This document shows, in pieces, positions 1 to 64,000 of a DNA stretch of 64,000 nt. Source of the stretch: a virus; the IMG/VR virus record IMGVR_UViG_3300020182_000020; one strand, 5' to 3'. The number at the start of each line of letters is the position of its first letter. Position 1 is the first letter of the stretch. Both the position numbers and the translations under genes were made by a program. The notes beneath the pieces are model-generated. The model saw only the letters and a list, made by a program, of their open reading frames with translations. It was not told the origin of the DNA and searched no databases.

Positions 1-1
1 C

Positions 2-379
2 TGGGGCGGTATGGAGAACCATGGCCTCGTGTTAAACAATCGAAGTGGCGTTGTTGACTGGATGGGTATTGACGAGTCGACAATTGAAGCTGTCAAGGAC
101 AAGCCCTGTTACTATCCATTCTATAAGATGTTTGTTGATTGGAACGGTGATTGTATTCTTTGTTGCAATGATTGGAACAGAGAGCAAGTGGTGGGTAATT
201 TGATTACACAAAGCCTGAGTGATGTTTGGTTTGGCAAACCAATGACAAAGATAAGAAACAAGTTAAAAAAAGGCAACCGCACAGAAAAACCTTGTAATAA
301 ATGTAATGTAGATGGTACATTATTTGGTAAACCATCTTTCGATTTTATTAACGCACTAGGATCTACAACTGATGAATGA
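2..379 (+). CDS. Radical SAM protein, C-terminal SPASM/twitch domain (5'-truncated by window edge)
   Basis: Frame is open back to nt 2; NNRSG followed by CYYPF..VDWNGDCILCCNDW...CNKC, the Cys pattern of SPASM domains. Confidence 0.7.
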   Translation, partial: WGGMENHGLVLNNRSGVVDWMGIDESTIEAVKDKPCYYPFYKMFVDWNGDCILCCNDWNREQVVGNLITQSLSDVWFGKPMTKIRNKLKKGNRTEKPCNKCNVDGTLFGKPSFDFINALGSTTDE

Positions 380-1229
380 AATATTCCAACAAATGAATAA
401 AAAAGATAAGAAGGAAAAAACCTTCAGGGTTGATCATCCTTCGACGATATGGAAAAAAATTAACTCGCCTTTTCAACTTGCTAATTTTTTAAACAATCAG
501 GACAGAATATATGATGTAATGTCGCTATTAAATCCTAAAAAACCAAAGGGAATGAAAAAAGTTAGAATCGGCGAACAGAATGATGGTGGATATGTTTTTA
601 TAGAAGATCTCTTAAAAGGCGGCAAGGTTGCCTATTCTATTGGCATTGGTAAGACAGTTAAGTTTGAAGAGGCAATTGAAGCATATGGTCACCATATATG
701 GATGTATGATCATACTGTTGACGGTAGCAGGTTTGCTACACCAAACCGAACAATTCAAAAAATAGGGATTGGTCCTAAAAACAAGGGTGAACTGCAGACC
801 TTAAAGACAATGATCGCGAACAATAACCATTCTAATGAAGACAACATGCTTTTGCAGATGGACTGTGAAGGAGCAGAATGGGATGTCTTTTCTTCTATGA
901 ATCCAGACGACCTTAAAGGTTTTTCTCAGCTTTGTGTAGAGATGCATTGGTTTGTTTCTTATTTTTCACAAGCACATACCACAGACCTTATCGAGAACGC
1001 GCTACAGAAACTTCGAAAACACTTTACTCCTTGCCATGTACATGCAAACAATTGGTCAGGTTTCTATAAGATTCCAGGTAAACCTCCAGTGGCGGAGACC
1101 TTTGAGGTCACATGGATACGCAATGATCTAGTAGAATGGGATGAATCGGAAGAAGTTTATCCAACAGAATTTGACTCGCCTTGTAACGCTACAAGATATG
1201 AAATTGAATTAGGCAATGCCCAATGGTAA
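372..1229 (+). CDS. FkbM-like SAM-dependent methyltransferase
   Basis: RIGEQNDGGY, YSIGIG, and LLQMDCEGAEW...QLCVEMH motifs. Confidence 0.75.
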   Translation: MNEIFQQMNKKDKKEKTFRVDHPSTIWKKINSPFQLANFLNNQDRIYDVMSLLNPKKPKGMKKVRIGEQNDGGYVFIEDLLKGGKVAYSIGIGKTVKFEEAIEAYGHHIWMYDHTVDGSRFATPNRTIQKIGIGPKNKGELQTLKTMIANNNHSNEDNMLLQMDCEGAEWDVFSSMNPDDLKGFSQLCVEMHWFVSYFSQAHTTDLIENALQKLRKHFTPCHVHANNWSGFYKIPGKPPVAETFEVTWIRNDLVEWDESEEVYPTEFDSPCNATRYEIELGNAQW

Positions 1230-2017
1230 AAAACATCGCAATACGTTCGATGTCTATGTGGCGAAAGGGCGTGCCCTATACAACTCCAGGAGTAGGCGAT
1301 AGGATACACGCGGTTCTATTTGGCCAGAAATATGCAGATGCACATATGTGTGATGTTGTTCTACATTTAACCTCTGACAAATATGGTAAGCAAGCTAAGA
1401 AAGACACATGGGCAGCATTGAGTGAAATGACTCGAGGTAAAGTCAAAGTTAAAGCATGGCCAGTCTGCGGTTTATCAGAACCAGATTGGTTAGAATATCT
1501 TAAAAATCAAGGGGTCGAAGATCCACAGACTTACTACTATAAAGATCATATTGATCTACAACCTCTTGGTCCAGTTAAAGGCATTGACCTTATTGACGCG
1601 GATGAATACCTTACAGAGTCACCAAAACTTGAACCAATTGATTGTTCTAGTGAAATTGTTTTGCCTCAGAGGTATGTAACTGTTCAATGGGATTCAGCTG
1701 ACAGCAGTAGACAATTGTCTCCGTTAATGTTGAATAAAATTGAAAATGAGTATAGAATAAAAGGACTAGACCTAGTAGTCGTCGGTGGACAGGCTAAAAG
1801 CCGCCACTTAAGAAATTCTTTAAAACACGTTGGGTTTTGTATGGCAAACTCTGAAGGTCATGTTGGAATCGATTCCGGCATGTTGCATATGGCTTCATTA
1901 TATGTTGCATGGAATTTAATAGACATTTATAATCCAATAGGAAACATCAAAGGTAAATCTTCGCATCATGTGTATCGCATGCATAAACATGGCGCTAAAG
2001 TTAATACTTACACATAA
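1223..2017 (+). CDS. GT9-like (heptosyltransferase-family) glycosyltransferase
   Basis: N-terminal PGVGDRIH and C-terminal HVGIDSGMLHMAS match the GT9 GxGD and DSGxxHxA motifs. Confidence 0.65.
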   Translation: MVKNIAIRSMSMWRKGVPYTTPGVGDRIHAVLFGQKYADAHMCDVVLHLTSDKYGKQAKKDTWAALSEMTRGKVKVKAWPVCGLSEPDWLEYLKNQGVEDPQTYYYKDHIDLQPLGPVKGIDLIDADEYLTESPKLEPIDCSSEIVLPQRYVTVQWDSADSSRQLSPLMLNKIENEYRIKGLDLVVVGGQAKSRHLRNSLKHVGFCMANSEGHVGIDSGMLHMASLYVAWNLIDIYNPIGNIKGKSSHHVYRMHKHGAKVNTYT

Positions 2018-2027
2018 GGAATAAATT

Positions 2028-2678
2028 ATGAGAGCATGGGAAGAATATAAATCAGCAAACACGGTCGAGGAAGCTCAGGCTATACAAGAAACTCTTCTCA
2101 CCAAAGACATCGCAGAGGAAAGACAAAATTCGTTTAAGCGTTTGCGTTCTCTAATGCGATATGCAGCCAAATGTGAATCTGTTAAAGAAATTGGAATATT
2201 CCAAGGCAGTTCATTAATGGCAATGATGATTCAAGACAGCGTTAAACACGGCGTTGGGATCGATATTAACCTGAATCACTTTAAAAAATATCTGAAACCT
2301 TTATTAGTAGAATATTGTGAACGTAAAGGAAAGACATTAAAAAGCCATGGCGTCAGTTCTTTAGATGTATCAACTGTTAGTTCTGTCGATATGCTTCATA
2401 TCGACAGTTTGCACCACCCCTCTCATTTAAAAAAAGAACTACAAACACATCATATGTCTGTTAAGAAGTACATTGCCTTTCATGATATAAAACAAAACGA
2501 TTGGGCTTTACTTAAAGTCATTGAAGAATTTTGCCAAAACAACCGCGAATGGTCCGTTGTTGAACGGTTAACTGGAGGAGGTGCCGGACATGCAGTGATC
2601 GCCCGTGACGCCACTGAAGATGACTTAGGAGATATTCAAGAGAAACCTCCTGGACCAACAAAACGTATTAGCAGTTAA
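2028..2678 (+). CDS. Class I SAM methyltransferase (Methyltransf_24-like)
   Basis: KEIGIFQGSS, DMLHIDSLH and YIAFHD motifs. Confidence 0.7.
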   Translation: MRAWEEYKSANTVEEAQAIQETLLTKDIAEERQNSFKRLRSLMRYAAKCESVKEIGIFQGSSLMAMMIQDSVKHGVGIDINLNHFKKYLKPLLVEYCERKGKTLKSHGVSSLDVSTVSSVDMLHIDSLHHPSHLKKELQTHHMSVKKYIAFHDIKQNDWALLKVIEEFCQNNREWSVVERLTGGGAGHAVIARDATEDDLGDIQEKPPGPTKRISS

Positions 2679-2679
2679 A

Positions 2680-3480
2680 ATGGGAATGGGGGATGATATG
2701 TTTTTTCTCGGCGAAGCGGAGAAAATCTTTAAAGAAACTGGCCAACTGGTAAGGCCAGTTGGTAGTGGTAAATCTCCTCTTTTTAATAACGTTGAGTTTC
2801 TATCGGACAGCGGAGTAACTGTCAACACAAGAGACACCACTCCAGAAAAAACAGACTATAGAATACAGTATATGTGCTCAGAAGAGAAAAGGACTATTCT
2901 GGGTAAGAAAATGGTCTGGCGGCCATATAAGATTAAACCTTTTCATATTCGATTCACCGAGAAAGAATTAGAAACCGCAGATAAAATTTTAGAAGAACAC
3001 AATGTACCAAAAGAGTTTGTTGCGATTAATCCTGACTTTAAAAAAACATTCTTCGGTTCGAATAAAAACTGGGGGATCAAGAAGTATCAAGAGTTAGTAG
3101 ACAGGCTTGACGGCCTTGTTGACCTGCCTTGTGTTCGAATAATGCCTAAAGGGATCTACAAAGAGCCTTTAATTAAAGGCGCGATAAATATTGAGAGCAC
3201 AGACGTTCGTGTTTCTTTTGCCATGTTAAGAAACGCGAAATTCGGTGTTGGATATATCGGAATGTTTATCCACGCACTAGGAGGTATGGGTATACCTTGC
3301 GTTGTTTTACAGGGTGGTATAGCAAACACAACGATTGGCGAATATCCTGGTCATATCAATATAGAATATGATCATCCAGAGTCGCCCTGCGGTAACACTT
3401 ACGAATGTTCACATTGTGCTGACGCCAATGAATGGATGACAGTTGATATGATTTTTAATGCATGCAGGAAATTATTATGA
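2680..3480 (+). CDS. GT9-like glycosyltransferase
   Basis: GMGDD start, VAINP, KNWG, HALGGMGIPCVVLQGG; ends in a Cys cluster (C-x5-C-x2-C). Confidence 0.6.
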   Translation: MGMGDDMFFLGEAEKIFKETGQLVRPVGSGKSPLFNNVEFLSDSGVTVNTRDTTPEKTDYRIQYMCSEEKRTILGKKMVWRPYKIKPFHIRFTEKELETADKILEEHNVPKEFVAINPDFKKTFFGSNKNWGIKKYQELVDRLDGLVDLPCVRIMPKGIYKEPLIKGAINIESTDVRVSFAMLRNAKFGVGYIGMFIHALGGMGIPCVVLQGGIANTTIGEYPGHINIEYDHPESPCGNTYECSHCADANEWMTVDMIFNACRKLL

Positions 3481-3980
3481 GCGATCACACGATACAATTT
3501 GGAGGTAAGATTTACCCGAAACTGCAACAAGAAGGATTTGCATCTCAATACGCATTTCCATTTGCTTCGAAGTTATTGAAAGGTAAAGGTGTTGATGTTG
3601 GATGTATGAAACCGGAATGGGCGTTTCCAGGAGCAATACCTGTAGACTTAGACTTTGACGATGAATGGCACGCCTTGAACCTTCCTGAAAATGAATTAGA
3701 CTATGTTTTCTCTTCACATTGTCTCGAGCATCTATCCGACTGGGTTGGTGTTTTAGACTACTGGTATGAACAATTAAAAGTTGGTGGTCTTCTGTTTTTA
3801 TACCTACCTAGTTATCAGCAAGAGTACTGGAAACCTTGGCATAACCGAAAACACGTAAACGTTTTAGAACCTCATATCATTCGTGATTGCCTTCAATCTA
3901 GAGGAAAATGGAGAGAAGTTATTGTTACCGACGGTTTTGACCTTAACCATTCGTTCTACGCGACAGCTCGAAAAGTTTAA
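3477..3980 (+). CDS. SAM-dependent methyltransferase (type 11-like)
   Basis: GVDVGC, DYVFSSHCLEH, LKVGGLLFLYLP; ATG at 3477 overlaps the upstream stop. Confidence 0.75.
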   Translation: MSDHTIQFGGKIYPKLQQEGFASQYAFPFASKLLKGKGVDVGCMKPEWAFPGAIPVDLDFDDEWHALNLPENELDYVFSSHCLEHLSDWVGVLDYWYEQLKVGGLLFLYLPSYQQEYWKPWHNRKHVNVLEPHIIRDCLQSRGKWREVIVTDGFDLNHSFYATARKV

Positions 3981-4441
3981 TGAAAGCTACTCCTCTCTAT
4001 CCTTCTAATCCCGAGACTCTGTGTTTAAATCATAAGACAAAAGTTTTAGTGAATGGCGCGTTTGACATTCTACATACAGGCCACATCGATTTGTTCATGT
4101 ACGCCAAGTCTTTAGGATATGTTATCTGCGCTATTGATAGTGACGAAAGAATACGGCAGAATAAAGGAATAGATCGCCCAGTTAACCCTTTGCCGGTTAG
4201 AGCCAAGATTTTGTCTCGTATAATTGACATTAACGAAGTTTGGTCATTTAACAGCGACGTTGAATTGATTTCTCTTATGTCTAGAGCAGACGTGAGGGTT
4301 ATTGGATCCGATTGGAAAGGCAAAGATATTGTTGGTGAAGATCTAATCGATATCGATTTTTTTGAAAGAGTAAATGATGAAGCTACCACAAACACCCTTG
4401 AAGATTATATTAATCGGCGAAACCTGTTGGGACGCGTATAG
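3980..4441 (+). CDS. hldC: RfaE/HldE domain II-like nucleotidyltransferase (heptose-1-phosphate adenylyltransferase-like)
   Basis: NGAFDILHTGH (HxGH), DSDERIRQNKG..RPVN, IGSDW. Confidence 0.75.
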   Translation: MKATPLYPSNPETLCLNHKTKVLVNGAFDILHTGHIDLFMYAKSLGYVICAIDSDERIRQNKGIDRPVNPLPVRAKILSRIIDINEVWSFNSDVELISLMSRADVRVIGSDWKGKDIVGEDLIDIDFFERVNDEATTNTLEDYINRRNLLGRV

Positions 4442-5126
4442 ATCTGGGACTGTTAACCGAATAAGTCCAGAGGCTCCTGTTCCTGTTTTAGACTGGCCAG
4501 GAATTGAAACGTGCCGAGAAGGTATGGCAATGAACGTTGCTGCCAATTTAGAAAATTTTGGAGCAGAGATCGATCTTCATACGAGGTATGTCGAACAAAA
4601 AATAAGATATTTTAGTGGACAGCACCAGCTGTTGCGAGTTGACATCCCTCTAGTTGGATGGCATCCGTTTGATCCCGAAGAAATCTCAGGCGAGAACCCC
4701 GCCGCCGTTGTCATCTCTGATTATAACAAAGGGTTTATATCTTATGACGCGATAAGATATATTCGAGCTAACTGCCATTGCCCAATGTTTATCGATACCA
4801 AGAAGCCAGACCTCAAACAATTTGACGGAATTATTACTAAAATAAATACTGATGAGTGGAACCGTAGAACAAGCGACCATCCTACTCCAGATCAATTAAT
4901 CGTTACTGGAGGTGGCGGTAAGATTATATCTGGCAAAGAAGAATGGATTCCTCCTGAAATTGAGATGGTTGATGTCTGTGGCGCCGGAGATACTTTCTTT
5001 GCTGCATTTATTGTGAAGTTTCTTCAAACAAATAGTAAGTCTGACGCAATCGAATTTGCCATGAGAGCTGCAGCAGTTACTGTACAACACTTAGGAGTTT
5101 ATGCTCCGACACTGGAGGAGATATGA
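4374..5126 (+). CDS. hldA: RfaE/HldE domain I-like PfkB kinase (heptose-7-phosphate kinase-like)
   Basis: NRISPEAPVPV, AMNVAANL, ISDYNKG, VDVCGAGDTF. Confidence 0.8.
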   Translation: MMKLPQTPLKIILIGETCWDAYRSGTVNRISPEAPVPVLDWPGIETCREGMAMNVAANLENFGAEIDLHTRYVEQKIRYFSGQHQLLRVDIPLVGWHPFDPEEISGENPAAVVISDYNKGFISYDAIRYIRANCHCPMFIDTKKPDLKQFDGIITKINTDEWNRRTSDHPTPDQLIVTGGGGKIISGKEEWIPPEIEMVDVCGAGDTFFAAFIVKFLQTNSKSDAIEFAMRAAAVTVQHLGVYAPTLEEI

Positions 5127-5476
5127 CTAGATTAGAAGGAACCGTGAAGAAAGCGTGGGGTTCAGAAATAATCTGGGCGACCAACGAACTGTATTGCGGA
5201 AAATTAATGAACTTTAATTCTGGTTGTTCGTTTTCTATGCACATGCATAAAGAGAAAGACGAAACTTGGTACGTGTTGTCTGGCAAATTTATTCTAAAAT
5301 TAATAGACACGTCTGACGCTAGCGTTTCAGAAAAAATCCTAAATACTGGCGATGTATGGAGAAACGAACCTATGCTCCCGCATCAGCTCTACTGTCTCGA
5401 ACAGGGCACTATTATCGAGGTGTCGACACCAGATTCTGTAGAGGACAATTACAGAGTAGGAAAAGGAAAAAATTAA
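5123..5476 (+). CDS. Cupin-domain sugar isomerase-like protein
   Basis: VKKAWGSEIIW, SMHMHKEKDETWYV, PHQL, EVST. Confidence 0.75.
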   Translation: MTRLEGTVKKAWGSEIIWATNELYCGKLMNFNSGCSFSMHMHKEKDETWYVLSGKFILKLIDTSDASVSEKILNTGDVWRNEPMLPHQLYCLEQGTIIEVSTPDSVEDNYRVGKGKN

Positions 5477-5478
5477 AA

Positions 5479-5760
5479 ATGAGATTTATTGTCGACATAG
5501 ATAAGACTATCTGTTTAACATTAGACGGTAATTATTATACTGCATTGGCGATTAGAAAACACGTTGAAAAAATAAACGCTTTATATGACGCGGGGCATGA
5601 GATTATTTACTGGACAGCTCGCGGCGCTGTCTCTGGAAAAGACTGGAGCGCACTTACTAAGCAACAATTAGAAGACTGGGGTGTTCGGTATACAGAATTA
5701 TGGATGAACAAACCGCATTATGATGTGTGGGTAGATGATAAGGCGGAATGGATATTTTAA
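5479..5760 (+). CDS. Small HAD-superfamily phosphatase
   Basis: DIDKT (DxDxT), YWTARG, KPHYDVWVDDK; true start taken as ATG at 5479. Confidence 0.75.
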   Translation: MRFIVDIDKTICLTLDGNYYTALAIRKHVEKINALYDAGHEIIYWTARGAVSGKDWSALTKQQLEDWGVRYTELWMNKPHYDVWVDDKAEWIF

Positions 5761-5761
5761 A

Positions 5762-6463
5762 ATGAAAGTAAAAATTATTGTAATGCACGGAAATGGGATT
5801 TCAGAAAGAGGTTATCACGCCTGTCGCCGTAGTGCAAGAAAGGTTAATGGCCCTGCGTTTTGGATGAACATATTTAAAGCTATACGCCCATGGGAAATTG
5901 AAGATCTGCAACAGAAGTATGGGTTATCATACACATATCCGACGAAAGAACCTAGGCTTGATTTTTCAACAGGCCTGAGTCTTTCGCCCTATGTTGGAAA
6001 TACCGATACTCGTATTGCTTGTTTCTTTTCTCATTATCTCCTCTGGCAAGAATGCGTGGAAACACAAGAGCATTTTCTTATTCTAGAACATGATGTGGAA
6101 TTTGTTAATAAAGTAAATTGGGATCATCTAGAAAAATCTAAGTACCAGATCATTGGGATTAACGATCCTCGAGGCGCAACGAGGCGCTCGCAAGAATATC
6201 ATAACTTAGCACAAGCAAGAAATTACACAATTGCTCCTCCTCCATATATTGATGAACAACATGTGCCACAAGGACTTGCAGGCAATTCAGCCTACTATAT
6301 AAAACCCCTTGGTGCACAAAAACTTATTGAGCTGGTTGATCAGCATGGCATTTGGCCCAACGACGCTATTATGTGCAAACAACTACTACCTGGAATGTTG
6401 GGTCAAACTAAAAAATATTATACAAAAGTGCAAGGGTTAGTTTCAACTACTACTACATTATGA
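5762..6463 (+). CDS. Glycosyltransferase family 25-like
   Basis: IACFFSHYLLWQEC, LILEHD, AYYIKPLGAQKL. Confidence 0.75.
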   Translation: MKVKIIVMHGNGISERGYHACRRSARKVNGPAFWMNIFKAIRPWEIEDLQQKYGLSYTYPTKEPRLDFSTGLSLSPYVGNTDTRIACFFSHYLLWQECVETQEHFLILEHDVEFVNKVNWDHLEKSKYQIIGINDPRGATRRSQEYHNLAQARNYTIAPPPYIDEQHVPQGLAGNSAYYIKPLGAQKLIELVDQHGIWPNDAIMCKQLLPGMLGQTKKYYTKVQGLVSTTTTL

Positions 6464-7107
6464 AATCATTCGTAATAACTATAAAAGACAATAGTCTTTC
6501 TGAGCAAGCTGCAGAAAGATGTATTCGATCGATGCCAGATTTTAAAGTATTAAAGTTCTACGGCATTACTCCAAAGGACAACCCTCTAGAGATATTGAAA
6601 ATAGAATCAATACCTGTTTCTGGGTTCCAAGAAAAGTATTCTTATCTTGAGTCCTGCATTGCGGCGTTTCTTTCTCATTATGCTCTATGGAAAAAATGTG
6701 TAGAGGATAAAGTAGAATATCAAATCTTCGAGCACGATGCTTTCTGCGTTGGAGAGTTACCTGAGTTTATAAATTATGACAAAGCGATATCTTTAGGCAA
6801 ACCAAGTTATGGCAACTTCAACACCCCACTAATGTTAGGAACTAATCCTCTTGTTTCCAAGCGTTACTTTCCTGGGGCGCATGCGTATCGAATAAAACCA
6901 GCTGGCGCTAAAGAGCTGATCGCCCGCGCAAAAGTTGATGGTGGGCCAACAGACGTTTTCTTACACCTTGACAAATTCCCTTGGTTGCAAGAGTATTACC
7001 CTTGGCCAGTAGTCGCAAAAGACTCTTTCACCACAATACAGAAAACGCAAGGTTGTTTGGCGAAACATAATTGGCATGATGGGGTAGGTTATGAAATCGT
7101 ACGATAA
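6460..7107 (+). CDS. Glycosyltransferase family 25-like
   Basis: FLSHYALWKKC, IFEHDA, GAHAYRIKPAGAKELI; paralog of upstream gene. Confidence 0.75.
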   Translation: MKSFVITIKDNSLSEQAAERCIRSMPDFKVLKFYGITPKDNPLEILKIESIPVSGFQEKYSYLESCIAAFLSHYALWKKCVEDKVEYQIFEHDAFCVGELPEFINYDKAISLGKPSYGNFNTPLMLGTNPLVSKRYFPGAHAYRIKPAGAKELIARAKVDGGPTDVFLHLDKFPWLQEYYPWPVVAKDSFTTIQKTQGCLAKHNWHDGVGYEIVR

Positions 7108-7753
7108 AGTTTTTGTTACAGGATGTGATGAAAAGACTGAGTGGCAGCTAGAATGGTTCCACAAAAATTTTAAAAAACACAATAAAACAATCCCTATTGT
7201 TTTTGCAGACTTTGGCGTTTCTGCAGAAATGCTTGAATGGATACACAAGATAAGCACATTTGATGATATAATTAGTATTCCTAAACAAAGAGTAAACGGC
7301 TGGTTTCTCAAGCCCAAAACACTGCAACTTATCAACGCAAAAAAACTCTGTTGGCTTGATACTGATTGCGAAGTTCTAGAAAATATCGAAGACATATGGA
7401 ATCATTGCGAACCAGACAAGCTCGGGATGTGCGAAGACAGACCATGGTCTAAACGTTCTGGAGAGAAATGGTTTAATTCGGGTGTTATGGCAATTATAGA
7501 TAAACCAAGAATATTAAACGCATGGATCGATGCATGCGCCAAGAAACCAAATCAAGGCGATCAAGAAGTTTTACATTTTATGATGGGTAATCCGCTTAAT
7601 CAGGTTACTCACATCTGCCAGCTGCCTCATATGTATAACTGGCTTCGAATTGATGTTCAACACGATTCTACCGATAGCAATAAAAAAAGAATTATGCACT
7701 GGACTGGTGAGAAAGGTAATAACATAATAAGGAAAAAAATATATAATGGCTGA
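7091..7753 (+). CDS. GT8-like / nucleotide-diphospho-sugar transferase
   Basis: WLDTD (DxD), FNSGV, GDQEVL, IMHWTG. Confidence 0.7.
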   Translation: MKSYDKVFVTGCDEKTEWQLEWFHKNFKKHNKTIPIVFADFGVSAEMLEWIHKISTFDDIISIPKQRVNGWFLKPKTLQLINAKKLCWLDTDCEVLENIEDIWNHCEPDKLGMCEDRPWSKRSGEKWFNSGVMAIIDKPRILNAWIDACAKKPNQGDQEVLHFMMGNPLNQVTHICQLPHMYNWLRIDVQHDSTDSNKKRIMHWTGEKGNNIIRKKIYNG

Positions 7754-8504
7754 AAAAGTTTGGCACATAATTGGTAACGGCGATTTAGCAGCGGTATACA
7801 AATTTCGAGAAAGGGCAGGCAAAAAAATAATCTGTAACATGCCTCCTTTTGATATGCCTGCAAACGAAGTTTACGCGACCGCCATGGTTGATTTTAAGAT
7901 GATGATGGCTCTTACCGAAGGCTCCTTGAACCTAGATATGTACCCGTGGATCCTTGGCACTCGACCTAAGATCTGGATGAGCGACCCAAAACAATCAAAC
8001 TTCTATTTAAAATATGCTGCAAACGTTCGCGAATTTTATACAGATGTTCCCAAGTATGCTAAGAATGCAACCAACTTCAACTGCGGAATGATGGCAGTAC
8101 ATTATGCCGTCCATAAAAAGAAAGCAGACGTTGTACATATGTATGGGTTTGATACGCTATTTGATTTTAATATGCGGTCAGTTACGGACCTTTACTTGAA
8201 CAGCGACAGAGGAAACATAAACAATTTTAGGTTGATAGAGAATTGGCGACCTGTGTGGAACGGTATCTTTAAAGAAGCTGAACAAAAAACAGGAACTAAA
8301 TTTATTCTTCATCACAATCACAATAATCTTAAAATCACTAATCGAGATAATATATCTGTCGAGACATATGACTTGAAAGAAGAAAAAAAGAAGAGTAAGA
8401 TAAAGTCTTCGGGTCCGGTTGTTTCGAAAGAACAAATTAACAATATGAACCGCCAACAAAAAAGGGCCTATGAAGCCCAACTTCGAAAGGGTATATTAGG
8501 ATAA
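7746..8504 (+). CDS. Conserved glycan-cluster protein (DUF115/sialyltransferase-like fold suspected)
   Basis: HIIGNG start, ICN, VHMYGFD; basic C-terminal tail. Confidence 0.4.
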   Translation: MAEKVWHIIGNGDLAAVYKFRERAGKKIICNMPPFDMPANEVYATAMVDFKMMMALTEGSLNLDMYPWILGTRPKIWMSDPKQSNFYLKYAANVREFYTDVPKYAKNATNFNCGMMAVHYAVHKKKADVVHMYGFDTLFDFNMRSVTDLYLNSDRGNINNFRLIENWRPVWNGIFKEAEQKTGTKFILHHNHNNLKITNRDNISVETYDLKEEKKKSKIKSSGPVVSKEQINNMNRQQKRAYEAQLRKGILG

Positions 8505-8505
8505 T

Positions 8506-9162
8506 ATGTTTAAACACGCTCCAGTCGATCTAGGGTACGATGATTTATTAACAGAACAGAAAAACAATAAGAGGCATTATCGTTCTGGTTCGAATCTATA
8601 CCCGTCAATTACAACTGTCCTCAGTGTATTAAGCGAAGAAGGTATCGCCAAGTGGCGAGCAAAAGTGGGCGATGAGGAAGCAGATAAGATCTCTTATCGA
8701 GCGGCCACTCGGGGAACTGCGGTTCATGAGATAATTGAGAAGTACATAAACAACGATCCAGAGTATCAATCTAGTTATATGCCGAACATTATTGGTAATT
8801 TTTTATCAGTCAAAAAAATTCTAGACGAACGAATTGGAGTAGTCTATGGTCAAGAACTTCCTCTCTATTCTGATCATTTACGCGTCGCTGGGCGCGTTGA
8901 TTGCGTTGCTCAATTTGACGGCAAGGATTCAATCATTGACTTTAAAACCAGTCGAAAACCAAAACTCCGAAAGTATATCACCAACTACTTTCAACAAGAG
9001 TCTGCCTACGCGATCATGTGGGAAGAACGCACCAGAATGCCAATTACCCAACTCGTTACCATAGTCGCAGTAGACGACGCCAAGCCCCAAGTGTTTGTGG
9101 AACATAGAGATAAATGGGCTCCAGAACTCCTCAAGACAATAAAACTCTTCGAAAATCAATAA
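8506..9162 (+). CDS. PD-(D/E)XK exonuclease of T4-like phages
   Basis: YPSITTVLS, RGTAVHE, AGRVDC, IIDFKTS, QxSAYA. Confidence 0.8.
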   Translation: MFKHAPVDLGYDDLLTEQKNNKRHYRSGSNLYPSITTVLSVLSEEGIAKWRAKVGDEEADKISYRAATRGTAVHEIIEKYINNDPEYQSSYMPNIIGNFLSVKKILDERIGVVYGQELPLYSDHLRVAGRVDCVAQFDGKDSIIDFKTSRKPKLRKYITNYFQQESAYAIMWEERTRMPITQLVTIVAVDDAKPQVFVEHRDKWAPELLKTIKLFENQ

Positions 9163-9225
9163 CTTACCTCTAGTTTTAATTCGTCATTTCGTATGGTATA
9201 ATAATATCATAAGCAAAAAAGGACG
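9155..9225 (+). promoter_or_regulatory. Early-type promoter, copy 1
   Basis: ATCAATAACTTA (9155-9166), GTTTTA at -35, TGnTATAAT (-10 at 9197-9202), TAAGCAAAAAAGGA leader/RBS. Confidence 0.65.
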
Positions 9226-9230
9226 GAAAT

Positions 9231-9617
9231 ATGATCGCAGTATACCAGTGGCACCTCTCTGACGAATTGTCTGACCTCATTAATCGTGATGGTTGGATGG
9301 CTAATGAAACCACTACGGCTTACGCTGATAAGGGTTGCAGTTGGATGATCGATGATGGTCGATTTGATGCTGCTAAGTGGTTTTACCAATATGAATTGGT
9401 CGCTACTTGCAAAACGGATGATCCTGAAGAAGCGTTCGTTCTGATGAACCTCTGGAATGATCCTGACCGAGTTTGCAAAATCGGTGCTCGGGTCGCTTCC
9501 TTGTCAATTGGTGATATCCTTGAAGTTGCTGGTGGTAAATTTCTTCTCTGTACTGGTGAGGGTTTCCAAGAAATCTTTCCTGTAAACGGCCATATCACTA
9601 GAGTTGCTGCTGGTTAA
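9231..9617 (+). CDS. Hypothetical protein
   Basis: 128-aa ORF behind promoter and AGGA RBS; ends with SLSIGDILEV motif. Confidence 0.6.
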   Translation: MIAVYQWHLSDELSDLINRDGWMANETTTAYADKGCSWMIDDGRFDAAKWFYQYELVATCKTDDPEEAFVLMNLWNDPDRVCKIGARVASLSIGDILEVAGGKFLLCTGEGFQEIFPVNGHITRVAAG

Positions 9618-9627
9618 TTTGAAGAAT

Positions 9628-9696
9628 ATCAATAACTTAGCTGTGGTTTTATTTCAGGACTTTGCGGGGTATAATTACCTTGTAAGCAAAAAGGAG
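9628..9696 (+). promoter_or_regulatory. Early-type promoter, copy 2
   Basis: ATCAATAACTTA (9628-9639), GTTTTA at -35, TATAAT (9670-9675), TAAGCAAAAAGGAG; same spacings as copy 1. Confidence 0.65.
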
Positions 9697-9704
9697 TTGG
9701 CGTA

Positions 9705-9893
9705 ATGGATAGAGTTAAACTGAATCATGAAGTGGGATCGGTGTACATTCCTAAAGATCGTCGGAAGCCTGTTGAGAATCCTATGTTCGCTGAGCAAAAT
9801 TTTGATGAGACGTTCATGCAAGGTGTGATCGGATCTTTTATCGGTTCAATGGTTATCTTCGGAACTCTGTTAGCAATCTTGGTGCTTGTATAA
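9705..9893 (+). CDS. Small membrane protein
   Basis: 62 aa with hydrophobic C-terminal helix; AGGAG RBS. Confidence 0.55.
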   Translation: MDRVKLNHEVGSVYIPKDRRKPVENPMFAEQNFDETFMQGVIGSFIGSMVIFGTLLAILVLV

Positions 9894-10261
9894 TGAATTA
9901 TAAAAAATTTGACATTGCTGTACTCAATGAAACTATTGGATGGAAATCTGCTGCTGGATATCTTGAAGGTACGATCAAGCGTATTGACACTCGCAAGAAC
10001 ACTGCTTGCAAGAAGACTCTCAGTGATTGGGTCTTGGTTGATGTTCTTCCTTACTTTGCACGATTTGAAGGTGAGACTGCTTACCTCAACGCAAACTTCC
10101 TGATGGAAGGTGGCAAGGTCCGAAAACTTTCTTCTGCCCCAGAGAGTGCATACGGCATGTATGTTGCGAAGAGACGCTCCTTTGGTGATGCGGTTATGTC
10201 AGAACGAGAGTTTGAGCGATTAGCATTGACAATTGAATCAAAATTAAAGGAGAGTGTGTAA
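9893..10261 (+). CDS. Hypothetical protein
   Basis: 122-aa ORF, TAATG-coupled on both sides. Confidence 0.55.
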   Translation: MNYKKFDIAVLNETIGWKSAAGYLEGTIKRIDTRKNTACKKTLSDWVLVDVLPYFARFEGETAYLNANFLMEGGKVRKLSSAPESAYGMYVAKRRSFGDAVMSEREFERLALTIESKLKESV

Positions 10262-10425
10262 TGGTCCCATGGTATGCAAAAGGCGAAGTCGGCGAGTACT
10301 TGATTCACGCACTTGATTTGATTCAAGACGGGCAGATCAATGATGCTATCAGTGCTTGTCTCAGTGTTGGTATGAGTGACGAAGAAATTGATGAGTTTTT
10401 ATCTGCTGAAGGAGTTGCACAATGA
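10261..10425 (+). CDS. Small acidic hypothetical protein (not in ORF track)
   Basis: 54 aa MVPWYAKGEV...EGVAQ; AAGGAG RBS, TAATG overlap at start, ATGA overlap at end. Confidence 0.55.
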   Translation: MVPWYAKGEVGEYLIHALDLIQDGQINDAISACLSVGMSDEEIDEFLSAEGVAQ

Positions 10426-10652
10426 GAGATTTAACTGGTAAGATTTGCGAAATCGATTATGTCGGTTCGAGCGTGCGAGTTCTTGGTAAGATTACTATGT
10501 CGCGTTACAGTGGTGCTACTGGTGTGACGCACCACTTTGAGTTTCTTACTCCGTTTCGATGGAAACAGAACGGGTGCGAAATTATCCGTGAAGTTGGTGA
10601 GGGTTCTTGCACCGACGATAACATGGTTGTGAAAGTATGGGAGACAGCGTAA
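10422..10652 (+). CDS. Hypothetical protein
   Basis: 76-aa ORF with GAAGGAG RBS, coupled to neighbours. Confidence 0.55.
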   Translation: MRDLTGKICEIDYVGSSVRVLGKITMSRYSGATGVTHHFEFLTPFRWKQNGCEIIREVGEGSCTDDNMVVKVWETA

Positions 10653-10903
10653 TGGAAAAAGTAAATTTGTCTGGTTTGGACGCAACAGAAATCTGTGAAA
10701 TTCTTCACGAGAAGTGTAAGTTTCACGACTGGACTTACATGATGTCGGATGACAGCCGTGCGTATCATGCTGGTCTTGCGGAAGCAGACGAGATCGAATA
10801 CATCCGTGGTGTTCTTGACGCTATGGGGTTTAAGATGACTGCCAAAACCATCATCGAAGGATGGAAACCAAACAGTTTAAAAAAAGAAGGATACTTAGTA
10901 TGA
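10652..10903 (+). CDS. Hypothetical protein
   Basis: TAATG-coupled start at 10652; HDWTYMMSDD motif. Confidence 0.55.
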   Translation: MEKVNLSGLDATEICEILHEKCKFHDWTYMMSDDSRAYHAGLAEADEIEYIRGVLDAMGFKMTAKTIIEGWKPNSLKKEGYLV

Positions 10904-11106
10904 GTGAATTAACAACCAACCCTAAAGCATACCTGAACGGTTCCTTCGTCAACTTTGAACGCAACGGTAAACGTGCTACGGGCTTCGTTTCGGAAGTCTT
11001 TGACGAAGGTTTTGCTGTGGACATGGTAGTCCACGACGACAAGGGTTTTCCTGGTCATAACACGGACTACACCGTGTTCGTAAAAACGGATGAGGCATTT
11101 CGATGA
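10900..11106 (+). CDS. Hypothetical protein
   Basis: ATGA-coupled start at 10900, AAGGA RBS. Confidence 0.5.
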   Translation: MSELTTNPKAYLNGSFVNFERNGKRATGFVSEVFDEGFAVDMVVHDDKGFPGHNTDYTVFVKTDEAFR

Positions 11107-11255
11107 AGAAAATAAACGGGTTGATGTCTGGTATTGAAAAATCATTCGATGAACAAGAAAAAAAGTTTAATCGTCTTGAGCTGGCGGTCTTCGGTTTGTA
11201 TATCCTCAACGTTAGTATTGTTGCCGCATCAATTTTTTTAGGAGTCTTTGAATGA
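11103..11255 (+). CDS. Small membrane protein (not in ORF track)
   Basis: 50 aa MKKINGLMSG...VFE with C-terminal hydrophobic helix; ATGA overlaps at both ends. Confidence 0.5.
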   Translation: MKKINGLMSGIEKSFDEQEKKFNRLELAVFGLYILNVSIVAASIFLGVFE

Positions 11256-11719
11256 GTTTTGCTAGAATGCAGGAGGCACTTCGTGCCGAAGGTTGGTTCG
11301 TTGAGTGGAACATGCCGTGTTGCCAGTCGTGCGCGTGGGGTGAAGTCGAGCACACTGATATGACCAAAGTGTTATTCAATCATTCTCAAGACTGTGAAGT
11401 CGCTGACACGAGTGATAAAGATTGCGAATACTGTGACGGTACAGGTTTCGACGATGAAGACGATGTTCATTGTGGACATTGTGAAGGTGAGGGTTTCGTT
11501 TCATGTGACTTCGAGGACCTCGACTATGAACCCGACACCAGTGTGGGTGGGTTTGTTTGTATGCCTCCTACCGAGTGTGACGGATCACTGTTCTGTTTTG
11601 ATGGTGGCGATGAAGGCGTGTTGAATTTAAAATTAATTTCGCCCATAATAGAACAATGTGGTTGTAAAATTGAGTGGGACGAAACAGGCAATACAAGACC
11701 CTATGTCAGTTGGAATTAA
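11252..11719 (+). CDS. DUF6891-like protein with inserted CxxCxGxG zinc finger
   Basis: GWFVEWNMPCCQSCAW, CEYCDGTG...CGHCEGEG; AGGAG RBS. Confidence 0.5.
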   Translation: MSFARMQEALRAEGWFVEWNMPCCQSCAWGEVEHTDMTKVLFNHSQDCEVADTSDKDCEYCDGTGFDDEDDVHCGHCEGEGFVSCDFEDLDYEPDTSVGGFVCMPPTECDGSLFCFDGGDEGVLNLKLISPIIEQCGCKIEWDETGNTRPYVSWN

Positions 11720-11733
11720 TTAAGGACAAATAA

Positions 11734-11943
11734 GTGATTAAGATAAGAGAAGTTTTTCGTGATGAAGTAATTGACGAGTTCATGCGTCAAGAACTTGATG
11801 ACGTGATCGAATATTGTTTGGACGATAAAGCGCCCAAAGATTGGCACGATGACGCGCTGATACGTTCGATTCATGTAGTAAGAGCATATTACAGTGTACC
11901 TGGAACTTACATGGAAGGAGCATATGATGCTGAAGAGAGATAG
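11734..11943 (+). CDS. Hypothetical protein
   Basis: 69-aa acidic ORF, GTG start with AAGGA RBS. Confidence 0.5.
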   Translation: MIKIREVFRDEVIDEFMRQELDDVIEYCLDDKAPKDWHDDALIRSIHVVRAYYSVPGTYMEGAYDAEER

Positions 11944-12616
11944 TGAAGTAAGTTTAGTAGGTATGACAACCCCTAGTGCGTCTACAGGATGCCATACCGC
12001 TGCAGAGTTAGTAGCATATGCTGCTCGGGTTAGCAATCCGGCTAACCAAAATAATACTAAGACAGCAAAGAAACTGTTAAAGTATTTAATTAAAGAGAAC
12101 CACTGGTCGCCTTTCGAAATGGTTTCGATTACGATGGAGATTGTTACGACTCGAGATATCAGCAGACAGATTCTTCGGCATCGTTCGTTCTCTTTTCAAG
12201 AATTCTCTCAACGTTATGCAGTAAGCGAGTCGTTTGTAACTAATCGTGAAGCGAGAAAACAACATCCGACTAATCGACAGTTGAGCCAGAAAGATACAAA
12301 TCCAGAAATTCAACGTAAAGCCCAAGAAGTGTTTTCTGAAATGCAAGGAGAAGTCTCTCGAGTCGCTAAGGACTATTATGAGATGGCGCTAAATACCGGT
12401 ATCGCTAAAGAACAGGCGCGTGCTCTGCTTCCAGAAGGCCTGACAGAAACAACCTTGTATATGTCAGGTACCTTACGCTCTTGGGTTCACTACTGTGAGT
12501 TACGCCGAGGACACGGAACGCAAGCAGAACATATGGAAATTGCAGATAAATGTTGGGAGATAATTGGAGTTCATTTTCCTGATGTAGTTTCTGCTCTAGA
12601 ACCTACTGATGACTGA
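11924..12616 (+). CDS. thyX: FAD-dependent thymidylate synthase ThyX
   Basis: ARVSNP, HWSPFE, RQILRHRSFSFQEFSQRY, EQARALLP; GGAAGGAG RBS before 11924. Confidence 0.95.
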   Translation: MMLKRDSEVSLVGMTTPSASTGCHTAAELVAYAARVSNPANQNNTKTAKKLLKYLIKENHWSPFEMVSITMEIVTTRDISRQILRHRSFSFQEFSQRYAVSESFVTNREARKQHPTNRQLSQKDTNPEIQRKAQEVFSEMQGEVSRVAKDYYEMALNTGIAKEQARALLPEGLTETTLYMSGTLRSWVHYCELRRGHGTQAEHMEIADKCWEIIGVHFPDVVSALEPTDD

Positions 12617-12803
12617 TTATCCAGAAGGTGTTTATGGTTGGGTTTTTAATTACGATGAGGTAGAATATAAACTCCGTTGTAAACAAAAGATGTATTGGAA
12701 AACGTATAAGTTTAAAGCTACTGATGTGCAGCTTGTAGATAAATCTACAGACAAAGAAATGAAACAGACTATCGCTGATAGTCTTAATGAGGAGTTGCGA
12801 TGA
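12609..12803 (+). CDS. Hypothetical protein
   Basis: 64-aa ORF overlapping neighbours. Confidence 0.5.
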   Translation: MTDYPEGVYGWVFNYDEVEYKLRCKQKMYWKTYKFKATDVQLVDKSTDKEMKQTIADSLNEELR

Positions 12804-13405
12804 ACATATTTGATCTTGATCAAGATCCTAAAAAATGCGCAGAAAGTCATAATGATTCTCATGTTGTTAAAATGTGCACCGAATATGCTCAACTAATGTC
12901 TACGGCGCATCGTGTTCTCGACGGAACCCCTTGGTATGGAAAGTCTGCAACAGGTAGAAAAATTAAAAGGTATTACCTAGAGAATCCTCTTTTCAATATG
13001 AACCTCTACCTTGCTTGTCATATTAACCATCCTTCTAATATCTGGCTACGTCAAAGCAAAGATAACTACCAGTGGCTATACACAATGTGGTCTTTTTTGC
13101 TTAAAGAGTATACGTATCGATATGACAAGGAACATGGCGCGGGCAAGTTGCATAGTTTTCTGTTCTGGGTTCCTAACAATATTCCTACAGACATTGGCTT
13201 AACGCCTGTTACTCCTGCAGTGGGAAACTTTTCCACATGCATTGTCAAAAACGATTCTGTAGAATCTTACAGAAATTATTATTGGGAAGCCAAGCGTAAT
13301 CTGGCAAAGTGGAAACGAAGGAGCCCACCAGATTGGTGGATTCAAAGAGAGCAAGTAGAATATAACCTAATTGAGAAAACTTTATTTCAGGAGCCCGTGC
13401 ATTGA
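12800..13405 (+). CDS. Pyrimidine-dimer DNA glycosylase / endonuclease V-like family protein
   Basis: MNIFDLDQDP..CAESHNDSHVVKMCTEYAQLMSTAHR, HINHPSNIW, VESYRNYY. Confidence 0.6.
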   Translation: MNIFDLDQDPKKCAESHNDSHVVKMCTEYAQLMSTAHRVLDGTPWYGKSATGRKIKRYYLENPLFNMNLYLACHINHPSNIWLRQSKDNYQWLYTMWSFLLKEYTYRYDKEHGAGKLHSFLFWVPNNIPTDIGLTPVTPAVGNFSTCIVKNDSVESYRNYYWEAKRNLAKWKRRSPPDWWIQREQVEYNLIEKTLFQEPVH

Positions 13406-13716
13406 ACGGTAAAGGAAGCAAACCAAGACCTCTGAGCGTTAAGCAAAATGCATTTGATGCGCAATGGGATCTTATTTTTGGGGGAAAAAATATGAAATAC
13501 CATGAGCATAAGAGTCAGGTCAACATCAATGAAGTAATATCTAAACATTGGTCAGACAACGGCAAGAAAGAAGCTATTGTACAGAAGAGTGTGGTAGGGT
13601 ATTCTGTTGAATTGTTTGAACAATCAAGGTATATTAGAACAGTTGAGTGCTTTGACAAGTCGCTTAGTTATGCTGAAGATGTCGCCGAAAATTTTTGTTT
13701 GGGAATATTATCGTGA
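13402..13716 (+). CDS. Hypothetical protein
   Basis: TTG start with AGGAG RBS; GKGSKPRP..WDLIFG N-terminus; second possible start at 13492. Confidence 0.5.
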   Translation: MNGKGSKPRPLSVKQNAFDAQWDLIFGGKNMKYHEHKSQVNINEVISKHWSDNGKKEAIVQKSVVGYSVELFEQSRYIRTVECFDKSLSYAEDVAENFCLGILS

Positions 13717-14492
13717 AAATTGTTGTTGCTGGTTATGGTGCCGTTGGGCAGGCAGTTGAATATGTCTTGCAAAAGAGAGACGATTTGCAGGTTTTTGTAG
13801 ATGATCCTGCAAAGGGACACAACTATATACCGAATCCTAATCTATCTCCCGTTGATGCTGTTGTCGTTTGCGTTGCCACGCCTATGCGCGAAAACGGTTC
13901 TTGTAATACTGATCATGTCGAAGAAGTGTTTAATAAGTACGGTAGTGTGAAGTATTTAATTAAATCAGCTGTCGATCCTGTTTGGATAGATTGGGAAGCG
14001 GGGGTTCGTGACGGTAGTTATACTTACTCGCCTGAGTTTTTGGGTAGTTCGAACGTCAATCGAAATACATTAGAAGAATTTGAGTTTCAAACATATGCAA
14101 TCTATGGTGGAGACGATTGTCGATTTTGGGATGAACTGTTACGGCCAGTATTACCAAGTTTGTGCGATGTTAAGTATTGTTCTTTGCAACAGGCATCCTT
14201 TGCTAAGTATGTTGAGAATACCTTTTTAGCAACTAAGGTGACCTTCTTTAACGAGATGTATAAAATCTATAAAGACATTGGATTCGAAGGGTTTGACCAA
14301 ATGGTAGATGCTATTACTGTTGACCCTAGAATTGGAAAGTCTCACACTCAGGTTCCTGGGCCGGATGGTAAATTTGGATATGGGGGCCATTGTTTACCAA
14401 AGGATATCGCGGCATTGAGGTATATTGCTGTTGGTTCACCACTATTAGACGCTGTCGTAGATTGTAATGAGGAGTATAGAAATGAAAATTAA
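13713..14492 (+). CDS. ugd: UDP-glucose/GDP-mannose dehydrogenase family protein
   Basis: GYGAVG Rossmann motif, YSPEFL, AKYVENTFLATKVTFFNE, GYGGHCLPKD. Confidence 0.85.
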   Translation: MKIVVAGYGAVGQAVEYVLQKRDDLQVFVDDPAKGHNYIPNPNLSPVDAVVVCVATPMRENGSCNTDHVEEVFNKYGSVKYLIKSAVDPVWIDWEAGVRDGSYTYSPEFLGSSNVNRNTLEEFEFQTYAIYGGDDCRFWDELLRPVLPSLCDVKYCSLQQASFAKYVENTFLATKVTFFNEMYKIYKDIGFEGFDQMVDAITVDPRIGKSHTQVPGPDGKFGYGGHCLPKDIAALRYIAVGSPLLDAVVDCNEEYRNEN

Positions 14493-14757
14493 TGATATAG
14501 TAACCGTTGTAGCTGTAACAGGCGCAGAGTACGTAGGTAAATTTAAGAAAGAAACTGATGACACTTTTGTCATAGGAGATCCACATATCGTTTCTCCTGT
14601 TAACGAAACCATTCAGTTTATGCCCACCGTAGCCATGACGGGTATGCCCAGCATTGGTGAAGTAACCTTTCAGAAATCAGGAGTTATTCTTTTGGTGCCC
14701 ACTGCTAAAGAAGTCGCGAACGAATATACGAAGTCGATAAGCGGGATTATTCTATAG
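14482..14757 (+). CDS. Small Sm-like-fold protein common in T4-like phages
   Basis: DIVTVVAVTGAEYVGK; position next to gp33. Confidence 0.45.
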   Translation: MKINDIVTVVAVTGAEYVGKFKKETDDTFVIGDPHIVSPVNETIQFMPTVAMTGMPSIGEVTFQKSGVILLVPTAKEVANEYTKSISGIIL

Positions 14758-14758
14758 G

Positions 14759-15013
14759 TTATGACAGGTAGATATCTTGAAGAACATCTTCGAACTGTTC
14801 TACCTTCTCAAGCCTATTTGGCCATTTAATATATTCTTTTTCAGGATTAGTTTTAAGGTTTGCTAGAAGAGGTTGAATCGCATTGTACAAATCGTCTAAT
14901 TTTTTCTGTAACTGTTCTGCTGTATCAGTTACAGATTTGACCTCTTGCGCAACGTCAAGTTCGTCTTCGTTTACCGCTGTAAACCCAAAATCGAATAATT
15001 CTTTAGTAGCCAT
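14759..15013 (-). CDS. Conserved hypothetical protein
   Basis: FDFGFTAVNEDEL, coiled coil, NPEKEYIKWPNR. Confidence 0.6.
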   Translation of the reverse strand: MATKELFDFGFTAVNEDELDVAQEVKSVTDTAEQLQKKLDDLYNAIQPLLANLKTNPEKEYIKWPNRLEKVEQFEDVLQDIYLS

Positions 15014-15037
15014 AATTTTACCTAGGAGTAAGTTGTA

Positions 15038-15271
15038 ATGAACCTTGATGGTCTAATATTGAACAAAAGTAAATTCACCAAGATGATAGAGAAAACAGTA
15101 CAATCAAAAGGCTTGTCCTATCTTGACACTGTTGTCTATCTTTGTGAACAAAATAACATCGATATCGATGATGTCCGCAAGTTTATCTCGCAGGTCATCA
15201 AAGATAAAATCGAGGTTGAGGCTCAAAGCCTGAATTTCATACCGAAGGGTAATACTCTTCCGTTTGAATAG
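15038..15271 (+). CDS. gp33: Late transcription co-activator gp33
   Basis: SYLDTVVYLCEQNNIDID..KDKIEVEAQSLNFI; upstream of gp32. Confidence 0.85.
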   Translation: MNLDGLILNKSKFTKMIEKTVQSKGLSYLDTVVYLCEQNNIDIDDVRKFISQVIKDKIEVEAQSLNFIPKGNTLPFE

Positions 15272-15365
15272 TTACTCATAATCGAGTAATATATATAGTT
15301 CTACATAATGATGTACTTGTGGATAAAAAAATACAAAACATACAAATAAAATACGAGGTAATAAT

Positions 15366-16256
15366 ATGTCTTTTGACACTCTTAAGCGCAACCGCGCAAA
15401 TTCAATCACGAAACTAGTTAATGCTGCTTCTGGCCAAAACGCTGGTCCAGAGAAGAAGTCCTATGTGGACGAACGTATCTGGAAGCCGACAGTTGACAAA
15501 GCCGGCAATGGCTATGCGGTATTAAGGTTTCTTCCTGCTGCCGAAGGTACTGACCTCCCGTGGGTTCGTTACTGGGATCATGGTTTCAAAGGTCCAACTG
15601 GGCAATGGTACATTGAGAAGTCTTTGACCTCTATTGGTCAGAACGATCCTGTATCAGAAGCTAACAGCAAGCTCTGGAACTCTGGTAACGAGCGAGACAA
15701 AGAGATTGTTCGTGAACGTAAGCGTCGATTGCACTATGTTGCAAATGTTCTTGTCGAGAGCGATTCTGCTAATCCTGAGACTGAAGGACAGGTAAAACTG
15801 TTTGTCTTTGGTAAGAAGATCTTTGACAAGATTATGGATGTTATGCAACCACAGTTTGCTGACGAAGATCCTGTCAACCCATTTGACTTCTGGGAAGGTG
15901 CTTCTTTCAAATTGAAGATTCGTAATGTTGAGGGATACCGAAACTACGATAAGTCTGAGTTTGCTTCTTCGAAACCTCTTTCGGACGACGATGACGTCTT
16001 AGAACAGATCTATTCGAAGCTGCATGATCTTAACGAGTATTCTGATCCAGACAACTACAAGAGCTATAACGAGCTACAAGAGCGATTGAATATGGTCCTT
16101 GGTGTTACTGCTGCTGCTGAACGAAACTTTACTTCAGTAACCGAGACAGCTGCAGCGCCAGCTCCTAAGACGGCTTCTGAACCGGAGATTACGGTGACCG
16201 CCGAAGACGAAGATGACACTATGTCATACTTTGCAAAGTTAGCTGCAGAAGATTAA
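15366..16256 (+). CDS. gp32: Single-stranded DNA-binding protein gp32
   Basis: DERIWKP, GNGYAVLRFLP, YIEKSLTSIG, FGKKIFDKI, FDFWEGA, acidic tail ending YFAKLA. Confidence 0.95.
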   Translation: MSFDTLKRNRANSITKLVNAASGQNAGPEKKSYVDERIWKPTVDKAGNGYAVLRFLPAAEGTDLPWVRYWDHGFKGPTGQWYIEKSLTSIGQNDPVSEANSKLWNSGNERDKEIVRERKRRLHYVANVLVESDSANPETEGQVKLFVFGKKIFDKIMDVMQPQFADEDPVNPFDFWEGASFKLKIRNVEGYRNYDKSEFASSKPLSDDDDVLEQIYSKLHDLNEYSDPDNYKSYNELQERLNMVLGVTAAAERNFTSVTETAAAPAPKTASEPEITVTAEDEDDTMSYFAKLAAED

Positions 16257-17602
16257 AACGTTTCTCTGCTTCGATTTTTTAACGGGTTGGGGTCCCTTAC
16301 GGGACCACTGCTTGCTGTAACGTTTGTTGTGCTGTTGTTAACATTAGTGTTATTTGACTGCGGCGCAATGTTTACATTAGCAGTTTGAGAATGCCCTTTA
16401 AAGGCATTCTTTTCCGCCTCCGTTAATTCTCCTGTTAACTCTGCTCTACGCGCTTCTGCGGCAGTTACCCTTCCTGATCGCGTAGGATCGCCATAATCGA
16501 TGACTGTCTTTGGATCATAATCATCGTCTCCTGCAGACTCTTCTGAAGAGTCTGATCCAAACCCAAGCGCTGATAACCCCTTTTTGGTTAGGTCGCCAAG
16601 ACCATTAAAAAGCTTGGACGGCAATTCAGAAAACCAATCTACGATTCCTTGGTACATTTCTTGTATTTTTATGATCGGGGCCATCATTTTGTCTGGCAAT
16701 GTAGAAAGCCAATCTACGATTCCTTGGTACATTTCTTGTATTTCTGTAACTATACCAATGTCTTCGCCGGTCGTGAAGAAATGAAAGAGGTCCGCTAAAC
16801 CTTTCGCGATTGATTTTATTTTTTCAAAAACGGTATCTATCACAGTAGAAACCATTTCTTTAGCTTCCTCGCTTTCCGGTCCCATAAACCAGTCAATCCC
16901 GTTTGCGATCATATCGGTCATCGGTTTCAGGAATTCACCAATTCCTTTAAGAAGATCTTCCCACATTTTAGCAACATCGACTTTCTCTAGATATGCTGCT
17001 GCTTCATTTGCTCCAAATTTCCGAGCCAACCAAGCAGCCAAATCTACGACGAACTGACTAGGTACTGCAATTAACCACTTAAACAGTTTCTGGATAGCAC
17101 CGCCAAGTCCCGCGACTACCTTTTCTCCAAACGTACCTTCTGTTGATTCAAAATCTTCCATAAACCCCTTAATAAGCGCAATAACTGCAGTCACAGGAAG
17201 AGCAATACGCTTTATGAAGTTCAATAGCCTTGTACCAAATAACATCATTGAAGCTTTGAACGCTATGAAGCTCGCTACAATACCATCAAAGAGAAAGCCA
17301 GCATCATCTTTATCGCCCGAATTTTTGGCACCCGACGTCTTGCCCTGTACGCCACCTTTATCTTCTGGGTCTAATCCTTTTAAACTAGCAAGGGCTTGGT
17401 TCTGCATAAACTCTTCGAAGTTATTATTGAGCATGGCGACACTATTCGCGATTACTTCTAGTATCTTTATCTGATCGCGAAGCAAAGAGCTTTGTATGCC
17501 CTTGCCTTTGGTCGCATTTCGGTCTTCAGCGCCTTCTTCGTTGATCGTCTTAAGACGATCTGTGACCTGCTGCATGTAACTAATTTCTTTTTCTTCAGCC
17601 AC
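16253..17602 (-). CDS. Probable tape measure / baseplate hub protein (gp29-like)
   Basis: Helical Trp-periodic repeats (IVDWLS/IVDWFS), hydrophobic segment; follows gp26/gp51. Confidence 0.55.
   Translation of the reverse strand: MAEEKEISYMQQVTDRLKTINEEGAEDRNATKGKGIQSSLLRDQIKILEVIANSVAMLNNNFEEFMQNQALASLKGLDPEDKGGVQGKTSGAKNSGDKDDAGFLFDGIVASFIAFKASMMLFGTRLLNFIKRIALPVTAVIALIKGFMEDFESTEGTFGEKVVAGLGGAIQKLFKWLIAVPSQFVVDLAAWLARKFGANEAAAYLEKVDVAKMWEDLLKGIGEFLKPMTDMIANGIDWFMGPESEEAKEMVSTVIDTVFEKIKSIAKGLADLFHFFTTGEDIGIVTEIQEMYQGIVDWLSTLPDKMMAPIIKIQEMYQGIVDWFSELPSKLFNGLGDLTKKGLSALGFGSDSSEESAGDDDYDPKTVIDYGDPTRSGRVTAAEARRAELTGELTEAEKNAFKGHSQTANVNIAPQSNNTNVNNSTTNVTASSGPVRDPNPLKNRSRETF
16634..16743. repeat. 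Perfect 35-bp direct repeat at 75-bp spacing (16634-16668 and 16709-16743)
   Basis: CCAATCTACGATTCCTTGGTACATTTCTTGTATTT occurs twice; encodes IQEMYQGIVDW. Confidence 0.9.
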
Positions 17603-17780
17603 TAGCGTGTTTCCTTCGTTCGTTTTCTTCTTTAATCTTATTAATTAACATATTTACGTAAACTTCCCTCTCCCAAGGCATCATATTATCTAACTCTTCA
17701 AGTGTAAACCTATCTTGGTAAATTAACTCAAAGTTAAGCTTATAATGATTTACCAGATTATCATGAGAGAGGCATATTAA
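17595..17780 (-). CDS. gp51: gp51-like baseplate hub assembly protein, without own start codon (not in ORF track)
   Basis: LICLSHDNLVNHYKLNFELIYQDRFTLEELDNMMPWEREVYVNML...; MMPWERE motif; lies in the -1 frame of gp26. Confidence 0.75.
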   Translation of the reverse strand, partial: LICLSHDNLVNHYKLNFELIYQDRFTLEELDNMMPWEREVYVNMLINKIKEENERRKHASG

Positions 17781-18481
17781 AAAAAACTATTTAGACCCTC
17801 TATCTTTTGCGAATTTGGTTTTTCGCAACCAGAACATTTAAACTTGGCAGCATATTCTAACTTTGGCATAGTTTCCATAAATTCCATAATATTTTTAAAC
17901 TGTTCCGATGTCATTTGTTCTATGAAATCTAAAATCTCTTTTTTCGAGACTTCATTCACATCAATCCTTTCTTCGCCATGATGGATTGCTTTAATACATT
18001 CTGCTGCAAGAGAGAACCCAGTCTCTGTTGAATTGATGTTTTGTAAATCATATTCTAGAAGATTAACAAAGGGCGGATAGCGCAATTCAATAGTGATTTC
18101 GTTAGTCAACTTTGCCATGTTTTTAACCTTTGGCATTTTTACTTCTAGGCTGTCAAGATTTATCGTAATCTCATTGTTTGTTTCGCAGTTTTGACAAGCC
18201 ATAAAAATCTGTGCTGTTTCTCCGGAGGACTTCGCTCGAATCTTGGTAAACATATATTCAATATCAAATGTCGTCAGATTTTCTCTATCGATGTTTTCAT
18301 CACAACACGCTTCAATCGTGTCCGCGATTGCACTCATGGTTGCTGAAGCATCTTTAGTTTCTGCAGCCATCATTAGTACTTTTTCTTCTTTCACCAAATA
18401 GGGACGAAATCTAACTCTCTTCTGAGTAGAAGGTATCTTCAATGCATATTTCGGTGAGTCGTTTAACTTAGGTAACGCCAT
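17777..18481 (-). CDS. gp26: Baseplate hub assembly chaperone gp26
   Basis: MALPKL..P.Y.L..PS, FRPYLVKEEKVLMMA, FDIEYMFTKIRAKSSGE, two CxxC, ends EGLNSFF. Confidence 0.9.
   Translation of the reverse strand: MALPKLNDSPKYALKIPSTQKRVRFRPYLVKEEKVLMMAAETKDASATMSAIADTIEACCDENIDRENLTTFDIEYMFTKIRAKSSGETAQIFMACQNCETNNEITINLDSLEVKMPKVKNMAKLTNEITIELRYPPFVNLLEYDLQNINSTETGFSLAAECIKAIHHGEERIDVNEVSKKEILDFIEQMTSEQFKNIMEFMETMPKLEYAAKFKCSGCEKPNSQKIEGLNSFF
17779..17800 (-). other. Candidate -1 frameshift site: T8 run with upstream SD-like GAGGG
   Basis: Minus strand GAGGG-TCTAAATAG-TTTTTTTT-AA; the -1 frame continues into the gp51-like sequence. Confidence 0.6.
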
Positions 18482-18501
18482 AATATTCTCCAGTAATAAA
18501 A

Positions 18502-19224
18502 CTAATTTCCCAATCCAAATTTATCTAGTACGTTTGACAGAACTCCACCCAAAGGATTGTTCGGGGGCGAGAACGATTCTGCTTTCCAATCTTTATATGT
18601 AAAGCTTACAGTTATTTCTAGAACTTGGTCTGTGGCATCATCCGACAATTCTATCGCGGTAATAGAAGTCGGATAAGCATCAATCAAAGTGCATTCATAT
18701 ACAATAGCATCCGCCGTTAACTTGTTAAAATCTAATTTTCCGCTGGCAAGATTCAGAGGACCCAAAGAAGGCAATCGATTTCTAATTTCACTTGGTATTG
18801 AAGACTTTACTTCAAATAGTTGTCTGTTCAGAAAACCAAGCCCAAACGATTTTCTTAATAATGAAATGGTAATGTCTTTTGCGTAATCTCTGTAATACCC
18901 CACTTCATAGCTGTTATGGTCTACAATCTGATTCTGCCATGTATCAAAGTAATCTTTCACGTAAGGATTATTAAGCATTCGAAACGTCATTGTTATATCT
19001 TGAGAAGCAAACCCGTTCACTATATTGGCCGTGGTTAATCCGATTTGTCTAGCAGTCACATTTAATTGTCGGGCAGGCAGCTGTAGTCCTTTACACAATA
19101 GGTTTAAATCCTTTGTATTTGCCCTTGGGTCTATTGGCGGCAGTCTTACTTTGAATAGATTTCCTCTAGCGAACCCATTCCCAGCGGACACAGCACTTTT
19201 TATATCTTCAATACTGTATGACAT
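18502..19224 (-). CDS. Tail tube-family protein (gp54/gp19-like tube initiator)
   Basis: GFARGNLFKV, LLCKGLQLP, FDTWQNQI, LIDAYPTSI..IELS, VSFTYKDW. Confidence 0.7.
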   Translation of the reverse strand: MSYSIEDIKSAVSAGNGFARGNLFKVRLPPIDPRANTKDLNLLCKGLQLPARQLNVTARQIGLTTANIVNGFASQDITMTFRMLNNPYVKDYFDTWQNQIVDHNSYEVGYYRDYAKDITISLLRKSFGLGFLNRQLFEVKSSIPSEIRNRLPSLGPLNLASGKLDFNKLTADAIVYECTLIDAYPTSITAIELSDDATDQVLEITVSFTYKDWKAESFSPPNNPLGGVLSNVLDKFGLGN

Positions 19225-19808
19225 TATATCTTTTTCCTTGAATCCGAATAGACTTTATTTTTATTTGCTCCTTCCCATTGAGCAGTGGGTAAAAACACAG
19301 CAATCTCATACTCTGGGGCGCTTACTTTAGCGAACTGACTTCTAACCTGCGAATTCAGATAATGTTTAAAACAAGGAGCAAAGTATTTCATCTTAGAAGC
19401 TCTCTTGAGCATTTTATACGACAGATTAAATTTGGTTGATTCGTCATATCTAGAATTATTGGTTATATCTAACAAGGAATCCAAGAATTTTGCTCTCAAC
19501 ACCGGCGGAAGGTAATGCAAGTTTAAACCATAGAAACCGCCTTCAGCCGGTCCTGCGACAATTGTTAATGGAAATTTGTCATAGTAAGGTAATGTATCTT
19601 TATTCTTTGCTTCATAAAAATACATGTACATATGTCCAACAATTTCGCTACCAGTTTTCTTAATAGGGTCTTCGTTCATAAGAGCTTTCCGGTCGATTCT
19701 ACGAAGGTCGGCTGCTTTTTTCTGAAACCACGCTCTAGACTCTCGGGTGCGAGGAGTTATACCGGCGCGAAACGCTTGTAATTCTAATTTATTAAATAGG
19801 CTTGACAT
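19224..19808 (-). CDS. gp2: DNA end protector protein gp2
   Basis: GHMYMYFY..K.K.TLPYYDKFPL, GLNLHYLP..R, PCFKHYL. Confidence 0.9.
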   Translation of the reverse strand: MSSLFNKLELQAFRAGITPRTRESRAWFQKKAADLRRIDRKALMNEDPIKKTGSEIVGHMYMYFYEAKNKDTLPYYDKFPLTIVAGPAEGGFYGLNLHYLPPVLRAKFLDSLLDITNNSRYDESTKFNLSYKMLKRASKMKYFAPCFKHYLNSQVRSQFAKVSAPEYEIAVFLPTAQWEGANKNKVYSDSRKKI

Positions 19809-19814
19809 AAGACT

Positions 19815-19822
19815 TATTTATG
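19815..19822 (-). promoter_or_regulatory. Variant late promoter CATAAATA upstream of gp2
   Basis: One mismatch to T4 late consensus TATAAATA, 7 nt before the start codon. Confidence 0.4.
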
Positions 19823-19851
19823 CTGATTGAATCTAATAATAAAAACCTTTT

Positions 19852-20343
19852 TCACTTTTTCTTTTTCCTTGAGTATTTGGGCATAGGTTTTATTTTCTTA
19901 AATGGTTTTGGTAAAATCCCCATAAGCCGCAGTTCTATTTCGGTCCAAATCTCGAAACTCCATTTTCGGTCTTTACAGTACTGTGTGGCGGCTTCCCATT
20001 TGTTTTGATTTTTAACGTAAGTGAATCCCTCAGTAATGTATTTTTTTGTCCTAGTCGGGCCTTTAGGTGGCAATGTTTCTTTATGCGGTTTGACTTCAAT
20101 CAGCGAAGTCTGCCCGCTTTTCCAAGTTACGACAAAGTCTGGAAAGTAACGATGAATCCTTTTGTCTGCCTCATATAAGTAAGGAATAATAATTTCTTCA
20201 CTTGACCATTGTATTATATCAGAGCTGTTGTCGAAGAATTGCATGCAATTTTTCTCCCAACCACTTCGATACACAACGTTGGTAAAATCACCTTTATATT
20301 TGCTGGTGTTTTTTACTTTGTATTTTCCTTTATAAGTCTGCAT
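19852..20343 (-). CDS. gp4: Head completion nuclease gp4
   Basis: YKGKYKVKN..KYKGD, YRSGWE, WSSEE, YFPDF, EVKP, NKWEAA. Confidence 0.9.
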   Translation of the reverse strand: MQTYKGKYKVKNTSKYKGDFTNVVYRSGWEKNCMQFFDNSSDIIQWSSEEIIIPYLYEADKRIHRYFPDFVVTWKSGQTSLIEVKPHKETLPPKGPTRTKKYITEGFTYVKNQNKWEAATQYCKDRKWSFEIWTEIELRLMGILPKPFKKIKPMPKYSRKKKK

Positions 20344-20351
20344 AGAATGGC

Positions 20352-20376
20352 TATAAATAGTTTAATAGTATTTATT
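20352..20376. promoter_or_regulatory. Overlapping opposed late promoters (TATAAATA plus 20352-20359; AATAAATA minus 20369-20376)
   Basis: T4 late consensus between divergent gp4 and gp48. Confidence 0.6.
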
Positions 20377-20387
20377 TGGATTTTAAA

Positions 20388-21449
20388 ATGTCGCAAGAAA
20401 GCGTAGAGATATCAAAACCAGATATTTCGAAAAAAACACAAGGGCAATCTACTGAAGTAGTTATAAAAACTCCGCAGAAGTATCGTTTTCCTTTGCGCGA
20501 TCAAGACGACTATAAAGGGAAAGTAACATTCAAAGTTATTGAGGTTGAAGGAATCACTCCTTCTATTTTTAAATCATTAGAAAATTTAGACACCTCTGAT
20601 ATAATTAATAGGTTCACTGGTCTATTCTCTTCCGAAGAAGAAACGCCAACGAAAGAAGAAGCTAAAGAAGGCCGAGACGCTTTAGAAGGTAAAAATAATA
20701 CAACTCAATCATATGAAAACGTTGAAGCACAAAAAACATATGGTGATGTAGTAACATTATATCTTCCTGGATCCTTTGCTATCAGAGACGCAGTTACTTA
20801 CGATAACGTCAACCTCGGAATGATCGGCGGCGCAGTTGAAGCAGTGGGACAGGCAGGAGGTTCAATCGCACAAGGTGTGGGCGCTGCTGCAAAAGGCGGA
20901 GTCGAAAGCTTCATTGACGCGTTTCGAGGCGGTGCAGGTGCAGATGCAGCTAGTGTTGCTATTAGCAAAGTTGCGTCTATGGGGGGCGCTGGCGTTGGTG
21001 GAGCAGTACAATCTCTCACAAGAACAACAGTAAATCCAAACACTAGGTCGATATTCTCAAGCGTTCCGATGAGAGAGTTTCCATTTACATTTAAACTTCT
21101 CGCGTCATCTCCTCAAGAAGCAGAAGAAATAAAGAAGATTGTTAAGACGTTTCGAAGAGAATTATATCCAGGAACTATTTCGGCACCATTACCTGGAGAA
21201 CTGGGAGTTTCTATCCCAATTGGGTATAGAATGCCGAACTTATTTGAAATTAAAATGACCTATGACGAAAAGCCAATTTATACCGGAATACAAGACGCTT
21301 ACCTCCGAGACGTTCTCGTCTCATATAACCAAAACGGTGCGGCGTTTCATAATGTTAAAGGAAAGGTGGCGCCAGTTGAGGTTGAAATAACGTTGTCGTT
21401 TATTGAAGCAAGAACAATGACTAGAGAACTTATTGAGGAAGGATTTTAA
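20388..21449 (+). CDS. gp48: Baseplate tail tube cap gp48
   Basis: YRFPL, LYLP, NPN...F..V.MREF.FTFKL..SPQEAEEI..I..FR, P..FEI. Confidence 0.85.
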   Translation: MSQESVEISKPDISKKTQGQSTEVVIKTPQKYRFPLRDQDDYKGKVTFKVIEVEGITPSIFKSLENLDTSDIINRFTGLFSSEEETPTKEEAKEGRDALEGKNNTTQSYENVEAQKTYGDVVTLYLPGSFAIRDAVTYDNVNLGMIGGAVEAVGQAGGSIAQGVGAAAKGGVESFIDAFRGGAGADAASVAISKVASMGGAGVGGAVQSLTRTTVNPNTRSIFSSVPMREFPFTFKLLASSPQEAEEIKKIVKTFRRELYPGTISAPLPGELGVSIPIGYRMPNLFEIKMTYDEKPIYTGIQDAYLRDVLVSYNQNGAAFHNVKGKVAPVEVEITLSFIEARTMTRELIEEGF

Positions 21450-22270
21450 TGGCGTATTTTAAGAACTTTCCGATAATAAAATATAAATTCGGTAACAACG
21501 AAGAAAGCGTATTTTACAAAGATGCTAGTGTGTATGTTGATCTTATCGATCAAGTAGCAGATAATGTTTCGTATTACGCAAGCTTTAATATCCTCGATGG
21601 AGAAAGACCGGACACGCTGTCATATAAATTATATGGTACCTCTGACTACTATTGGACTTTCTTTTTGCTCAATGAAAAGTTAAGAGAGTCTGGCTGGCCT
21701 TTATCTCATGGAAAGGTTTATGAATTTGTTGAAGAAGCATATTCAAATTATGCTATTCAGTTAGACGGCGCGGGATCTTTAAACACAGGCGGAATCGTCA
21801 AAAATTATCTTGCTTCTGATACAGTGCTCGCACAAACGTTTCCTATAGGAGGCAATGTTTTGTTGAATGATATTTCTGCTAATGTAGCAAATGCGAAAAT
21901 TGTTAGTAAAAATTTAGATATCGGTCAAATGATTCTTCGCTTTGTTAGTGGAGACGTGACAGTTATGACGAACATCAATGAAATTACATACAATGATGGC
22001 GTTAATATTTTTTCAGCAGGGGCGTCGTACGGTACCAATTTTTTTAACAATGTTGTGGAATATAACTCTCCGGCTTACTATACGAATTCTTTGGAAGCGC
22101 GGGTAGACATAGACCCGTATGATATAGCAACATCAACTGGGCCGCTTATTCCGATCACCTATCAAGAGAAACTCATTAGCTATAATGATGACCTGAAGAT
22201 AATTAAGATACTTAAACAAGACGCTATTTCTAATATTGTTTCTGAATTTAATAGACTGGTGAAAGGATAA
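21449..22270 (+). CDS. gp53: Baseplate wedge protein gp53
   Basis: YFKNFP, GERPDTLSYKLYG..DYYWTFFLLN, WPLS; C-terminal N...IKIL. Confidence 0.85.
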   Translation: MAYFKNFPIIKYKFGNNEESVFYKDASVYVDLIDQVADNVSYYASFNILDGERPDTLSYKLYGTSDYYWTFFLLNEKLRESGWPLSHGKVYEFVEEAYSNYAIQLDGAGSLNTGGIVKNYLASDTVLAQTFPIGGNVLLNDISANVANAKIVSKNLDIGQMILRFVSGDVTVMTNINEITYNDGVNIFSAGASYGTNFFNNVVEYNSPAYYTNSLEARVDIDPYDIATSTGPLIPITYQEKLISYNDDLKIIKILKQDAISNIVSEFNRLVKG

Positions 22271-22271
22271 A

Positions 22272-23609
22272 ATGGCTGACGCCCCAAACAATCAAAAATT
22301 CACCTTATCTGAAGCGATTATTTCTTCAGATAGATTTGGCTCTGATGATGAGATCGAATGTGCTCGGCTTATTTACGAATTAACTCTTTTCGAATCATTA
22401 GACAATCCTTACGTGTCTGGTATGGTCGCATTAGTCGACGATAAAAGTATATTCGGATCAATCAACTTTTCAGGTACAGAAAGGATCACTATTCGAATAC
22501 AGCCAATATCAGGTGGCGAAACTTTTATCGACAAAACATTTATTATGATCAAAATGGCAGAGACTGTTCGAGGGTCAAATGATGCTGATGTCATTCTGTT
22601 TAATCTCTTAGAACCACATGCTTATTTTAATTCTCTAAGAACATTGTCCCGAGCATATACTGGTTCTATAGAAACAATTGTCTCTCAAATATTAAATGGC
22701 GAGCTCAAGAAAAAAGTCGACGTTTCATATCTGACAAAAGAAACAACCGCACAAGGTGTTCGTAAGTTCATTGTTCCTTATATGACTCCGTTAGACGCTT
22801 GCAGAATGTTAATTGATCGAGCTACCACAACAAACGGTTCTCCTACATTTTTATACTCGTCAGTCTATGATAACAATATTCGTATGGGCGACCTTGACAA
22901 AATGCTTCAACAACCTGCGTTTAATGAAGAATCGCCGTTTGTTTTTTCTCAGGCAAAAAGCAATGCTTCTAGTCCTACTGACGAATTTACAAAATCAACA
23001 ACAGTCAAAGAGTATGTACGTAAAGATCAAGAAGACACTTTAGATCAAATTATGGCTGGCGGCGTTGGCGCGTTCTATACTAATACAGACATTGGTACTG
23101 GAATTTCTTTTCGCTCCCATGTCTCGATTAAGAAAAATATAGAAACATTAAAAAATGCAGGTGTTCTGAAAAAAGACGCCCAACAGGTTATATTTGACGA
23201 GTCTTTAAAATATCTAGACAGAAATGCTGACGAATACAATGCTCAGTTTTTTCATCAGGTAAATTCATCACTAACCTATAATCAAATTAAAAGTTATCAT
23301 GACGCCGCTTCTGGTGAAGACTTCTTACTTAAGATTAAAAAACACCAGATTGAACAAGCGTTATATAAGAATGTGATTAAGTTTTCGATTCCAGGAACTG
23401 CTTTTTTTATGGCCAAAGCAACCGTTGGTGACATTTGTAGGTTTAGAGTATTAAAAAACATATCTCAGGATAAAGAAAATCCAAAAGACCTATTTGACGA
23501 AAAGGGTTCTGGTGATTTCCTCGTCCACTCATTACGACACACATTTAGACAAACAGACCATAATGTTTCGATGGAAGTTTGTAGGTTGAATCGACGTAAG
23601 GTGATATAG
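22272..23609 (+). CDS. Probable baseplate hub protein (gp27-like)
   Basis: LFESLDNPYVSG, GTERITI; position between gp53 and gp5. Confidence 0.55.
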   Translation: MADAPNNQKFTLSEAIISSDRFGSDDEIECARLIYELTLFESLDNPYVSGMVALVDDKSIFGSINFSGTERITIRIQPISGGETFIDKTFIMIKMAETVRGSNDADVILFNLLEPHAYFNSLRTLSRAYTGSIETIVSQILNGELKKKVDVSYLTKETTAQGVRKFIVPYMTPLDACRMLIDRATTTNGSPTFLYSSVYDNNIRMGDLDKMLQQPAFNEESPFVFSQAKSNASSPTDEFTKSTTVKEYVRKDQEDTLDQIMAGGVGAFYTNTDIGTGISFRSHVSIKKNIETLKNAGVLKKDAQQVIFDESLKYLDRNADEYNAQFFHQVNSSLTYNQIKSYHDAASGEDFLLKIKKHQIEQALYKNVIKFSIPGTAFFMAKATVGDICRFRVLKNISQDKENPKDLFDEKGSGDFLVHSLRHTFRQTDHNVSMEVCRLNRRKVI

Positions 23610-24484
23610 TGGATAACGCAATACCAAGAAAATATTATGGTGACGATATCCGTTGGTTCATTGGAGTCGTAGTTAACGCAACGCCTCCTCCTATTCTACA
23701 GGGTAGAGTTAAAGTGCGAATTCACGGTGTACACAATCCTTCGACAGGAGAAATACAAGAAAGTGATTTGCCTTGGGCACAGGTGTTAATCCCTACAACA
23801 GAAGGAGGAGTCTCTGGTATTGGGGCTGTTCCAGGAATACTTCCTGGAGCTTCTGTTTTTGGTTATTTCTTAGACGGAAAATCATCACAACTGCCCGTTA
23901 TATTGGGATCGTTTCCAAGAATAGAATTCCCTAATGCAGTGCAAAAACGAGTAAATTCTGCTAATCAATCAGAAGATGAATTAGAATACGATCAAGAAAG
24001 AGAACAAAACTTTATTGAATCGTCAGTAATGATTGATGATGAGTTTCAAAAGGGAAATGTTTCTCGAAGAAGAAGCCAAGCTATAAAATTTTTCATAGAC
24101 AACGGGTATCGCCCAATACACGCCGCAGCTTTGGCTGGTATTATTGAAGCGGTTTCGGGTTTCGCTATCTACGAGATTGACTCTAAAGAAAATGAACAAG
24201 GGTTGATAAAGTGGTCACAAAACGAAGGTAATCGGTTTAAAGGTCTAATAGAGTTTTCTAAAAATTATCAGAAAACAAAAAGCTGGAAATCTTATTCAAT
24301 TCAGCTTCAATTTATTTTATATGAATTGCGCAATACTCAGAATAGAGCTAATGTCAAACTTCTACAAACAACTTCTATAGAAAAAGCGGTAGAGGCAATT
24401 GCTAAATATTACAGTAAAAACTCTACAAACACAAACGAAGCAGTAAAGTTTGCAGAGAGAGCTTATGATGGGGCGTTAGAATGA
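23609..24484 (+). CDS. gp5 N-terminal OB-fold fused to a degenerate phage tail lysozyme-like domain
   Basis: WFIGVV, GRVKVRIHGVH, DLPWA, V.GYFLDG..SQ.P.ILG; C-terminal AAALAG...QLQFILYEL. Confidence 0.75.
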   Translation: MDNAIPRKYYGDDIRWFIGVVVNATPPPILQGRVKVRIHGVHNPSTGEIQESDLPWAQVLIPTTEGGVSGIGAVPGILPGASVFGYFLDGKSSQLPVILGSFPRIEFPNAVQKRVNSANQSEDELEYDQEREQNFIESSVMIDDEFQKGNVSRRRSQAIKFFIDNGYRPIHAAALAGIIEAVSGFAIYEIDSKENEQGLIKWSQNEGNRFKGLIEFSKNYQKTKSWKSYSIQLQFILYELRNTQNRANVKLLQTTSIEKAVEAIAKYYSKNSTNTNEAVKFAERAYDGALE

Positions 24485-26355
24485 CAGCAAGTAAAGAACA
24501 GGTCAAAGATCAAATAACCGGTCTTGCAAATAAAATCAGTTATGATGGCGTTAACGCTCAAGCAAAGACTGCGACGGCACAAAAGAAAAACGCGGTTCAA
24601 ACTGCTGTTGGTAATAAAGTCGGTGAGGTCAAAGGTGGGGTGCAGAGTATCAGCGCGAAAGCTGAAGATGTTTCTAATAAACTGAACAGCGCACCAGTTG
24701 AAGGTTTGGTGACAGACGGTGTATCGTCTATCAAAGGTTCAATAGATGATACTCTTTCTGCAGAGACTAATATATTATCTTCTACTTTTGGAACCAAATT
24801 AGAACTGACTTGGACAGATCCGGACGAAGATGGTAATGTAAGAGTTAGAAGTAGTTCTTTGGTTGCAGACACCAATTCGTCTCTGAGTTCACTTATAACT
24901 TCCATATCTGGTCTTGGCGCTGGCAAGCCAGACCTTTCAGGGTTTGCTCAAGAAATAGTTACAAACGCTTCACCAGAAGGGCTTGTAAGTTCGCTTAATA
25001 ATATCAAAGGAACAGTTGCAGGGTTTCCTGACTTAGCAACTGTTAATGCGCTTTCACAAAAAGCAAACGACACAGTTTCAGCTATAACAGCAAAAATAAA
25101 TGCTGCTACTGAATTTGTTAATGCTCCAAATGTAAACTCAGGAGACTCTGCTGGTAATTTTACCTACGCATTTCCAAATGATTCTGCAGACGTTAACATA
25201 ACAAATGTGACCATGCAACAGACTTATGATGGGTTTACTTTAGAAACAGGGCGCGCCGTTACTGACGCTCAGACTTTAGTAGACAAAGCGATTAGCATCG
25301 ACGAAAATGCGCTTAAAACAGATTTATCGGGCCTTAAAGATAACATAGTCTCGGGCGCGTCAATTTTCTCTGATTTACAAACAGTCGTGAGCGCAGTGAC
25401 CGATGTAGGCCAAAAAGGATTAGATTATATCGTTTCCGCCCTACAAGCCATTTCGCCTTCTTCTAACGGCTTGATACAAGGATTTGTTACAGACCTCAAT
25501 CAAGAAGCACAAAATTTACAAAAAGATTATCCTGAATTGACAGACGAAGAGGCCAAAAAGGTTGTTGAACTTTCTCAAGGAAATAAATCTGATCAAGATA
25601 AAGCGACAGAAATTGTTCAAAATAAAACAAAACAACCACCAAACGCCGTTCGAGCTAGACTGTTAAAAGTCAACACGACAATTGCAGGAACAACTGTTGT
25701 TGATAATGAAAATTCGGCGTTTACCAATCCGTTTTCTTTTGAAAGAAATGATTGGAACGACGGGCAAGGTAGTCAGAGTTTCTCTTATATAAACACCGTT
25801 GAAGAACTAGAAGCAGAGTTGAGAACCTCTACAAGAGACATTACAGAGGTTGTAGTGCATTGGACAGAAACGTTTACCAATAAAAACATTGGTTCAGAAG
25901 AAATTAACTCAACTCACATTGGTTTAGGAATAAAGGGCATTGGTTATCATTATGTGATTCGTAGGGATGGTTCTTTGCAAAGGGGTCGACCCCTTTCGAA
26001 TCAAGGGGAGCATTCTTATGTAAACGATCATGACGAGTTTTCAATAGGACTGGTGTTTGTTGGCGGTTTTAATTGTTCTTCTGGAACGCCTAATCCTGAA
26101 TCGTTTTTGTCTTCACAATCATTGACCCGCGCGCAGATGACTACTTTCGAACAATTCTGTCGAGCATTCTATAAGAAATATCCTGGAGGTCAAGTCCTTG
26201 GCCATAATGACATTGACTCAACGGAGCTAGATCCAGGGTTTGATGTTATTGATTACTGCAAAGATGTTTTTGGTAAAGAGTCTATATTTTCAGATCCAAC
26301 GTCTCAAGGACCCTTTAAACCGAGCGACTTAGTCAAACAAAAGGTGGTATTATGA
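24481..26355 (+). CDS. Large protein with C-terminal N-acetylmuramoyl-L-alanine amidase (T7 lysozyme/Amidase_2-like)
   Basis: VVVHWT, IGYHYVIRRDG..QRGRP, SIGLVFVGG, VLGHND, DPGFDV. Confidence 0.8.
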   Translation: MTASKEQVKDQITGLANKISYDGVNAQAKTATAQKKNAVQTAVGNKVGEVKGGVQSISAKAEDVSNKLNSAPVEGLVTDGVSSIKGSIDDTLSAETNILSSTFGTKLELTWTDPDEDGNVRVRSSSLVADTNSSLSSLITSISGLGAGKPDLSGFAQEIVTNASPEGLVSSLNNIKGTVAGFPDLATVNALSQKANDTVSAITAKINAATEFVNAPNVNSGDSAGNFTYAFPNDSADVNITNVTMQQTYDGFTLETGRAVTDAQTLVDKAISIDENALKTDLSGLKDNIVSGASIFSDLQTVVSAVTDVGQKGLDYIVSALQAISPSSNGLIQGFVTDLNQEAQNLQKDYPELTDEEAKKVVELSQGNKSDQDKATEIVQNKTKQPPNAVRARLLKVNTTIAGTTVVDNENSAFTNPFSFERNDWNDGQGSQSFSYINTVEELEAELRTSTRDITEVVVHWTETFTNKNIGSEEINSTHIGLGIKGIGYHYVIRRDGSLQRGRPLSNQGEHSYVNDHDEFSIGLVFVGGFNCSSGTPNPESFLSSQSLTRAQMTTFEQFCRAFYKKYPGGQVLGHNDIDSTELDPGFDVIDYCKDVFGKESIFSDPTSQGPFKPSDLVKQKVVL

Positions 26356-27815
26356 CAACTCGGGTAGACAATCTAGAAAAGAGAGAAGAAAAATTTGGTA
26401 AAGCTCGAGAATTAACCGAAGGTGTATCAAGAGACGGGTTTGTTGACGCGACAGGAGAGTACTCTAAAAGAGATTACTTCTATGGCAACTCAATCAACAA
26501 AGCAGCCAAAGGCGAGCAGATCAATAGCCTATTTGCTGGTGGTGGAGACTATGGCGTCTCTACAGAATTTCAGGATCAGAAACCTTCAGAATACCCTCAC
26601 AATAAAGTGTCAGAAACAACTTCTGGTCATATCTGGGAAATAGATGACACTCCTGGAGGTGAACGAATACTTCTTAAGCATCGTTCTGGCGCGGGAATAG
26701 AACTTCGTTCAGACGGTTCTGTTCTATTCTCTACTGTTAATAAAAAGGTAGAAGTCACCGGTGGCGATCACACTGTCATCGTTGAAGGCGAAGGCAATCT
26801 TGTGTACAAAGGCAATCTTAATGTTCGTGTTACTGGCGACTATAATTTGTCAGTTGACGGTAACATAAACATTAAAACTGCAGGCAACAAAAAAGAAGAA
26901 ATTAATGGCAACCATATTAAAACGGTTGATCAGAACCAGAACTATGTTGTCAAAGGGTCAAGGAACTCGCAAGTTGTTGCAACCAACACAGATACTATAC
27001 TTGGGGACAACAACCTACTTGTAAAAGGTGAGCAAAAAAATCTTGTGGAAGGCCCTGCTAAATTTTTTGCTAGTGACATAAAACAAACCGCCAGCGGTGA
27101 ATGGACGGTTTCTGCCAGCATAGCTAATCTTACTGCTATCGATATCTCCATGGTGGGATTAAAAGGAACCATTGGTGGCCAGCTGGTCGATCATTATGGT
27201 AAAATGTTTGGTGGTCCTCCTACTGGATTAGGTAATGGGGGTACAACTTTCTATGGTACTTTGGTCGGTAAAGCACAAGAAGCTATCACAGCAGATTTTG
27301 CTAACATGGCTGGTTATGCTCGAAGAGCTAGAACAGCGAGAGCAGAAAGGGGTTCTGCAGATGGCGCAACGGCCAGCGGGTTTAGAGGATACTATCCTAC
27401 CTTTCAACCATTTGTTCCCGTGCCTCCGACAACAGTTATGCCCAACGCAGCAATTGTTTTACCGTGGCTTACTAAATCTGACTATGCAATTCGCGGTGTG
27501 AAAGTCGACACGACAATTGATGATCCAAATTCGTTACTGTCTAAAATTCTTAAAACAGACGATTATGATAATTTTTTCAACCGAGATCCAACCATACAAG
27601 AGATTAGATCTAAACTACGGTCCAAGAGCGCTTTTGAAAACACCAAGTTCACCGGAAACCTTGTAGCGTCTGGATTACTTAATTCTGAGTTTGCAAATAT
27701 TGTTCCCAAGAAAAGCGGAAGGGCTGAAAAGAAAACACCTTCTTTACGGTTTGGAAACACAGTAATAGGTAACAATCCAGCAGAAACGTTAAGCAAAAGG
27801 TTTAAACCACAATGA
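26352..27815 (+). CDS. gp5 C-terminal part (central spike beta-helix)
   Basis: YPHNKV.ET.SGH..EIDDTPGGERI..KHRSG and V.G.......V.G repeats. Confidence 0.8.
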   Translation: MTTRVDNLEKREEKFGKARELTEGVSRDGFVDATGEYSKRDYFYGNSINKAAKGEQINSLFAGGGDYGVSTEFQDQKPSEYPHNKVSETTSGHIWEIDDTPGGERILLKHRSGAGIELRSDGSVLFSTVNKKVEVTGGDHTVIVEGEGNLVYKGNLNVRVTGDYNLSVDGNINIKTAGNKKEEINGNHIKTVDQNQNYVVKGSRNSQVVATNTDTILGDNNLLVKGEQKNLVEGPAKFFASDIKQTASGEWTVSASIANLTAIDISMVGLKGTIGGQLVDHYGKMFGGPPTGLGNGGTTFYGTLVGKAQEAITADFANMAGYARRARTARAERGSADGATASGFRGYYPTFQPFVPVPPTTVMPNAAIVLPWLTKSDYAIRGVKVDTTIDDPNSLLSKILKTDDYDNFFNRDPTIQEIRSKLRSKSAFENTKFTGNLVASGLLNSEFANIVPKKSGRAEKKTPSLRFGNTVIGNNPAETLSKRFKPQ

Positions 27816-29035
27816 GCACACCAATTTTATTTGGATCACCAAGAGCACAAAAGAATTACATCAGACCTCGATTTGAAGGATTAGCGCCAAGGACAACACC
27901 GATTGGATATAACAAAGACCAATCTGTAGAACGCGCCCCCATTCTTCCACCGCCACCACCGCCCATTGCAACTGGGTATACTGGTTGGTTTCAGAGGACC
28001 GTTGACGGTGTCAACAGCTTCTCCGAAGTATCAATTGAAAATTATATAGCAGCGAGCGACACCATGACAGCGAGTTCAATTAATGTGGCTCCACAAGCTC
28101 CACCTGGATTAGAACCAACATGGGAATCGACGTGGGTGGGCACCTTTTTTGGGACTTCTGCAGTGCAAAACGGTTCTAATACTCATGGATATCTCCATGT
28201 CCGGAGCACGGCCGAGCCGAACTTAAACTTATTTCAAATTCCGCAAATGACATTTTTTGCTTATGCAAATGCAACAACACAAAATAACTTGAATGATATA
28301 GGGCCAGGCAGTGCCACACAGAAACAAGTAGGAGTAAACGACAAGGCTAACGGTTATGGGTTGAGGATTATCGGAGCAGATAATCTAAATAATGCAATTT
28401 TTAATGTGACAAGGTTTCCATTTGCAAGTGATACCTTTACTAACAACGGTAGTGCTGTAGGACAGGTTGTTCCAGGCATAACAGATACAAGCCCAGACAA
28501 CGTGAATGGCAGAAGAGACGCCATGGCTACTCAAGACTTAAACGCGGCTTTTTATGTTGGTGGAACGGGTGCACCTTTTGCTTCGATTATTCCTTTTACA
28601 GGAACTGTTATTAAATTTCCCTTTGCTAATTATGCTGAAGATACGCGCTTGACAGGATTAGACCCTTGGGGACCAAGTCCGTCAGAGGCTTTTCAGGGTA
28701 CTGGTGTTTCTAGCACGACTCATGGTTATTCTCTTGGGGGAGTAGTGATTCCTGTTCCTACAACGAATACAGATGTCATGCAGAAATATCCTTTTACCGC
28801 AGAAGGTGATGTTGGTTCTAGTAACGTTGGAAATCTATCCATAGCGGTGAATAGAGGTCATGGTTCTGCAACAAACTCGACTGGATATCTCTCTGGCGGT
28901 TGGAGTATCGCGCCTCAGTCTACGCCTATACAAACAATACAAGCGTTTCCTTTTGCTAGTGATACTACAACTACAGGAGTAAGCAATATATTAAGGACTC
29001 ATTCGGAATGGGGCAGAGGAACTTCAGAGGCGTAA
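27812..29035 (+). CDS. Kelch-like 'FPFA' repeat protein, paralog of the 54-64 kb array
   Basis: Repeated GY..GG...(R/K)FPFAS; Pro-rich N-terminus. Confidence 0.55.
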   Translation: MSTPILFGSPRAQKNYIRPRFEGLAPRTTPIGYNKDQSVERAPILPPPPPPIATGYTGWFQRTVDGVNSFSEVSIENYIAASDTMTASSINVAPQAPPGLEPTWESTWVGTFFGTSAVQNGSNTHGYLHVRSTAEPNLNLFQIPQMTFFAYANATTQNNLNDIGPGSATQKQVGVNDKANGYGLRIIGADNLNNAIFNVTRFPFASDTFTNNGSAVGQVVPGITDTSPDNVNGRRDAMATQDLNAAFYVGGTGAPFASIIPFTGTVIKFPFANYAEDTRLTGLDPWGPSPSEAFQGTGVSSTTHGYSLGGVVIPVPTTNTDVMQKYPFTAEGDVGSSNVGNLSIAVNRGHGSATNSTGYLSGGWSIAPQSTPIQTIQAFPFASDTTTTGVSNILRTHSEWGRGTSEA

Positions 29036-29039
29036 TATA

Positions 29040-29624
29040 ATGATTATTTTACCAGACCCAGTATACAACCCTAACTTTCTTTCGTCTATCACGTCTTCGA
29101 CAAAACTTGGTCCAGGAGTTACTCTTGCTAAGTTCCTTGGCGCTCCAGGTTCTCGGTTACAATTCGAACGCATCTCTGGCGACAGAAATCAAATTGCAAG
29201 AAATCTTTATCTGCAGACAGAGATAATAAGAGCAACAATTGATAACCTGCAATTTAACGATCATAGATTAATTGTTGCCGAAGGATTGTATGTTCCTTCC
29301 TTTAATGAGGCTGTGACTGAAAATGATATCAACAAAGACAAACAAACAGGGCGCGCTGTTGTCTATCAACTTATAGGTAAAAATGGCGAAATTGATCATG
29401 AGAAAACATTTGATTTAGCGCTTTATTGGAAAGATTATACTCACTACGATAAACTTGTTTTAGACTATGATACTTTTGATCCTTCTGGTAACCTCTCAAG
29501 TCAAATAATTCTCGTTGTTCCTTCTTGTCCCGAATCTTTTGATGTCAGTCCTCGCGGAGAAGTTGAAACAGTTTTTAATCAGAAACTTATGACTAGAAAC
29601 GAATTGGTCGAATTTGGCATATAA
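29040..29624 (+). CDS. Conserved baseplate-region hypothetical protein
   Basis: 194-aa ORF just upstream of gp25. Confidence 0.55.
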   Translation: MIILPDPVYNPNFLSSITSSTKLGPGVTLAKFLGAPGSRLQFERISGDRNQIARNLYLQTEIIRATIDNLQFNDHRLIVAEGLYVPSFNEAVTENDINKDKQTGRAVVYQLIGKNGEIDHEKTFDLALYWKDYTHYDKLVLDYDTFDPSGNLSSQIILVVPSCPESFDVSPRGEVETVFNQKLMTRNELVEFGI

Positions 29625-29627
29625 ATA
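29620..29627 (+). promoter_or_regulatory. T4-type late promoter TATAAATA
   Basis: Exact consensus 6 nt before the gp25 ATG. Confidence 0.7.
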
Positions 29628-29633
29628 ACTTCC

Positions 29634-30077
29634 ATGGCAAAAGTATTATCAACAGAAGATCAAGAGCTCTCGGGTAAGAGTATTACGACGACTCGAAATA
29701 GGGTTTATAAAGATATAGACCTTTCTTTAGCTAAAAATACTACTACTAACGATATCTTTAAAAAACAAGACGCTGCAGCAGTGAAACAAGCAGTAATGAA
29801 TTTGATACAAACAGGTCGATTTGAGAAACCATTCAGACCTTCGTTTGGCGCCAACATTACAAATCAGTTGTTTGAATTATCCGCGAGCGAAACGGCAACA
29901 GACTTAGAATATCAAATAAAAACGTCAATAGAAAGGTTCGAGCCAAGAGCAAAGGTTCGAGAATTAATTGTTAATAGTAATCCAGACCGAAATTATATAT
30001 CTGTTTTTTTAGAATTTCAAATATTAAATACATCAGAAATTGTATCATTTGAAACATCACTATCAAGGTTGAGATAA
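29634..30077 (+). CDS. gp25: Baseplate wedge protein gp25
   Basis: YKDIDLS, AVKQAVMNLI.T..FEKPFRP.FG, IERFEPRA. Confidence 0.9.
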   Translation: MAKVLSTEDQELSGKSITTTRNRVYKDIDLSLAKNTTTNDIFKKQDAAAVKQAVMNLIQTGRFEKPFRPSFGANITNQLFELSASETATDLEYQIKTSIERFEPRAKVRELIVNSNPDRNYISVFLEFQILNTSEIVSFETSLSRLR

Positions 30078-31874
30078 ATGGCAACAACAATACAATCAAC
30101 AAGTTTAGACTTTCAGGCGATCAAAGATAACCTGAAAAGATTTTATCAACAAGGTGGTGAGTTCACTGATTATAATTTTGAAGCGTCTGGCCTTTCTAAC
30201 ATTCTTGATGTTCTTGCGTACAACACTCATTACAATGGGTTGACCGCAAACTTTGCTCTTAATGAATCATTTCTATCAACAGCACAACTTCGTTCTTCTG
30301 TTGTTGGTCTTTCTACTGCGATAGGCTACACTCCAAGGTCTAGGTCTGGCGCGTTCGCGCTTGTAGCTTTATCGTTTAATAAAGTAGGAGGCGCTTCTCA
30401 ATATACAATGCCGGCAGGATTTACCTTTACTTCGACTGTTGATTCGCAGACCTATACTTTTCAAACAAGAGATTCTCTAATAACTAACAAGGTCGGCAAC
30501 CTCTATACGTTTAATTTAGACGGTGATGAAAATATTAAAATTACCGAAGGCGTTCCGAGCAGTAAAGTTTTTACTGCTGGTCCTGCTGCTGAGAATGATG
30601 TCTATATCATTCCAGACGCGAACTTAGACCTTGGTACGGTTACTGTTAAGGTTTATCCTACCGCTTCGTCGGGCGCGTTTACGACTTATACGAACATAAA
30701 CGATTCGACTACGATTACTTCTTCCTCGACTATCTATGCGATTCGAGAAGCGCCTAATGGTTTCTACGAACTGACGTTTAGTAATGGTTCTTCGCTGGGT
30801 CAAACACCGGCGCCTGGTAATAAAATCGAAGTCTCTTATCTTTCTGTTAACGGTTTTGACGCGAATGGCGCTTTAACCTTTAGCCCAGACACTCAGTTTG
30901 AGGGCGAAGACTTAAGCGTTGTGACAGTCGCCAATTCTGCTTCTGGCGCTGAAAAAGAATCTATTGATTCTATTAGGCAGAATGCTCCTTTCTTATGGGG
31001 GAGTCAAAACCGTATGGTAACTGCAGCAGATTACTCTACGCTTATATTAAGAAAATACTCTTCGCTTATTGATGACATACAGTCATGGGGAGGTGAAGAC
31101 AATATTCCTACCAACTATGGTAATGTTTATATTTCAATCAAATATAAAGACGGTATTCTACCGGCAGTAGAAACCCAGAATAAAAAAGAAATAACGGCGC
31201 TGGTACAAGATTTGTCTATAGCTTCATTTAATGTTGTGTTTGTAAATCCAATCGAAACCTTTATCGAAATTGAGAATACGTTTCAGTTTAATCCTAAGTT
31301 GACAACGTTGAGTAATACTGCGGCAGAAGCTGCAGCGAAGACAGCAATTAGTAATTATTTCTCTGCTAATCTTGGGGGATTTGGGCAAACGTTCAGACGT
31401 TCAAATATGCTTACTACTATTGATGAAGCAGACCCAGCAATTCTTTCTAGTAGAGCAGAAGTGGCAATGCAGCAAAGATTAACTCCTGGGAACAACATTG
31501 CAATTGCTACGGAATACTTATTACAGTTTCCTGCTGCAATTGCTGGAACTTCAAAAGACCAATACACTATCACAAGTTCTGTATTTAATTTTAATTCAAC
31601 AACTTGCACTCTAAGAAATTTACTAGGGTCAAATGTAATTCAGATTGTTTCTAACGCCAACCAAGTTATTGTCAATAACGTCGGCCAATATGATGCAGGA
31701 TCTGGATTAATTGTTTTAAATGGGTTTGCTCCTACTTCTATTCCAGGATCTTCTTTTATACGTGTTCTAGCTATACCTTCAAATCAGGGGTCTATCACAC
31801 CATTAAGAAATAACCTTTTAACCTTTGATGATGTAAATTCATCTTCACGAGCTATCCTTACTACATCGAAATAA
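30078..31874 (+). CDS. gp6: Baseplate wedge protein gp6
   Basis: LDFQAIK.NL, F.DYNFE.SGLS.ILDVLAYNTHY, FL.TAQLRSSV, ESIDSIR..AP, Q.RMVTA.DY. Confidence 0.92.
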   Translation: MATTIQSTSLDFQAIKDNLKRFYQQGGEFTDYNFEASGLSNILDVLAYNTHYNGLTANFALNESFLSTAQLRSSVVGLSTAIGYTPRSRSGAFALVALSFNKVGGASQYTMPAGFTFTSTVDSQTYTFQTRDSLITNKVGNLYTFNLDGDENIKITEGVPSSKVFTAGPAAENDVYIIPDANLDLGTVTVKVYPTASSGAFTTYTNINDSTTITSSSTIYAIREAPNGFYELTFSNGSSLGQTPAPGNKIEVSYLSVNGFDANGALTFSPDTQFEGEDLSVVTVANSASGAEKESIDSIRQNAPFLWGSQNRMVTAADYSTLILRKYSSLIDDIQSWGGEDNIPTNYGNVYISIKYKDGILPAVETQNKKEITALVQDLSIASFNVVFVNPIETFIEIENTFQFNPKLTTLSNTAAEAAAKTAISNYFSANLGGFGQTFRRSNMLTTIDEADPAILSSRAEVAMQQRLTPGNNIAIATEYLLQFPAAIAGTSKDQYTITSSVFNFNSTTCTLRNLLGSNVIQIVSNANQVIVNNVGQYDAGSGLIVLNGFAPTSIPGSSFIRVLAIPSNQGSITPLRNNLLTFDDVNSSSRAILTTSK

Positions 31875-31895
31875 ATAAAGAAAAAGAGAAGATAA

Positions 31896-33353
31896 ATGAC
31901 GGCGAAAGTAACAAACAGCTTAAAACAAACTCTAGGGAAGCTTCTAGAGACTAGTGTTGATAGCGATGCTACAGAATTATATTACATGGCTCTTGGAAGA
32001 AGCTTGAGTTGGGATCCTTCTGATACACCTCCTGTTATTGCCGACTCGGACGTGAATTCATTAGCGTTTCAACGAAAAGTAAGACACGGATTACAGTCAT
32101 ATAAAGTTGTCTCTGGTTCTAATATGATTGTCGATAGAGTTAATTGGACTAATTCAATATATTATGCATATGATGACGCAGAAACAAATCAAACAACAAA
32201 CCATTATGTTGTGAACTCTGCGGGCCAGGTATTTCTTTGTCTCGAACAAGGGAAAGACGCTTCAGGGAACGCTGTGTCTTCTGATATCGAACCTTCGGCA
32301 TCACTAAGATATTATCACGAAGCGGCTCGCCCAAACGGTATCGGCAATAATAATGGAAACTTTTCATTCAGAACGGCCGACACAGGAGCTGCCATAGGAC
32401 AAGGTTACTTGTGGCAATACTTATACAAGCCTTCTTTAAACGACGTCAATAGATATGCTACTCTGTCTTTATATCCAGTAAAGAAAGTGGTTCCAACAGT
32501 CGGACTATTGCCTCAAGACAGTGACAATTTAGACCTACAAAACGCGTCTATTGGTGGACAAGTCTTGAGTATTATGTTAGACTCAGTTGGTTATGGATAT
32601 ACAGGAACTCCATCAGTGTCAATAACCGGTAATGGTTCGGGCGCGGCGTTTCTTGCTTCTGTAAGTGGCGGAGTTGTTCAGAATGTATATATGGATTCAG
32701 CTCATGGTCTAACAGCACACGGGTCTGGTTATAATTTTGCTACAGTTACTTTTACTGGCGGTAGTCCTGCCGTCCCAGCAGTTGGTCGAGCAGTACTTGG
32801 TCCTAAAAATGGCCCGACCGCAGACCCTGTTCAAACTCTGCGCGCTAACAGATTGATGGTTCAGGGCGTTTTTGAAGACGACGAGTCGGGTAGTATTCTG
32901 ATCGAAAACGATTTCCGACAAGTAGCTATCATCTCTAATCCCACACAATACGGTTCTACAGTACCATATACAGGCAACACAGCTCAGGCGCTGCAGATAT
33001 TAGTCTTTCAAGCGGGTGCGACTGCATTTGTTGAGGATGTTTATTTTAAACAAAACGATGCACAAGGTATTGTTGTACATTGGGACGCCGCGTCCAATCA
33101 TCTTTATTTTTATCAGAACGAAGAAACCGGCTTTGGAGCTTTTGTAAATGCTGACGCTGTTACTGCTTTGACTGGTTTAAACGGAGCACCAAATACTAGT
33201 AACGGATCCGGCAGTGTTGCAAATTCAGGTCCTGCTGTCATTCAACCTAGTATAGATCGGTATTCTGGGGATATGCTATATATTCATAACCAAGTAGATG
33301 TTTCTAGAGCAATCAACCAAACAGAAGATGTTAAATTAATTATCAGTTTTTAG
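31896..33353 (+). CDS. gp8: Baseplate wedge protein gp8-like
   Basis: YMALGRSLSW, YVVNS..QVFLCL, GYLWQYLY, NDFRQVAII.NP, SGDMLYI...R...QTEDVKLIISF. Confidence 0.8.
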   Translation: MTAKVTNSLKQTLGKLLETSVDSDATELYYMALGRSLSWDPSDTPPVIADSDVNSLAFQRKVRHGLQSYKVVSGSNMIVDRVNWTNSIYYAYDDAETNQTTNHYVVNSAGQVFLCLEQGKDASGNAVSSDIEPSASLRYYHEAARPNGIGNNNGNFSFRTADTGAAIGQGYLWQYLYKPSLNDVNRYATLSLYPVKKVVPTVGLLPQDSDNLDLQNASIGGQVLSIMLDSVGYGYTGTPSVSITGNGSGAAFLASVSGGVVQNVYMDSAHGLTAHGSGYNFATVTFTGGSPAVPAVGRAVLGPKNGPTADPVQTLRANRLMVQGVFEDDESGSILIENDFRQVAIISNPTQYGSTVPYTGNTAQALQILVFQAGATAFVEDVYFKQNDAQGIVVHWDAASNHLYFYQNEETGFGAFVNADAVTALTGLNGAPNTSNGSGSVANSGPAVIQPSIDRYSGDMLYIHNQVDVSRAINQTEDVKLIISF

Positions 33354-33361
33354 GATAGAAA

Positions 33362-36300
33362 ATGCCAAACACATTTAATTCGAGCACTTTATCTGGAACG
33401 TATAAAGACGACTGGAATGATAGCGATGGGTATCATCAAATATTATTCAATAGTGGTCGTGCACTACAAGCCAGAGAATTAACTCAACTACAGACAATCA
33501 TCCAAGAAGAGATTTCTAGGCACGGTAAAAATGTCTTTAAAGAAGGTTCGCGGGTTTCGGCAGGTGGTATTACTATCGATAATCAAATTCGATATGTAAA
33601 AATATCTACTGTTGGTGGCGGGACTTTCGCTGATATTCCTGTCGGTACTCTGTTCACCGGATCCACTAGTGGTTACACTGCTCGCGTTTTAGACGTTAAA
33701 GCTGCTGGTGTGGATGGCTATGCAACTGATACTTTGTATTTACGATATGTAGGAGCAAACACAGTTTCTCCTGCGGGCTCAACGGCTCTGTTTATAAACA
33801 CAGAAACATTAACAGGCGGTAACTACACACTCACTGTTGGAAATGATACAGACTCTGTTGGTGTTGGCACCAAGATAACTGTTGCCGAAGGCGACTGGTT
33901 TGTTCTGGGGCACTTTGTTCATTCACCAGAACAGACATTATACCTTTCTCCATACACGCAGACAGCAAACGGCGAGATTGTTTATGAAGTCGTTGAAGAC
34001 GTTGTTACCGTTAATGACACAACTTCTCTTTATGATAACACAGGCGGTTCGCCTAATTTGGCCTCTCCAGGCGCAGACCGATACCGTATTCGTTTAACGC
34101 TTAAAGACCAGATTAATGTTACTGTTGGTGCTACTCAGTGCTTTATTTGTAGTGTAGAAAACTCAACAATCACTAAACAAGCCACAACCTTAGAGAGCTA
34201 CAACAAGATAAACGAGTTGCTTGCTCTCAGAACAAACGAAGAGTCTGGCGATTACATTGTTAATCCATTTAGCATACATTTTAGAGATGATGTAATAGGC
34301 GACTCGAATTTAGATCTCATTGTTTCTCCTGGAACTGCGTACATTAACGGTTACAGGGTTTCTAACAGTCATCCTGTTAGATTATCAGTACCTCGATCGA
34401 CAAGAACACAATTGGTCAATAATCAAGCAATTCCTTATACAAATGGTAGCTTTATTATTTCAGACGTAAGTAGAGGCGCGCCATTTGCTTCTACAACATT
34501 AGCTACGGTTGACATTCGCGATACAATTGCTTATGGTGGTTCTACTATTGGTACCTGCCGCGTTAAAGCGATTGACAACACGCCAGACGGTCGGGTTCGG
34601 GTATATCTCTTTGATGTGCAAATGAACGCAGGTCAAAGTTTTCGTACAGCCAGATCAATCGGCAACAGCGCTACAGACTACTGGGATATAGATCTTGAAA
34701 CTGATGCTGCTGTTATTAAAGAAGCTGGCCGAAACGATATGTTTATTGTCTTGCCAAGACCTCGTCCTCAAAATATCACGGACATTAATATAACAACGCA
34801 AAGACAATTTACTTCAGCGGCGGCAAGCGGCAACCAAGTAACAATTACTGGTTTAAGCGCTAATCAAAGTTTTGTCGACACTGATCGCTGGATTGTTGCT
34901 GGAGCAGACGAACAATTTAAGACAACCCCAACAATTATTTCTAACACAGGAACTTCTGTTGTTATTGGCGGTTTGACAAACGGTAAAGTCTATCAGGTTT
35001 ATGCATATGTTAATGACACATCCGGTGCTGCAAGAACGAAAACTCTTGTCTCGGTAACGAACGCCGGAACATTAACCACTGATCCTGAGGGATTCAAATA
35101 CTTTGACATTGGGTATACTGATGTTAAAGAAGTAACTCGTCTACGAACTACAGACTCTGACGGAGTCGATATTTCTTCTAACTTTGTTCTGGATAACGGG
35201 CAAAGAGATAACTACTATGGTCGTGGTCGAGTCATTCTGAAGAATGGAATTGCAGATCCAGGAACTGTCTTTATTCGAGTCAATCACTACTCGCACAGCG
35301 CTACAGGTAATTTTTATGATGCGACTTCATATCCTGATGAGTATGAAGACATTCCATCACATAGAAAGTCGAATGGTGAAGTTGTTCCTCTGCGTAATGT
35401 CTTAGATTTTCGTCCAGACTTTGATGGTACCACCTTCACTGAGTTTGGTGGTGATCAAGAGATCGAATTACCAAGAAGCGGCGACTTCCTCAGCGCAGAC
35501 GTAAGATACTATACACCACGAGCAGATAAGCTATTGGTGACACAAGAGGGCGACTTCAAACTGTTAATGGGTGTTCAGGCTGAGAATCCTCAGTTTAAAG
35601 AAACCCCAGAAAATTCTCTTGAGTTGTACAAGCTGATTTTAAATGGTTACACAGACGGTCCATTAGACCTGACCGCAACACCAATCGAGCACAAACTTTA
35701 TACAATGAAGGATATCAATAAGCTCGAGCTGCAGCTTAACAGCTTCCAAGAAGAAACACGATTGTCGTTACTTGAGTTGGAAGCAAAATTAGATACAATG
35801 TTTGATTCTGCTGGCATTGAGAGAATCGTTTCTGGTCTTCTGGTAGATGATTTTGACGATCAATCACAAACAGATACGACACACGTTGATCACACTGCAT
35901 CACTGGATCCGGAAAGCCGATCTATCAGAGCAGGATTTGAAGCAAACAATATTCGTTTGATTTACGATTCTGCTGTTTCAAGCGGTATGAAGCCTACTGC
36001 TACAACCGGCGACCTTGTTACCTTGAATTTCGTTGACGAAGAATGGCAGAAACAAGAGCTCGCTTCAAGAGTTCAAAAGGTTAATCCTGCAGGTTTAATT
36101 CGAAACATTGGTTGTTTAATGTTATCGCCCTCAAGCGATGAGTGGAAAGATCAGAAAGCAAAAACAAACTATGCAGTTCCTGGAACAACTTCTATCGATA
36201 CGCAACAAGCGTATCTCTGGAATGAGTGGCAGTGGAACTGGGGCGGAAGAGCTGCAGAAAATTTTGATACCGGTGCTTATTGCGGAAAGGGTCTCTCATC

Positions 36301-38761
36301 GACAACCGGTGCGAGCTCTAGATCCCAAATATCACAAGGAGATAATTACTATACTCAAAGCGGAACAAACGGTTCGAGCAGAAATTCTGTTTCTAGAGTA
36401 TTGTCTAACGACACTATCAGAGAAACGGTAGGTAATGTTACCGTAGACATCGCTCTTATTCCCTGGATTCGGTCTCGTAAAATCTTCTTTAAGGCACAAG
36501 GGCTCAAACCCAACACTAAATTCTTGGCATTCTTTGACGGGGTCAATGTTGAAGATTGGGTTCGTGTAGAAAACACCTTTACTCGATGGGGCCAAAGAAC
36601 AGATGACATTGAAGGTCAAATTGACGCTTCACAATATTCTGAACATCCAGATAGTAAAACAGAACTTACGTCAGACGCTGATGGACAAATTATAGGTTCG
36701 TTTTTTATACCGAACTTCAGACCAACTCAATCCGCCGTAGGAAATGCGAATTCTGTTAACGCAGAAACTTCTGGTGGATTGAGATTTAGAACAGGTATTA
36801 GAGAATTTAGGCTCCTTGATGTAACGAGTACAGATATTACTGAAGCGGGATCTAGCGCTTCTTCTTACTACGCAGCCAAAGGCGTTCTAGAAACAACTAC
36901 TACTACCAATATCATATCAACAAGAATACCTTGGAATGCTTGGACTTTATCAAACGTATCGTCTCTTGGTGTGTTCCCAGTATATAATCAGAGATCCCAA
37001 CAGCAATATCTTGATGCAATAAACCCTGGACAGGTGTTACTGAATCAACCTCATGTATCCGGTGGTTGGACAGCTAATGATGAACCGGTTGACCCAGGCG
37101 ATTATGCGGGGCAAGAGTCTAAACTTCTTTCTGATTATATTACTATTGATCAGAGTCAGTATGGCAATGTTTCGTCAAATAACTCTACGCCTTTACTGCA
37201 ATATCCTTTGGCGCAATCGTTCAAAGTTGACAATCAGTTTGGTCTCACGTTACGGCAAGTTAAGTTATTCTTTGCAAGCAAAGATGATACCTTACCAGTA
37301 CACATCCAAATTCGACCAATGGAAAATGGTGCGCCTTCGATTAGTAAAATCGTACCAAGCTCTTGTGTATTTAAAAAATCAAACGAAGTGTCAGCTACTC
37401 CTTTTATAAAAGGTACCACGTTGTTAACAAACGTTCAGTCAGCTGCCACAACGTTTACGTTTGATGAGCCTGTTTATCTGAAACCTTGGACAGAATATGC
37501 AATTGTAATTTCTTCTGAATCGCCAGAATATGAAGTATACACAGCTAAGTCTTTAGAGTATATTATAGGCGCTGGTGGTTCACAGAGAATCACATCACAG
37601 CCTGCTCCTGGAGCGTTATTCTTGCCTCAGAATAGCACAGAATGGCAACCTTCGAAAGATATGGATTTGATGTATACGTTAGTAAGAGCCAAATTTAATA
37701 CTAATGGTTCCGCCATTTTTCATAACGCGGCAGTTCCTGGAAAACTCCTAAACACAAACCCATTGCTTGTGACTCAGGGTTCAGCAGATATTTATGTATA
37801 TAATCCTTGTCATGGCTTAGATTCTTCGGCGGGCGACACCGTGATTATTTCTGGGCTGCAAAATGGCACTACATATGGTGGCATTGACGGAGCACAAATA
37901 AACGGTTCGCGAACAATAAAACATTATGATATTGATGGTTTTGTTGTTACAGCTGCAGCTTCTGCCACAACAAATGGTTATGTTGGCGGCAATTCTGTTG
38001 TTAGTAGTCGAAACATTCAATTTAATTTGGTGAATCCTACAATCGCTAGTTTAGTGCCGGCAGGAACTTCTATCGATATTAGTGCTCAGTTCACAACCGG
38101 ACGTTCTGTCTCTGGCAATGAACTCAAATATCAAAAAGATGATAAATATTCGCGCGTTACTCCTGGAATAAACACTGAGTTCAGAAATCCACGAATCGTT
38201 GCAAACACAACATTAGAAACTTCTAATCTCGGAGGAGGAGTTAAATCTGCAGATGTTAAGATAAACCTGCTCTCTTCCAACGATTATGTTTCGCCGTTTA
38301 TTGACCTTGAAAGAATTTCACTATCGTTGGTTCAAAATTGCGTTGATGATATTAGCGCCAGACCTCCGGTCAATGAAAGAGACGAAACCCAGCCTTGGAT
38401 GGGCGTTGGCAATGGCGGTTCGCGACACATTACGACTCCAGTCTCGTTGTCAGACGACGCTGTTGGGGTAAAGATAGATTTTGATGTAAACTTGCCTGAC
38501 GCTGCTTCTGCTTTTGATTTTTACTATAGGACTGCAGTATCGTCTGATGATATTGTAAATCAAACTTGGATCAAAACTCCAATTGTACAGAATGTTACGG
38601 GCAACACAAATGAATATATCAATCAAAGTATACTGATCGGGGGGCAGAACGGATCTTTAGAACCATTCAACCAATTCCAATCAAAGGTTGTGTTTATTTC
38701 ATCTAACATGTCGACGTCGGCTTCTATTCGTAATTACAAAACGAAATTCCTGGCTACATAA
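33362..38761 (+). CDS. Large virion structural protein (DUF4815 / VrlC-like)
   Basis: Y.DD....GYHQILF..GRALQARELTQLQT, PGADRY, R..EESGDY, YTMKDI..LE, GLL.DDF. Confidence 0.8.
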   Translation: MPNTFNSSTLSGTYKDDWNDSDGYHQILFNSGRALQARELTQLQTIIQEEISRHGKNVFKEGSRVSAGGITIDNQIRYVKISTVGGGTFADIPVGTLFTGSTSGYTARVLDVKAAGVDGYATDTLYLRYVGANTVSPAGSTALFINTETLTGGNYTLTVGNDTDSVGVGTKITVAEGDWFVLGHFVHSPEQTLYLSPYTQTANGEIVYEVVEDVVTVNDTTSLYDNTGGSPNLASPGADRYRIRLTLKDQINVTVGATQCFICSVENSTITKQATTLESYNKINELLALRTNEESGDYIVNPFSIHFRDDVIGDSNLDLIVSPGTAYINGYRVSNSHPVRLSVPRSTRTQLVNNQAIPYTNGSFIISDVSRGAPFASTTLATVDIRDTIAYGGSTIGTCRVKAIDNTPDGRVRVYLFDVQMNAGQSFRTARSIGNSATDYWDIDLETDAAVIKEAGRNDMFIVLPRPRPQNITDINITTQRQFTSAAASGNQVTITGLSANQSFVDTDRWIVAGADEQFKTTPTIISNTGTSVVIGGLTNGKVYQVYAYVNDTSGAARTKTLVSVTNAGTLTTDPEGFKYFDIGYTDVKEVTRLRTTDSDGVDISSNFVLDNGQRDNYYGRGRVILKNGIADPGTVFIRVNHYSHSATGNFYDATSYPDEYEDIPSHRKSNGEVVPLRNVLDFRPDFDGTTFTEFGGDQEIELPRSGDFLSADVRYYTPRADKLLVTQEGDFKLLMGVQAENPQFKETPENSLELYKLILNGYTDGPLDLTATPIEHKLYTMKDINKLELQLNSFQEETRLSLLELEAKLDTMFDSAGIERIVSGLLVDDFDDQSQTDTTHVDHTASLDPESRSIRAGFEANNIRLIYDSAVSSGMKPTATTGDLVTLNFVDEEWQKQELASRVQKVNPAGLIRNIGCLMLSPSSDEWKDQKAKTNYAVPGTTSIDTQQAYLWNEWQWNWGGRAAENFDTGAYCGKGLSSTTGASSRSQISQGDNYYTQSGTNGSSRNSVSRVLSNDTIRETVGNVTVDIALIPWIRSRKIFFKAQGLKPNTKFLAFFDGVNVEDWVRVENTFTRWGQRTDDIEGQIDASQYSEHPDSKTELTSDADGQIIGSFFIPNFRPTQSAVGNANSVNAETSGGLRFRTGIREFRLLDVTSTDITEAGSSASSYYAAKGVLETTTTTNIISTRIPWNAWTLSNVSSLGVFPVYNQRSQQQYLDAINPGQVLLNQPHVSGGWTANDEPVDPGDYAGQESKLLSDYITIDQSQYGNVSSNNSTPLLQYPLAQSFKVDNQFGLTLRQVKLFFASKDDTLPVHIQIRPMENGAPSISKIVPSSCVFKKSNEVSATPFIKGTTLLTNVQSAATTFTFDEPVYLKPWTEYAIVISSESPEYEVYTAKSLEYIIGAGGSQRITSQPAPGALFLPQNSTEWQPSKDMDLMYTLVRAKFNTNGSAIFHNAAVPGKLLNTNPLLVTQGSADIYVYNPCHGLDSSAGDTVIISGLQNGTTYGGIDGAQINGSRTIKHYDIDGFVVTAAASATTNGYVGGNSVVSSRNIQFNLVNPTIASLVPAGTSIDISAQFTTGRSVSGNELKYQKDDKYSRVTPGINTEFRNPRIVANTTLETSNLGGGVKSADVKINLLSSNDYVSPFIDLERISLSLVQNCVDDISARPPVNERDETQPWMGVGNGGSRHITTPVSLSDDAVGVKIDFDVNLPDAASAFDFYYRTAVSSDDIVNQTWIKTPIVQNVTGNTNEYINQSILIGGQNGSLEPFNQFQSKVVFISSNMSTSASIRNYKTKFLAT

Positions 38762-38762
38762 T

Positions 38763-39005
38763 ATGAGTGTAAAATATATTCCGGTTGCGGGGCATCAAGG
38801 GTTTGTTCGAGATACCTCAACCGGAGCTGTACTAAATATAAATCGTACAGCGATTGAACAAGCTAGACAAAGTAAAAAGAACAGATTAGAACAAAGAAAG
38901 AAACAGGAAAACTTAGCCGAACGTGTAAACTCTATGGAAGAGGATATTAGTTCAATTAAGTCTCTCTTAGAAGTTATCGCACAAAGGCTGAATAATGTCT
39001 CATGA
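38763..39005 (+). CDS. Small coiled-coil protein common in T4-like tail regions
   Basis: PVAGHQGFVRDTSTGAVLN followed by coiled coil; ATG at 38763. Confidence 0.65.
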   Translation: MSVKYIPVAGHQGFVRDTSTGAVLNINRTAIEQARQSKKNRLEQRKKQENLAERVNSMEEDISSIKSLLEVIAQRLNNVS

Positions 39006-42000
39006 CGGATTTACAGATAAAGGTCGTAGGAATTTAAACCTATCAAACCCTCGTATTGATGAAGTACTACCTCAATATTTTACTACTCAATATCCTAAAT
39101 TCATTTCACTTCTCGAAAGATACTATGAGTTTGAAACTGACTCTGCGAGTCCAACAGAACTTATTGGACATCTTTTCGAAAGTCGCGATATAAATCAAAC
39201 AGACCTTTCGTTACTGTCTTACATTGAAGATGAATTGTTACTTGGAAGTAATTATGCAGAAGGATTTCAAGACAAACGCGCTGCTGCAAATTTCTCCAGT
39301 CAATTATTCAGAGCAAAGGGCACCAAGTATTCAATTGAGTGGTTTTTTCGAGCGTTTTTTGGTATTGATCCAGAAATATTCTATCCAAAAGAAAACGTTT
39401 TTCTTTTAGCTGGCGTTGATTCAGACACCCTTGATAGTAAGATTGGGACTGGATATGCCAAATATATTACTAACGACAAACTCTATCAAACCTTTGCGCT
39501 AGAAATAAAAACTGAACTTGGTGTCGAACAATGGGAAAACATTTACAAGCTGTTCGCTCACCCTGCAGGAATGTACCTAGGCTCGAGATATGTTGTTAAT
39601 GCAGAAGCCGAAGTAGAAGGCCTAGATTCTGACATTGTTAATAATTCTATTACAACAGCACCTTCTCCTGTCTTTAATCTTTCTGCAGACGACACAAGTC
39701 CAGACGAAGGAGATTTAGTTACATTCACTATTAGTGGTTCTAATATTCCGTCTGAATATTATTACTGGTATGTTGCTCCATCTACGATTAGCGATAGTGA
39801 TATTGTTGCGCCATATCCAACGGTTAATAACAGAGAACCTGTACTTGTTACTGCTAATTCGGGATCTTTTGATCTTGTTATTGGCTTTCAGGATGAGCAA
39901 GAAACTGACGCAAAAGAATTTTTAGCTATTCTCTCAGACGAACCATTTCCAGGAGCTATTCCTGGAGCAAAAGGATCTTTAGCGGATCAATTAATTTCTA
40001 TAAACGATGTTTCTTACACCGTTAATACTACTGGTGGCGTTTCTCCGACCACGGGACCAGATCAAGACGTAAATGTTCTCGAAGGTGAAACAATTACATT
40101 TACTCTCGCGCCAAACACACCATCGATCATTCCAAATAAACCAGTATTCTTTACTACAAACCTTCCAAACTTATTTGTCGACAGTAGCCAAATCGATGTC
40201 GGTGATCACGATGTTTTAAGTGGTGGAAAGAGACTGGTCTCGCTGGATGGTTCAGGCGGTTCTACGAATTTAACTATCGCTACAAAGGTTGGCACAGGCG
40301 CAAAAGCGTTTGTTGCACAATTCGAAGATTCTTCTGGTAATCAGATCTTTGGTTATTCTACGTTTGAAGGTATTCTGATTGAAATTCAAGATAATGTTGC
40401 TGCATCATATACAATCACAGCATCACCAAGTGGTCCTTCCGAGGGAGTTTCTGGTACTCCAATGACCTTTAATGTCACTGGGTCTGGTTTAAACATTGGA
40501 GATAGCGCAACCTACATTAATATAACACATCTCACCACTGACAACGCAGACTTTACAACTGTACCACCAGGAAACAGTCCAACTTCGAGAGCGCTCGTGA
40601 CTCTTGCTGATACAGGTAATCGGAGTGGGTTTGGACAAGCGGTCAGTTTAATAACGGTAAAACAAGATGCAGCTTCTGAAGGTGATCAAACATTTAAAGC
40701 AGATCTCTATGACGATATCTCTGCAGGTTCTTTATTGACAACAAGCGGTACAATTACCATAACAGATACTAACTTTACACTGACACCTACACCAACAACA
40801 GTTAACGAGGGCGATACCGTTACCTTCGATGTTTCAGGAACAGGAATTACTCAGAGTGGTACTGCATATTGGCAAATGGATTATGGTACTGCAGACTCTG
40901 CTGATTTTATTAATCATCCATCTTCTTCTGGCGACAGAAGGGCGGTTTCTATAACTTCCGGATCAAGCCCAGAAGGTTCGTTTACAGTTAATGTTAAAGA
41001 AGATTTTACTACAGATGGCGCGCCCGAAAACTTTGCAACAAGTGTATGGACAGCTCCTACTGGCGGTGTACAATTAGCTGCTTCGGGTAATGTTACAATT
41101 AACGACACCTCTATTCCTACAGGAGCGGATTATAATATTTCTGCTACCGGAACTACAGAAGGAGGGAATGTAGTTCTCTCCGTGTCTCCAGGAGCTTCCA
41201 GTGGAGACACGGTTGATTGGACAATAGATGGAGTTGGTGTGGGTGATTCTGCCACGTCTCTAGAAAATAGAATGAGTTCATTGACAGGAACATTCGGTGT
41301 TGTAAGTGGAACTGTAAATGTTAATGTTGGTACAACTTTGGATTCAGATGTTTGGCCATATGTAAACAATGGCCGAGTAATCATAGACATCAATGGTGGC
41401 GCGACGGGTGTTGACTCTGACCGGTTTACAGTTAGCGATGCTGCTGCTTCTTACGAGCTTATTGCTACAAACGATACCGCAGGAGCTTGGGACGAAGGTT
41501 CTACTACTCAATGGGCAATCAAAGGCAAAAACATAGATAGTGATACGGTTGTCTATGTTGAGTTTTCTGGCGGTACAGCAGACGGAAATGATTTCGCTAC
41601 ACCGAATCCATATCAGAGCAGACAGGCTGTTTCTTTAGTTTCTGCTAATTTCAATCCACTAAATGGTTATAATGGAACTTACTCTGTTGCGATAGAGAAT
41701 GACGCAACAACTGAAGGCAATGAAACATTTAACGCGAGCCTTTGGAATCAGGCTACTTCTGGTATTCAACTGGCCACCGCTGGGGCGTTTACGATTAACG
41801 ACACAAGTACTGCGGCGGGAGTTAGTAGCTACGTGTTCTTTGGTAGAGCACATGACGACTTTAGCACCACGAATAATACGGGTTCGACTGTTACTACATT
41901 TAGGAATACCGGATCTTGGGAAACTGCGGGCGCCGCAGGTGTTGCTGACGATGCTGTTGAGCCTGATTATACTGGCGCATCTTCTCACTTTGACGACGAG

Positions 42001-42276
42001 TGGTTATCAACGGGAGGCAGCGCCTCAGATTATCAAATTAGAGTTACAGGATCATTCGGTACCTATTCTTCACAAGGGTCTGGTAGTTGGGGTTCTTGGC
42101 AAACACTTAGTAGCAATCGTGCATACGGTATTAATAATAGCAATGGGGGTTCTGGTCTCAAAATTGGCGCCAGCACATTGACTATAACAATAAAACGATA
42201 TACCGGAACTTTAGGGGTAGGTGATACCGTGTTAACAAAACTATATAATGTTAACTGCAGCGTTGGAGGTTTATAA
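38995..42276 (+). CDS. gp7-like baseplate wedge initiator N-terminus fused to Calx-beta/Ig-like repeats
   Basis: LP.YF...YPKFI.LL..YYEF, KGT..SI..FFR.FF, HPAG; then repeats such as EGD.VTF...G. Confidence 0.6.
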   Translation: MSHDGFTDKGRRNLNLSNPRIDEVLPQYFTTQYPKFISLLERYYEFETDSASPTELIGHLFESRDINQTDLSLLSYIEDELLLGSNYAEGFQDKRAAANFSSQLFRAKGTKYSIEWFFRAFFGIDPEIFYPKENVFLLAGVDSDTLDSKIGTGYAKYITNDKLYQTFALEIKTELGVEQWENIYKLFAHPAGMYLGSRYVVNAEAEVEGLDSDIVNNSITTAPSPVFNLSADDTSPDEGDLVTFTISGSNIPSEYYYWYVAPSTISDSDIVAPYPTVNNREPVLVTANSGSFDLVIGFQDEQETDAKEFLAILSDEPFPGAIPGAKGSLADQLISINDVSYTVNTTGGVSPTTGPDQDVNVLEGETITFTLAPNTPSIIPNKPVFFTTNLPNLFVDSSQIDVGDHDVLSGGKRLVSLDGSGGSTNLTIATKVGTGAKAFVAQFEDSSGNQIFGYSTFEGILIEIQDNVAASYTITASPSGPSEGVSGTPMTFNVTGSGLNIGDSATYINITHLTTDNADFTTVPPGNSPTSRALVTLADTGNRSGFGQAVSLITVKQDAASEGDQTFKADLYDDISAGSLLTTSGTITITDTNFTLTPTPTTVNEGDTVTFDVSGTGITQSGTAYWQMDYGTADSADFINHPSSSGDRRAVSITSGSSPEGSFTVNVKEDFTTDGAPENFATSVWTAPTGGVQLAASGNVTINDTSIPTGADYNISATGTTEGGNVVLSVSPGASSGDTVDWTIDGVGVGDSATSLENRMSSLTGTFGVVSGTVNVNVGTTLDSDVWPYVNNGRVIIDINGGATGVDSDRFTVSDAAASYELIATNDTAGAWDEGSTTQWAIKGKNIDSDTVVYVEFSGGTADGNDFATPNPYQSRQAVSLVSANFNPLNGYNGTYSVAIENDATTEGNETFNASLWNQATSGIQLATAGAFTINDTSTAAGVSSYVFFGRAHDDFSTTNNTGSTVTTFRNTGSWETAGAAGVADDAVEPDYTGASSHFDDEWLSTGGSASDYQIRVTGSFGTYSSQGSGSWGSWQTLSSNRAYGINNSNGGSGLKIGASTLTITIKRYTGTLGVGDTVLTKLYNVNCSVGGL

Positions 42277-42278
42277 GA

Positions 42279-42830
42279 ATGGCAACAATACTTCAATTAG
42301 CAGATATGGCATACGCTAGTAGCCTATCTAATACCGCAACCTGTTTCGCTACAGAATTGAAATCAAATGGGTTTGTATTATATGGACAAAACGGTACTGA
42401 TGCTATAGAACCACAAGGGGCTGTAGGAAATGAAGATGGTGATAATGTTACTGGAACTTGGCGGTTTGAAACAAACGCACTTGATCAATCTATAGATTTT
42501 TGGGTAGCTAATGGTCAATGTGATGATACTGGTGTAGTTGATTATTCAAACCTTTGGGTAAGAGCAGAAAATAATGTTGATCCTGTAGGCGGTGGATGGT
42601 CGATCGGCAGTAATGCATTTGATACTTGGTTTAATATGGGTAATAGGATTAACGTTAGCTGGACTTACGAAAGAAATGGCACTAATAATGGCTCTCCTGT
42701 TAACTGGATTGGAAGTTTCGATTTATATGTTTTAGAAAAGGCTACAACGCCCACAGGGACAGCAAGCGTAGAAGGCGCTACTTTAATTGGTTCTCCTTCA
42801 TTAACGATATTTAATAGTGGCCAACCGTAA
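42279..42830 (+). CDS. Hypothetical virion/fibre-associated protein
   Basis: 183 aa beta-rich, resembles the C-terminal domain of the upstream gene. Confidence 0.5.
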   Translation: MATILQLADMAYASSLSNTATCFATELKSNGFVLYGQNGTDAIEPQGAVGNEDGDNVTGTWRFETNALDQSIDFWVANGQCDDTGVVDYSNLWVRAENNVDPVGGGWSIGSNAFDTWFNMGNRINVSWTYERNGTNNGSPVNWIGSFDLYVLEKATTPTGTASVEGATLIGSPSLTIFNSGQP

Positions 42831-42848
42831 AAAAGGATAAGCGCAAAA

Positions 42849-43220
42849 ATGGCACAATATAAAGATTTAACTATAGATCAGGGCACAGACATTACGGTTG
42901 AGTTGCATCTTATCAATACGGATAAAAGTCCAAAAAATTTAACAGGGTATTTTACTTCAGCGAAATTGGCGCCGAATTATAACGCTTCAGATTCTGATAG
43001 AATTTCTTTTACTACTGAAGTTGCTACTCCTGCGACTGAAGGTATAATGTATTTGTCTCTCACAAACCAACAGACCGACGCATTACAAACTAAAAGAAAA
43101 TATGTCTATGATGTTGAAATATCATACATCAACGATAGCGATGGAATGGGGTCAAGTATTTTCACAATAGAAAGAGTTCTTGAAGGAAACCTGTTCGTAA
43201 AGCCTTCTGTTACAAAATAA
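42849..43220 (+). CDS. Small structural/adaptor protein (BppU-like beta-sandwich)
   Basis: DLTIDQGTD, NLTGY...A, G...LSLT..QT..L, YVYDVEI, RVLEG...V.PSVTK. Confidence 0.6.
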   Translation: MAQYKDLTIDQGTDITVELHLINTDKSPKNLTGYFTSAKLAPNYNASDSDRISFTTEVATPATEGIMYLSLTNQQTDALQTKRKYVYDVEISYINDSDGMGSSIFTIERVLEGNLFVKPSVTK

Positions 43221-43234
43221 TATTTTCTAATCCC

Positions 43235-43242
43235 TATAAATA
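43235..43242 (+). promoter_or_regulatory. T4-type late promoter TATAAATA
   Basis: Exact consensus in the intergenic gap before the fibre genes. Confidence 0.7.
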
Positions 43243-43284
43243 GGTAGTAACGCGCCTAAATTGTTTTAAGTTATCAGGGTTGGA

Positions 43285-45243
43285 ATGAAAAAACAAATTG
43301 TAACAGTTATTGTTGAAGATGCAACAGTAGTCGATGTTGTACAACTTGAGCAGACAATTGTTAGTAGAGTTAAAGTAGGCACTTCTAATGACCCTGTGCA
43401 AATTCCCGTTGGATGGTCTTCTAGCGAAAATGTAGTAATACAAGATAATCCGTCTATAGATCTACTGTTGAAAACTTCAGTAGACAAAGTTGTTCTTGGA
43501 AATACCGTTCTTCTGGGTGATACTCAGAGATATCTTTATAATGATTCTTCTTTTGTCACGAACATAATCGATTCAGATTATGTTAATGCAATACTGGCCG
43601 CAAACAACGTCGAAGAATCAGATGATTCTGCTATATCAGACGAAGTTCGTTTTGGTAGGTTCAATCCATTAGTTTGGGATTCGGGCGGCGCTCAATATGG
43701 TGGAGCAGATTACAGAATTATAGCTGGGTATCAACCTGATCCCGAATTTCCCGACGAAGTCGTTTCGGTTCGAGACGCAGAATTTCTACCGTATGGCACT
43801 GAAGGTTTTAATAAATTTAGACTTTTGCTCGCCACGTTTACTCCTACTATTGGAACAGGAGCGCCGCAGACGATCAATTTAAATTGGGATGTTTTGGCTA
43901 GTGGATTTTCTATATCTATCTCAAACCCTTTAGATTTTGTAAGTCGGTATGTGGATGAAGTTGTTGATCTAGAAACATCATCGACAGGACAGTTTCCTAT
44001 GAGCGTAGGAAATATAATTAAATCCGAGAATTTTAATACTACCGGACCATCTCCAATTCCATTTGGAGGTTCAACTTGGTCACAAGCTTGGACCACTGAC
44101 GCAGACTGGTATTTAAATACATTACCAAACAGAGGGGACGAGGCGTATGTTACTGATTTTTACAGTCTCCGCGATGTGGTTAATATTAACGGTTCGGAAG
44201 AAATTACCGGCGGCGCAACTAATCAAACCAAAGGCGGGAGTGCGTCTTTATGGGTTAGGCTTAAAGATACTACGGGATTTGAATATGGAGGGTTCGTCGA
44301 GCCGTATGATAATGGCGCTCGAATAAATTTCAATTGGCGTAACGCTACTTTAAACGTATCGATCAATAATGTAAGCGGCAGTAATTTTTTAAAAACTTAT
44401 ACTAGCACAACTTATACTACATCAATAACAAACCTTACTGATATAAACAACGCAGAAGGAGCATTAGCTAGCGGGGACCCAGACGCTCCAGCACATATTC
44501 CAAAGTATCAACCTGCTTTCGTTACCGCTCTTGGCAATTTAGATGCTGGGTATACCGGACCATTTACGTCTACAGAAGATAAAAATAGATGGCCTGACGC
44601 TTGGAGCTATGGCGGAAACCCGACTCAACGAGCACTAGGTAGTGGTACATGGACCCTTTGGCCTCCTGTTCATAAAGACGATCATCCTCAAATTTCAAGC
44701 GGGCCCAGTGTAAATTACAGACACCTTTATGCTGCAGCTAGGATTACACGTCCTCTTGGAATAGCAGGATCTTTTGATGGTGATTCGGCAGGAGGATTAG
44801 ACCCAGCTAAAGGCGCTTCATATATTGAGAGAATTTATAGCACCAACAATTCATTTAACGCTTCATGGGTATATTATTCTTTTTGGCTTTTTACTTCTTC
44901 ATTAGCCTCGCCACCTACAAATTCTGATGTTGTTTCAGGATCAGATTATAAGTCGCCCGATGTAACACAACTTGGAAATCAAATAAATAACCTTAGTGGT
45001 TTTATTAATAACCCAGGAGCTGGACCACAAGCGTTTTGGTTTGGTATTAGAGCTTCTGCGACTCAACCAAATTTTTTCAGAACAGGGTCCAGCGCGTCTT
45101 TATTATCGGATGTTACACAAACCAATTCTACTGTTTTTTTACAGCCATCGCCAACGCCAGCAAATTATCTCGCAGAAGAATATAGTTTATATGGATTTGT
45201 TTTACAACCAGGATCTACTTACGTGAGTATAGGAAGACAATAA
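43285..45243 (+). CDS. Putative virion fibre/adhesin protein, paralog A
   Basis: 652 aa; shares N- and C-terminal blocks with the next gene. Confidence 0.55.
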   Translation: MKKQIVTVIVEDATVVDVVQLEQTIVSRVKVGTSNDPVQIPVGWSSSENVVIQDNPSIDLLLKTSVDKVVLGNTVLLGDTQRYLYNDSSFVTNIIDSDYVNAILAANNVEESDDSAISDEVRFGRFNPLVWDSGGAQYGGADYRIIAGYQPDPEFPDEVVSVRDAEFLPYGTEGFNKFRLLLATFTPTIGTGAPQTINLNWDVLASGFSISISNPLDFVSRYVDEVVDLETSSTGQFPMSVGNIIKSENFNTTGPSPIPFGGSTWSQAWTTDADWYLNTLPNRGDEAYVTDFYSLRDVVNINGSEEITGGATNQTKGGSASLWVRLKDTTGFEYGGFVEPYDNGARINFNWRNATLNVSINNVSGSNFLKTYTSTTYTTSITNLTDINNAEGALASGDPDAPAHIPKYQPAFVTALGNLDAGYTGPFTSTEDKNRWPDAWSYGGNPTQRALGSGTWTLWPPVHKDDHPQISSGPSVNYRHLYAAARITRPLGIAGSFDGDSAGGLDPAKGASYIERIYSTNNSFNASWVYYSFWLFTSSLASPPTNSDVVSGSDYKSPDVTQLGNQINNLSGFINNPGAGPQAFWFGIRASATQPNFFRTGSSASLLSDVTQTNSTVFLQPSPTPANYLAEEYSLYGFVLQPGSTYVSIGRQ

Positions 45244-48003
45244 TTGGAAAATGATAAAACAAAAGTAGACAAAATTGTTGTTGGGATCATTAATGACTCC
45301 GCGCAAATTCCTGTTGGGTGGGCGTCAAGCGAAATTGTATCTGTGGGTCAAGGCAATTCAATCAGAGGCGATATTGTAAATGATCCTGTAGAGGTAAAGA
45401 TTAAAGCAGGAACGCCAGACCGACAAGGTCGCACAACGATTAAACGATACAATGAAGAAACCTTTATCACAAAAGTGGTCGATTCCGCTTATCTGAAGAC
45501 CTTTATAGATTCTGATGTAGTGGAAGATAGCGCTATATCCAATGTAACCTTGTTTGGTAAATTCAGCCCTCTTGTTTGGGATTCGGGTGGTCCTGATTAC
45601 GGCGGAGCAGATTACAGAATTATAACTGGCTATCAACCTGATCCAGAAGTTCCTGATGACGTCATTAACGTTCGAGACGTTGAATATGTCCCTGATATTG
45701 AAGGCGCCGGAGAAAATTTTAAATTTAGACTACGTCTAGCAAGTTTTAATCCGGTGTTTTTAGGGGGAGAAGAATATAACGTACAAATTCTTAATTGGGA
45801 CGATTCGGCCACTGGTTTTACGGTACTTGTAGAAAACCCAGACGACTTTAAAAGCAGATATATTACTGAAGTTGTTGCAATGTCCGTCGCGCGAATACCT
45901 GCTAGTAACTACCCATCAGCTGAACAGCCTAATTCAGATATCTTTAATATAACCAATGCTTTTTATGGGCGATGGCCTGATATGCCTGCCTGGAAACCGA
46001 ACGGTACTTACGGACTGGCTAGCGCTAGCCTTGATTATTTCGGAGAATACTTACCGAATCTAAATCCATTCAACCCCGCCAACCTAGAAGACTCCGCTTA
46101 TAGGGCAGATTCAGACACTTCCGAAGAACATAGATTCAGAATTAATCAATTTACAACAACTGGGCCGCGCCTTGATTCCGCAAATGGTTCTCCAGTTACT
46201 CCTGCAGGAGGAGTAGACTGGGCCCAGACGTTCAATTTCACTAATACTGCTTTTGTTCGTACTGATGAAAATGGTGCAGAGGCTACTTATAATCAGGTCG
46301 GAGATGAATACGACGATTCTGCTAACACCAATGGTTTCTTGTATACAGACGGACAATACGGATATTGGGGAGGCCCAATACTGTATGAAGCGAGTTATGA
46401 TACACAGCAGCTTACTTCCCGAACGATGGCGAAAAGGATACGCACAACCTATCCACCGCCCCCTTTTAATATAAATAGTACGAATGGCCTTTTTAGTTCT
46501 TATTTTAATGGCCAATATGATAAAACGGACCAAGGGTCGTTCAACTTTCCAAACAAAGTATATAATTTTAATTATTCACGTCCTTTCAAACTAGTTTTTA
46601 AAGATAACACAGGAGCTGTATTTTCAGCGGGGCCTTTTATGTTTGCGTGGAAATGCGCTCATCTTTGGAATACTATTACCCCATGTCTCGGAAAAACTTT
46701 TTTGCAAACATACGAATCGACAACCTATGAAGTTGGAGTTGCCCACCTAACTAATCAAAACCTTTTTCAAGGAGACGCGCATTCTCCACATATACAGATT
46801 CGAGATAGCGCCAATGATTTTTATGCGGGTAGACCGTTTGATGGTGCTGGTAATAATCCACAACCAGTAACACCAGGACAAATTACTTGTGCTATAGGTG
46901 AATACTCGGGTTATTTGTATCAAGACAGCACTAGTGCGTTTTCTGGGATCACCGGCAACCCTGTTAAGCGTTATCTCTTCGACCCCAACGATATTGACTC
47001 AAGTTGGACCCAGATCAACCCTTATGATAATATACAAAACGAGCGGGCATACTATTCAAAAGAACAGTGGCTACCTGGATTTGAGCGCTGGCCTGATGCG
47101 TTGGCGTGTGCTGGCACTTTATCTAATACTCACAACTTGGGAACAGGAACTTGGACCTTTTCTTCGCCTTGTCATCATACCGATAGAGGCCCAGTGGACG
47201 CTAACTACAATTACTATAACTCGGGGAGCGATCCCCTTTATGGCCCCAAATTACAACGAGAGCTTCATCACTGGGGATTGATAACAAGGCCATCAGGAAT
47301 AGATCCTTCTAGTTACACAATTGCAGGAGAGCCTCCTGCGCCGCCTGGAGGACCGCTACCTCCGGAAGCGCCGAACTGGGTATCAGGTGTACCACCAATT
47401 GGTTACACAAGATCGCGGGGCGAACTTTCGACCCACTGGCAAACTTATATCAGGCCAGCGATGGAAGCAGCAGGCACTTATGAATGGGATCCAGAAGTGA
47501 ATGGCTTTGATTTTCTTGGGGCCAGCTATAAGAACCGCATGCGGTCTTGGTATGATTTAAGTAAATTGTATACTGAATTTCTCTATCCTTCATTTTGGTT
47601 GTTCGGACCAGGAGATTTGACGACTCCTACTAACGCGGATATTGTCGTGGGTGATGAATATAGACCAGAAGTAACTTCTCTCGCTAATCAGACAAGGGTT
47701 TTTTCAGGATACGTTAATAATATTTCAGCAGCCCCCCAAGCGTTTTGGTTCGGCATTAGAGAGCACAGTGACAATTATTCGTTCGCTGCAGGCCCAGCAA
47801 CTAACTATCATACTGCAGTGCCTCAACCAACTTCGTTTAGGACAGGTTCTAGCCCAGCGTTACTTTCTGATGTTACGACAGTAACTCGTGTGGTTAAATT
47901 AGGAGCTATTCCAAACCCAAATATTCTTTATAAGGCAGAACCATTTACTTTGTATGGATTTGTTTTACAACCAGGAACCACTTACGTGAGCATAGGACCT
48001 TAA
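45244..48003 (+). CDS. Putative virion fibre/adhesin protein, paralog B
   Basis: 919 aa; TTG start directly after the upstream TAA, AGGA RBS; paralog with large insertions. Confidence 0.55.
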   Translation: MENDKTKVDKIVVGIINDSAQIPVGWASSEIVSVGQGNSIRGDIVNDPVEVKIKAGTPDRQGRTTIKRYNEETFITKVVDSAYLKTFIDSDVVEDSAISNVTLFGKFSPLVWDSGGPDYGGADYRIITGYQPDPEVPDDVINVRDVEYVPDIEGAGENFKFRLRLASFNPVFLGGEEYNVQILNWDDSATGFTVLVENPDDFKSRYITEVVAMSVARIPASNYPSAEQPNSDIFNITNAFYGRWPDMPAWKPNGTYGLASASLDYFGEYLPNLNPFNPANLEDSAYRADSDTSEEHRFRINQFTTTGPRLDSANGSPVTPAGGVDWAQTFNFTNTAFVRTDENGAEATYNQVGDEYDDSANTNGFLYTDGQYGYWGGPILYEASYDTQQLTSRTMAKRIRTTYPPPPFNINSTNGLFSSYFNGQYDKTDQGSFNFPNKVYNFNYSRPFKLVFKDNTGAVFSAGPFMFAWKCAHLWNTITPCLGKTFLQTYESTTYEVGVAHLTNQNLFQGDAHSPHIQIRDSANDFYAGRPFDGAGNNPQPVTPGQITCAIGEYSGYLYQDSTSAFSGITGNPVKRYLFDPNDIDSSWTQINPYDNIQNERAYYSKEQWLPGFERWPDALACAGTLSNTHNLGTGTWTFSSPCHHTDRGPVDANYNYYNSGSDPLYGPKLQRELHHWGLITRPSGIDPSSYTIAGEPPAPPGGPLPPEAPNWVSGVPPIGYTRSRGELSTHWQTYIRPAMEAAGTYEWDPEVNGFDFLGASYKNRMRSWYDLSKLYTEFLYPSFWLFGPGDLTTPTNADIVVGDEYRPEVTSLANQTRVFSGYVNNISAAPQAFWFGIREHSDNYSFAAGPATNYHTAVPQPTSFRTGSSPALLSDVTTVTRVVKLGAIPNPNILYKAEPFTLYGFVLQPGTTYVSIGP

Positions 48004-48006
48004 AAT

Positions 48007-51000
48007 ATGGCTGATTCAGATTTTTATGGATTAACACGTAATACATGGCCTGGAACATGGAGTCCAAGCACAGAAGCACCCATTGTTCTCGATAAAGAGA
48101 CACGAGGTGGGTTACGGTCAATCATTGGAAGTAACGGAGACCGTCTTGAAGATATAACTGGCCAGAGATTAGTCTCTGGTATGTTTGTATTTGTCGAGAA
48201 AGATTATTCTATTGACAGTGTTGGCGGTAGTATATGGACGTTAGATTCTGTTCCAACTACATTTCAGTCAGGGTACTATCAGTACAAAAACGATTCAGAT
48301 AGAAACGAGATAACAGGGTCTCTTCAAAACGAAAGGCAATTCTGGTCTACAATAAATTTAGAATTTGATTCTTCTGATGTATTGGCATTAATTGACTCAG
48401 ACTATATCAAAGGTTTCGTCGATTCAGATTACATTAAGGGTTTTATTGACTCTGATTACATAAAAGGTTTTGTCGATTCAGATTACATTAAGGGTTTTAT
48501 TGACTCAGACTATATCAAGGGTTTCGTCGATTCTGATTACATCAAAGGGTTTATTGACTCAGACTATATCAAAGGTTTCGTCGATTCTGATTACATCAAA
48601 GGGTTTATTGATTCCGATTATCTTAAAGGATTCATAGACTCAGATTATATAAAGGGGTTTGTCGATTCTGATTACATAAAAGGGTTTGTTGACTCCGATT
48701 ACGTTAATGCATTTACTGCAGTTTTTGTAGATTCAGATTATATTCAGGCTCGACAAATCTTCGGGCTTGATTCGGCTTTAACGATTGACCTTATCGATTC
48801 TGATTACATCCAAGCTCGACAAATCCTCGGCGGAGGCAGCGGCGGCGGAATTGATTCAGCTTTAACAATTCAATTAATCGATTCTGATTACATCCAAGCT
48901 CGACAAATCCTTGGTGGTGGTAGCGGTGGAGGTATTGATTCAGCGTTAACAATACAACTCATCGACTCAGATTATATCAACGCTCGAGTAGATGCTGCTA
49001 GTATTCCTGATGTTTTGGATTCTTCGGAAATCATAAATCTTATAGGTTTAACTGTTGACTCGGATTACATCAACGCTAGAGTAGATGCAGTAGCTGGTGG
49101 AGGCATTGATTCAGCTTTAACAATTCAATTAATCGATTCTGATTACATCCAAGCTCGACAAATCCTTGGTGGCGGTAGTGGCGGAATTGATTCGGCGTTA
49201 ACGATACAATTGATTGATTCTGATTACATTAACGCTAGAGTAGATGCAGTAGCTGGTGGAGGCATTGATTCAGCTTTAACAATACAGTTAATAGACTCGG
49301 ATTACATCCAAGCTAGGCAAATCATTGGTGGTCAGGGCGGATTAGATTCTGCTCTTACTATTCAGCTCATCGACTCGGATTACATTAATGCTAGAGTAGA
49401 TGCAGTAGCAGGGGGAGGAATAGATTCTGCACTAACAATACAGTTAATAGACTCTGCTTATATTACTTTAAGATCAGAAAATTTTATTGACGCTAAGATA
49501 CAGGTTTTAGACATCGGCGATATTGTCGGTACTAACGGAAGTGTAGGTCAAATCCTGAGTAGTTTGGGAACTGGTGACGCGCAATGGGTGAATATAGATT
49601 CTTCTATTTCTAATGTTGTTGACTCTGCCTTTATTGAAAATATTATCGACTCAAATTATATTCAAGCTCGCCAAATCATTGGTGGTCAGGGTGGATTAGA
49701 TTCTGCTTTAACAATACAACTCATCGATTCTGACTACATCAATGCTCGAGTAGACGCAGTAGCAGGCGGAGGTATTGATTCTGCTTTAACAATACAACTC
49801 ATCGACTCTGACTACATCAACGCTAGAGTAGATGCAGTAGCTGGTGGAGGCATTGATTCAGCTTTAACAATACAACTCATCGATTCTGACTACATACAGG
49901 CTCGGCAGGTTGACTTGCAGCGAGACTCAGCTTTTATTACGAATATTATCGACTCGGATTACATCAATGCTCGAGTAGACGCAGTAGCAGGTGGAGGTAT
50001 TGATTCCGCTTTAACAATTCAATTGATTGATTCTGATTATATTCAAGCTCGACAGGTTGATCTACAACGAGACTCTGCGTTCATTACGAACATTATCGAC
50101 TCTGACTACATCAACGCTAGAGTAGATGCAGTAACAGGAGGAGGAATTGATTCAGCGTTAACAATACAACTTATTGACTCGGCTTATATTACTTTAAGAT
50201 CAGAAAATTTTATTGACGCTAAAATACAAGTCTTAGATGTTGGAGACATTGTCGGGGTTAATGGTGCTGCTGGTCAAATCCTGAGTAGTTTGGGAACTGG
50301 TGACGCAGAATGGGTATCATTAGATTCTTCTATTTCTAATGTTGTTGACTCTGCCTTTATTGAAAATATTATCGACTCAGATTATATACAGGCTCGTCAA
50401 ATAGATCTGCAGCGAGACTCTGCTTTTATTACGAATATAATTGACTCTGCTTATATTCAATTCCGTCAGATTGATTACCTTGATTCTAGTTTAACAATTC
50501 AGTTGATTGACTCTGCTTATGTACAAGCCAGACAAATAGATCTGCAGCGAGACTCTGCCTTTATTACGAATATTATCGACTCTGCTTATATTCAGTTTAG
50601 ACAGATTCAGATTGATTATCTAGATTCATCATTAACAATTCAGCTCGTCGACTCTGCTTATGTACAAGCCAGACAAATAGATCTGCAGCGAGATTCTGCT
50701 TTTATAACAAATATAATTGATTCTGATTATATCAATCTAAGAGTTGACGCGACAATAGACTCAGCAGAAGTATTCAAAATAATCGACTCAGATTATATTA
50801 CTTTAAGATCAGAAAATTTTATTGACGCTAAAATACAAGTCTTAGATGTTGGAGACATTGTCGGGGTTAATGGTGCTGCTGGTCAAATCCTGAGAAGTTT
50901 AGGTACAGGAGATGCAGAATGGGTGAATATAGATTCATCTATTGGAGCGGTTATAGATTCTGCATATATCAACGCTAGAGTAAACGCGTCTTTTGATTCG

Positions 51001-53394
51001 GCGTTAGTAATTAATCTTATCGACTCTGCTTATATTCAATTCCGTCAGATTGATTACCTTGATTCTAGTTTAACAATTAATCTTATCGACTCTGCCTATA
51101 TTCAAGCTCGACAGTCGTTAATTGATTCTTCTTCTATTATTTCTCTTATTGACTCTGCTTATATTCAAGCTCGACAGATTGATTACCTTGATTCTAGTTT
51201 AACAATTCAATTGATTGACTCTGCTTATATTCAAGCTCGACAGTCGTTAGTTGATTCTTCTTCTATTATTTCTCTTATTGACTCCGCGTATATTGTAAAC
51301 AGGTCTACAGATTATATTGAAGCTAGTATTCAAGCTCAAGATTTAGGAGACATTGTTGGCGCTGCTGGATTGTCCGGTCAGTTTTTAACTAGCCTTGGAA
51401 CTGGTGATGGGTCTTGGATTTCAATATCAAGCGTTATTGATTCTGCTTATGTCCAATTAAGACAAGTAGATTTACAACGAGACTCTGCTTTTATTACGAA
51501 TATAATTGACTCGGCTTATATACAAGCTCGTCAATCTTTAGACTCTGATTTAGTTATTGCTCTAGTAGATTCTGATTATGTAAAGGCTAGGCAGACAAAT
51601 TATCTAGATTCTGCTTTAACAATACAACTCATTGATTCTGCTTATATTCAAGCTCGACAATCTTTAGACTCTGACCTAGTTATTGCTCTAATAGATTCTG
51701 CTTATATTCAAGCTCGACAATCTTTAGACTCGGATCTAGTTATTGCTCTAGTGGATTCTGCTTATATTCAAGCTCGACAGTCGTTAATTGATTCTTCTTC
51801 TATTATTTCTCTTATCGATTCTAATTATGTTGTTAATAGATCAGCTGATTACATTGAAGCTAATATTCAAGCTTTAGATTTGGGCGATGTAGTAGGTGCG
51901 GCTGGTTTATCAGGACAGTTTTTAACTAGTCTGGGAACTGGTGATGGTTCTTGGGTTTCTATTACGAATATTATCGACTCTGCATATGTACAATTAAGAC
52001 AAGTAGATTTGCAACGAGACTCTGCTTTTATTGTTAATATAATCGACTCTGCCTATGTTCAAGCTCGTCAATCTTTAGACTCTGATTTAGTTATTGCTCT
52101 AGTGGATTCTGATTACGTTCGAGCCAGAGAATCTATTGATTCTGCTAGGGTAATTACATTAATCGACTCTGCTTATGTTCAAGCTCGTCAATCTTTAGAC
52201 TCTGATTTAGTTATTGCTCTAGTAGATTCTGATTATGTAAAGGCTAGGCAGACAAATTATCTAGATTCTGCCTTATCAATTCAACTTATCGATTCTGATT
52301 ACGTTCGAGCCAGACAGCTTTTAGTTGATTCTGCTTCTATTATAAACCTTGTCGATTCTAATTATGTTGTAAACAGGTCTACAGATTATATTGAAGCTAG
52401 TATTCAATCTTTAGATTTAGGGGACGTGGTTGGCGCAGCTGGATTGTCTGGTCAGTTTTTAACCAGTCTCGGTACAGGCGATGGCTCTTGGGTTTCAATA
52501 TCAAGCGTTATTGATTCTGCTTATGTCCAATTAAGACAAGTAGACTATTTGGATTCTGCGTTATCGATCCAATTAATTGACTCAGCCTATATTCAATTCC
52601 GTCAGATTGATTATCTAGATTCTAGTTTAACGACTCAGCTGATAGACTCTGCTTATATTCAAGCTCGTCAATCTTTAGACTCTGACCTAGTAAATAATTT
52701 AATTGACTCTGCTTACATTCAGGCGCGACAGAAACTTGTAGATTCTGCGTCTATTATAAATCTTGTTGATTCTGCATATATTCAATTAAGACAGATAGAT
52801 TACTTAGACTCTTCATTAACAATTCAATTGATTGACTCTGCATATGTACAAGCTCGACAATCGGTTGATTCTTCTGCTATTATTTCTCTTGTAGATTCTG
52901 CTTATGTTATAAACCGATCCGACGATTATATTGGAGCGCAGATACAGGCACAAGATTTAGGAGACATAGTTGGTGCAGCTGGATTGTCTGGCCAGTACTT
53001 GAGAAGTTTAGGTACAGGAGACGGTGAATGGATTACTATCGCCGCACCGAGTTATATAAACCTAAATTATGATTCATCTATAAATAATGATTCAACGGAT
53101 ATCGTAGTAAGAATGCCAGTTGCAGGTAAAATTACACACTTATCATTGCAGCTTAATGTAGATACGATTTCGGCGGGACAAACCCTAGCATTTAACCTTA
53201 AAAAGAATGGTGTTTTGACAGGAGAATCAATTTCTATTGCAGTTGATTCGGCAGGATCTTTTGGAAATTCTAGTTCTATAACAAATATAAATTTTGTGGC
53301 AAACGATTTGATTGCGGTCAACCTTGTTCCTTCTGGTAGCACTAGTGTTACTTCATTACACAAGGGTTTGATACGTTTATTAGAAAACATATAA
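48007..53394 (+). CDS. Giant Asp-Ser repeat protein, probable segmented trimeric fibre
   Basis: About 120 DS dipeptides (manual count), seven DxGD..G..GQ.L.SLGTGD..W modules, C-terminal beta-sandwich. Confidence 0.65.
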   Translation: MADSDFYGLTRNTWPGTWSPSTEAPIVLDKETRGGLRSIIGSNGDRLEDITGQRLVSGMFVFVEKDYSIDSVGGSIWTLDSVPTTFQSGYYQYKNDSDRNEITGSLQNERQFWSTINLEFDSSDVLALIDSDYIKGFVDSDYIKGFIDSDYIKGFVDSDYIKGFIDSDYIKGFVDSDYIKGFIDSDYIKGFVDSDYIKGFIDSDYLKGFIDSDYIKGFVDSDYIKGFVDSDYVNAFTAVFVDSDYIQARQIFGLDSALTIDLIDSDYIQARQILGGGSGGGIDSALTIQLIDSDYIQARQILGGGSGGGIDSALTIQLIDSDYINARVDAASIPDVLDSSEIINLIGLTVDSDYINARVDAVAGGGIDSALTIQLIDSDYIQARQILGGGSGGIDSALTIQLIDSDYINARVDAVAGGGIDSALTIQLIDSDYIQARQIIGGQGGLDSALTIQLIDSDYINARVDAVAGGGIDSALTIQLIDSAYITLRSENFIDAKIQVLDIGDIVGTNGSVGQILSSLGTGDAQWVNIDSSISNVVDSAFIENIIDSNYIQARQIIGGQGGLDSALTIQLIDSDYINARVDAVAGGGIDSALTIQLIDSDYINARVDAVAGGGIDSALTIQLIDSDYIQARQVDLQRDSAFITNIIDSDYINARVDAVAGGGIDSALTIQLIDSDYIQARQVDLQRDSAFITNIIDSDYINARVDAVTGGGIDSALTIQLIDSAYITLRSENFIDAKIQVLDVGDIVGVNGAAGQILSSLGTGDAEWVSLDSSISNVVDSAFIENIIDSDYIQARQIDLQRDSAFITNIIDSAYIQFRQIDYLDSSLTIQLIDSAYVQARQIDLQRDSAFITNIIDSAYIQFRQIQIDYLDSSLTIQLVDSAYVQARQIDLQRDSAFITNIIDSDYINLRVDATIDSAEVFKIIDSDYITLRSENFIDAKIQVLDVGDIVGVNGAAGQILRSLGTGDAEWVNIDSSIGAVIDSAYINARVNASFDSALVINLIDSAYIQFRQIDYLDSSLTINLIDSAYIQARQSLIDSSSIISLIDSAYIQARQIDYLDSSLTIQLIDSAYIQARQSLVDSSSIISLIDSAYIVNRSTDYIEASIQAQDLGDIVGAAGLSGQFLTSLGTGDGSWISISSVIDSAYVQLRQVDLQRDSAFITNIIDSAYIQARQSLDSDLVIALVDSDYVKARQTNYLDSALTIQLIDSAYIQARQSLDSDLVIALIDSAYIQARQSLDSDLVIALVDSAYIQARQSLIDSSSIISLIDSNYVVNRSADYIEANIQALDLGDVVGAAGLSGQFLTSLGTGDGSWVSITNIIDSAYVQLRQVDLQRDSAFIVNIIDSAYVQARQSLDSDLVIALVDSDYVRARESIDSARVITLIDSAYVQARQSLDSDLVIALVDSDYVKARQTNYLDSALSIQLIDSDYVRARQLLVDSASIINLVDSNYVVNRSTDYIEASIQSLDLGDVVGAAGLSGQFLTSLGTGDGSWVSISSVIDSAYVQLRQVDYLDSALSIQLIDSAYIQFRQIDYLDSSLTTQLIDSAYIQARQSLDSDLVNNLIDSAYIQARQKLVDSASIINLVDSAYIQLRQIDYLDSSLTIQLIDSAYVQARQSVDSSAIISLVDSAYVINRSDDYIGAQIQAQDLGDIVGAAGLSGQYLRSLGTGDGEWITIAAPSYINLNYDSSINNDSTDIVVRMPVAGKITHLSLQLNVDTISAGQTLAFNLKKNGVLTGESISIAVDSAGSFGNSSSITNINFVANDLIAVNLVPSGSTSVTSLHKGLIRLLENI
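48391..48714 (+). repeat. Tandem 27-bp repeat, about 12 copies, encoding (F/L)(I/V)DSDYIKG
   Basis: Visible in sequence and translation; copies differ mostly at synonymous sites. Confidence 0.9.
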
Positions 53395-53397
53395 ATA
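53390..53397 (+). promoter_or_regulatory. T4-type late promoter TATAAATA
   Basis: Exact consensus at the fibre stop codon, ahead of 53436. Confidence 0.7.
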
Positions 53398-53435
53398 ATT
53401 ACGATTATTATATCATAACTTAAGGATAGTAAATA

Positions 53436-54386
53436 ATGAGCAGTACAAAAAAAGATGTATCGACTGAAGTGGCACCTTATGAAGAGGTGATGAAAGAGCT
53501 TGCTTTGATCACAGACAAGCACGAAGTTCATTTACCTGTTTCTAGTATTTTTGGTAGAGGCGAACTTGCTTTAACCAAAAGTTTTGGAGGTAGGACTCTA
53601 GCAGAAAATGCTGAGATGGTAGACAAAGCGTTTGAAAATACAAACGAGTTGCAGAATATTTGGAATCGTTCACATTCGCAATGGGATTGGAAACATATCA
53701 ATCTCTCTTATCATAGTGATTTTAAAAATGTTAGACAGATTGCTGCTGAAATGAGTCGAAAGAAAATGGCTCTTGATGAAGCAAAATGGCGCCAGCTTAA
53801 AAATGAAGTTAAGCTTAAAAAGATGCAAGAGAAATTGGCTTCTGGTAAATTAGACAAATGGAAAGAGATTGATATCAAGATCCAAATTGGCCAGCAATTA
53901 GAAGGTAATGCACAGGGCATGGCGTACATTGAAGGAGCCATGAAAGATGTTCTTGCTCTCAACGAACTTTATGAAGAGATGAAGAACAAATCCGAAATTG
54001 ATGGATTTACAGAAGCAGATTTTGAGAAACAAGAGTCAAAGTCTCATTTAAAAAGAAGCTTGGTCCAATGTATTCGAGACGTGCGACAACAAGGTTCTAT
54101 TACTAAAGGCGAACAAGAATACTTAGAGCAGATTGGTGTCAATCCTACAAAGATGCAAGCAAGAATTCGACAGTATGTTGCTGACGAAGAAGCGTCTTCT
54201 GATTGGTCGACGACTTCTTTGCACGAGTTTGTTGCTGGTGTTGTTGATGAATTGATTGATGTGTTAAAGGTCGACCGTACACGTATGGAACTTATGGGCT
54301 TTAGTGCAGATCATTTAGATTATATTACTCATGACCAATCTGTAGCTCATAAATCTATGCTAGAATATAAATTCGAATCAGAGTAA
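53436..54386 (+). CDS. Conserved coiled-coil hypothetical protein leading the paralog array
   Basis: 316 aa helical; NRSHSQW, RQIAAEMSRKK.AL.E. Confidence 0.6.
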   Translation: MSSTKKDVSTEVAPYEEVMKELALITDKHEVHLPVSSIFGRGELALTKSFGGRTLAENAEMVDKAFENTNELQNIWNRSHSQWDWKHINLSYHSDFKNVRQIAAEMSRKKMALDEAKWRQLKNEVKLKKMQEKLASGKLDKWKEIDIKIQIGQQLEGNAQGMAYIEGAMKDVLALNELYEEMKNKSEIDGFTEADFEKQESKSHLKRSLVQCIRDVRQQGSITKGEQEYLEQIGVNPTKMQARIRQYVADEEASSDWSTTSLHEFVAGVVDELIDVLKVDRTRMELMGFSADHLDYITHDQSVAHKSMLEYKFESE

Positions 54387-54392
54387 AACTCG

Positions 54393-55571
54393 ATGGCTAT
54401 AGATTTAAAAGATGTTTTAATAGAAGTCCAAAAACAGGCGTATGCTGCAGATTCTTCTCAGGATACGCTGGACTTATTTTATCTTTTAAAATCTGCTGTT
54501 AGAGCTGATCAAAATCCATTCAAAGAAGTAAACACCAATCTTGATCTAATTGCAATACCTGTTTTGGACAGATCACCAACAATGTATTATAGCAAAGAAA
54601 ATAAAAATTTATATTTTTCTAAAGATAATGAATGGAGAGCTTTAAAGAAATATATTCCAGATTGGTATGGAACCAATGGCTTGTTTGCTTATGGCGGGGG
54701 AACAGCAACAAATATCGACACGATTGACTATGGATCGTTTGCTACTGATACTAGTCCATTCACAGACATTGGAAGTATGTCAGAGACGAAAAGTTATATG
54801 TCAGCTGCTCGAGATTATTCTAGTAAAGACGCGAGTTATATCATAGGAGGCTTTGCCGGCGGCGCAAAATCAACCATTGAAAAACATGCAAACTCAACAA
54901 GCTCGACTAGTGGGTCTTCTGTTGGAAATTTATCAGTAACCTCCTATAGAAATTCTACGGTGGCTTCTACTACTGACGCATATACTCATTTATCAAATAC
55001 TCCACCGAATCCAACTGTTGTGTCAGCCATCGATAAATTTGCTTTTGGCTCTACCGTTACCGGAGTAGAAGTTGGAGATATGCTTGTGGCGTCACCTACA
55101 AACTTAGGGGTAACGGACGCTGTGAATCAAAAGGGATATTTTAGGAGATTCTCGTCTACTGGTATTGAACTAGAAGTATTCCCTTTCTCTTCTGGCGTAC
55201 CATTTACAACTTCGCTTGTTTCTCCATATGGAGCTACTCTACCTGTCGGGCTTGCAACTGCTGCATTCAGTAATCCAACCCAAGGGTATATTGGTGTAAA
55301 CAACTTGATGGAAAGGTTTAACTTTGGAAACGACGCCAGTGTCGCATATGGAAACCCAACAGCACCTGCGACGACTCGGTTGGATGATGTAGGCGCTGGC
55401 TCTGCCAGCGAGACAAAGGGTTATCTCACTGGGCAAGTGGCATCACCGGCAGGAAATGCAATTATTTCATTACCTTTTGCCAATGACGCAGACACTGGTG
55501 TCATGACACCTGGTGTTTTCTCTCCATCGCCAGCAAACCCTGGGGCGAATTCTGGCGGGTCTCATTTTTAA
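54393..55571 (+). CDS. Array member 1: N-terminal adaptor plus Kelch-like FPF/FAF repeat domain
   Basis: MAIDLKDV...DLFYLL; repeats with GG...I.K(F/H)A. Confidence 0.6.
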   Translation: MAIDLKDVLIEVQKQAYAADSSQDTLDLFYLLKSAVRADQNPFKEVNTNLDLIAIPVLDRSPTMYYSKENKNLYFSKDNEWRALKKYIPDWYGTNGLFAYGGGTATNIDTIDYGSFATDTSPFTDIGSMSETKSYMSAARDYSSKDASYIIGGFAGGAKSTIEKHANSTSSTSGSSVGNLSVTSYRNSTVASTTDAYTHLSNTPPNPTVVSAIDKFAFGSTVTGVEVGDMLVASPTNLGVTDAVNQKGYFRRFSSTGIELEVFPFSSGVPFTTSLVSPYGATLPVGLATAAFSNPTQGYIGVNNLMERFNFGNDASVAYGNPTAPATTRLDDVGAGSASETKGYLTGQVASPAGNAIISLPFANDADTGVMTPGVFSPSPANPGANSGGSHF

Positions 55572-57748
55572 TGACTAAAGATATTAAAAAAGTAATTCTT
55601 GCAACACAAAAAAGAGCTGCGGAAGCAACGGCTTCTACTTCAACAAACGATCTTTTGTATTTGTTATCTGTTGTAGAACGCGGCGTTCAAAACAGTGTTA
55701 TTACTGTTAATAACACTGCAGATTTTTCATCAATAGTCGGCCAAGATTCTCAAATATATTATAACAAAGAAGATAAGAAAATGTATTTTGTAAAAAATAA
55801 TACATTTTTTCTATCAGACGGTACTATCTTCTATCCATTAACGGGTGAAGCAGAATCTATCTTGAACACTACGTGGATCTCCACTTACGCTCCTGCCAGT
55901 TATGTTTGGGATGCAACGCCTGGCGCAGAAGGTATTCGTGTAAAAGCGAACGATCCTATTACGAATATGTATCAGATGTTCTCCAATAGTGCTATAAACA
56001 ATTCTGACATCTCATCTTGGGATGTAAGTAGTGTTACTAATATGACTGCTATGTTCAACCTTGCTACCTCGTTCAATCAAAATATTAGTTCTTGGAATGT
56101 AAGTAATGTTACTGCTATGAATGGTATGTTCAACCAAGCAACCGCGTTTAACCAACCTATCGGATCTTGGATTGTAAGTAACGTTACTAATATGTCGAGT
56201 ATGTTCATCCTTGCTACCTCGTTCAATCAAAATATTGGTTCTTGGAATGTGAGTAATGTTACTAATATGAATGCTATGTTCAAAGGTGCTTCAGCATTTG
56301 ATCAAGACATTAGTGGTTGGGATGTGAGTAGTGTTACTGATATGGTTAATATGTTCAATGGTGCTTCGGTATTTGATCAAGACATTAGTGGTTGGGATGT
56401 GTTGGCTGCTAGTGTTGCTATTGACAATTCAACTCCACCTACAGATTTTGATCTCAACACTAATGCCAGTTGGACAGGCGCAGAAAAACCTCTTTGGGGC
56501 ACAGACGGTACAGGCATCCTGTATCCGTTAAGTAATACTGCCACAGATCCTACTAGTAGTACTTGGAGAACTGCTAATCCAACATATCAGTTCTTTGTAA
56601 ACGTTGGTATCTTAATGCCAGCAGGATCGCCTATTACTAGTATGGATAATATGTTCGCTGTTGCTAGTAATCCATTTAATGACCCTGATATTAGTTCTTG
56701 GGATGTAAGTACTGTTAACAATATGAGCTTTGCGTTCTCCTTGAACAACTCATTCAATCAAGACCTTAGTTCTTGGAATGTGAGTAATGTCACTAAAATG
56801 AATAATATGTTCAACGAGTGTTACGCGTTCAATCAAGACCTTAGTTCTTGGAATACAAGTATTGTTACTGATATGAGTAGTATGTTCTACGACGCTTCTG
56901 TATTCAACAACGGCGGTCAACCTTTAACCACAAACGGGAATCAGTGGAATGTAAGTAATGTTACTAGTATGAATAGAATGTTTGCTACTAGTGGTACAGC
57001 AGCGTTCAATCAGGATATTAGTTCTTGGGATGTAAGTAGTGTTACTGATATGGAATTTATGTTCGCTGGTGCTATTGCGTTTGATCAGAACCTTAATGCT
57101 TGGGACGTTACTAACATACCGTCACTACCATCAAACTTTGCCACAGGCGCTACATTATTCACTGTTGATGAACATCCTATCTGGGGTACGGATGGTATAG
57201 ATTACTTAGTTGATCCAACTTATGGAACTTTGGTTGCTTATTATAACGCTTATGGATATAATAATGCTAACGGATATGAATTGAACGCGGTTGCTTCAAA
57301 CTACATCTCTGCTCTTTCGCCAACTTATGAAAATCGTTATGCAATTGACTCGTATTTTGCTTCTAAAATTGCTGCAGGAACAACAATCACATATGTGTTT
57401 ACTGGTAACTTTTCGACATCTGTACACAGATATGCAATTGCGGATTTGTTAACATGTAATGTAAGAGCGATTAATACTACTACTATTGGTCCTTCTGCGT
57501 TTGCGAATTCCCCGCCTGGGGATAACACTGCGGGTTTGCAAACACATTGGCATCAAGAAACTTCGGGCAACACCTTGAGCGGTGGTGATTATAGTTTTCT
57601 AGCCTTGGGTGATGAAATCGGCGATAATCTTAGAAACTTTTCGACGCACAATTTTCAGGTCGCCCCATTTCCCACTAGCGGCGTGGGTCAGTTTACTCAG
57701 GGTCAGGGTGTTACGGGTTCACCAAAAGTCGCAATATACATTGTATAA
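55571..57748 (+). CDS. Array member 2: same adaptor plus BspA-type/DUF285 repeats
   Basis: 25-aa repeats DISSWDVSSVTNM..MF..A..FNQ in two lobes. Confidence 0.8.
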   Translation: MTKDIKKVILATQKRAAEATASTSTNDLLYLLSVVERGVQNSVITVNNTADFSSIVGQDSQIYYNKEDKKMYFVKNNTFFLSDGTIFYPLTGEAESILNTTWISTYAPASYVWDATPGAEGIRVKANDPITNMYQMFSNSAINNSDISSWDVSSVTNMTAMFNLATSFNQNISSWNVSNVTAMNGMFNQATAFNQPIGSWIVSNVTNMSSMFILATSFNQNIGSWNVSNVTNMNAMFKGASAFDQDISGWDVSSVTDMVNMFNGASVFDQDISGWDVLAASVAIDNSTPPTDFDLNTNASWTGAEKPLWGTDGTGILYPLSNTATDPTSSTWRTANPTYQFFVNVGILMPAGSPITSMDNMFAVASNPFNDPDISSWDVSTVNNMSFAFSLNNSFNQDLSSWNVSNVTKMNNMFNECYAFNQDLSSWNTSIVTDMSSMFYDASVFNNGGQPLTTNGNQWNVSNVTSMNRMFATSGTAAFNQDISSWDVSSVTDMEFMFAGAIAFDQNLNAWDVTNIPSLPSNFATGATLFTVDEHPIWGTDGIDYLVDPTYGTLVAYYNAYGYNNANGYELNAVASNYISALSPTYENRYAIDSYFASKIAAGTTITYVFTGNFSTSVHRYAIADLLTCNVRAINTTTIGPSAFANSPPGDNTAGLQTHWHQETSGNTLSGGDYSFLALGDEIGDNLRNFSTHNFQVAPFPTSGVGQFTQGQGVTGSPKVAIYIV
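56009..56400 (+). repeat. 75-bp tandem repeats encoding DUF285 units (second block about 56690-57110)
   Basis: TCTTGG(A/G)ATGTAAGTA(A/G)TGTTACT(A/G)ATATG...ATGTTC recurring. Confidence 0.85.
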
Positions 57749-57751
57749 ATA
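57744..57751 (+). promoter_or_regulatory. T4-type late promoter TATAAATA
   Basis: Exact consensus overlapping the stop of member 2. Confidence 0.7.
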
Positions 57752-57792
57752 GATGTATTAATAATCTATTTCGCTGCGTTGGAGCAATATTA

Positions 57793-59136
57793 GTGCCACT
57801 CGACTTAAATCAAATAAAAGCAGCTCTACAAGCAAAGATAGACGCGTTGACCGCGAACAGTCCGATGTTGGAAGTATTGCAACTAGAACGGGTGGCGCTA
57901 CCATTTGGTACTACTAAGTATTATGATTCAGACGGAGATCTGCCACCCGCAGTTGATTTTCCAGAGGGCTCTATAGTCTCAACTTATCAGCCCGTTTTAA
58001 CTGGTGCAAGTAAAATATTTATAAACTCAGGAGGTTCTTGGGATACGCTTCAAACCTTAGCTAACGCGTTTGAGGGTCAGGCAAAAAATTGGGGTCAAGA
58101 TACGTTTTACAGTTTAAGCAACCAAAGTGAGGTCAAAATGCCCTTCGCGTCTGCTGGCGCATCATCCGTTACAACATTAACTGGGTTTCGTCCTTCAACT
58201 CCGAACCAACAGAGTATAGTTTTTGCAACTTCTACTTCTTCTGCCACACAAGGGTATGTTTCTGGTGGGCAGATGGTTTCTTTTCCTGGGCCTGGAACGC
58301 CGTATAGCGTCAGTACCATAAAATCTTTTACCTATTCTTCAGAAACTCCTGCTGGTCATACAGGAACATTAACAACTGATCGTAGAAAGTCTTTTGGTTT
58401 TCAATCAATTGCTGGAGGAAAGTCATACCATGGGGGAGGCGAGTATTATGATGATACAACGCCAGTGGGACCTGGAGCGCCAGACGGTTACCAACCTATA
58501 AGTACAATAGAATCCTTTCCTCATGCTTCCCCTGCAACAAACGCTAGTATAATAGGCGACATGTCTTTTGTCCCTGCGCCAAATAGCCCAACAAAGTATT
58601 TTACTCATGGCACTGCCATTAACGCAATAGGCGCAGCATATATTGCCAATTTTCAGGTCAATTATGGTTCGCAGGTTAATATAAACGCGAACGAAATCTA
58701 TAAATTTCCATTTGCTTCTTCTACACCAGTTACTGTCTCTGCTTATGGTGTTATATCAGGACAAGATCCTAATGGTTTGATTCGTTCGAACGACGCTAAT
58801 TGGGCGACATTAGAAAATGGTTATATGGTCGGAGGTTTTCAAAGAGGTTCGTCGACACCGACAGTACCTGTCACAACTAGAATTGATAAATTGCCTTTTT
58901 CTAGCGACACTATTGCATCAGCTTCTCCAGGAACCTTGCCGATTGGGAGAACTAATATGGCTTGCGATAATAACGACGACAAAGGTTATGCAATGATGGG
59001 CCATCAGGGCAGTTATGGGTCTGCAGGCGGCGCGAGTAGTACATATACGTTTGCAACTGATGTTGGATCGTACACATCGCCTAATGGATTAACAAGTCCG
59101 GATTTTAGTGCTAACAACATAGGGTTTTCCGTATAA
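57793..59136 (+). CDS. Array member 3: adaptor plus Kelch-like FPFAS propeller
   Basis: GTG start with GGAG RBS; YYDSDGDLP; repeats GY..GG...I.(K/S)FP(F/H)AS. Confidence 0.65.
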   Translation: MPLDLNQIKAALQAKIDALTANSPMLEVLQLERVALPFGTTKYYDSDGDLPPAVDFPEGSIVSTYQPVLTGASKIFINSGGSWDTLQTLANAFEGQAKNWGQDTFYSLSNQSEVKMPFASAGASSVTTLTGFRPSTPNQQSIVFATSTSSATQGYVSGGQMVSFPGPGTPYSVSTIKSFTYSSETPAGHTGTLTTDRRKSFGFQSIAGGKSYHGGGEYYDDTTPVGPGAPDGYQPISTIESFPHASPATNASIIGDMSFVPAPNSPTKYFTHGTAINAIGAAYIANFQVNYGSQVNINANEIYKFPFASSTPVTVSAYGVISGQDPNGLIRSNDANWATLENGYMVGGFQRGSSTPTVPVTTRIDKLPFSSDTIASASPGTLPIGRTNMACDNNDDKGYAMMGHQGSYGSAGGASSTYTFATDVGSYTSPNGLTSPDFSANNIGFSV

Positions 59137-60473
59137 TGGCTATTGACATATCAATACTGACAGCGGCTCTACAAGCGAAGATAGACGCGTTAGATTCGAA
59201 TAGTGCGATATCTGATATCGTTGCCTTAGAAAGAGCGGCACAACAGTTTGGAACGACTACGTATTATGATTCAGACGGAGATTTACCGGAAGCAACTTAT
59301 TTTCCGAAACAATCTATTGTCTCAACATATAGTCCACCAACAGTAAATGTAGCAAGTAAATTATACATCAATAATTTCGGAACGTGGAAAGAAATACAAA
59401 CGTTCAAAACGCAAGTTGCCTTTCAAGGTTCTGATGCAGGTTATGTGGGTAAAGCGATCGTTGCTCCAATTACGACAGAGTTTGCGAAATTTTCATTCGT
59501 TTCTGAAACAGACACTACTATAGTTGGATCTGTAGCTCCTTCTATGGGTGTTGCAGAAATGGAATCATATCTTGGCGGCGGGTCTAGAGGAGCCTCTAGT
59601 AGAGAAAACGGGTATGTGATAGGAGGAGATCCGCCAAGTTGGTTGGCGCCACCCGCGCCGACTGGCAACCGATCAAACGCAGTAACGCAATATAGTTTTG
59701 CGTCAGAAGTGATTTCTCGAGCAGGGTCGTTGACAGATGATAACGCTGATGGATTTACAGACGGGTATAGTATTTCTGCTTTGGATTATCAAGAGGTTTA
59801 CTTTGGTGGTGGAATAAGAGGCACTCCTTTGCCTGTCCCAGAGCGAGATCAACCTTTAGTCAAATTTCCCACAGCAAACCCTTGGGTTTCCGCTACTGTT
59901 AGCGTAGTCTATTATCCTGCAGGCTCTTATCCGAGCCCGATTACATCTGAGCGCTCACCGATCAATGGAGCTATTGGTATTCCTTCATCTACAACAGGAT
60001 ATGTTGTGGGAGGAAGAATTGGAGGTCCAACTACAACTGTTCCACAGCCAATCGACTTCATGAGTACAAATATTAAATCATTTCCTTTTGCTTCTGCGAC
60101 TCCTCTGGACAATACTCGATCATTAACAACAGGAAAAGCTTTTGCAGCAGGAGTCTCGTCAACGACTAATGGATATGTTGTAGGCGGATATGGACCATTT
60201 CCCTCGGGAAATCCTACGCGCGAAATAATAGAATCGTTTCCTTTTGCAAATCCAGCTGCAAATTCTGTAGATGCAGGAAACTTATCTATTCTAGTTTTTA
60301 AAAGCGCTGGAATGAGTTCAACTACAAAGGGATATTCAGCTGCCGGCGCTGGCGGCACGCCAACTCTTGCAATTCAAAGTTTTCCTTATTCTTCTTTTAC
60401 AACTGCAACGACTGTAGCCAACCTCATTACATCAAATAGTGGTTTTACCAACACTGCGAGTTTTCAACAATGA
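59136..60473 (+). CDS. Array member 4: adaptor plus Kelch-like FPFAS propeller
   Basis: Closest to member 3; SSTT.GYVVGG...I.SFPFAS. Confidence 0.65.
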   Translation: MAIDISILTAALQAKIDALDSNSAISDIVALERAAQQFGTTTYYDSDGDLPEATYFPKQSIVSTYSPPTVNVASKLYINNFGTWKEIQTFKTQVAFQGSDAGYVGKAIVAPITTEFAKFSFVSETDTTIVGSVAPSMGVAEMESYLGGGSRGASSRENGYVIGGDPPSWLAPPAPTGNRSNAVTQYSFASEVISRAGSLTDDNADGFTDGYSISALDYQEVYFGGGIRGTPLPVPERDQPLVKFPTANPWVSATVSVVYYPAGSYPSPITSERSPINGAIGIPSSTTGYVVGGRIGGPTTTVPQPIDFMSTNIKSFPFASATPLDNTRSLTTGKAFAAGVSSTTNGYVVGGYGPFPSGNPTREIIESFPFANPAANSVDAGNLSILVFKSAGMSSTTKGYSAAGAGGTPTLAIQSFPYSSFTTATTVANLITSNSGFTNTASFQQ

Positions 60474-61750
60474 CTATTAATATTAAGAACATTGTTAACA
60501 TTGTTGCAAAAAAGATAACCACAGCAGATTCTGCAGAGGCAGGAAATCTGTTGTTTGGGTATCTTAATATCGCTCAGAGACATGGGCTTGGTCAGATTAA
60601 AGAAGGTTCTGATCCAGGAGCGCCTGTTTTACCATCAGATTTTACTAGTCGCGATCAAGACAGATTACGTTACGTTGGCGATAAACTTTATATTCGTAAG
60701 AACGCTGGTTGGTCTAAACAGTTTGTTACTCAAGAGTTTTTTCAGGGACAAACATCAGGTTATGTTTCTGGTGGTTTTCATAGATTTCCTAATGGCAGCA
60801 GCACATCGCCGAGATCGATTACAGAATTTTCTTTACTTACTGGTAACACAGTAACTGCTGGGCCTTTGATTATGAACAATCCTGGGCCAGCTCCAGGTTT
60901 TATGCCAACCGACAAACAAGTCGGAGTTCCTAATCATACGACAACTGCTTATATTTTCGGCGGTTATGTTCAACCACCATATGGGTATATAACAGATAAT
61001 ATAAACAAGTTTCTTTTTGCAAACCCAAGCACTTATAGTTCCGATATTGCGTCATTAGCTGCAGCCGTAAGCAATAACGCTAGTGCTAGTGACGCTACTG
61101 CTGGATATGTTATGGGCGGTGACGAACTACCAACTCCACCAAATCAGAATCAATCGCAGCAGGTGCAAAAGTTCATTTTTGCGAGCGAAACTCCTGCAAC
61201 TGTATCTACGACTTTAACCCTCCCAGTGCGGCAGAATGGTGGGCATTCATCTGATGTCAATGGGTATAGTGCTGCTGGTTTTTCATTCTTCCCAGGTCCA
61301 GGTAATGTAGGAAGAGTTGATGGGTTTCCTTTTGCGTCTCCAGGTGGTACATTTGTAGCACAAACTCCTGAATTGTCGCCGACCAGTGGCAAGTGTTCCA
61401 TCAGTAGTTTTACTCATGGATATCTCATCGGCGGGGTGATTTCCACTCCAACTCCAATATACGTCGCTCAGAAATATTCGTTTGCAAACAACACCCCAGT
61501 TACTACATTTCCATATTTTTTAAATACTTATACGGATGCAACTGGGATTTCTGGAGAAAATGAAGGTTTTTATGCAGGTGGGGCAGTTGTTGTTACTCCC
61601 ACATCGCCGTTTCCAAACTCTGGGCCGGTCAGTGGATATATACAAAAGTTTCCATACGCGAGCGAAGTAATTGTTAATCATGCAAATATGACCCAAAGCG
61701 GCGACTCATTAGCAACAAATGGTAAACAAATGGCAGGGAATCAAAGATAG
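60470..61750 (+). CDS. Array member 5: adaptor plus Kelch-like propeller
   Basis: MTINIKNIVNIVAKK; GY..GG...KF.FA repeats. Confidence 0.65.
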   Translation: MTINIKNIVNIVAKKITTADSAEAGNLLFGYLNIAQRHGLGQIKEGSDPGAPVLPSDFTSRDQDRLRYVGDKLYIRKNAGWSKQFVTQEFFQGQTSGYVSGGFHRFPNGSSTSPRSITEFSLLTGNTVTAGPLIMNNPGPAPGFMPTDKQVGVPNHTTTAYIFGGYVQPPYGYITDNINKFLFANPSTYSSDIASLAAAVSNNASASDATAGYVMGGDELPTPPNQNQSQQVQKFIFASETPATVSTTLTLPVRQNGGHSSDVNGYSAAGFSFFPGPGNVGRVDGFPFASPGGTFVAQTPELSPTSGKCSISSFTHGYLIGGVISTPTPIYVAQKYSFANNTPVTTFPYFLNTYTDATGISGENEGFYAGGAVVVTPTSPFPNSGPVSGYIQKFPYASEVIVNHANMTQSGDSLATNGKQMAGNQR

Positions 61751-61758
61751 ATATACTA

Positions 61759-63021
61759 ATGACTATTAATATTAAAAACATTATTAACATTGTAGCAAAG
61801 AAAGCGCACCTTGCTGACTCTAGCGAATCTGCGAATTCTTTGTCTAGCTATTTAAATATTTTACAAAGGCAAGGGAAAGGTCTTGCAAAAGTATATTCTT
61901 CCTTACCGAATCTTGTAAACGAAGGGTTTGACGATCAAGACAGACTTGCAATTGTTAACGGTATATTACACTTGCGTAAAAATGCTGGTTGGTATGGTGG
62001 TCCTGGTGGACCTTTTCAGGGATCGAATTATGGATTTTCTGTTTTTAGAAAAGATACTAATCCAGGAACTTCTGAACTTGAAAGATTTCCTTTTGCTAGC
62101 ACTGTTACTTCAGTCAATTTTGCTTCAATAGGAACTACTCCAGGATCTCCGTTCTCTAGCGCAAAATCAAGAGTTGGTGGGGGAATTAGTGATCCCTCAA
62201 CCACTAATGGTTATCAAACAGGTGGCCAGCCGCCAGGCGCGCCGAATGGAAACGTTGACATTTTTAAGTTTAATATGACTACTGGTACGCCTGTTGTTGT
62301 TTATGGTGGAACATTAACAGTAGGAAGATATAGCATCTGTAATCATTCAGACACAGAAAACGCACAAGGATTTACTTCGGGAGGTCGTGAGGTATCTGGA
62401 CCCCCGAACCCTACGCCTTATAGCACTGTCTGTGAAAAATTTTCGTTTACATCAGAAGCACCCGTTACTGATGTTGGTAATCTTTCTTCTGGAAGAATAC
62501 GAGGTACAGGAATAACAGATAACACTAACGGTCGCGCATATTCTATTGGCGGTCAAGCGTTAACTCAACCGTTGGCCCTTGCACAGACAGTCGATCAGTT
62601 CCCTTTTGCGTCTCCGTTTACTACAGCCACAGATATTGGAGATATTGGAGGAACCGGTGTGGTATGGGGGTTCGGTGGGAGTTCGCTTCAGAACGGATAT
62701 GTCGGAGGGGGAAATTATGGTACTCCGAACAATGCAAACGGATATTTGAGTAGATTTCCTTTTTCGGCACCATTTACAACTTCTACTCAAACAGGCAATT
62801 TATTACAGAAAACAGTAGCTAGCACTACTTCGTGTTCGATAACTGATATGTATATTACTGGCGGTTGGGCAGCTTCAGATCCAGTTGGTGGGGCGACACA
62901 ATATTCTAGCATTGACAAGTTTTCTTTTGCGAGTGAAAATCCTACTGTTAGTGTGGCTACTATTTCTCCTGTTGCTCAAGCACAGACTCCCGTATCGCAT
63001 GGATCAGGTCACCAATACTAA
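61759..63021 (+). CDS. Array member 6: adaptor plus Kelch-like propeller
   Basis: MTINIKNIINIVAKK; FPFAS repeats. Confidence 0.65.
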   Translation: MTINIKNIINIVAKKAHLADSSESANSLSSYLNILQRQGKGLAKVYSSLPNLVNEGFDDQDRLAIVNGILHLRKNAGWYGGPGGPFQGSNYGFSVFRKDTNPGTSELERFPFASTVTSVNFASIGTTPGSPFSSAKSRVGGGISDPSTTNGYQTGGQPPGAPNGNVDIFKFNMTTGTPVVVYGGTLTVGRYSICNHSDTENAQGFTSGGREVSGPPNPTPYSTVCEKFSFTSEAPVTDVGNLSSGRIRGTGITDNTNGRAYSIGGQALTQPLALAQTVDQFPFASPFTTATDIGDIGGTGVVWGFGGSSLQNGYVGGGNYGTPNNANGYLSRFPFSAPFTTSTQTGNLLQKTVASTTSCSITDMYITGGWAASDPVGGATQYSSIDKFSFASENPTVSVATISPVAQAQTPVSHGSGHQY

Positions 63022-64000
63022 TGGCTATTAACATACAAAAATTAATAAATGCTTTGGAAGCCAAAATAAATGCGGCATCACCCACTTTGCCTGCAGTAGA
63101 GCTTGGTCGTTTGACCCGCGCAAATCGTGTTTTAAATGAAGTTAATAGTGTCATAGATTATGAAACTACTGATCAATTACCTGAAGCGACACAATACAAT
63201 CAGGGTAGAATACTTTGGAATGCTGAAACTCAAAACTATGTTGTGAACTCTTTAGGTACTTGGAAGAATATTGAACTTGATCCGGATATATTAAAAGTTC
63301 CTTATGTTGGTTATGATAACGCGTTCCACGTTGGTGGCAGCGCTGAGCCTGCTGGAACTAACGAGACCGTAGATAAATTTGCTTACGCGTCTGATGTGAT
63401 AACACAATCTTTTACAACAATACCATCAGGGACATATTATAGTACATCTGCCGGAGGTGGTCTTTCTTCTGAAACTGAAGGTTATGCTGTTGGAGGTTCG
63501 AAATTTTCTTTAGGAACTCCAGGAAGCTTTGGGGGTCGAAGATTGTCTAAATTTAATTTTTCTAGTGGAGCAGCGACTGGATTTCCTACGACATATAATC
63601 CGGTCAGCGTGAAAGGCGGTCCAACCGCTTCTTCAAAAATTGATGGATATGGGTTTATAGGAGCGGGATCGGTTTCCCCATCAGGTTCACCGCAAACAAA
63701 ACAAAAATTAGCTTTTGCGAGCGATGCGTTTAGCGCTTCAGGAACTGCTACTCCCATACAAATTGAATCAGGATCAGGCTGTCAATCGTCAACTTTTGGA
63801 TATGAAGTTGGCGGTAGGTACAATAGTGCTCCGCCAGCCACGCCTCATTCTCAAGCAATAAGAAAATATCCCTTTGCTAATGATGGTAATCCTGTTCAAA
63901 TTACAACTTCTTTGTCAATTTATCCAAATGGGTTGGCGCAAACGGCAGGAACTCAAGGGCCTGATGGTGCTGGTTATTTGTTGGGCGGGGATACAACCCA
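63021..64000 (+). CDS. Array member 7 (3'-truncated; not in ORF track): adaptor plus Kelch-like propeller
   Basis: TAATG-coupled ATG at 63021, MAINIQKLINALEAKINA..., frame open to the window end; KFAYAS, KYPFAND. Confidence 0.7.
   Translation, partial: MAINIQKLINALEAKINAASPTLPAVELGRLTRANRVLNEVNSVIDYETTDQLPEATQYNQGRILWNAETQNYVVNSLGTWKNIELDPDILKVPYVGYDNAFHVGGSAEPAGTNETVDKFAYASDVITQSFTTIPSGTYYSTSAGGGLSSETEGYAVGGSKFSLGTPGSFGGRRLSKFNFSSGAATGFPTTYNPVSVKGGPTASSKIDGYGFIGAGSVSPSGSPQTKQKLAFASDAFSASGTATPIQIESGSGCQSSTFGYEVGGRYNSAPPATPHSQAIRKYPFANDGNPVQITTSLSIYPNGLAQTAGTQGPDGAGYLLGGDTT

Follow-up and report, generated by a model that had tools for sequence, protein, structure and literature searches.

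What does an uncultured marine T4-like myophage encode in a long row of tandem genes that begin alike and end differently? To our knowledge, it is largely unknown how uncultured marine T4-like phages recognise their hosts. The row lies at the end of the window, which is the whole stretch of 64,000 nucleotides that was analysed, and occupies a place inside the late structural operon. Seven + strand open reading frames with related N-termini, each here called an anchor, fill positions 54393-64000, and the locus is laid out as follows.

53390..53397, + strand: TATAAATA, a late promoter motif of the T4 type, 39 nt ahead of the p316 gene
53436..54386, + strand: p316, a conserved helical 316-aa protein, always ahead of the array
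54393..55571, + strand: g1, 392 aa; anchor at about 54393-54677, then a divergent propeller
55571..57748, + strand: g2, 725 aa; anchor at about 55571-55825, then two DUF285 repeat blocks
57744..57751, + strand: T4-type late promoter motif TATAAATA, at the 44-nt gap before g3
57793..59136, + strand: g3, 447 aa, GTG start; anchor, then propeller
59136..60473, + strand: g4, 445 aa; anchor at 59136-59429, then a six-bladed Kelch-like propeller
60470..61750, + strand: g5, 426 aa; anchor, then propeller
61759..63021, + strand: g6, 420 aa; anchor, then propeller (six blade hits)
63021..64000, + strand: g7, truncated at the window end and 427 aa when full; anchor, then propeller
L007:5832-12651, outside the window on a contig of the same phage: g8-g12

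A preliminary description of this DNA had reported an array of at least seven genes that leaves the window, and the array has proved to be larger. Five further members follow g7 on metagenome contigs of this phage, which show 1-2 mismatches over 9.6 kb, so that the window's seven are the first of 12 tandem paralogues; downstream of g12 on these contigs lie, in order, genes for a sulfotransferase, a 2OG-Fe(II) oxygenase, terminase, sheath, tube, and portal. The translational coupling proposed earlier is consistent with the stop/start overlaps (TAATG or ATGA) at g1/g2, g3/g4, g4/g5, and g6/g7, and the proposed division into two units by late promoters agrees with the motifs that precede the p316 gene and g3. 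The sub-pairs said to resemble each other in DNA at their 5' ends do so, if modestly: g1/g2 are 78% identical over 49 nt, g3/g4 73% over 170 nt, and g5/g6 91% over 44 nt. (It should be noted that the DUF285 repeats drew many foreign contigs, so that read joints in the g2 stretch are uninformative.) Two RNA libraries contain contigs identical to parts of g5 and to the g5/g6 junction, which does not amount to proof of transcription.

All 12 proteins share a homologous N-terminus of ~90 aa. Compared pair by pair with BLASTP, the first 100 aa yield E values of 2e-15 for g1/g2, 2e-34 for g3/g4, 1e-10 for g5/g6, and 1e-7 to 1e-9 for g3 and g4 against g7. When HMMs were built from the first 100 aa with one pair left out, the withheld members were found at the N-terminus with scores of 14.6-35, compared with 6.6-13.2 for the background, taken as the best of 2000 shuffled proteins; g2 was marginal by this measure (10.1 versus 9.0) but is linked to g1 by pairwise BLASTP. 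The common N-terminus that had been claimed is thus beyond chance. The HMM of this region, run against the six-frame ORFs of the window, matches only g1-g7, all of which are in its training set. In the AF2 model of g4, the anchor is predicted to consist of two helices and a three-stranded beta unit. The beta unit, which many phage tail-fibre shafts also have as their repeat, carries the motif DS.G.LP...G....lY...g.W..i, and the N-terminal helix, M.I.I..I...L..K..A.DS, is strongly conserved across both paralogues and phages. The anchors nevertheless fall into six diverged subtypes, which are 25-35% identical to each other; from phage to phage a given subtype is 54-78% identical, with a dN/dS below that of the heads.

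Searches of Pfam, PHROG, and NCBIfam gave no match to the anchor; the best match of its profile among PDB sequences, an S-layer protein (E 0.045), is not significant, and in 50,697 phage records nothing was found by tblastn of g3 and of the g7 anchor or by megablast of the region. The earlier statement that no characterised family is known therefore stands for the anchor itself, but not for the kind of system, since multi-RBP systems built of anchor and head are well known. Two other types of N-terminus were considered and rejected: hhalign against Mtd_N-type N-termini gave a probability of 1.35%, which is not significant, and a profile-profile comparison with the MAIKIY type was not significant either. 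Pfam likewise gives no Mtd_N (PF18454) or DUF2793 hit for the array proteins. A prediction of a three-copy anchor complex (score 0.00, pLDDT below 50) is evidence neither way on a trimer.

Behind the anchor, the 12 proteins carry a propeller (10 members), DUF285 repeats (g2), or an SPRY-like sandwich (g8), as the idea of an adaptor with interchangeable C-terminal domains had anticipated. Blade repeats of ~50 aa are present in six of the window's seven members, a count that the blade search reproduced, and a blade HMM built from relatives such as P0010 matches 10 of the array's 12 proteins. The AF2 model of g4 (pLDDT 77, pTM 0.75) has 24 strands after residue 100, arranged in six blades; when it is compared with the PDB by Foldseek, KLHL12, KLHL17, and Keap1 are found with E values of 5e-16 and below, and Kelch domains are matched with a target TM of 0.81-0.88 (0.82-0.88 for KLHL12 and Keap1) at 11-13% identity. 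By this model, the g4 head has the fold of a Kelch-type six-bladed beta-propeller, a fold that is uninformative about the ligand. The resemblance to Kelch that had been noted therefore holds for fold, but not for the Pfam sequence families: apart from DUF285 in g2, the seven window proteins match no Pfam family at E <= 0.1, Kelch_1-6 included, and the propeller members match nothing in NCBIfam either. The relative P0010 reaches Kelch_3 with an E value of 0.002 (18.7 bits, cut-off 22). No array protein has a PHROG match at E <= 0.01; P0010 matches phrog_19111, a family of unknown function that comprises the FPFAS propellers of marine phages, at E 3.7e-19.

The two other heads are distinct. g2 matches DUF285 (PF03382) in four stretches (E 1.7e-103, 341 bits), above the Pfam gathering score. 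The modelled g8 head aligns by VIA-align to the SPRY domain of DDX1 (Z 13.4, rmsd 3.1 A, 151 aligned residues), with SPRY in all of the top 14 rows; the model has a pLDDT of 56 overall and of 70-87 over most of the head, and the match to Pfam SPRY is weak (E 0.013, 16 bits, cut-off 26.3). One member of the propeller family stands apart from the array:

27812..29035, + strand: orphan propeller-family member without an anchor, directly after the gp5 beta-helix gene (phrog_19111, E 5e-5)

Head swapping is directly visible in variants and in the contrast of synonymous divergence. In the variant L084, the g4 anchor is joined to a different head, together with a remnant ORF, with the breakpoint at about 59417, and the phage L010 has a g6-type head behind an anchor of the g7/g8 type. 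The g5 head, too, has recently been shared with L010, with a dS of 0.08 for the head versus 1.16 for the anchor; overall, head dS is 0.04-0.08 versus 0.8-1.2 for the anchor and 1.3 for p316. Orthologues between phages have a dN/dS of 0.16-0.42, indicating purifying selection. Neither inverted repeats nor long, near-identical direct repeat pairs of the template/variable kind seen in DGRs were found in 53400-64000 or in L007:4500-15000. These results support the suggestion that the array was diversified by duplication rather than by a DGR or an invertase, and they add recombination to it.

Upstream of the array lie gp5, gp25, gp6, VrlC/DUF4815, and a gp10-like protein. With VrlC on one side and the genes for neck and terminase on the other, the array sits in the "host recognition cluster". 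In pelagi- and cyanomyophages, this cluster is the VrlC-to-gp14 interval and, according to the portion of the published account used here, holds all of the tail-fibre genes (PMC7029224). Close relatives of the present phage have arrays of 9-13 copies, placed precisely between p316 on one side and the neck genes gp13/gp14 on the other; more distant relatives have propeller arrays behind other shared N-termini, including Mtd_N. The lineage is found nearly identical in marine and estuary metagenomes from >10 studies. Its nearest isolate by terminase is Phage C48C1 (74.6%), in which no member of the family was found, and among isolates in the phage collection only S-SKS1 has the propeller family.

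The p316 protein is far more conserved than the array (57-91% identity in relatives). It has no match in Pfam, PHROG, or NCBIfam, none among phage isolates (tblastn, 50,697 phage records), and no usable match in the ESM Atlas. With p316 as bait, 68 IMG/VR loci were collected. The anchor is present at only four of these 68, those with the closest p316 (66-74% identity), and p316 was rejected as a dedicated partner of the array. In the relative L055, p316 lies directly upstream of gp13, a site that we take to be the position of wac in the T4 gene order.

Both modules also occur outside the array. A search with the anchor profile brings up 827 cluster representatives, among them proteins of 529-1291 aa with other C-termini. 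One anchor protein (P0130) carries the tail-fibre module PHROG 9729 (E 1e-26), which matches annotated tail-fibre genes of cyanophages S-RSM4, ACG-2014e, and S-CAM4. The second half of the anchor recurs as 5-16 tandem repeats in tail-fibre proteins, and a protein built of such repeats, P0049, has a DUF2793 hit (3e-18). In other phages the propeller family stands behind tail-fibre N-termini, and the relative L025 has five tandem propeller paralogues with Mtd_N (E 6e-12). Taken together, the late-operon position, the fusion of the anchor to cyanophage tail-fibre modules, and the Mtd_N-anchored propellers of a relative favour a role in the virion or in a fibre.

The 12 genes probably encode late-expressed, virion-attached host-recognition proteins, each composed of an anchor and a ligand-binding head. 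The view that they are receptor-binding heads carried on the virion is well supported, though not proved; virion location and receptor binding, like the oligomeric state and the docking partner, are parts of it that we infer. By its anchor, each protein would be attached to the tail, baseplate, or neck, with the head left to bind a receptor on the cell surface. Most likely, the six anchor subtypes are directed to different positions or make up a hierarchical (branched) assembly, by which many heads would be displayed together. The repertoire would evolve in two ways: genes are duplicated in tandem, and heads are moved among paralogues and phages when homologous recombination takes place in the anchor or where anchor and head join. 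It tells against this reading that a single six-fold baseplate could take 12 different fibres only with an architecture that is branched or has several sites of attachment, and no component of one was found. Also against it, the array proteins themselves have no hit to a Pfam or PHROG tail family, to a baseplate wedge, or to a tailspike. A bolder version, which we consider rather unlikely, has all 12 heads present at once on one composite adsorption organelle, with the subtypes setting positions and the heads swapped between co-infecting phages by recombination at the anchor joint; the heads could sit, for example, as side branches along the 1795-aa fibre of DS repeats whose gene lies just upstream, or on a collar based on p316.

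The preliminary description had the heads competing for one docking site. If the anchors share few virion sites, each particle would carry a random subset of heads, and the burst would be of mixed specificity, a form of bet-hedging. The homologous anchor in all members, with its strongly conserved N-terminal helix, and the few six-fold sites on a T4-type baseplate are in keeping with this idea. The six subtypes, each conserved between phages, show instead the pattern expected if anchor subtypes have distinct partners, and in the published material consulted on the many-RBP phages RaK2 and CBA120, all RBPs are together on branched complexes (PMC10253068, PMC7506556). Competition for one site is neither supported nor refuted by these data, and position-specific docking fits the subtype conservation at least equally; we regard single-site competition as quite unlikely.

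It is about as doubtful that the proteins decorate the neck, collar, whiskers, or capsid and give weak multivalent adhesion, like the fibritin whiskers or Hoc of T4. The location between p316 and gp13/gp14, which presumably corresponds to that of T4 wac, and the helical, conserved p316 would suit such decorations. But the tail-fibre genes of cyano- and pelagimyophages share the interval, the anchor and propeller are fused to tail-fibre modules rather than to head or neck proteins, and the orphan propeller adjoins the gp5 spike genes. Finally, that the genes encode non-structural adaptors, intracellular or released, that bind host proteins is highly improbable: protein-protein interaction is the classic role of Kelch, SPRY, and leucine-rich-type repeats, substrate adaptors of ubiquitin ligases are the best PDB matches, and poxvirus BTB-Kelch proteins, which are among the fold matches, form a similar multigene family with a common N-terminal adaptor, but the array lies behind late-promoter motifs in a structural operon, has no BTB or other effector-type N-terminus, and shares its modules with tail-fibre segments.

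Several known systems come close to the array. Branched multi-RBP complexes are described, in the parts of the literature drawn on here, for RaK2/phiK64-1 (Alcyoneusvirus; ten tail-fibre proteins) and for TSP1-4 of the Ackermannviridae phage CBA120 (PMC10253068, PMC7506556), and the group also includes the Klebsiella podophages KP32/K11 (PMC11414711, PMC6872550, PMC13352976). Like the array, these phages have tandem genes with an N-terminal attachment region and an exchangeable C-terminal specificity module, and their host range evolves through module exchange. Unlike them, all 12 proteins here share one ~90-aa anchor, absent from the 50,697 phage records, and the heads are Kelch-like propellers, DUF285 repeats, and an SPRY-like domain rather than beta-helix depolymerases. 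The Ackermannviridae TSPs have gp10-like XD branching domains; none was detected in the array proteins.

In pelagi- and cyanomyophages, the host recognition cluster occupies the same interval, a hypervariable island from VrlC to the neck genes, with tail fibres and with structural proteins that bind carbohydrates, Mtd-domain proteins among them (Zaragoza-Solas et al. 2020, PMC7029224); the sections of that paper considered here treat the island generally and contain neither "paralog" nor "propeller" nor a tandem family with a common anchor. The Synechococcus siphovirus S-SKS1 (NC_020851) has ~5-6 tandem copies of the propeller family beside its baseplate and tail-fibre genes, interleaved with 2OG-Fe(II) oxygenases and a homologous sulfotransferase (30% identity, E 7e-25), but it is a siphovirus, and its copies are without the anchor and all annotated as hypothetical. 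Mtd of Bordetella phage BPP-1 (Mtd_N, PF18454) likewise joins a small N-terminal attachment domain to a variable receptor-binding head; BPP-1 diversifies by a DGR, whereas the array, without DGR-type repeats, varies by gene number and head exchange, and a true Mtd_N is found in the propellers of L025 rather than in the window. RBP Gp45 of Staphylococcus phage phi11 also uses a beta-propeller for sugar-binding receptor recognition in a baseplate protein, but this five-bladed protein comes from an unrelated family and is encoded by only one gene (PMC4901313). The poxvirus BTB-Kelch families, with a common N-terminal docking domain and a six-bladed Kelch head that sets specificity, are an analogy only, as they have a BTB N-terminus and are intracellular ubiquitin-ligase adaptors of a eukaryotic virus.

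A family of 9-13 copies of anchor plus head provides a searchable marker for host-range determinants in viromes, and the array shows naturally occurring module exchange whose breakpoints are mapped. The anchor, for which Pfam and PHROG have no model, and the FPFAS Kelch-like head, represented only by PHROG 19111, are suited to structural work, and there is a possible link of the heads to the phage-encoded sulfotransferase and 2OG oxygenase genes. If the composite organelle were real, an abundant ocean phage lineage would possess a natural plug-and-play receptor library, whose anchor fold and class of Kelch-like head would both be new to solved phage structures. The array most likely serves as a host-recognition kit for several receptors, with heads that phages trade among themselves by recombination where anchor and head meet.

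The preliminary description of the array, which begins at 54393, claimed seven ORFs and a continuation past the window end, and both claims hold: all seven are present as described, and metagenome contigs of the same phage, which show 1-2 base differences from the window across 9.6 kb, extend the array from g7 to g12, giving a total of twelve tandem paralogues (g1-g12). The members that these contigs complete or add are as follows.

g7: 427 aa in full, length taken from same-phage contigs
g8: 277 aa, beyond the window, same-phage contigs
g9: 660 aa, beyond the window, at 6684-8666 of the same-phage contig L007
g10: 433 aa, beyond the window, same-phage contigs
g11: 425 aa, beyond the window, same-phage contigs
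g12: 457 aa, beyond the window, same-phage contigs

The shared N-terminus of these proteins (the anchor, about 90 aa) is confirmed by pairwise BLASTP and by a leave-pair-out HMM. BLASTP links g1/g2, g3/g4, and g5/g6 as pairs and also links g3/g4 to g7; an HMM of the first 100 residues recognises the N-terminus of each left-out member with a score higher than the best among 2000 shuffled family proteins. (The match of g2 is marginal in this HMM, yet g2 is tied to g1 by BLASTP at E 2e-15.) Within the window, only the seven array ORFs match the anchor HMM. The consensus is M.I.I..I...L..K..A.DS ... YDS.G.LP...G....Y....W (A3, an alignment of 52 sequences), and the AF2 model has two helices followed by three strands, with pLDDT 60-80. 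The anchors fall into six conserved subtypes, which do not support the earlier idea of a single common docking site and leave it as a less likely reading. In g9, an inserted domain of ~210 aa, beta-helix-like by eye, separates the N-terminal helix from the anchor's second half (about residues 260-320), which is followed by a propeller. A 500-aa FG-GAP protein of the related locus L010 has the second-half motif at its C-terminus.

Behind the anchor, ten of the twelve members carry propeller blades of ~50 aa (GY.GG ... I.KFPFAS ... G.L). The AF2 model of g4 has six blades and 24 strands and matches six-bladed Kelch domains (target TM 0.81-0.88, E about 1e-15) at only 11-13% identity; no Pfam Kelch model scores above threshold on the propeller heads. 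Consequently, the resemblance to Kelch blades proposed earlier is borne out for the predicted fold, and the head is classed as Kelch-like by fold. The g2 head consists of DUF285 repeats (E 1.7e-103); this region (window 55900-57300) has a 75-nt period with at least 10 copies, and read-mapping signals over it are unreliable because a great number of unrelated contigs from metagenomes and metatranscriptomes match there. The g8 head models as a SPRY-like sandwich (Z 13.4, with moderate model confidence), and heads of this type are found elsewhere behind another short N-terminus. A propeller without the anchor, related to the array propellers and itself matching phrog_19111, is encoded at 27812-29035, immediately 3' of the gp5 beta-helix gene, and may be a spike-associated adhesin.

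The anchor profile, run against 1.84 billion proteins, matches 827 cluster representatives, of which 265 have E <= 1e-10; most of the 827 are anchor-plus-propeller proteins of ~380-450 aa. Longer proteins, of 529-1291 aa, also begin with the full anchor. In P0130, which belongs to this longer group, it is joined to a tail-fibre module (PHROG 9729, E 1e-26) with matches in genes annotated as tail fibres in the cyanomyophages S-RSM4, ACG-2014e, and S-CAM4. Long tail-fibre proteins contain 5-16 tandem copies of the anchor's second half; examples are P0054, which matches PHROG 892 (E 6e-30), and P0049, which matches DUF2793 (3e-18). The propeller family, in turn, has N-terminal partners other than the anchor, among them tail-fibre N-termini, PT-rich linkers, and further domains. 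In close relatives of the window phage, the array consists of 9-13 genes with the anchor, some of them with FG-GAP heads. The gene for p316, the 316-aa protein encoded directly before the array, is also conserved in more distant relatives, whose tandem propellers have other shared N-termini: a ~45-aa MAIKIY.D.IE type and, in the five propeller paralogues of L025, true Mtd_N domains (E 6e-12). Only one of 50,697 phage records, that of the Synechococcus siphovirus S-SKS1, contains the propeller family, in about 5-6 tandem copies adjoining baseplate and tail-fibre genes.

Three independent lines of sequence comparison support the view that heads have been exchanged between anchors and phages. First, in the variant L084, whose flanking sequence shares 89-93% identity with the window, a different propeller begins at g4 codon ~94, and the new head is followed by a 55-aa remnant ORF (L084:2801-2968) in which an anchor start is joined to the final 34 residues of g4. 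Second, in L010 a g7/g8-type anchor carries a g6-type head (76% identity). Third, dS between the window phage and L010 is 1.3 for p316, 0.8 for the g4 anchor, and 1.2 for the g5 anchor, but 0.04 for the g4 head and 0.08 for the g5 head; the DNA of the g5 head is 93.6% identical between the two, whereas the backbone is 77-80% identical. Short anchor-only ORFs of 55-120 aa, which lie between full-length members in L084 and in the IMG/VR relatives L016, L017, L018, and L020, are probably recombination remnants. Duplication within the array is also evident: a 108-nt stretch is 93.5% identical between g7 and g8, and a copy of the g6-end/g7-start junction lies in front of g9. The array contains neither inverted repeats nor pairs of DGR-like repeats, and the first proposal, diversification by duplication rather than by a DGR or invertase, is supported, with recombination as a further process. 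Orthologues are under purifying selection, with dN/dS lower in anchors (0.09-0.24; g5 anchor, 0.30-0.40) than in heads (0.17-0.68).

The source of the window is an uncultured marine T4-like myophage, whose large terminase is closest among isolates to that of Phage C48C1 (Kyanoviridae, 74.6%; cyanomyophages, 47%). Genes 5' of the array encode gp5-like hub pieces, gp25, gp6, a gp7-like wedge protein, a 1799-aa VrlC/DUF4815 protein, and a gp10-like wedge protein (38995-42276). The gene at 48007-53394, directly 5' of p316, encodes a 1795-aa acidic protein with dozens of short IDSDYI/LDSALTIQL-type repeats and seven G..GQ.L.S.G.G...W modules, a long-fibre candidate. Together with fibre proteins of 652 and 919 aa, the gp10-like protein, p316, and gp13/gp14, it is a putative docking partner of the anchors. 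The protein p316 (53436-54386) is helical and strongly conserved (dN/dS 0.04 vs L010); it occurs in 68 IMG/VR loci, and searches gave no family match and no phage-isolate match. The order 3' of g12 is sulfotransferase, 2OG-Fe(II) oxygenase, 126-aa protein, large terminase, sheath, tube, and portal, with a gp16-like protein between oxygenase and terminase. Like the sulfotransferase and oxygenase genes here (L007:12695-14850, just past the window end), genes of these two kinds accompany the propellers in the unrelated siphovirus S-SKS1 (NC_020851, 201-208 kb and 1-2 kb), whose sulfotransferase is a homologue of the one encoded here (30% identity, E 7e-25); this co-occurrence may reflect post-translational modification of the heads. 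In the relatives L009 and L012, a 2OG-FeII_Oxy_3 gene lies just upstream of p316.

Most array gene junctions are TAATG or ATGA overlaps. The T4-type late promoter motif TATAAATA is not enriched overall in the window (eight copies vs 5.4 expected). All but one of the copies are on the coding strand, and of these seven, five stand shortly before an ORF start (20352, 29620, 43235, 53390, and 57744), with the copy at 53390 preceding p316 and that at 57744 preceding g3. One more copy precedes g11. Contigs identical to portions of g5 and of the g5/g6 junction occur in two metatranscriptome libraries, which is weak as expression evidence.

The late-operon context, the fibre-type anchor, and the fusion of both modules to tail-fibre segments favour the array products being virion-borne host-recognition proteins, which is the best explanation and, in our judgement, a reasonably probable one. 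A location at the neck or collar is a serious rival, because in relatives the array sits exactly between p316 and gp13/gp14 (in L055, p316 directly precedes gp13), a slot that wac occupies in T4. In the window and the 10 kb beyond g12 in L007, tblastn finds no match to the neck genes gp13/gp14. The position of the array is also that of the host recognition cluster, an interval defined for pelagi- and cyanomyophages in PMC7029224.

As several accounts describe (PMC10253068, PMC7506556, PMC11414711, PMC6872550, PMC13352976), phages with multiple RBPs that combine N-terminal attachment modules with swappable heads are well known, including RaK2, CBA120, and the KP32 group. What is new here is the anchor family and the Kelch-like head class, together with the copy number of such genes in a marine lineage of T4-like phages and the evidence of head traffic at the population level.
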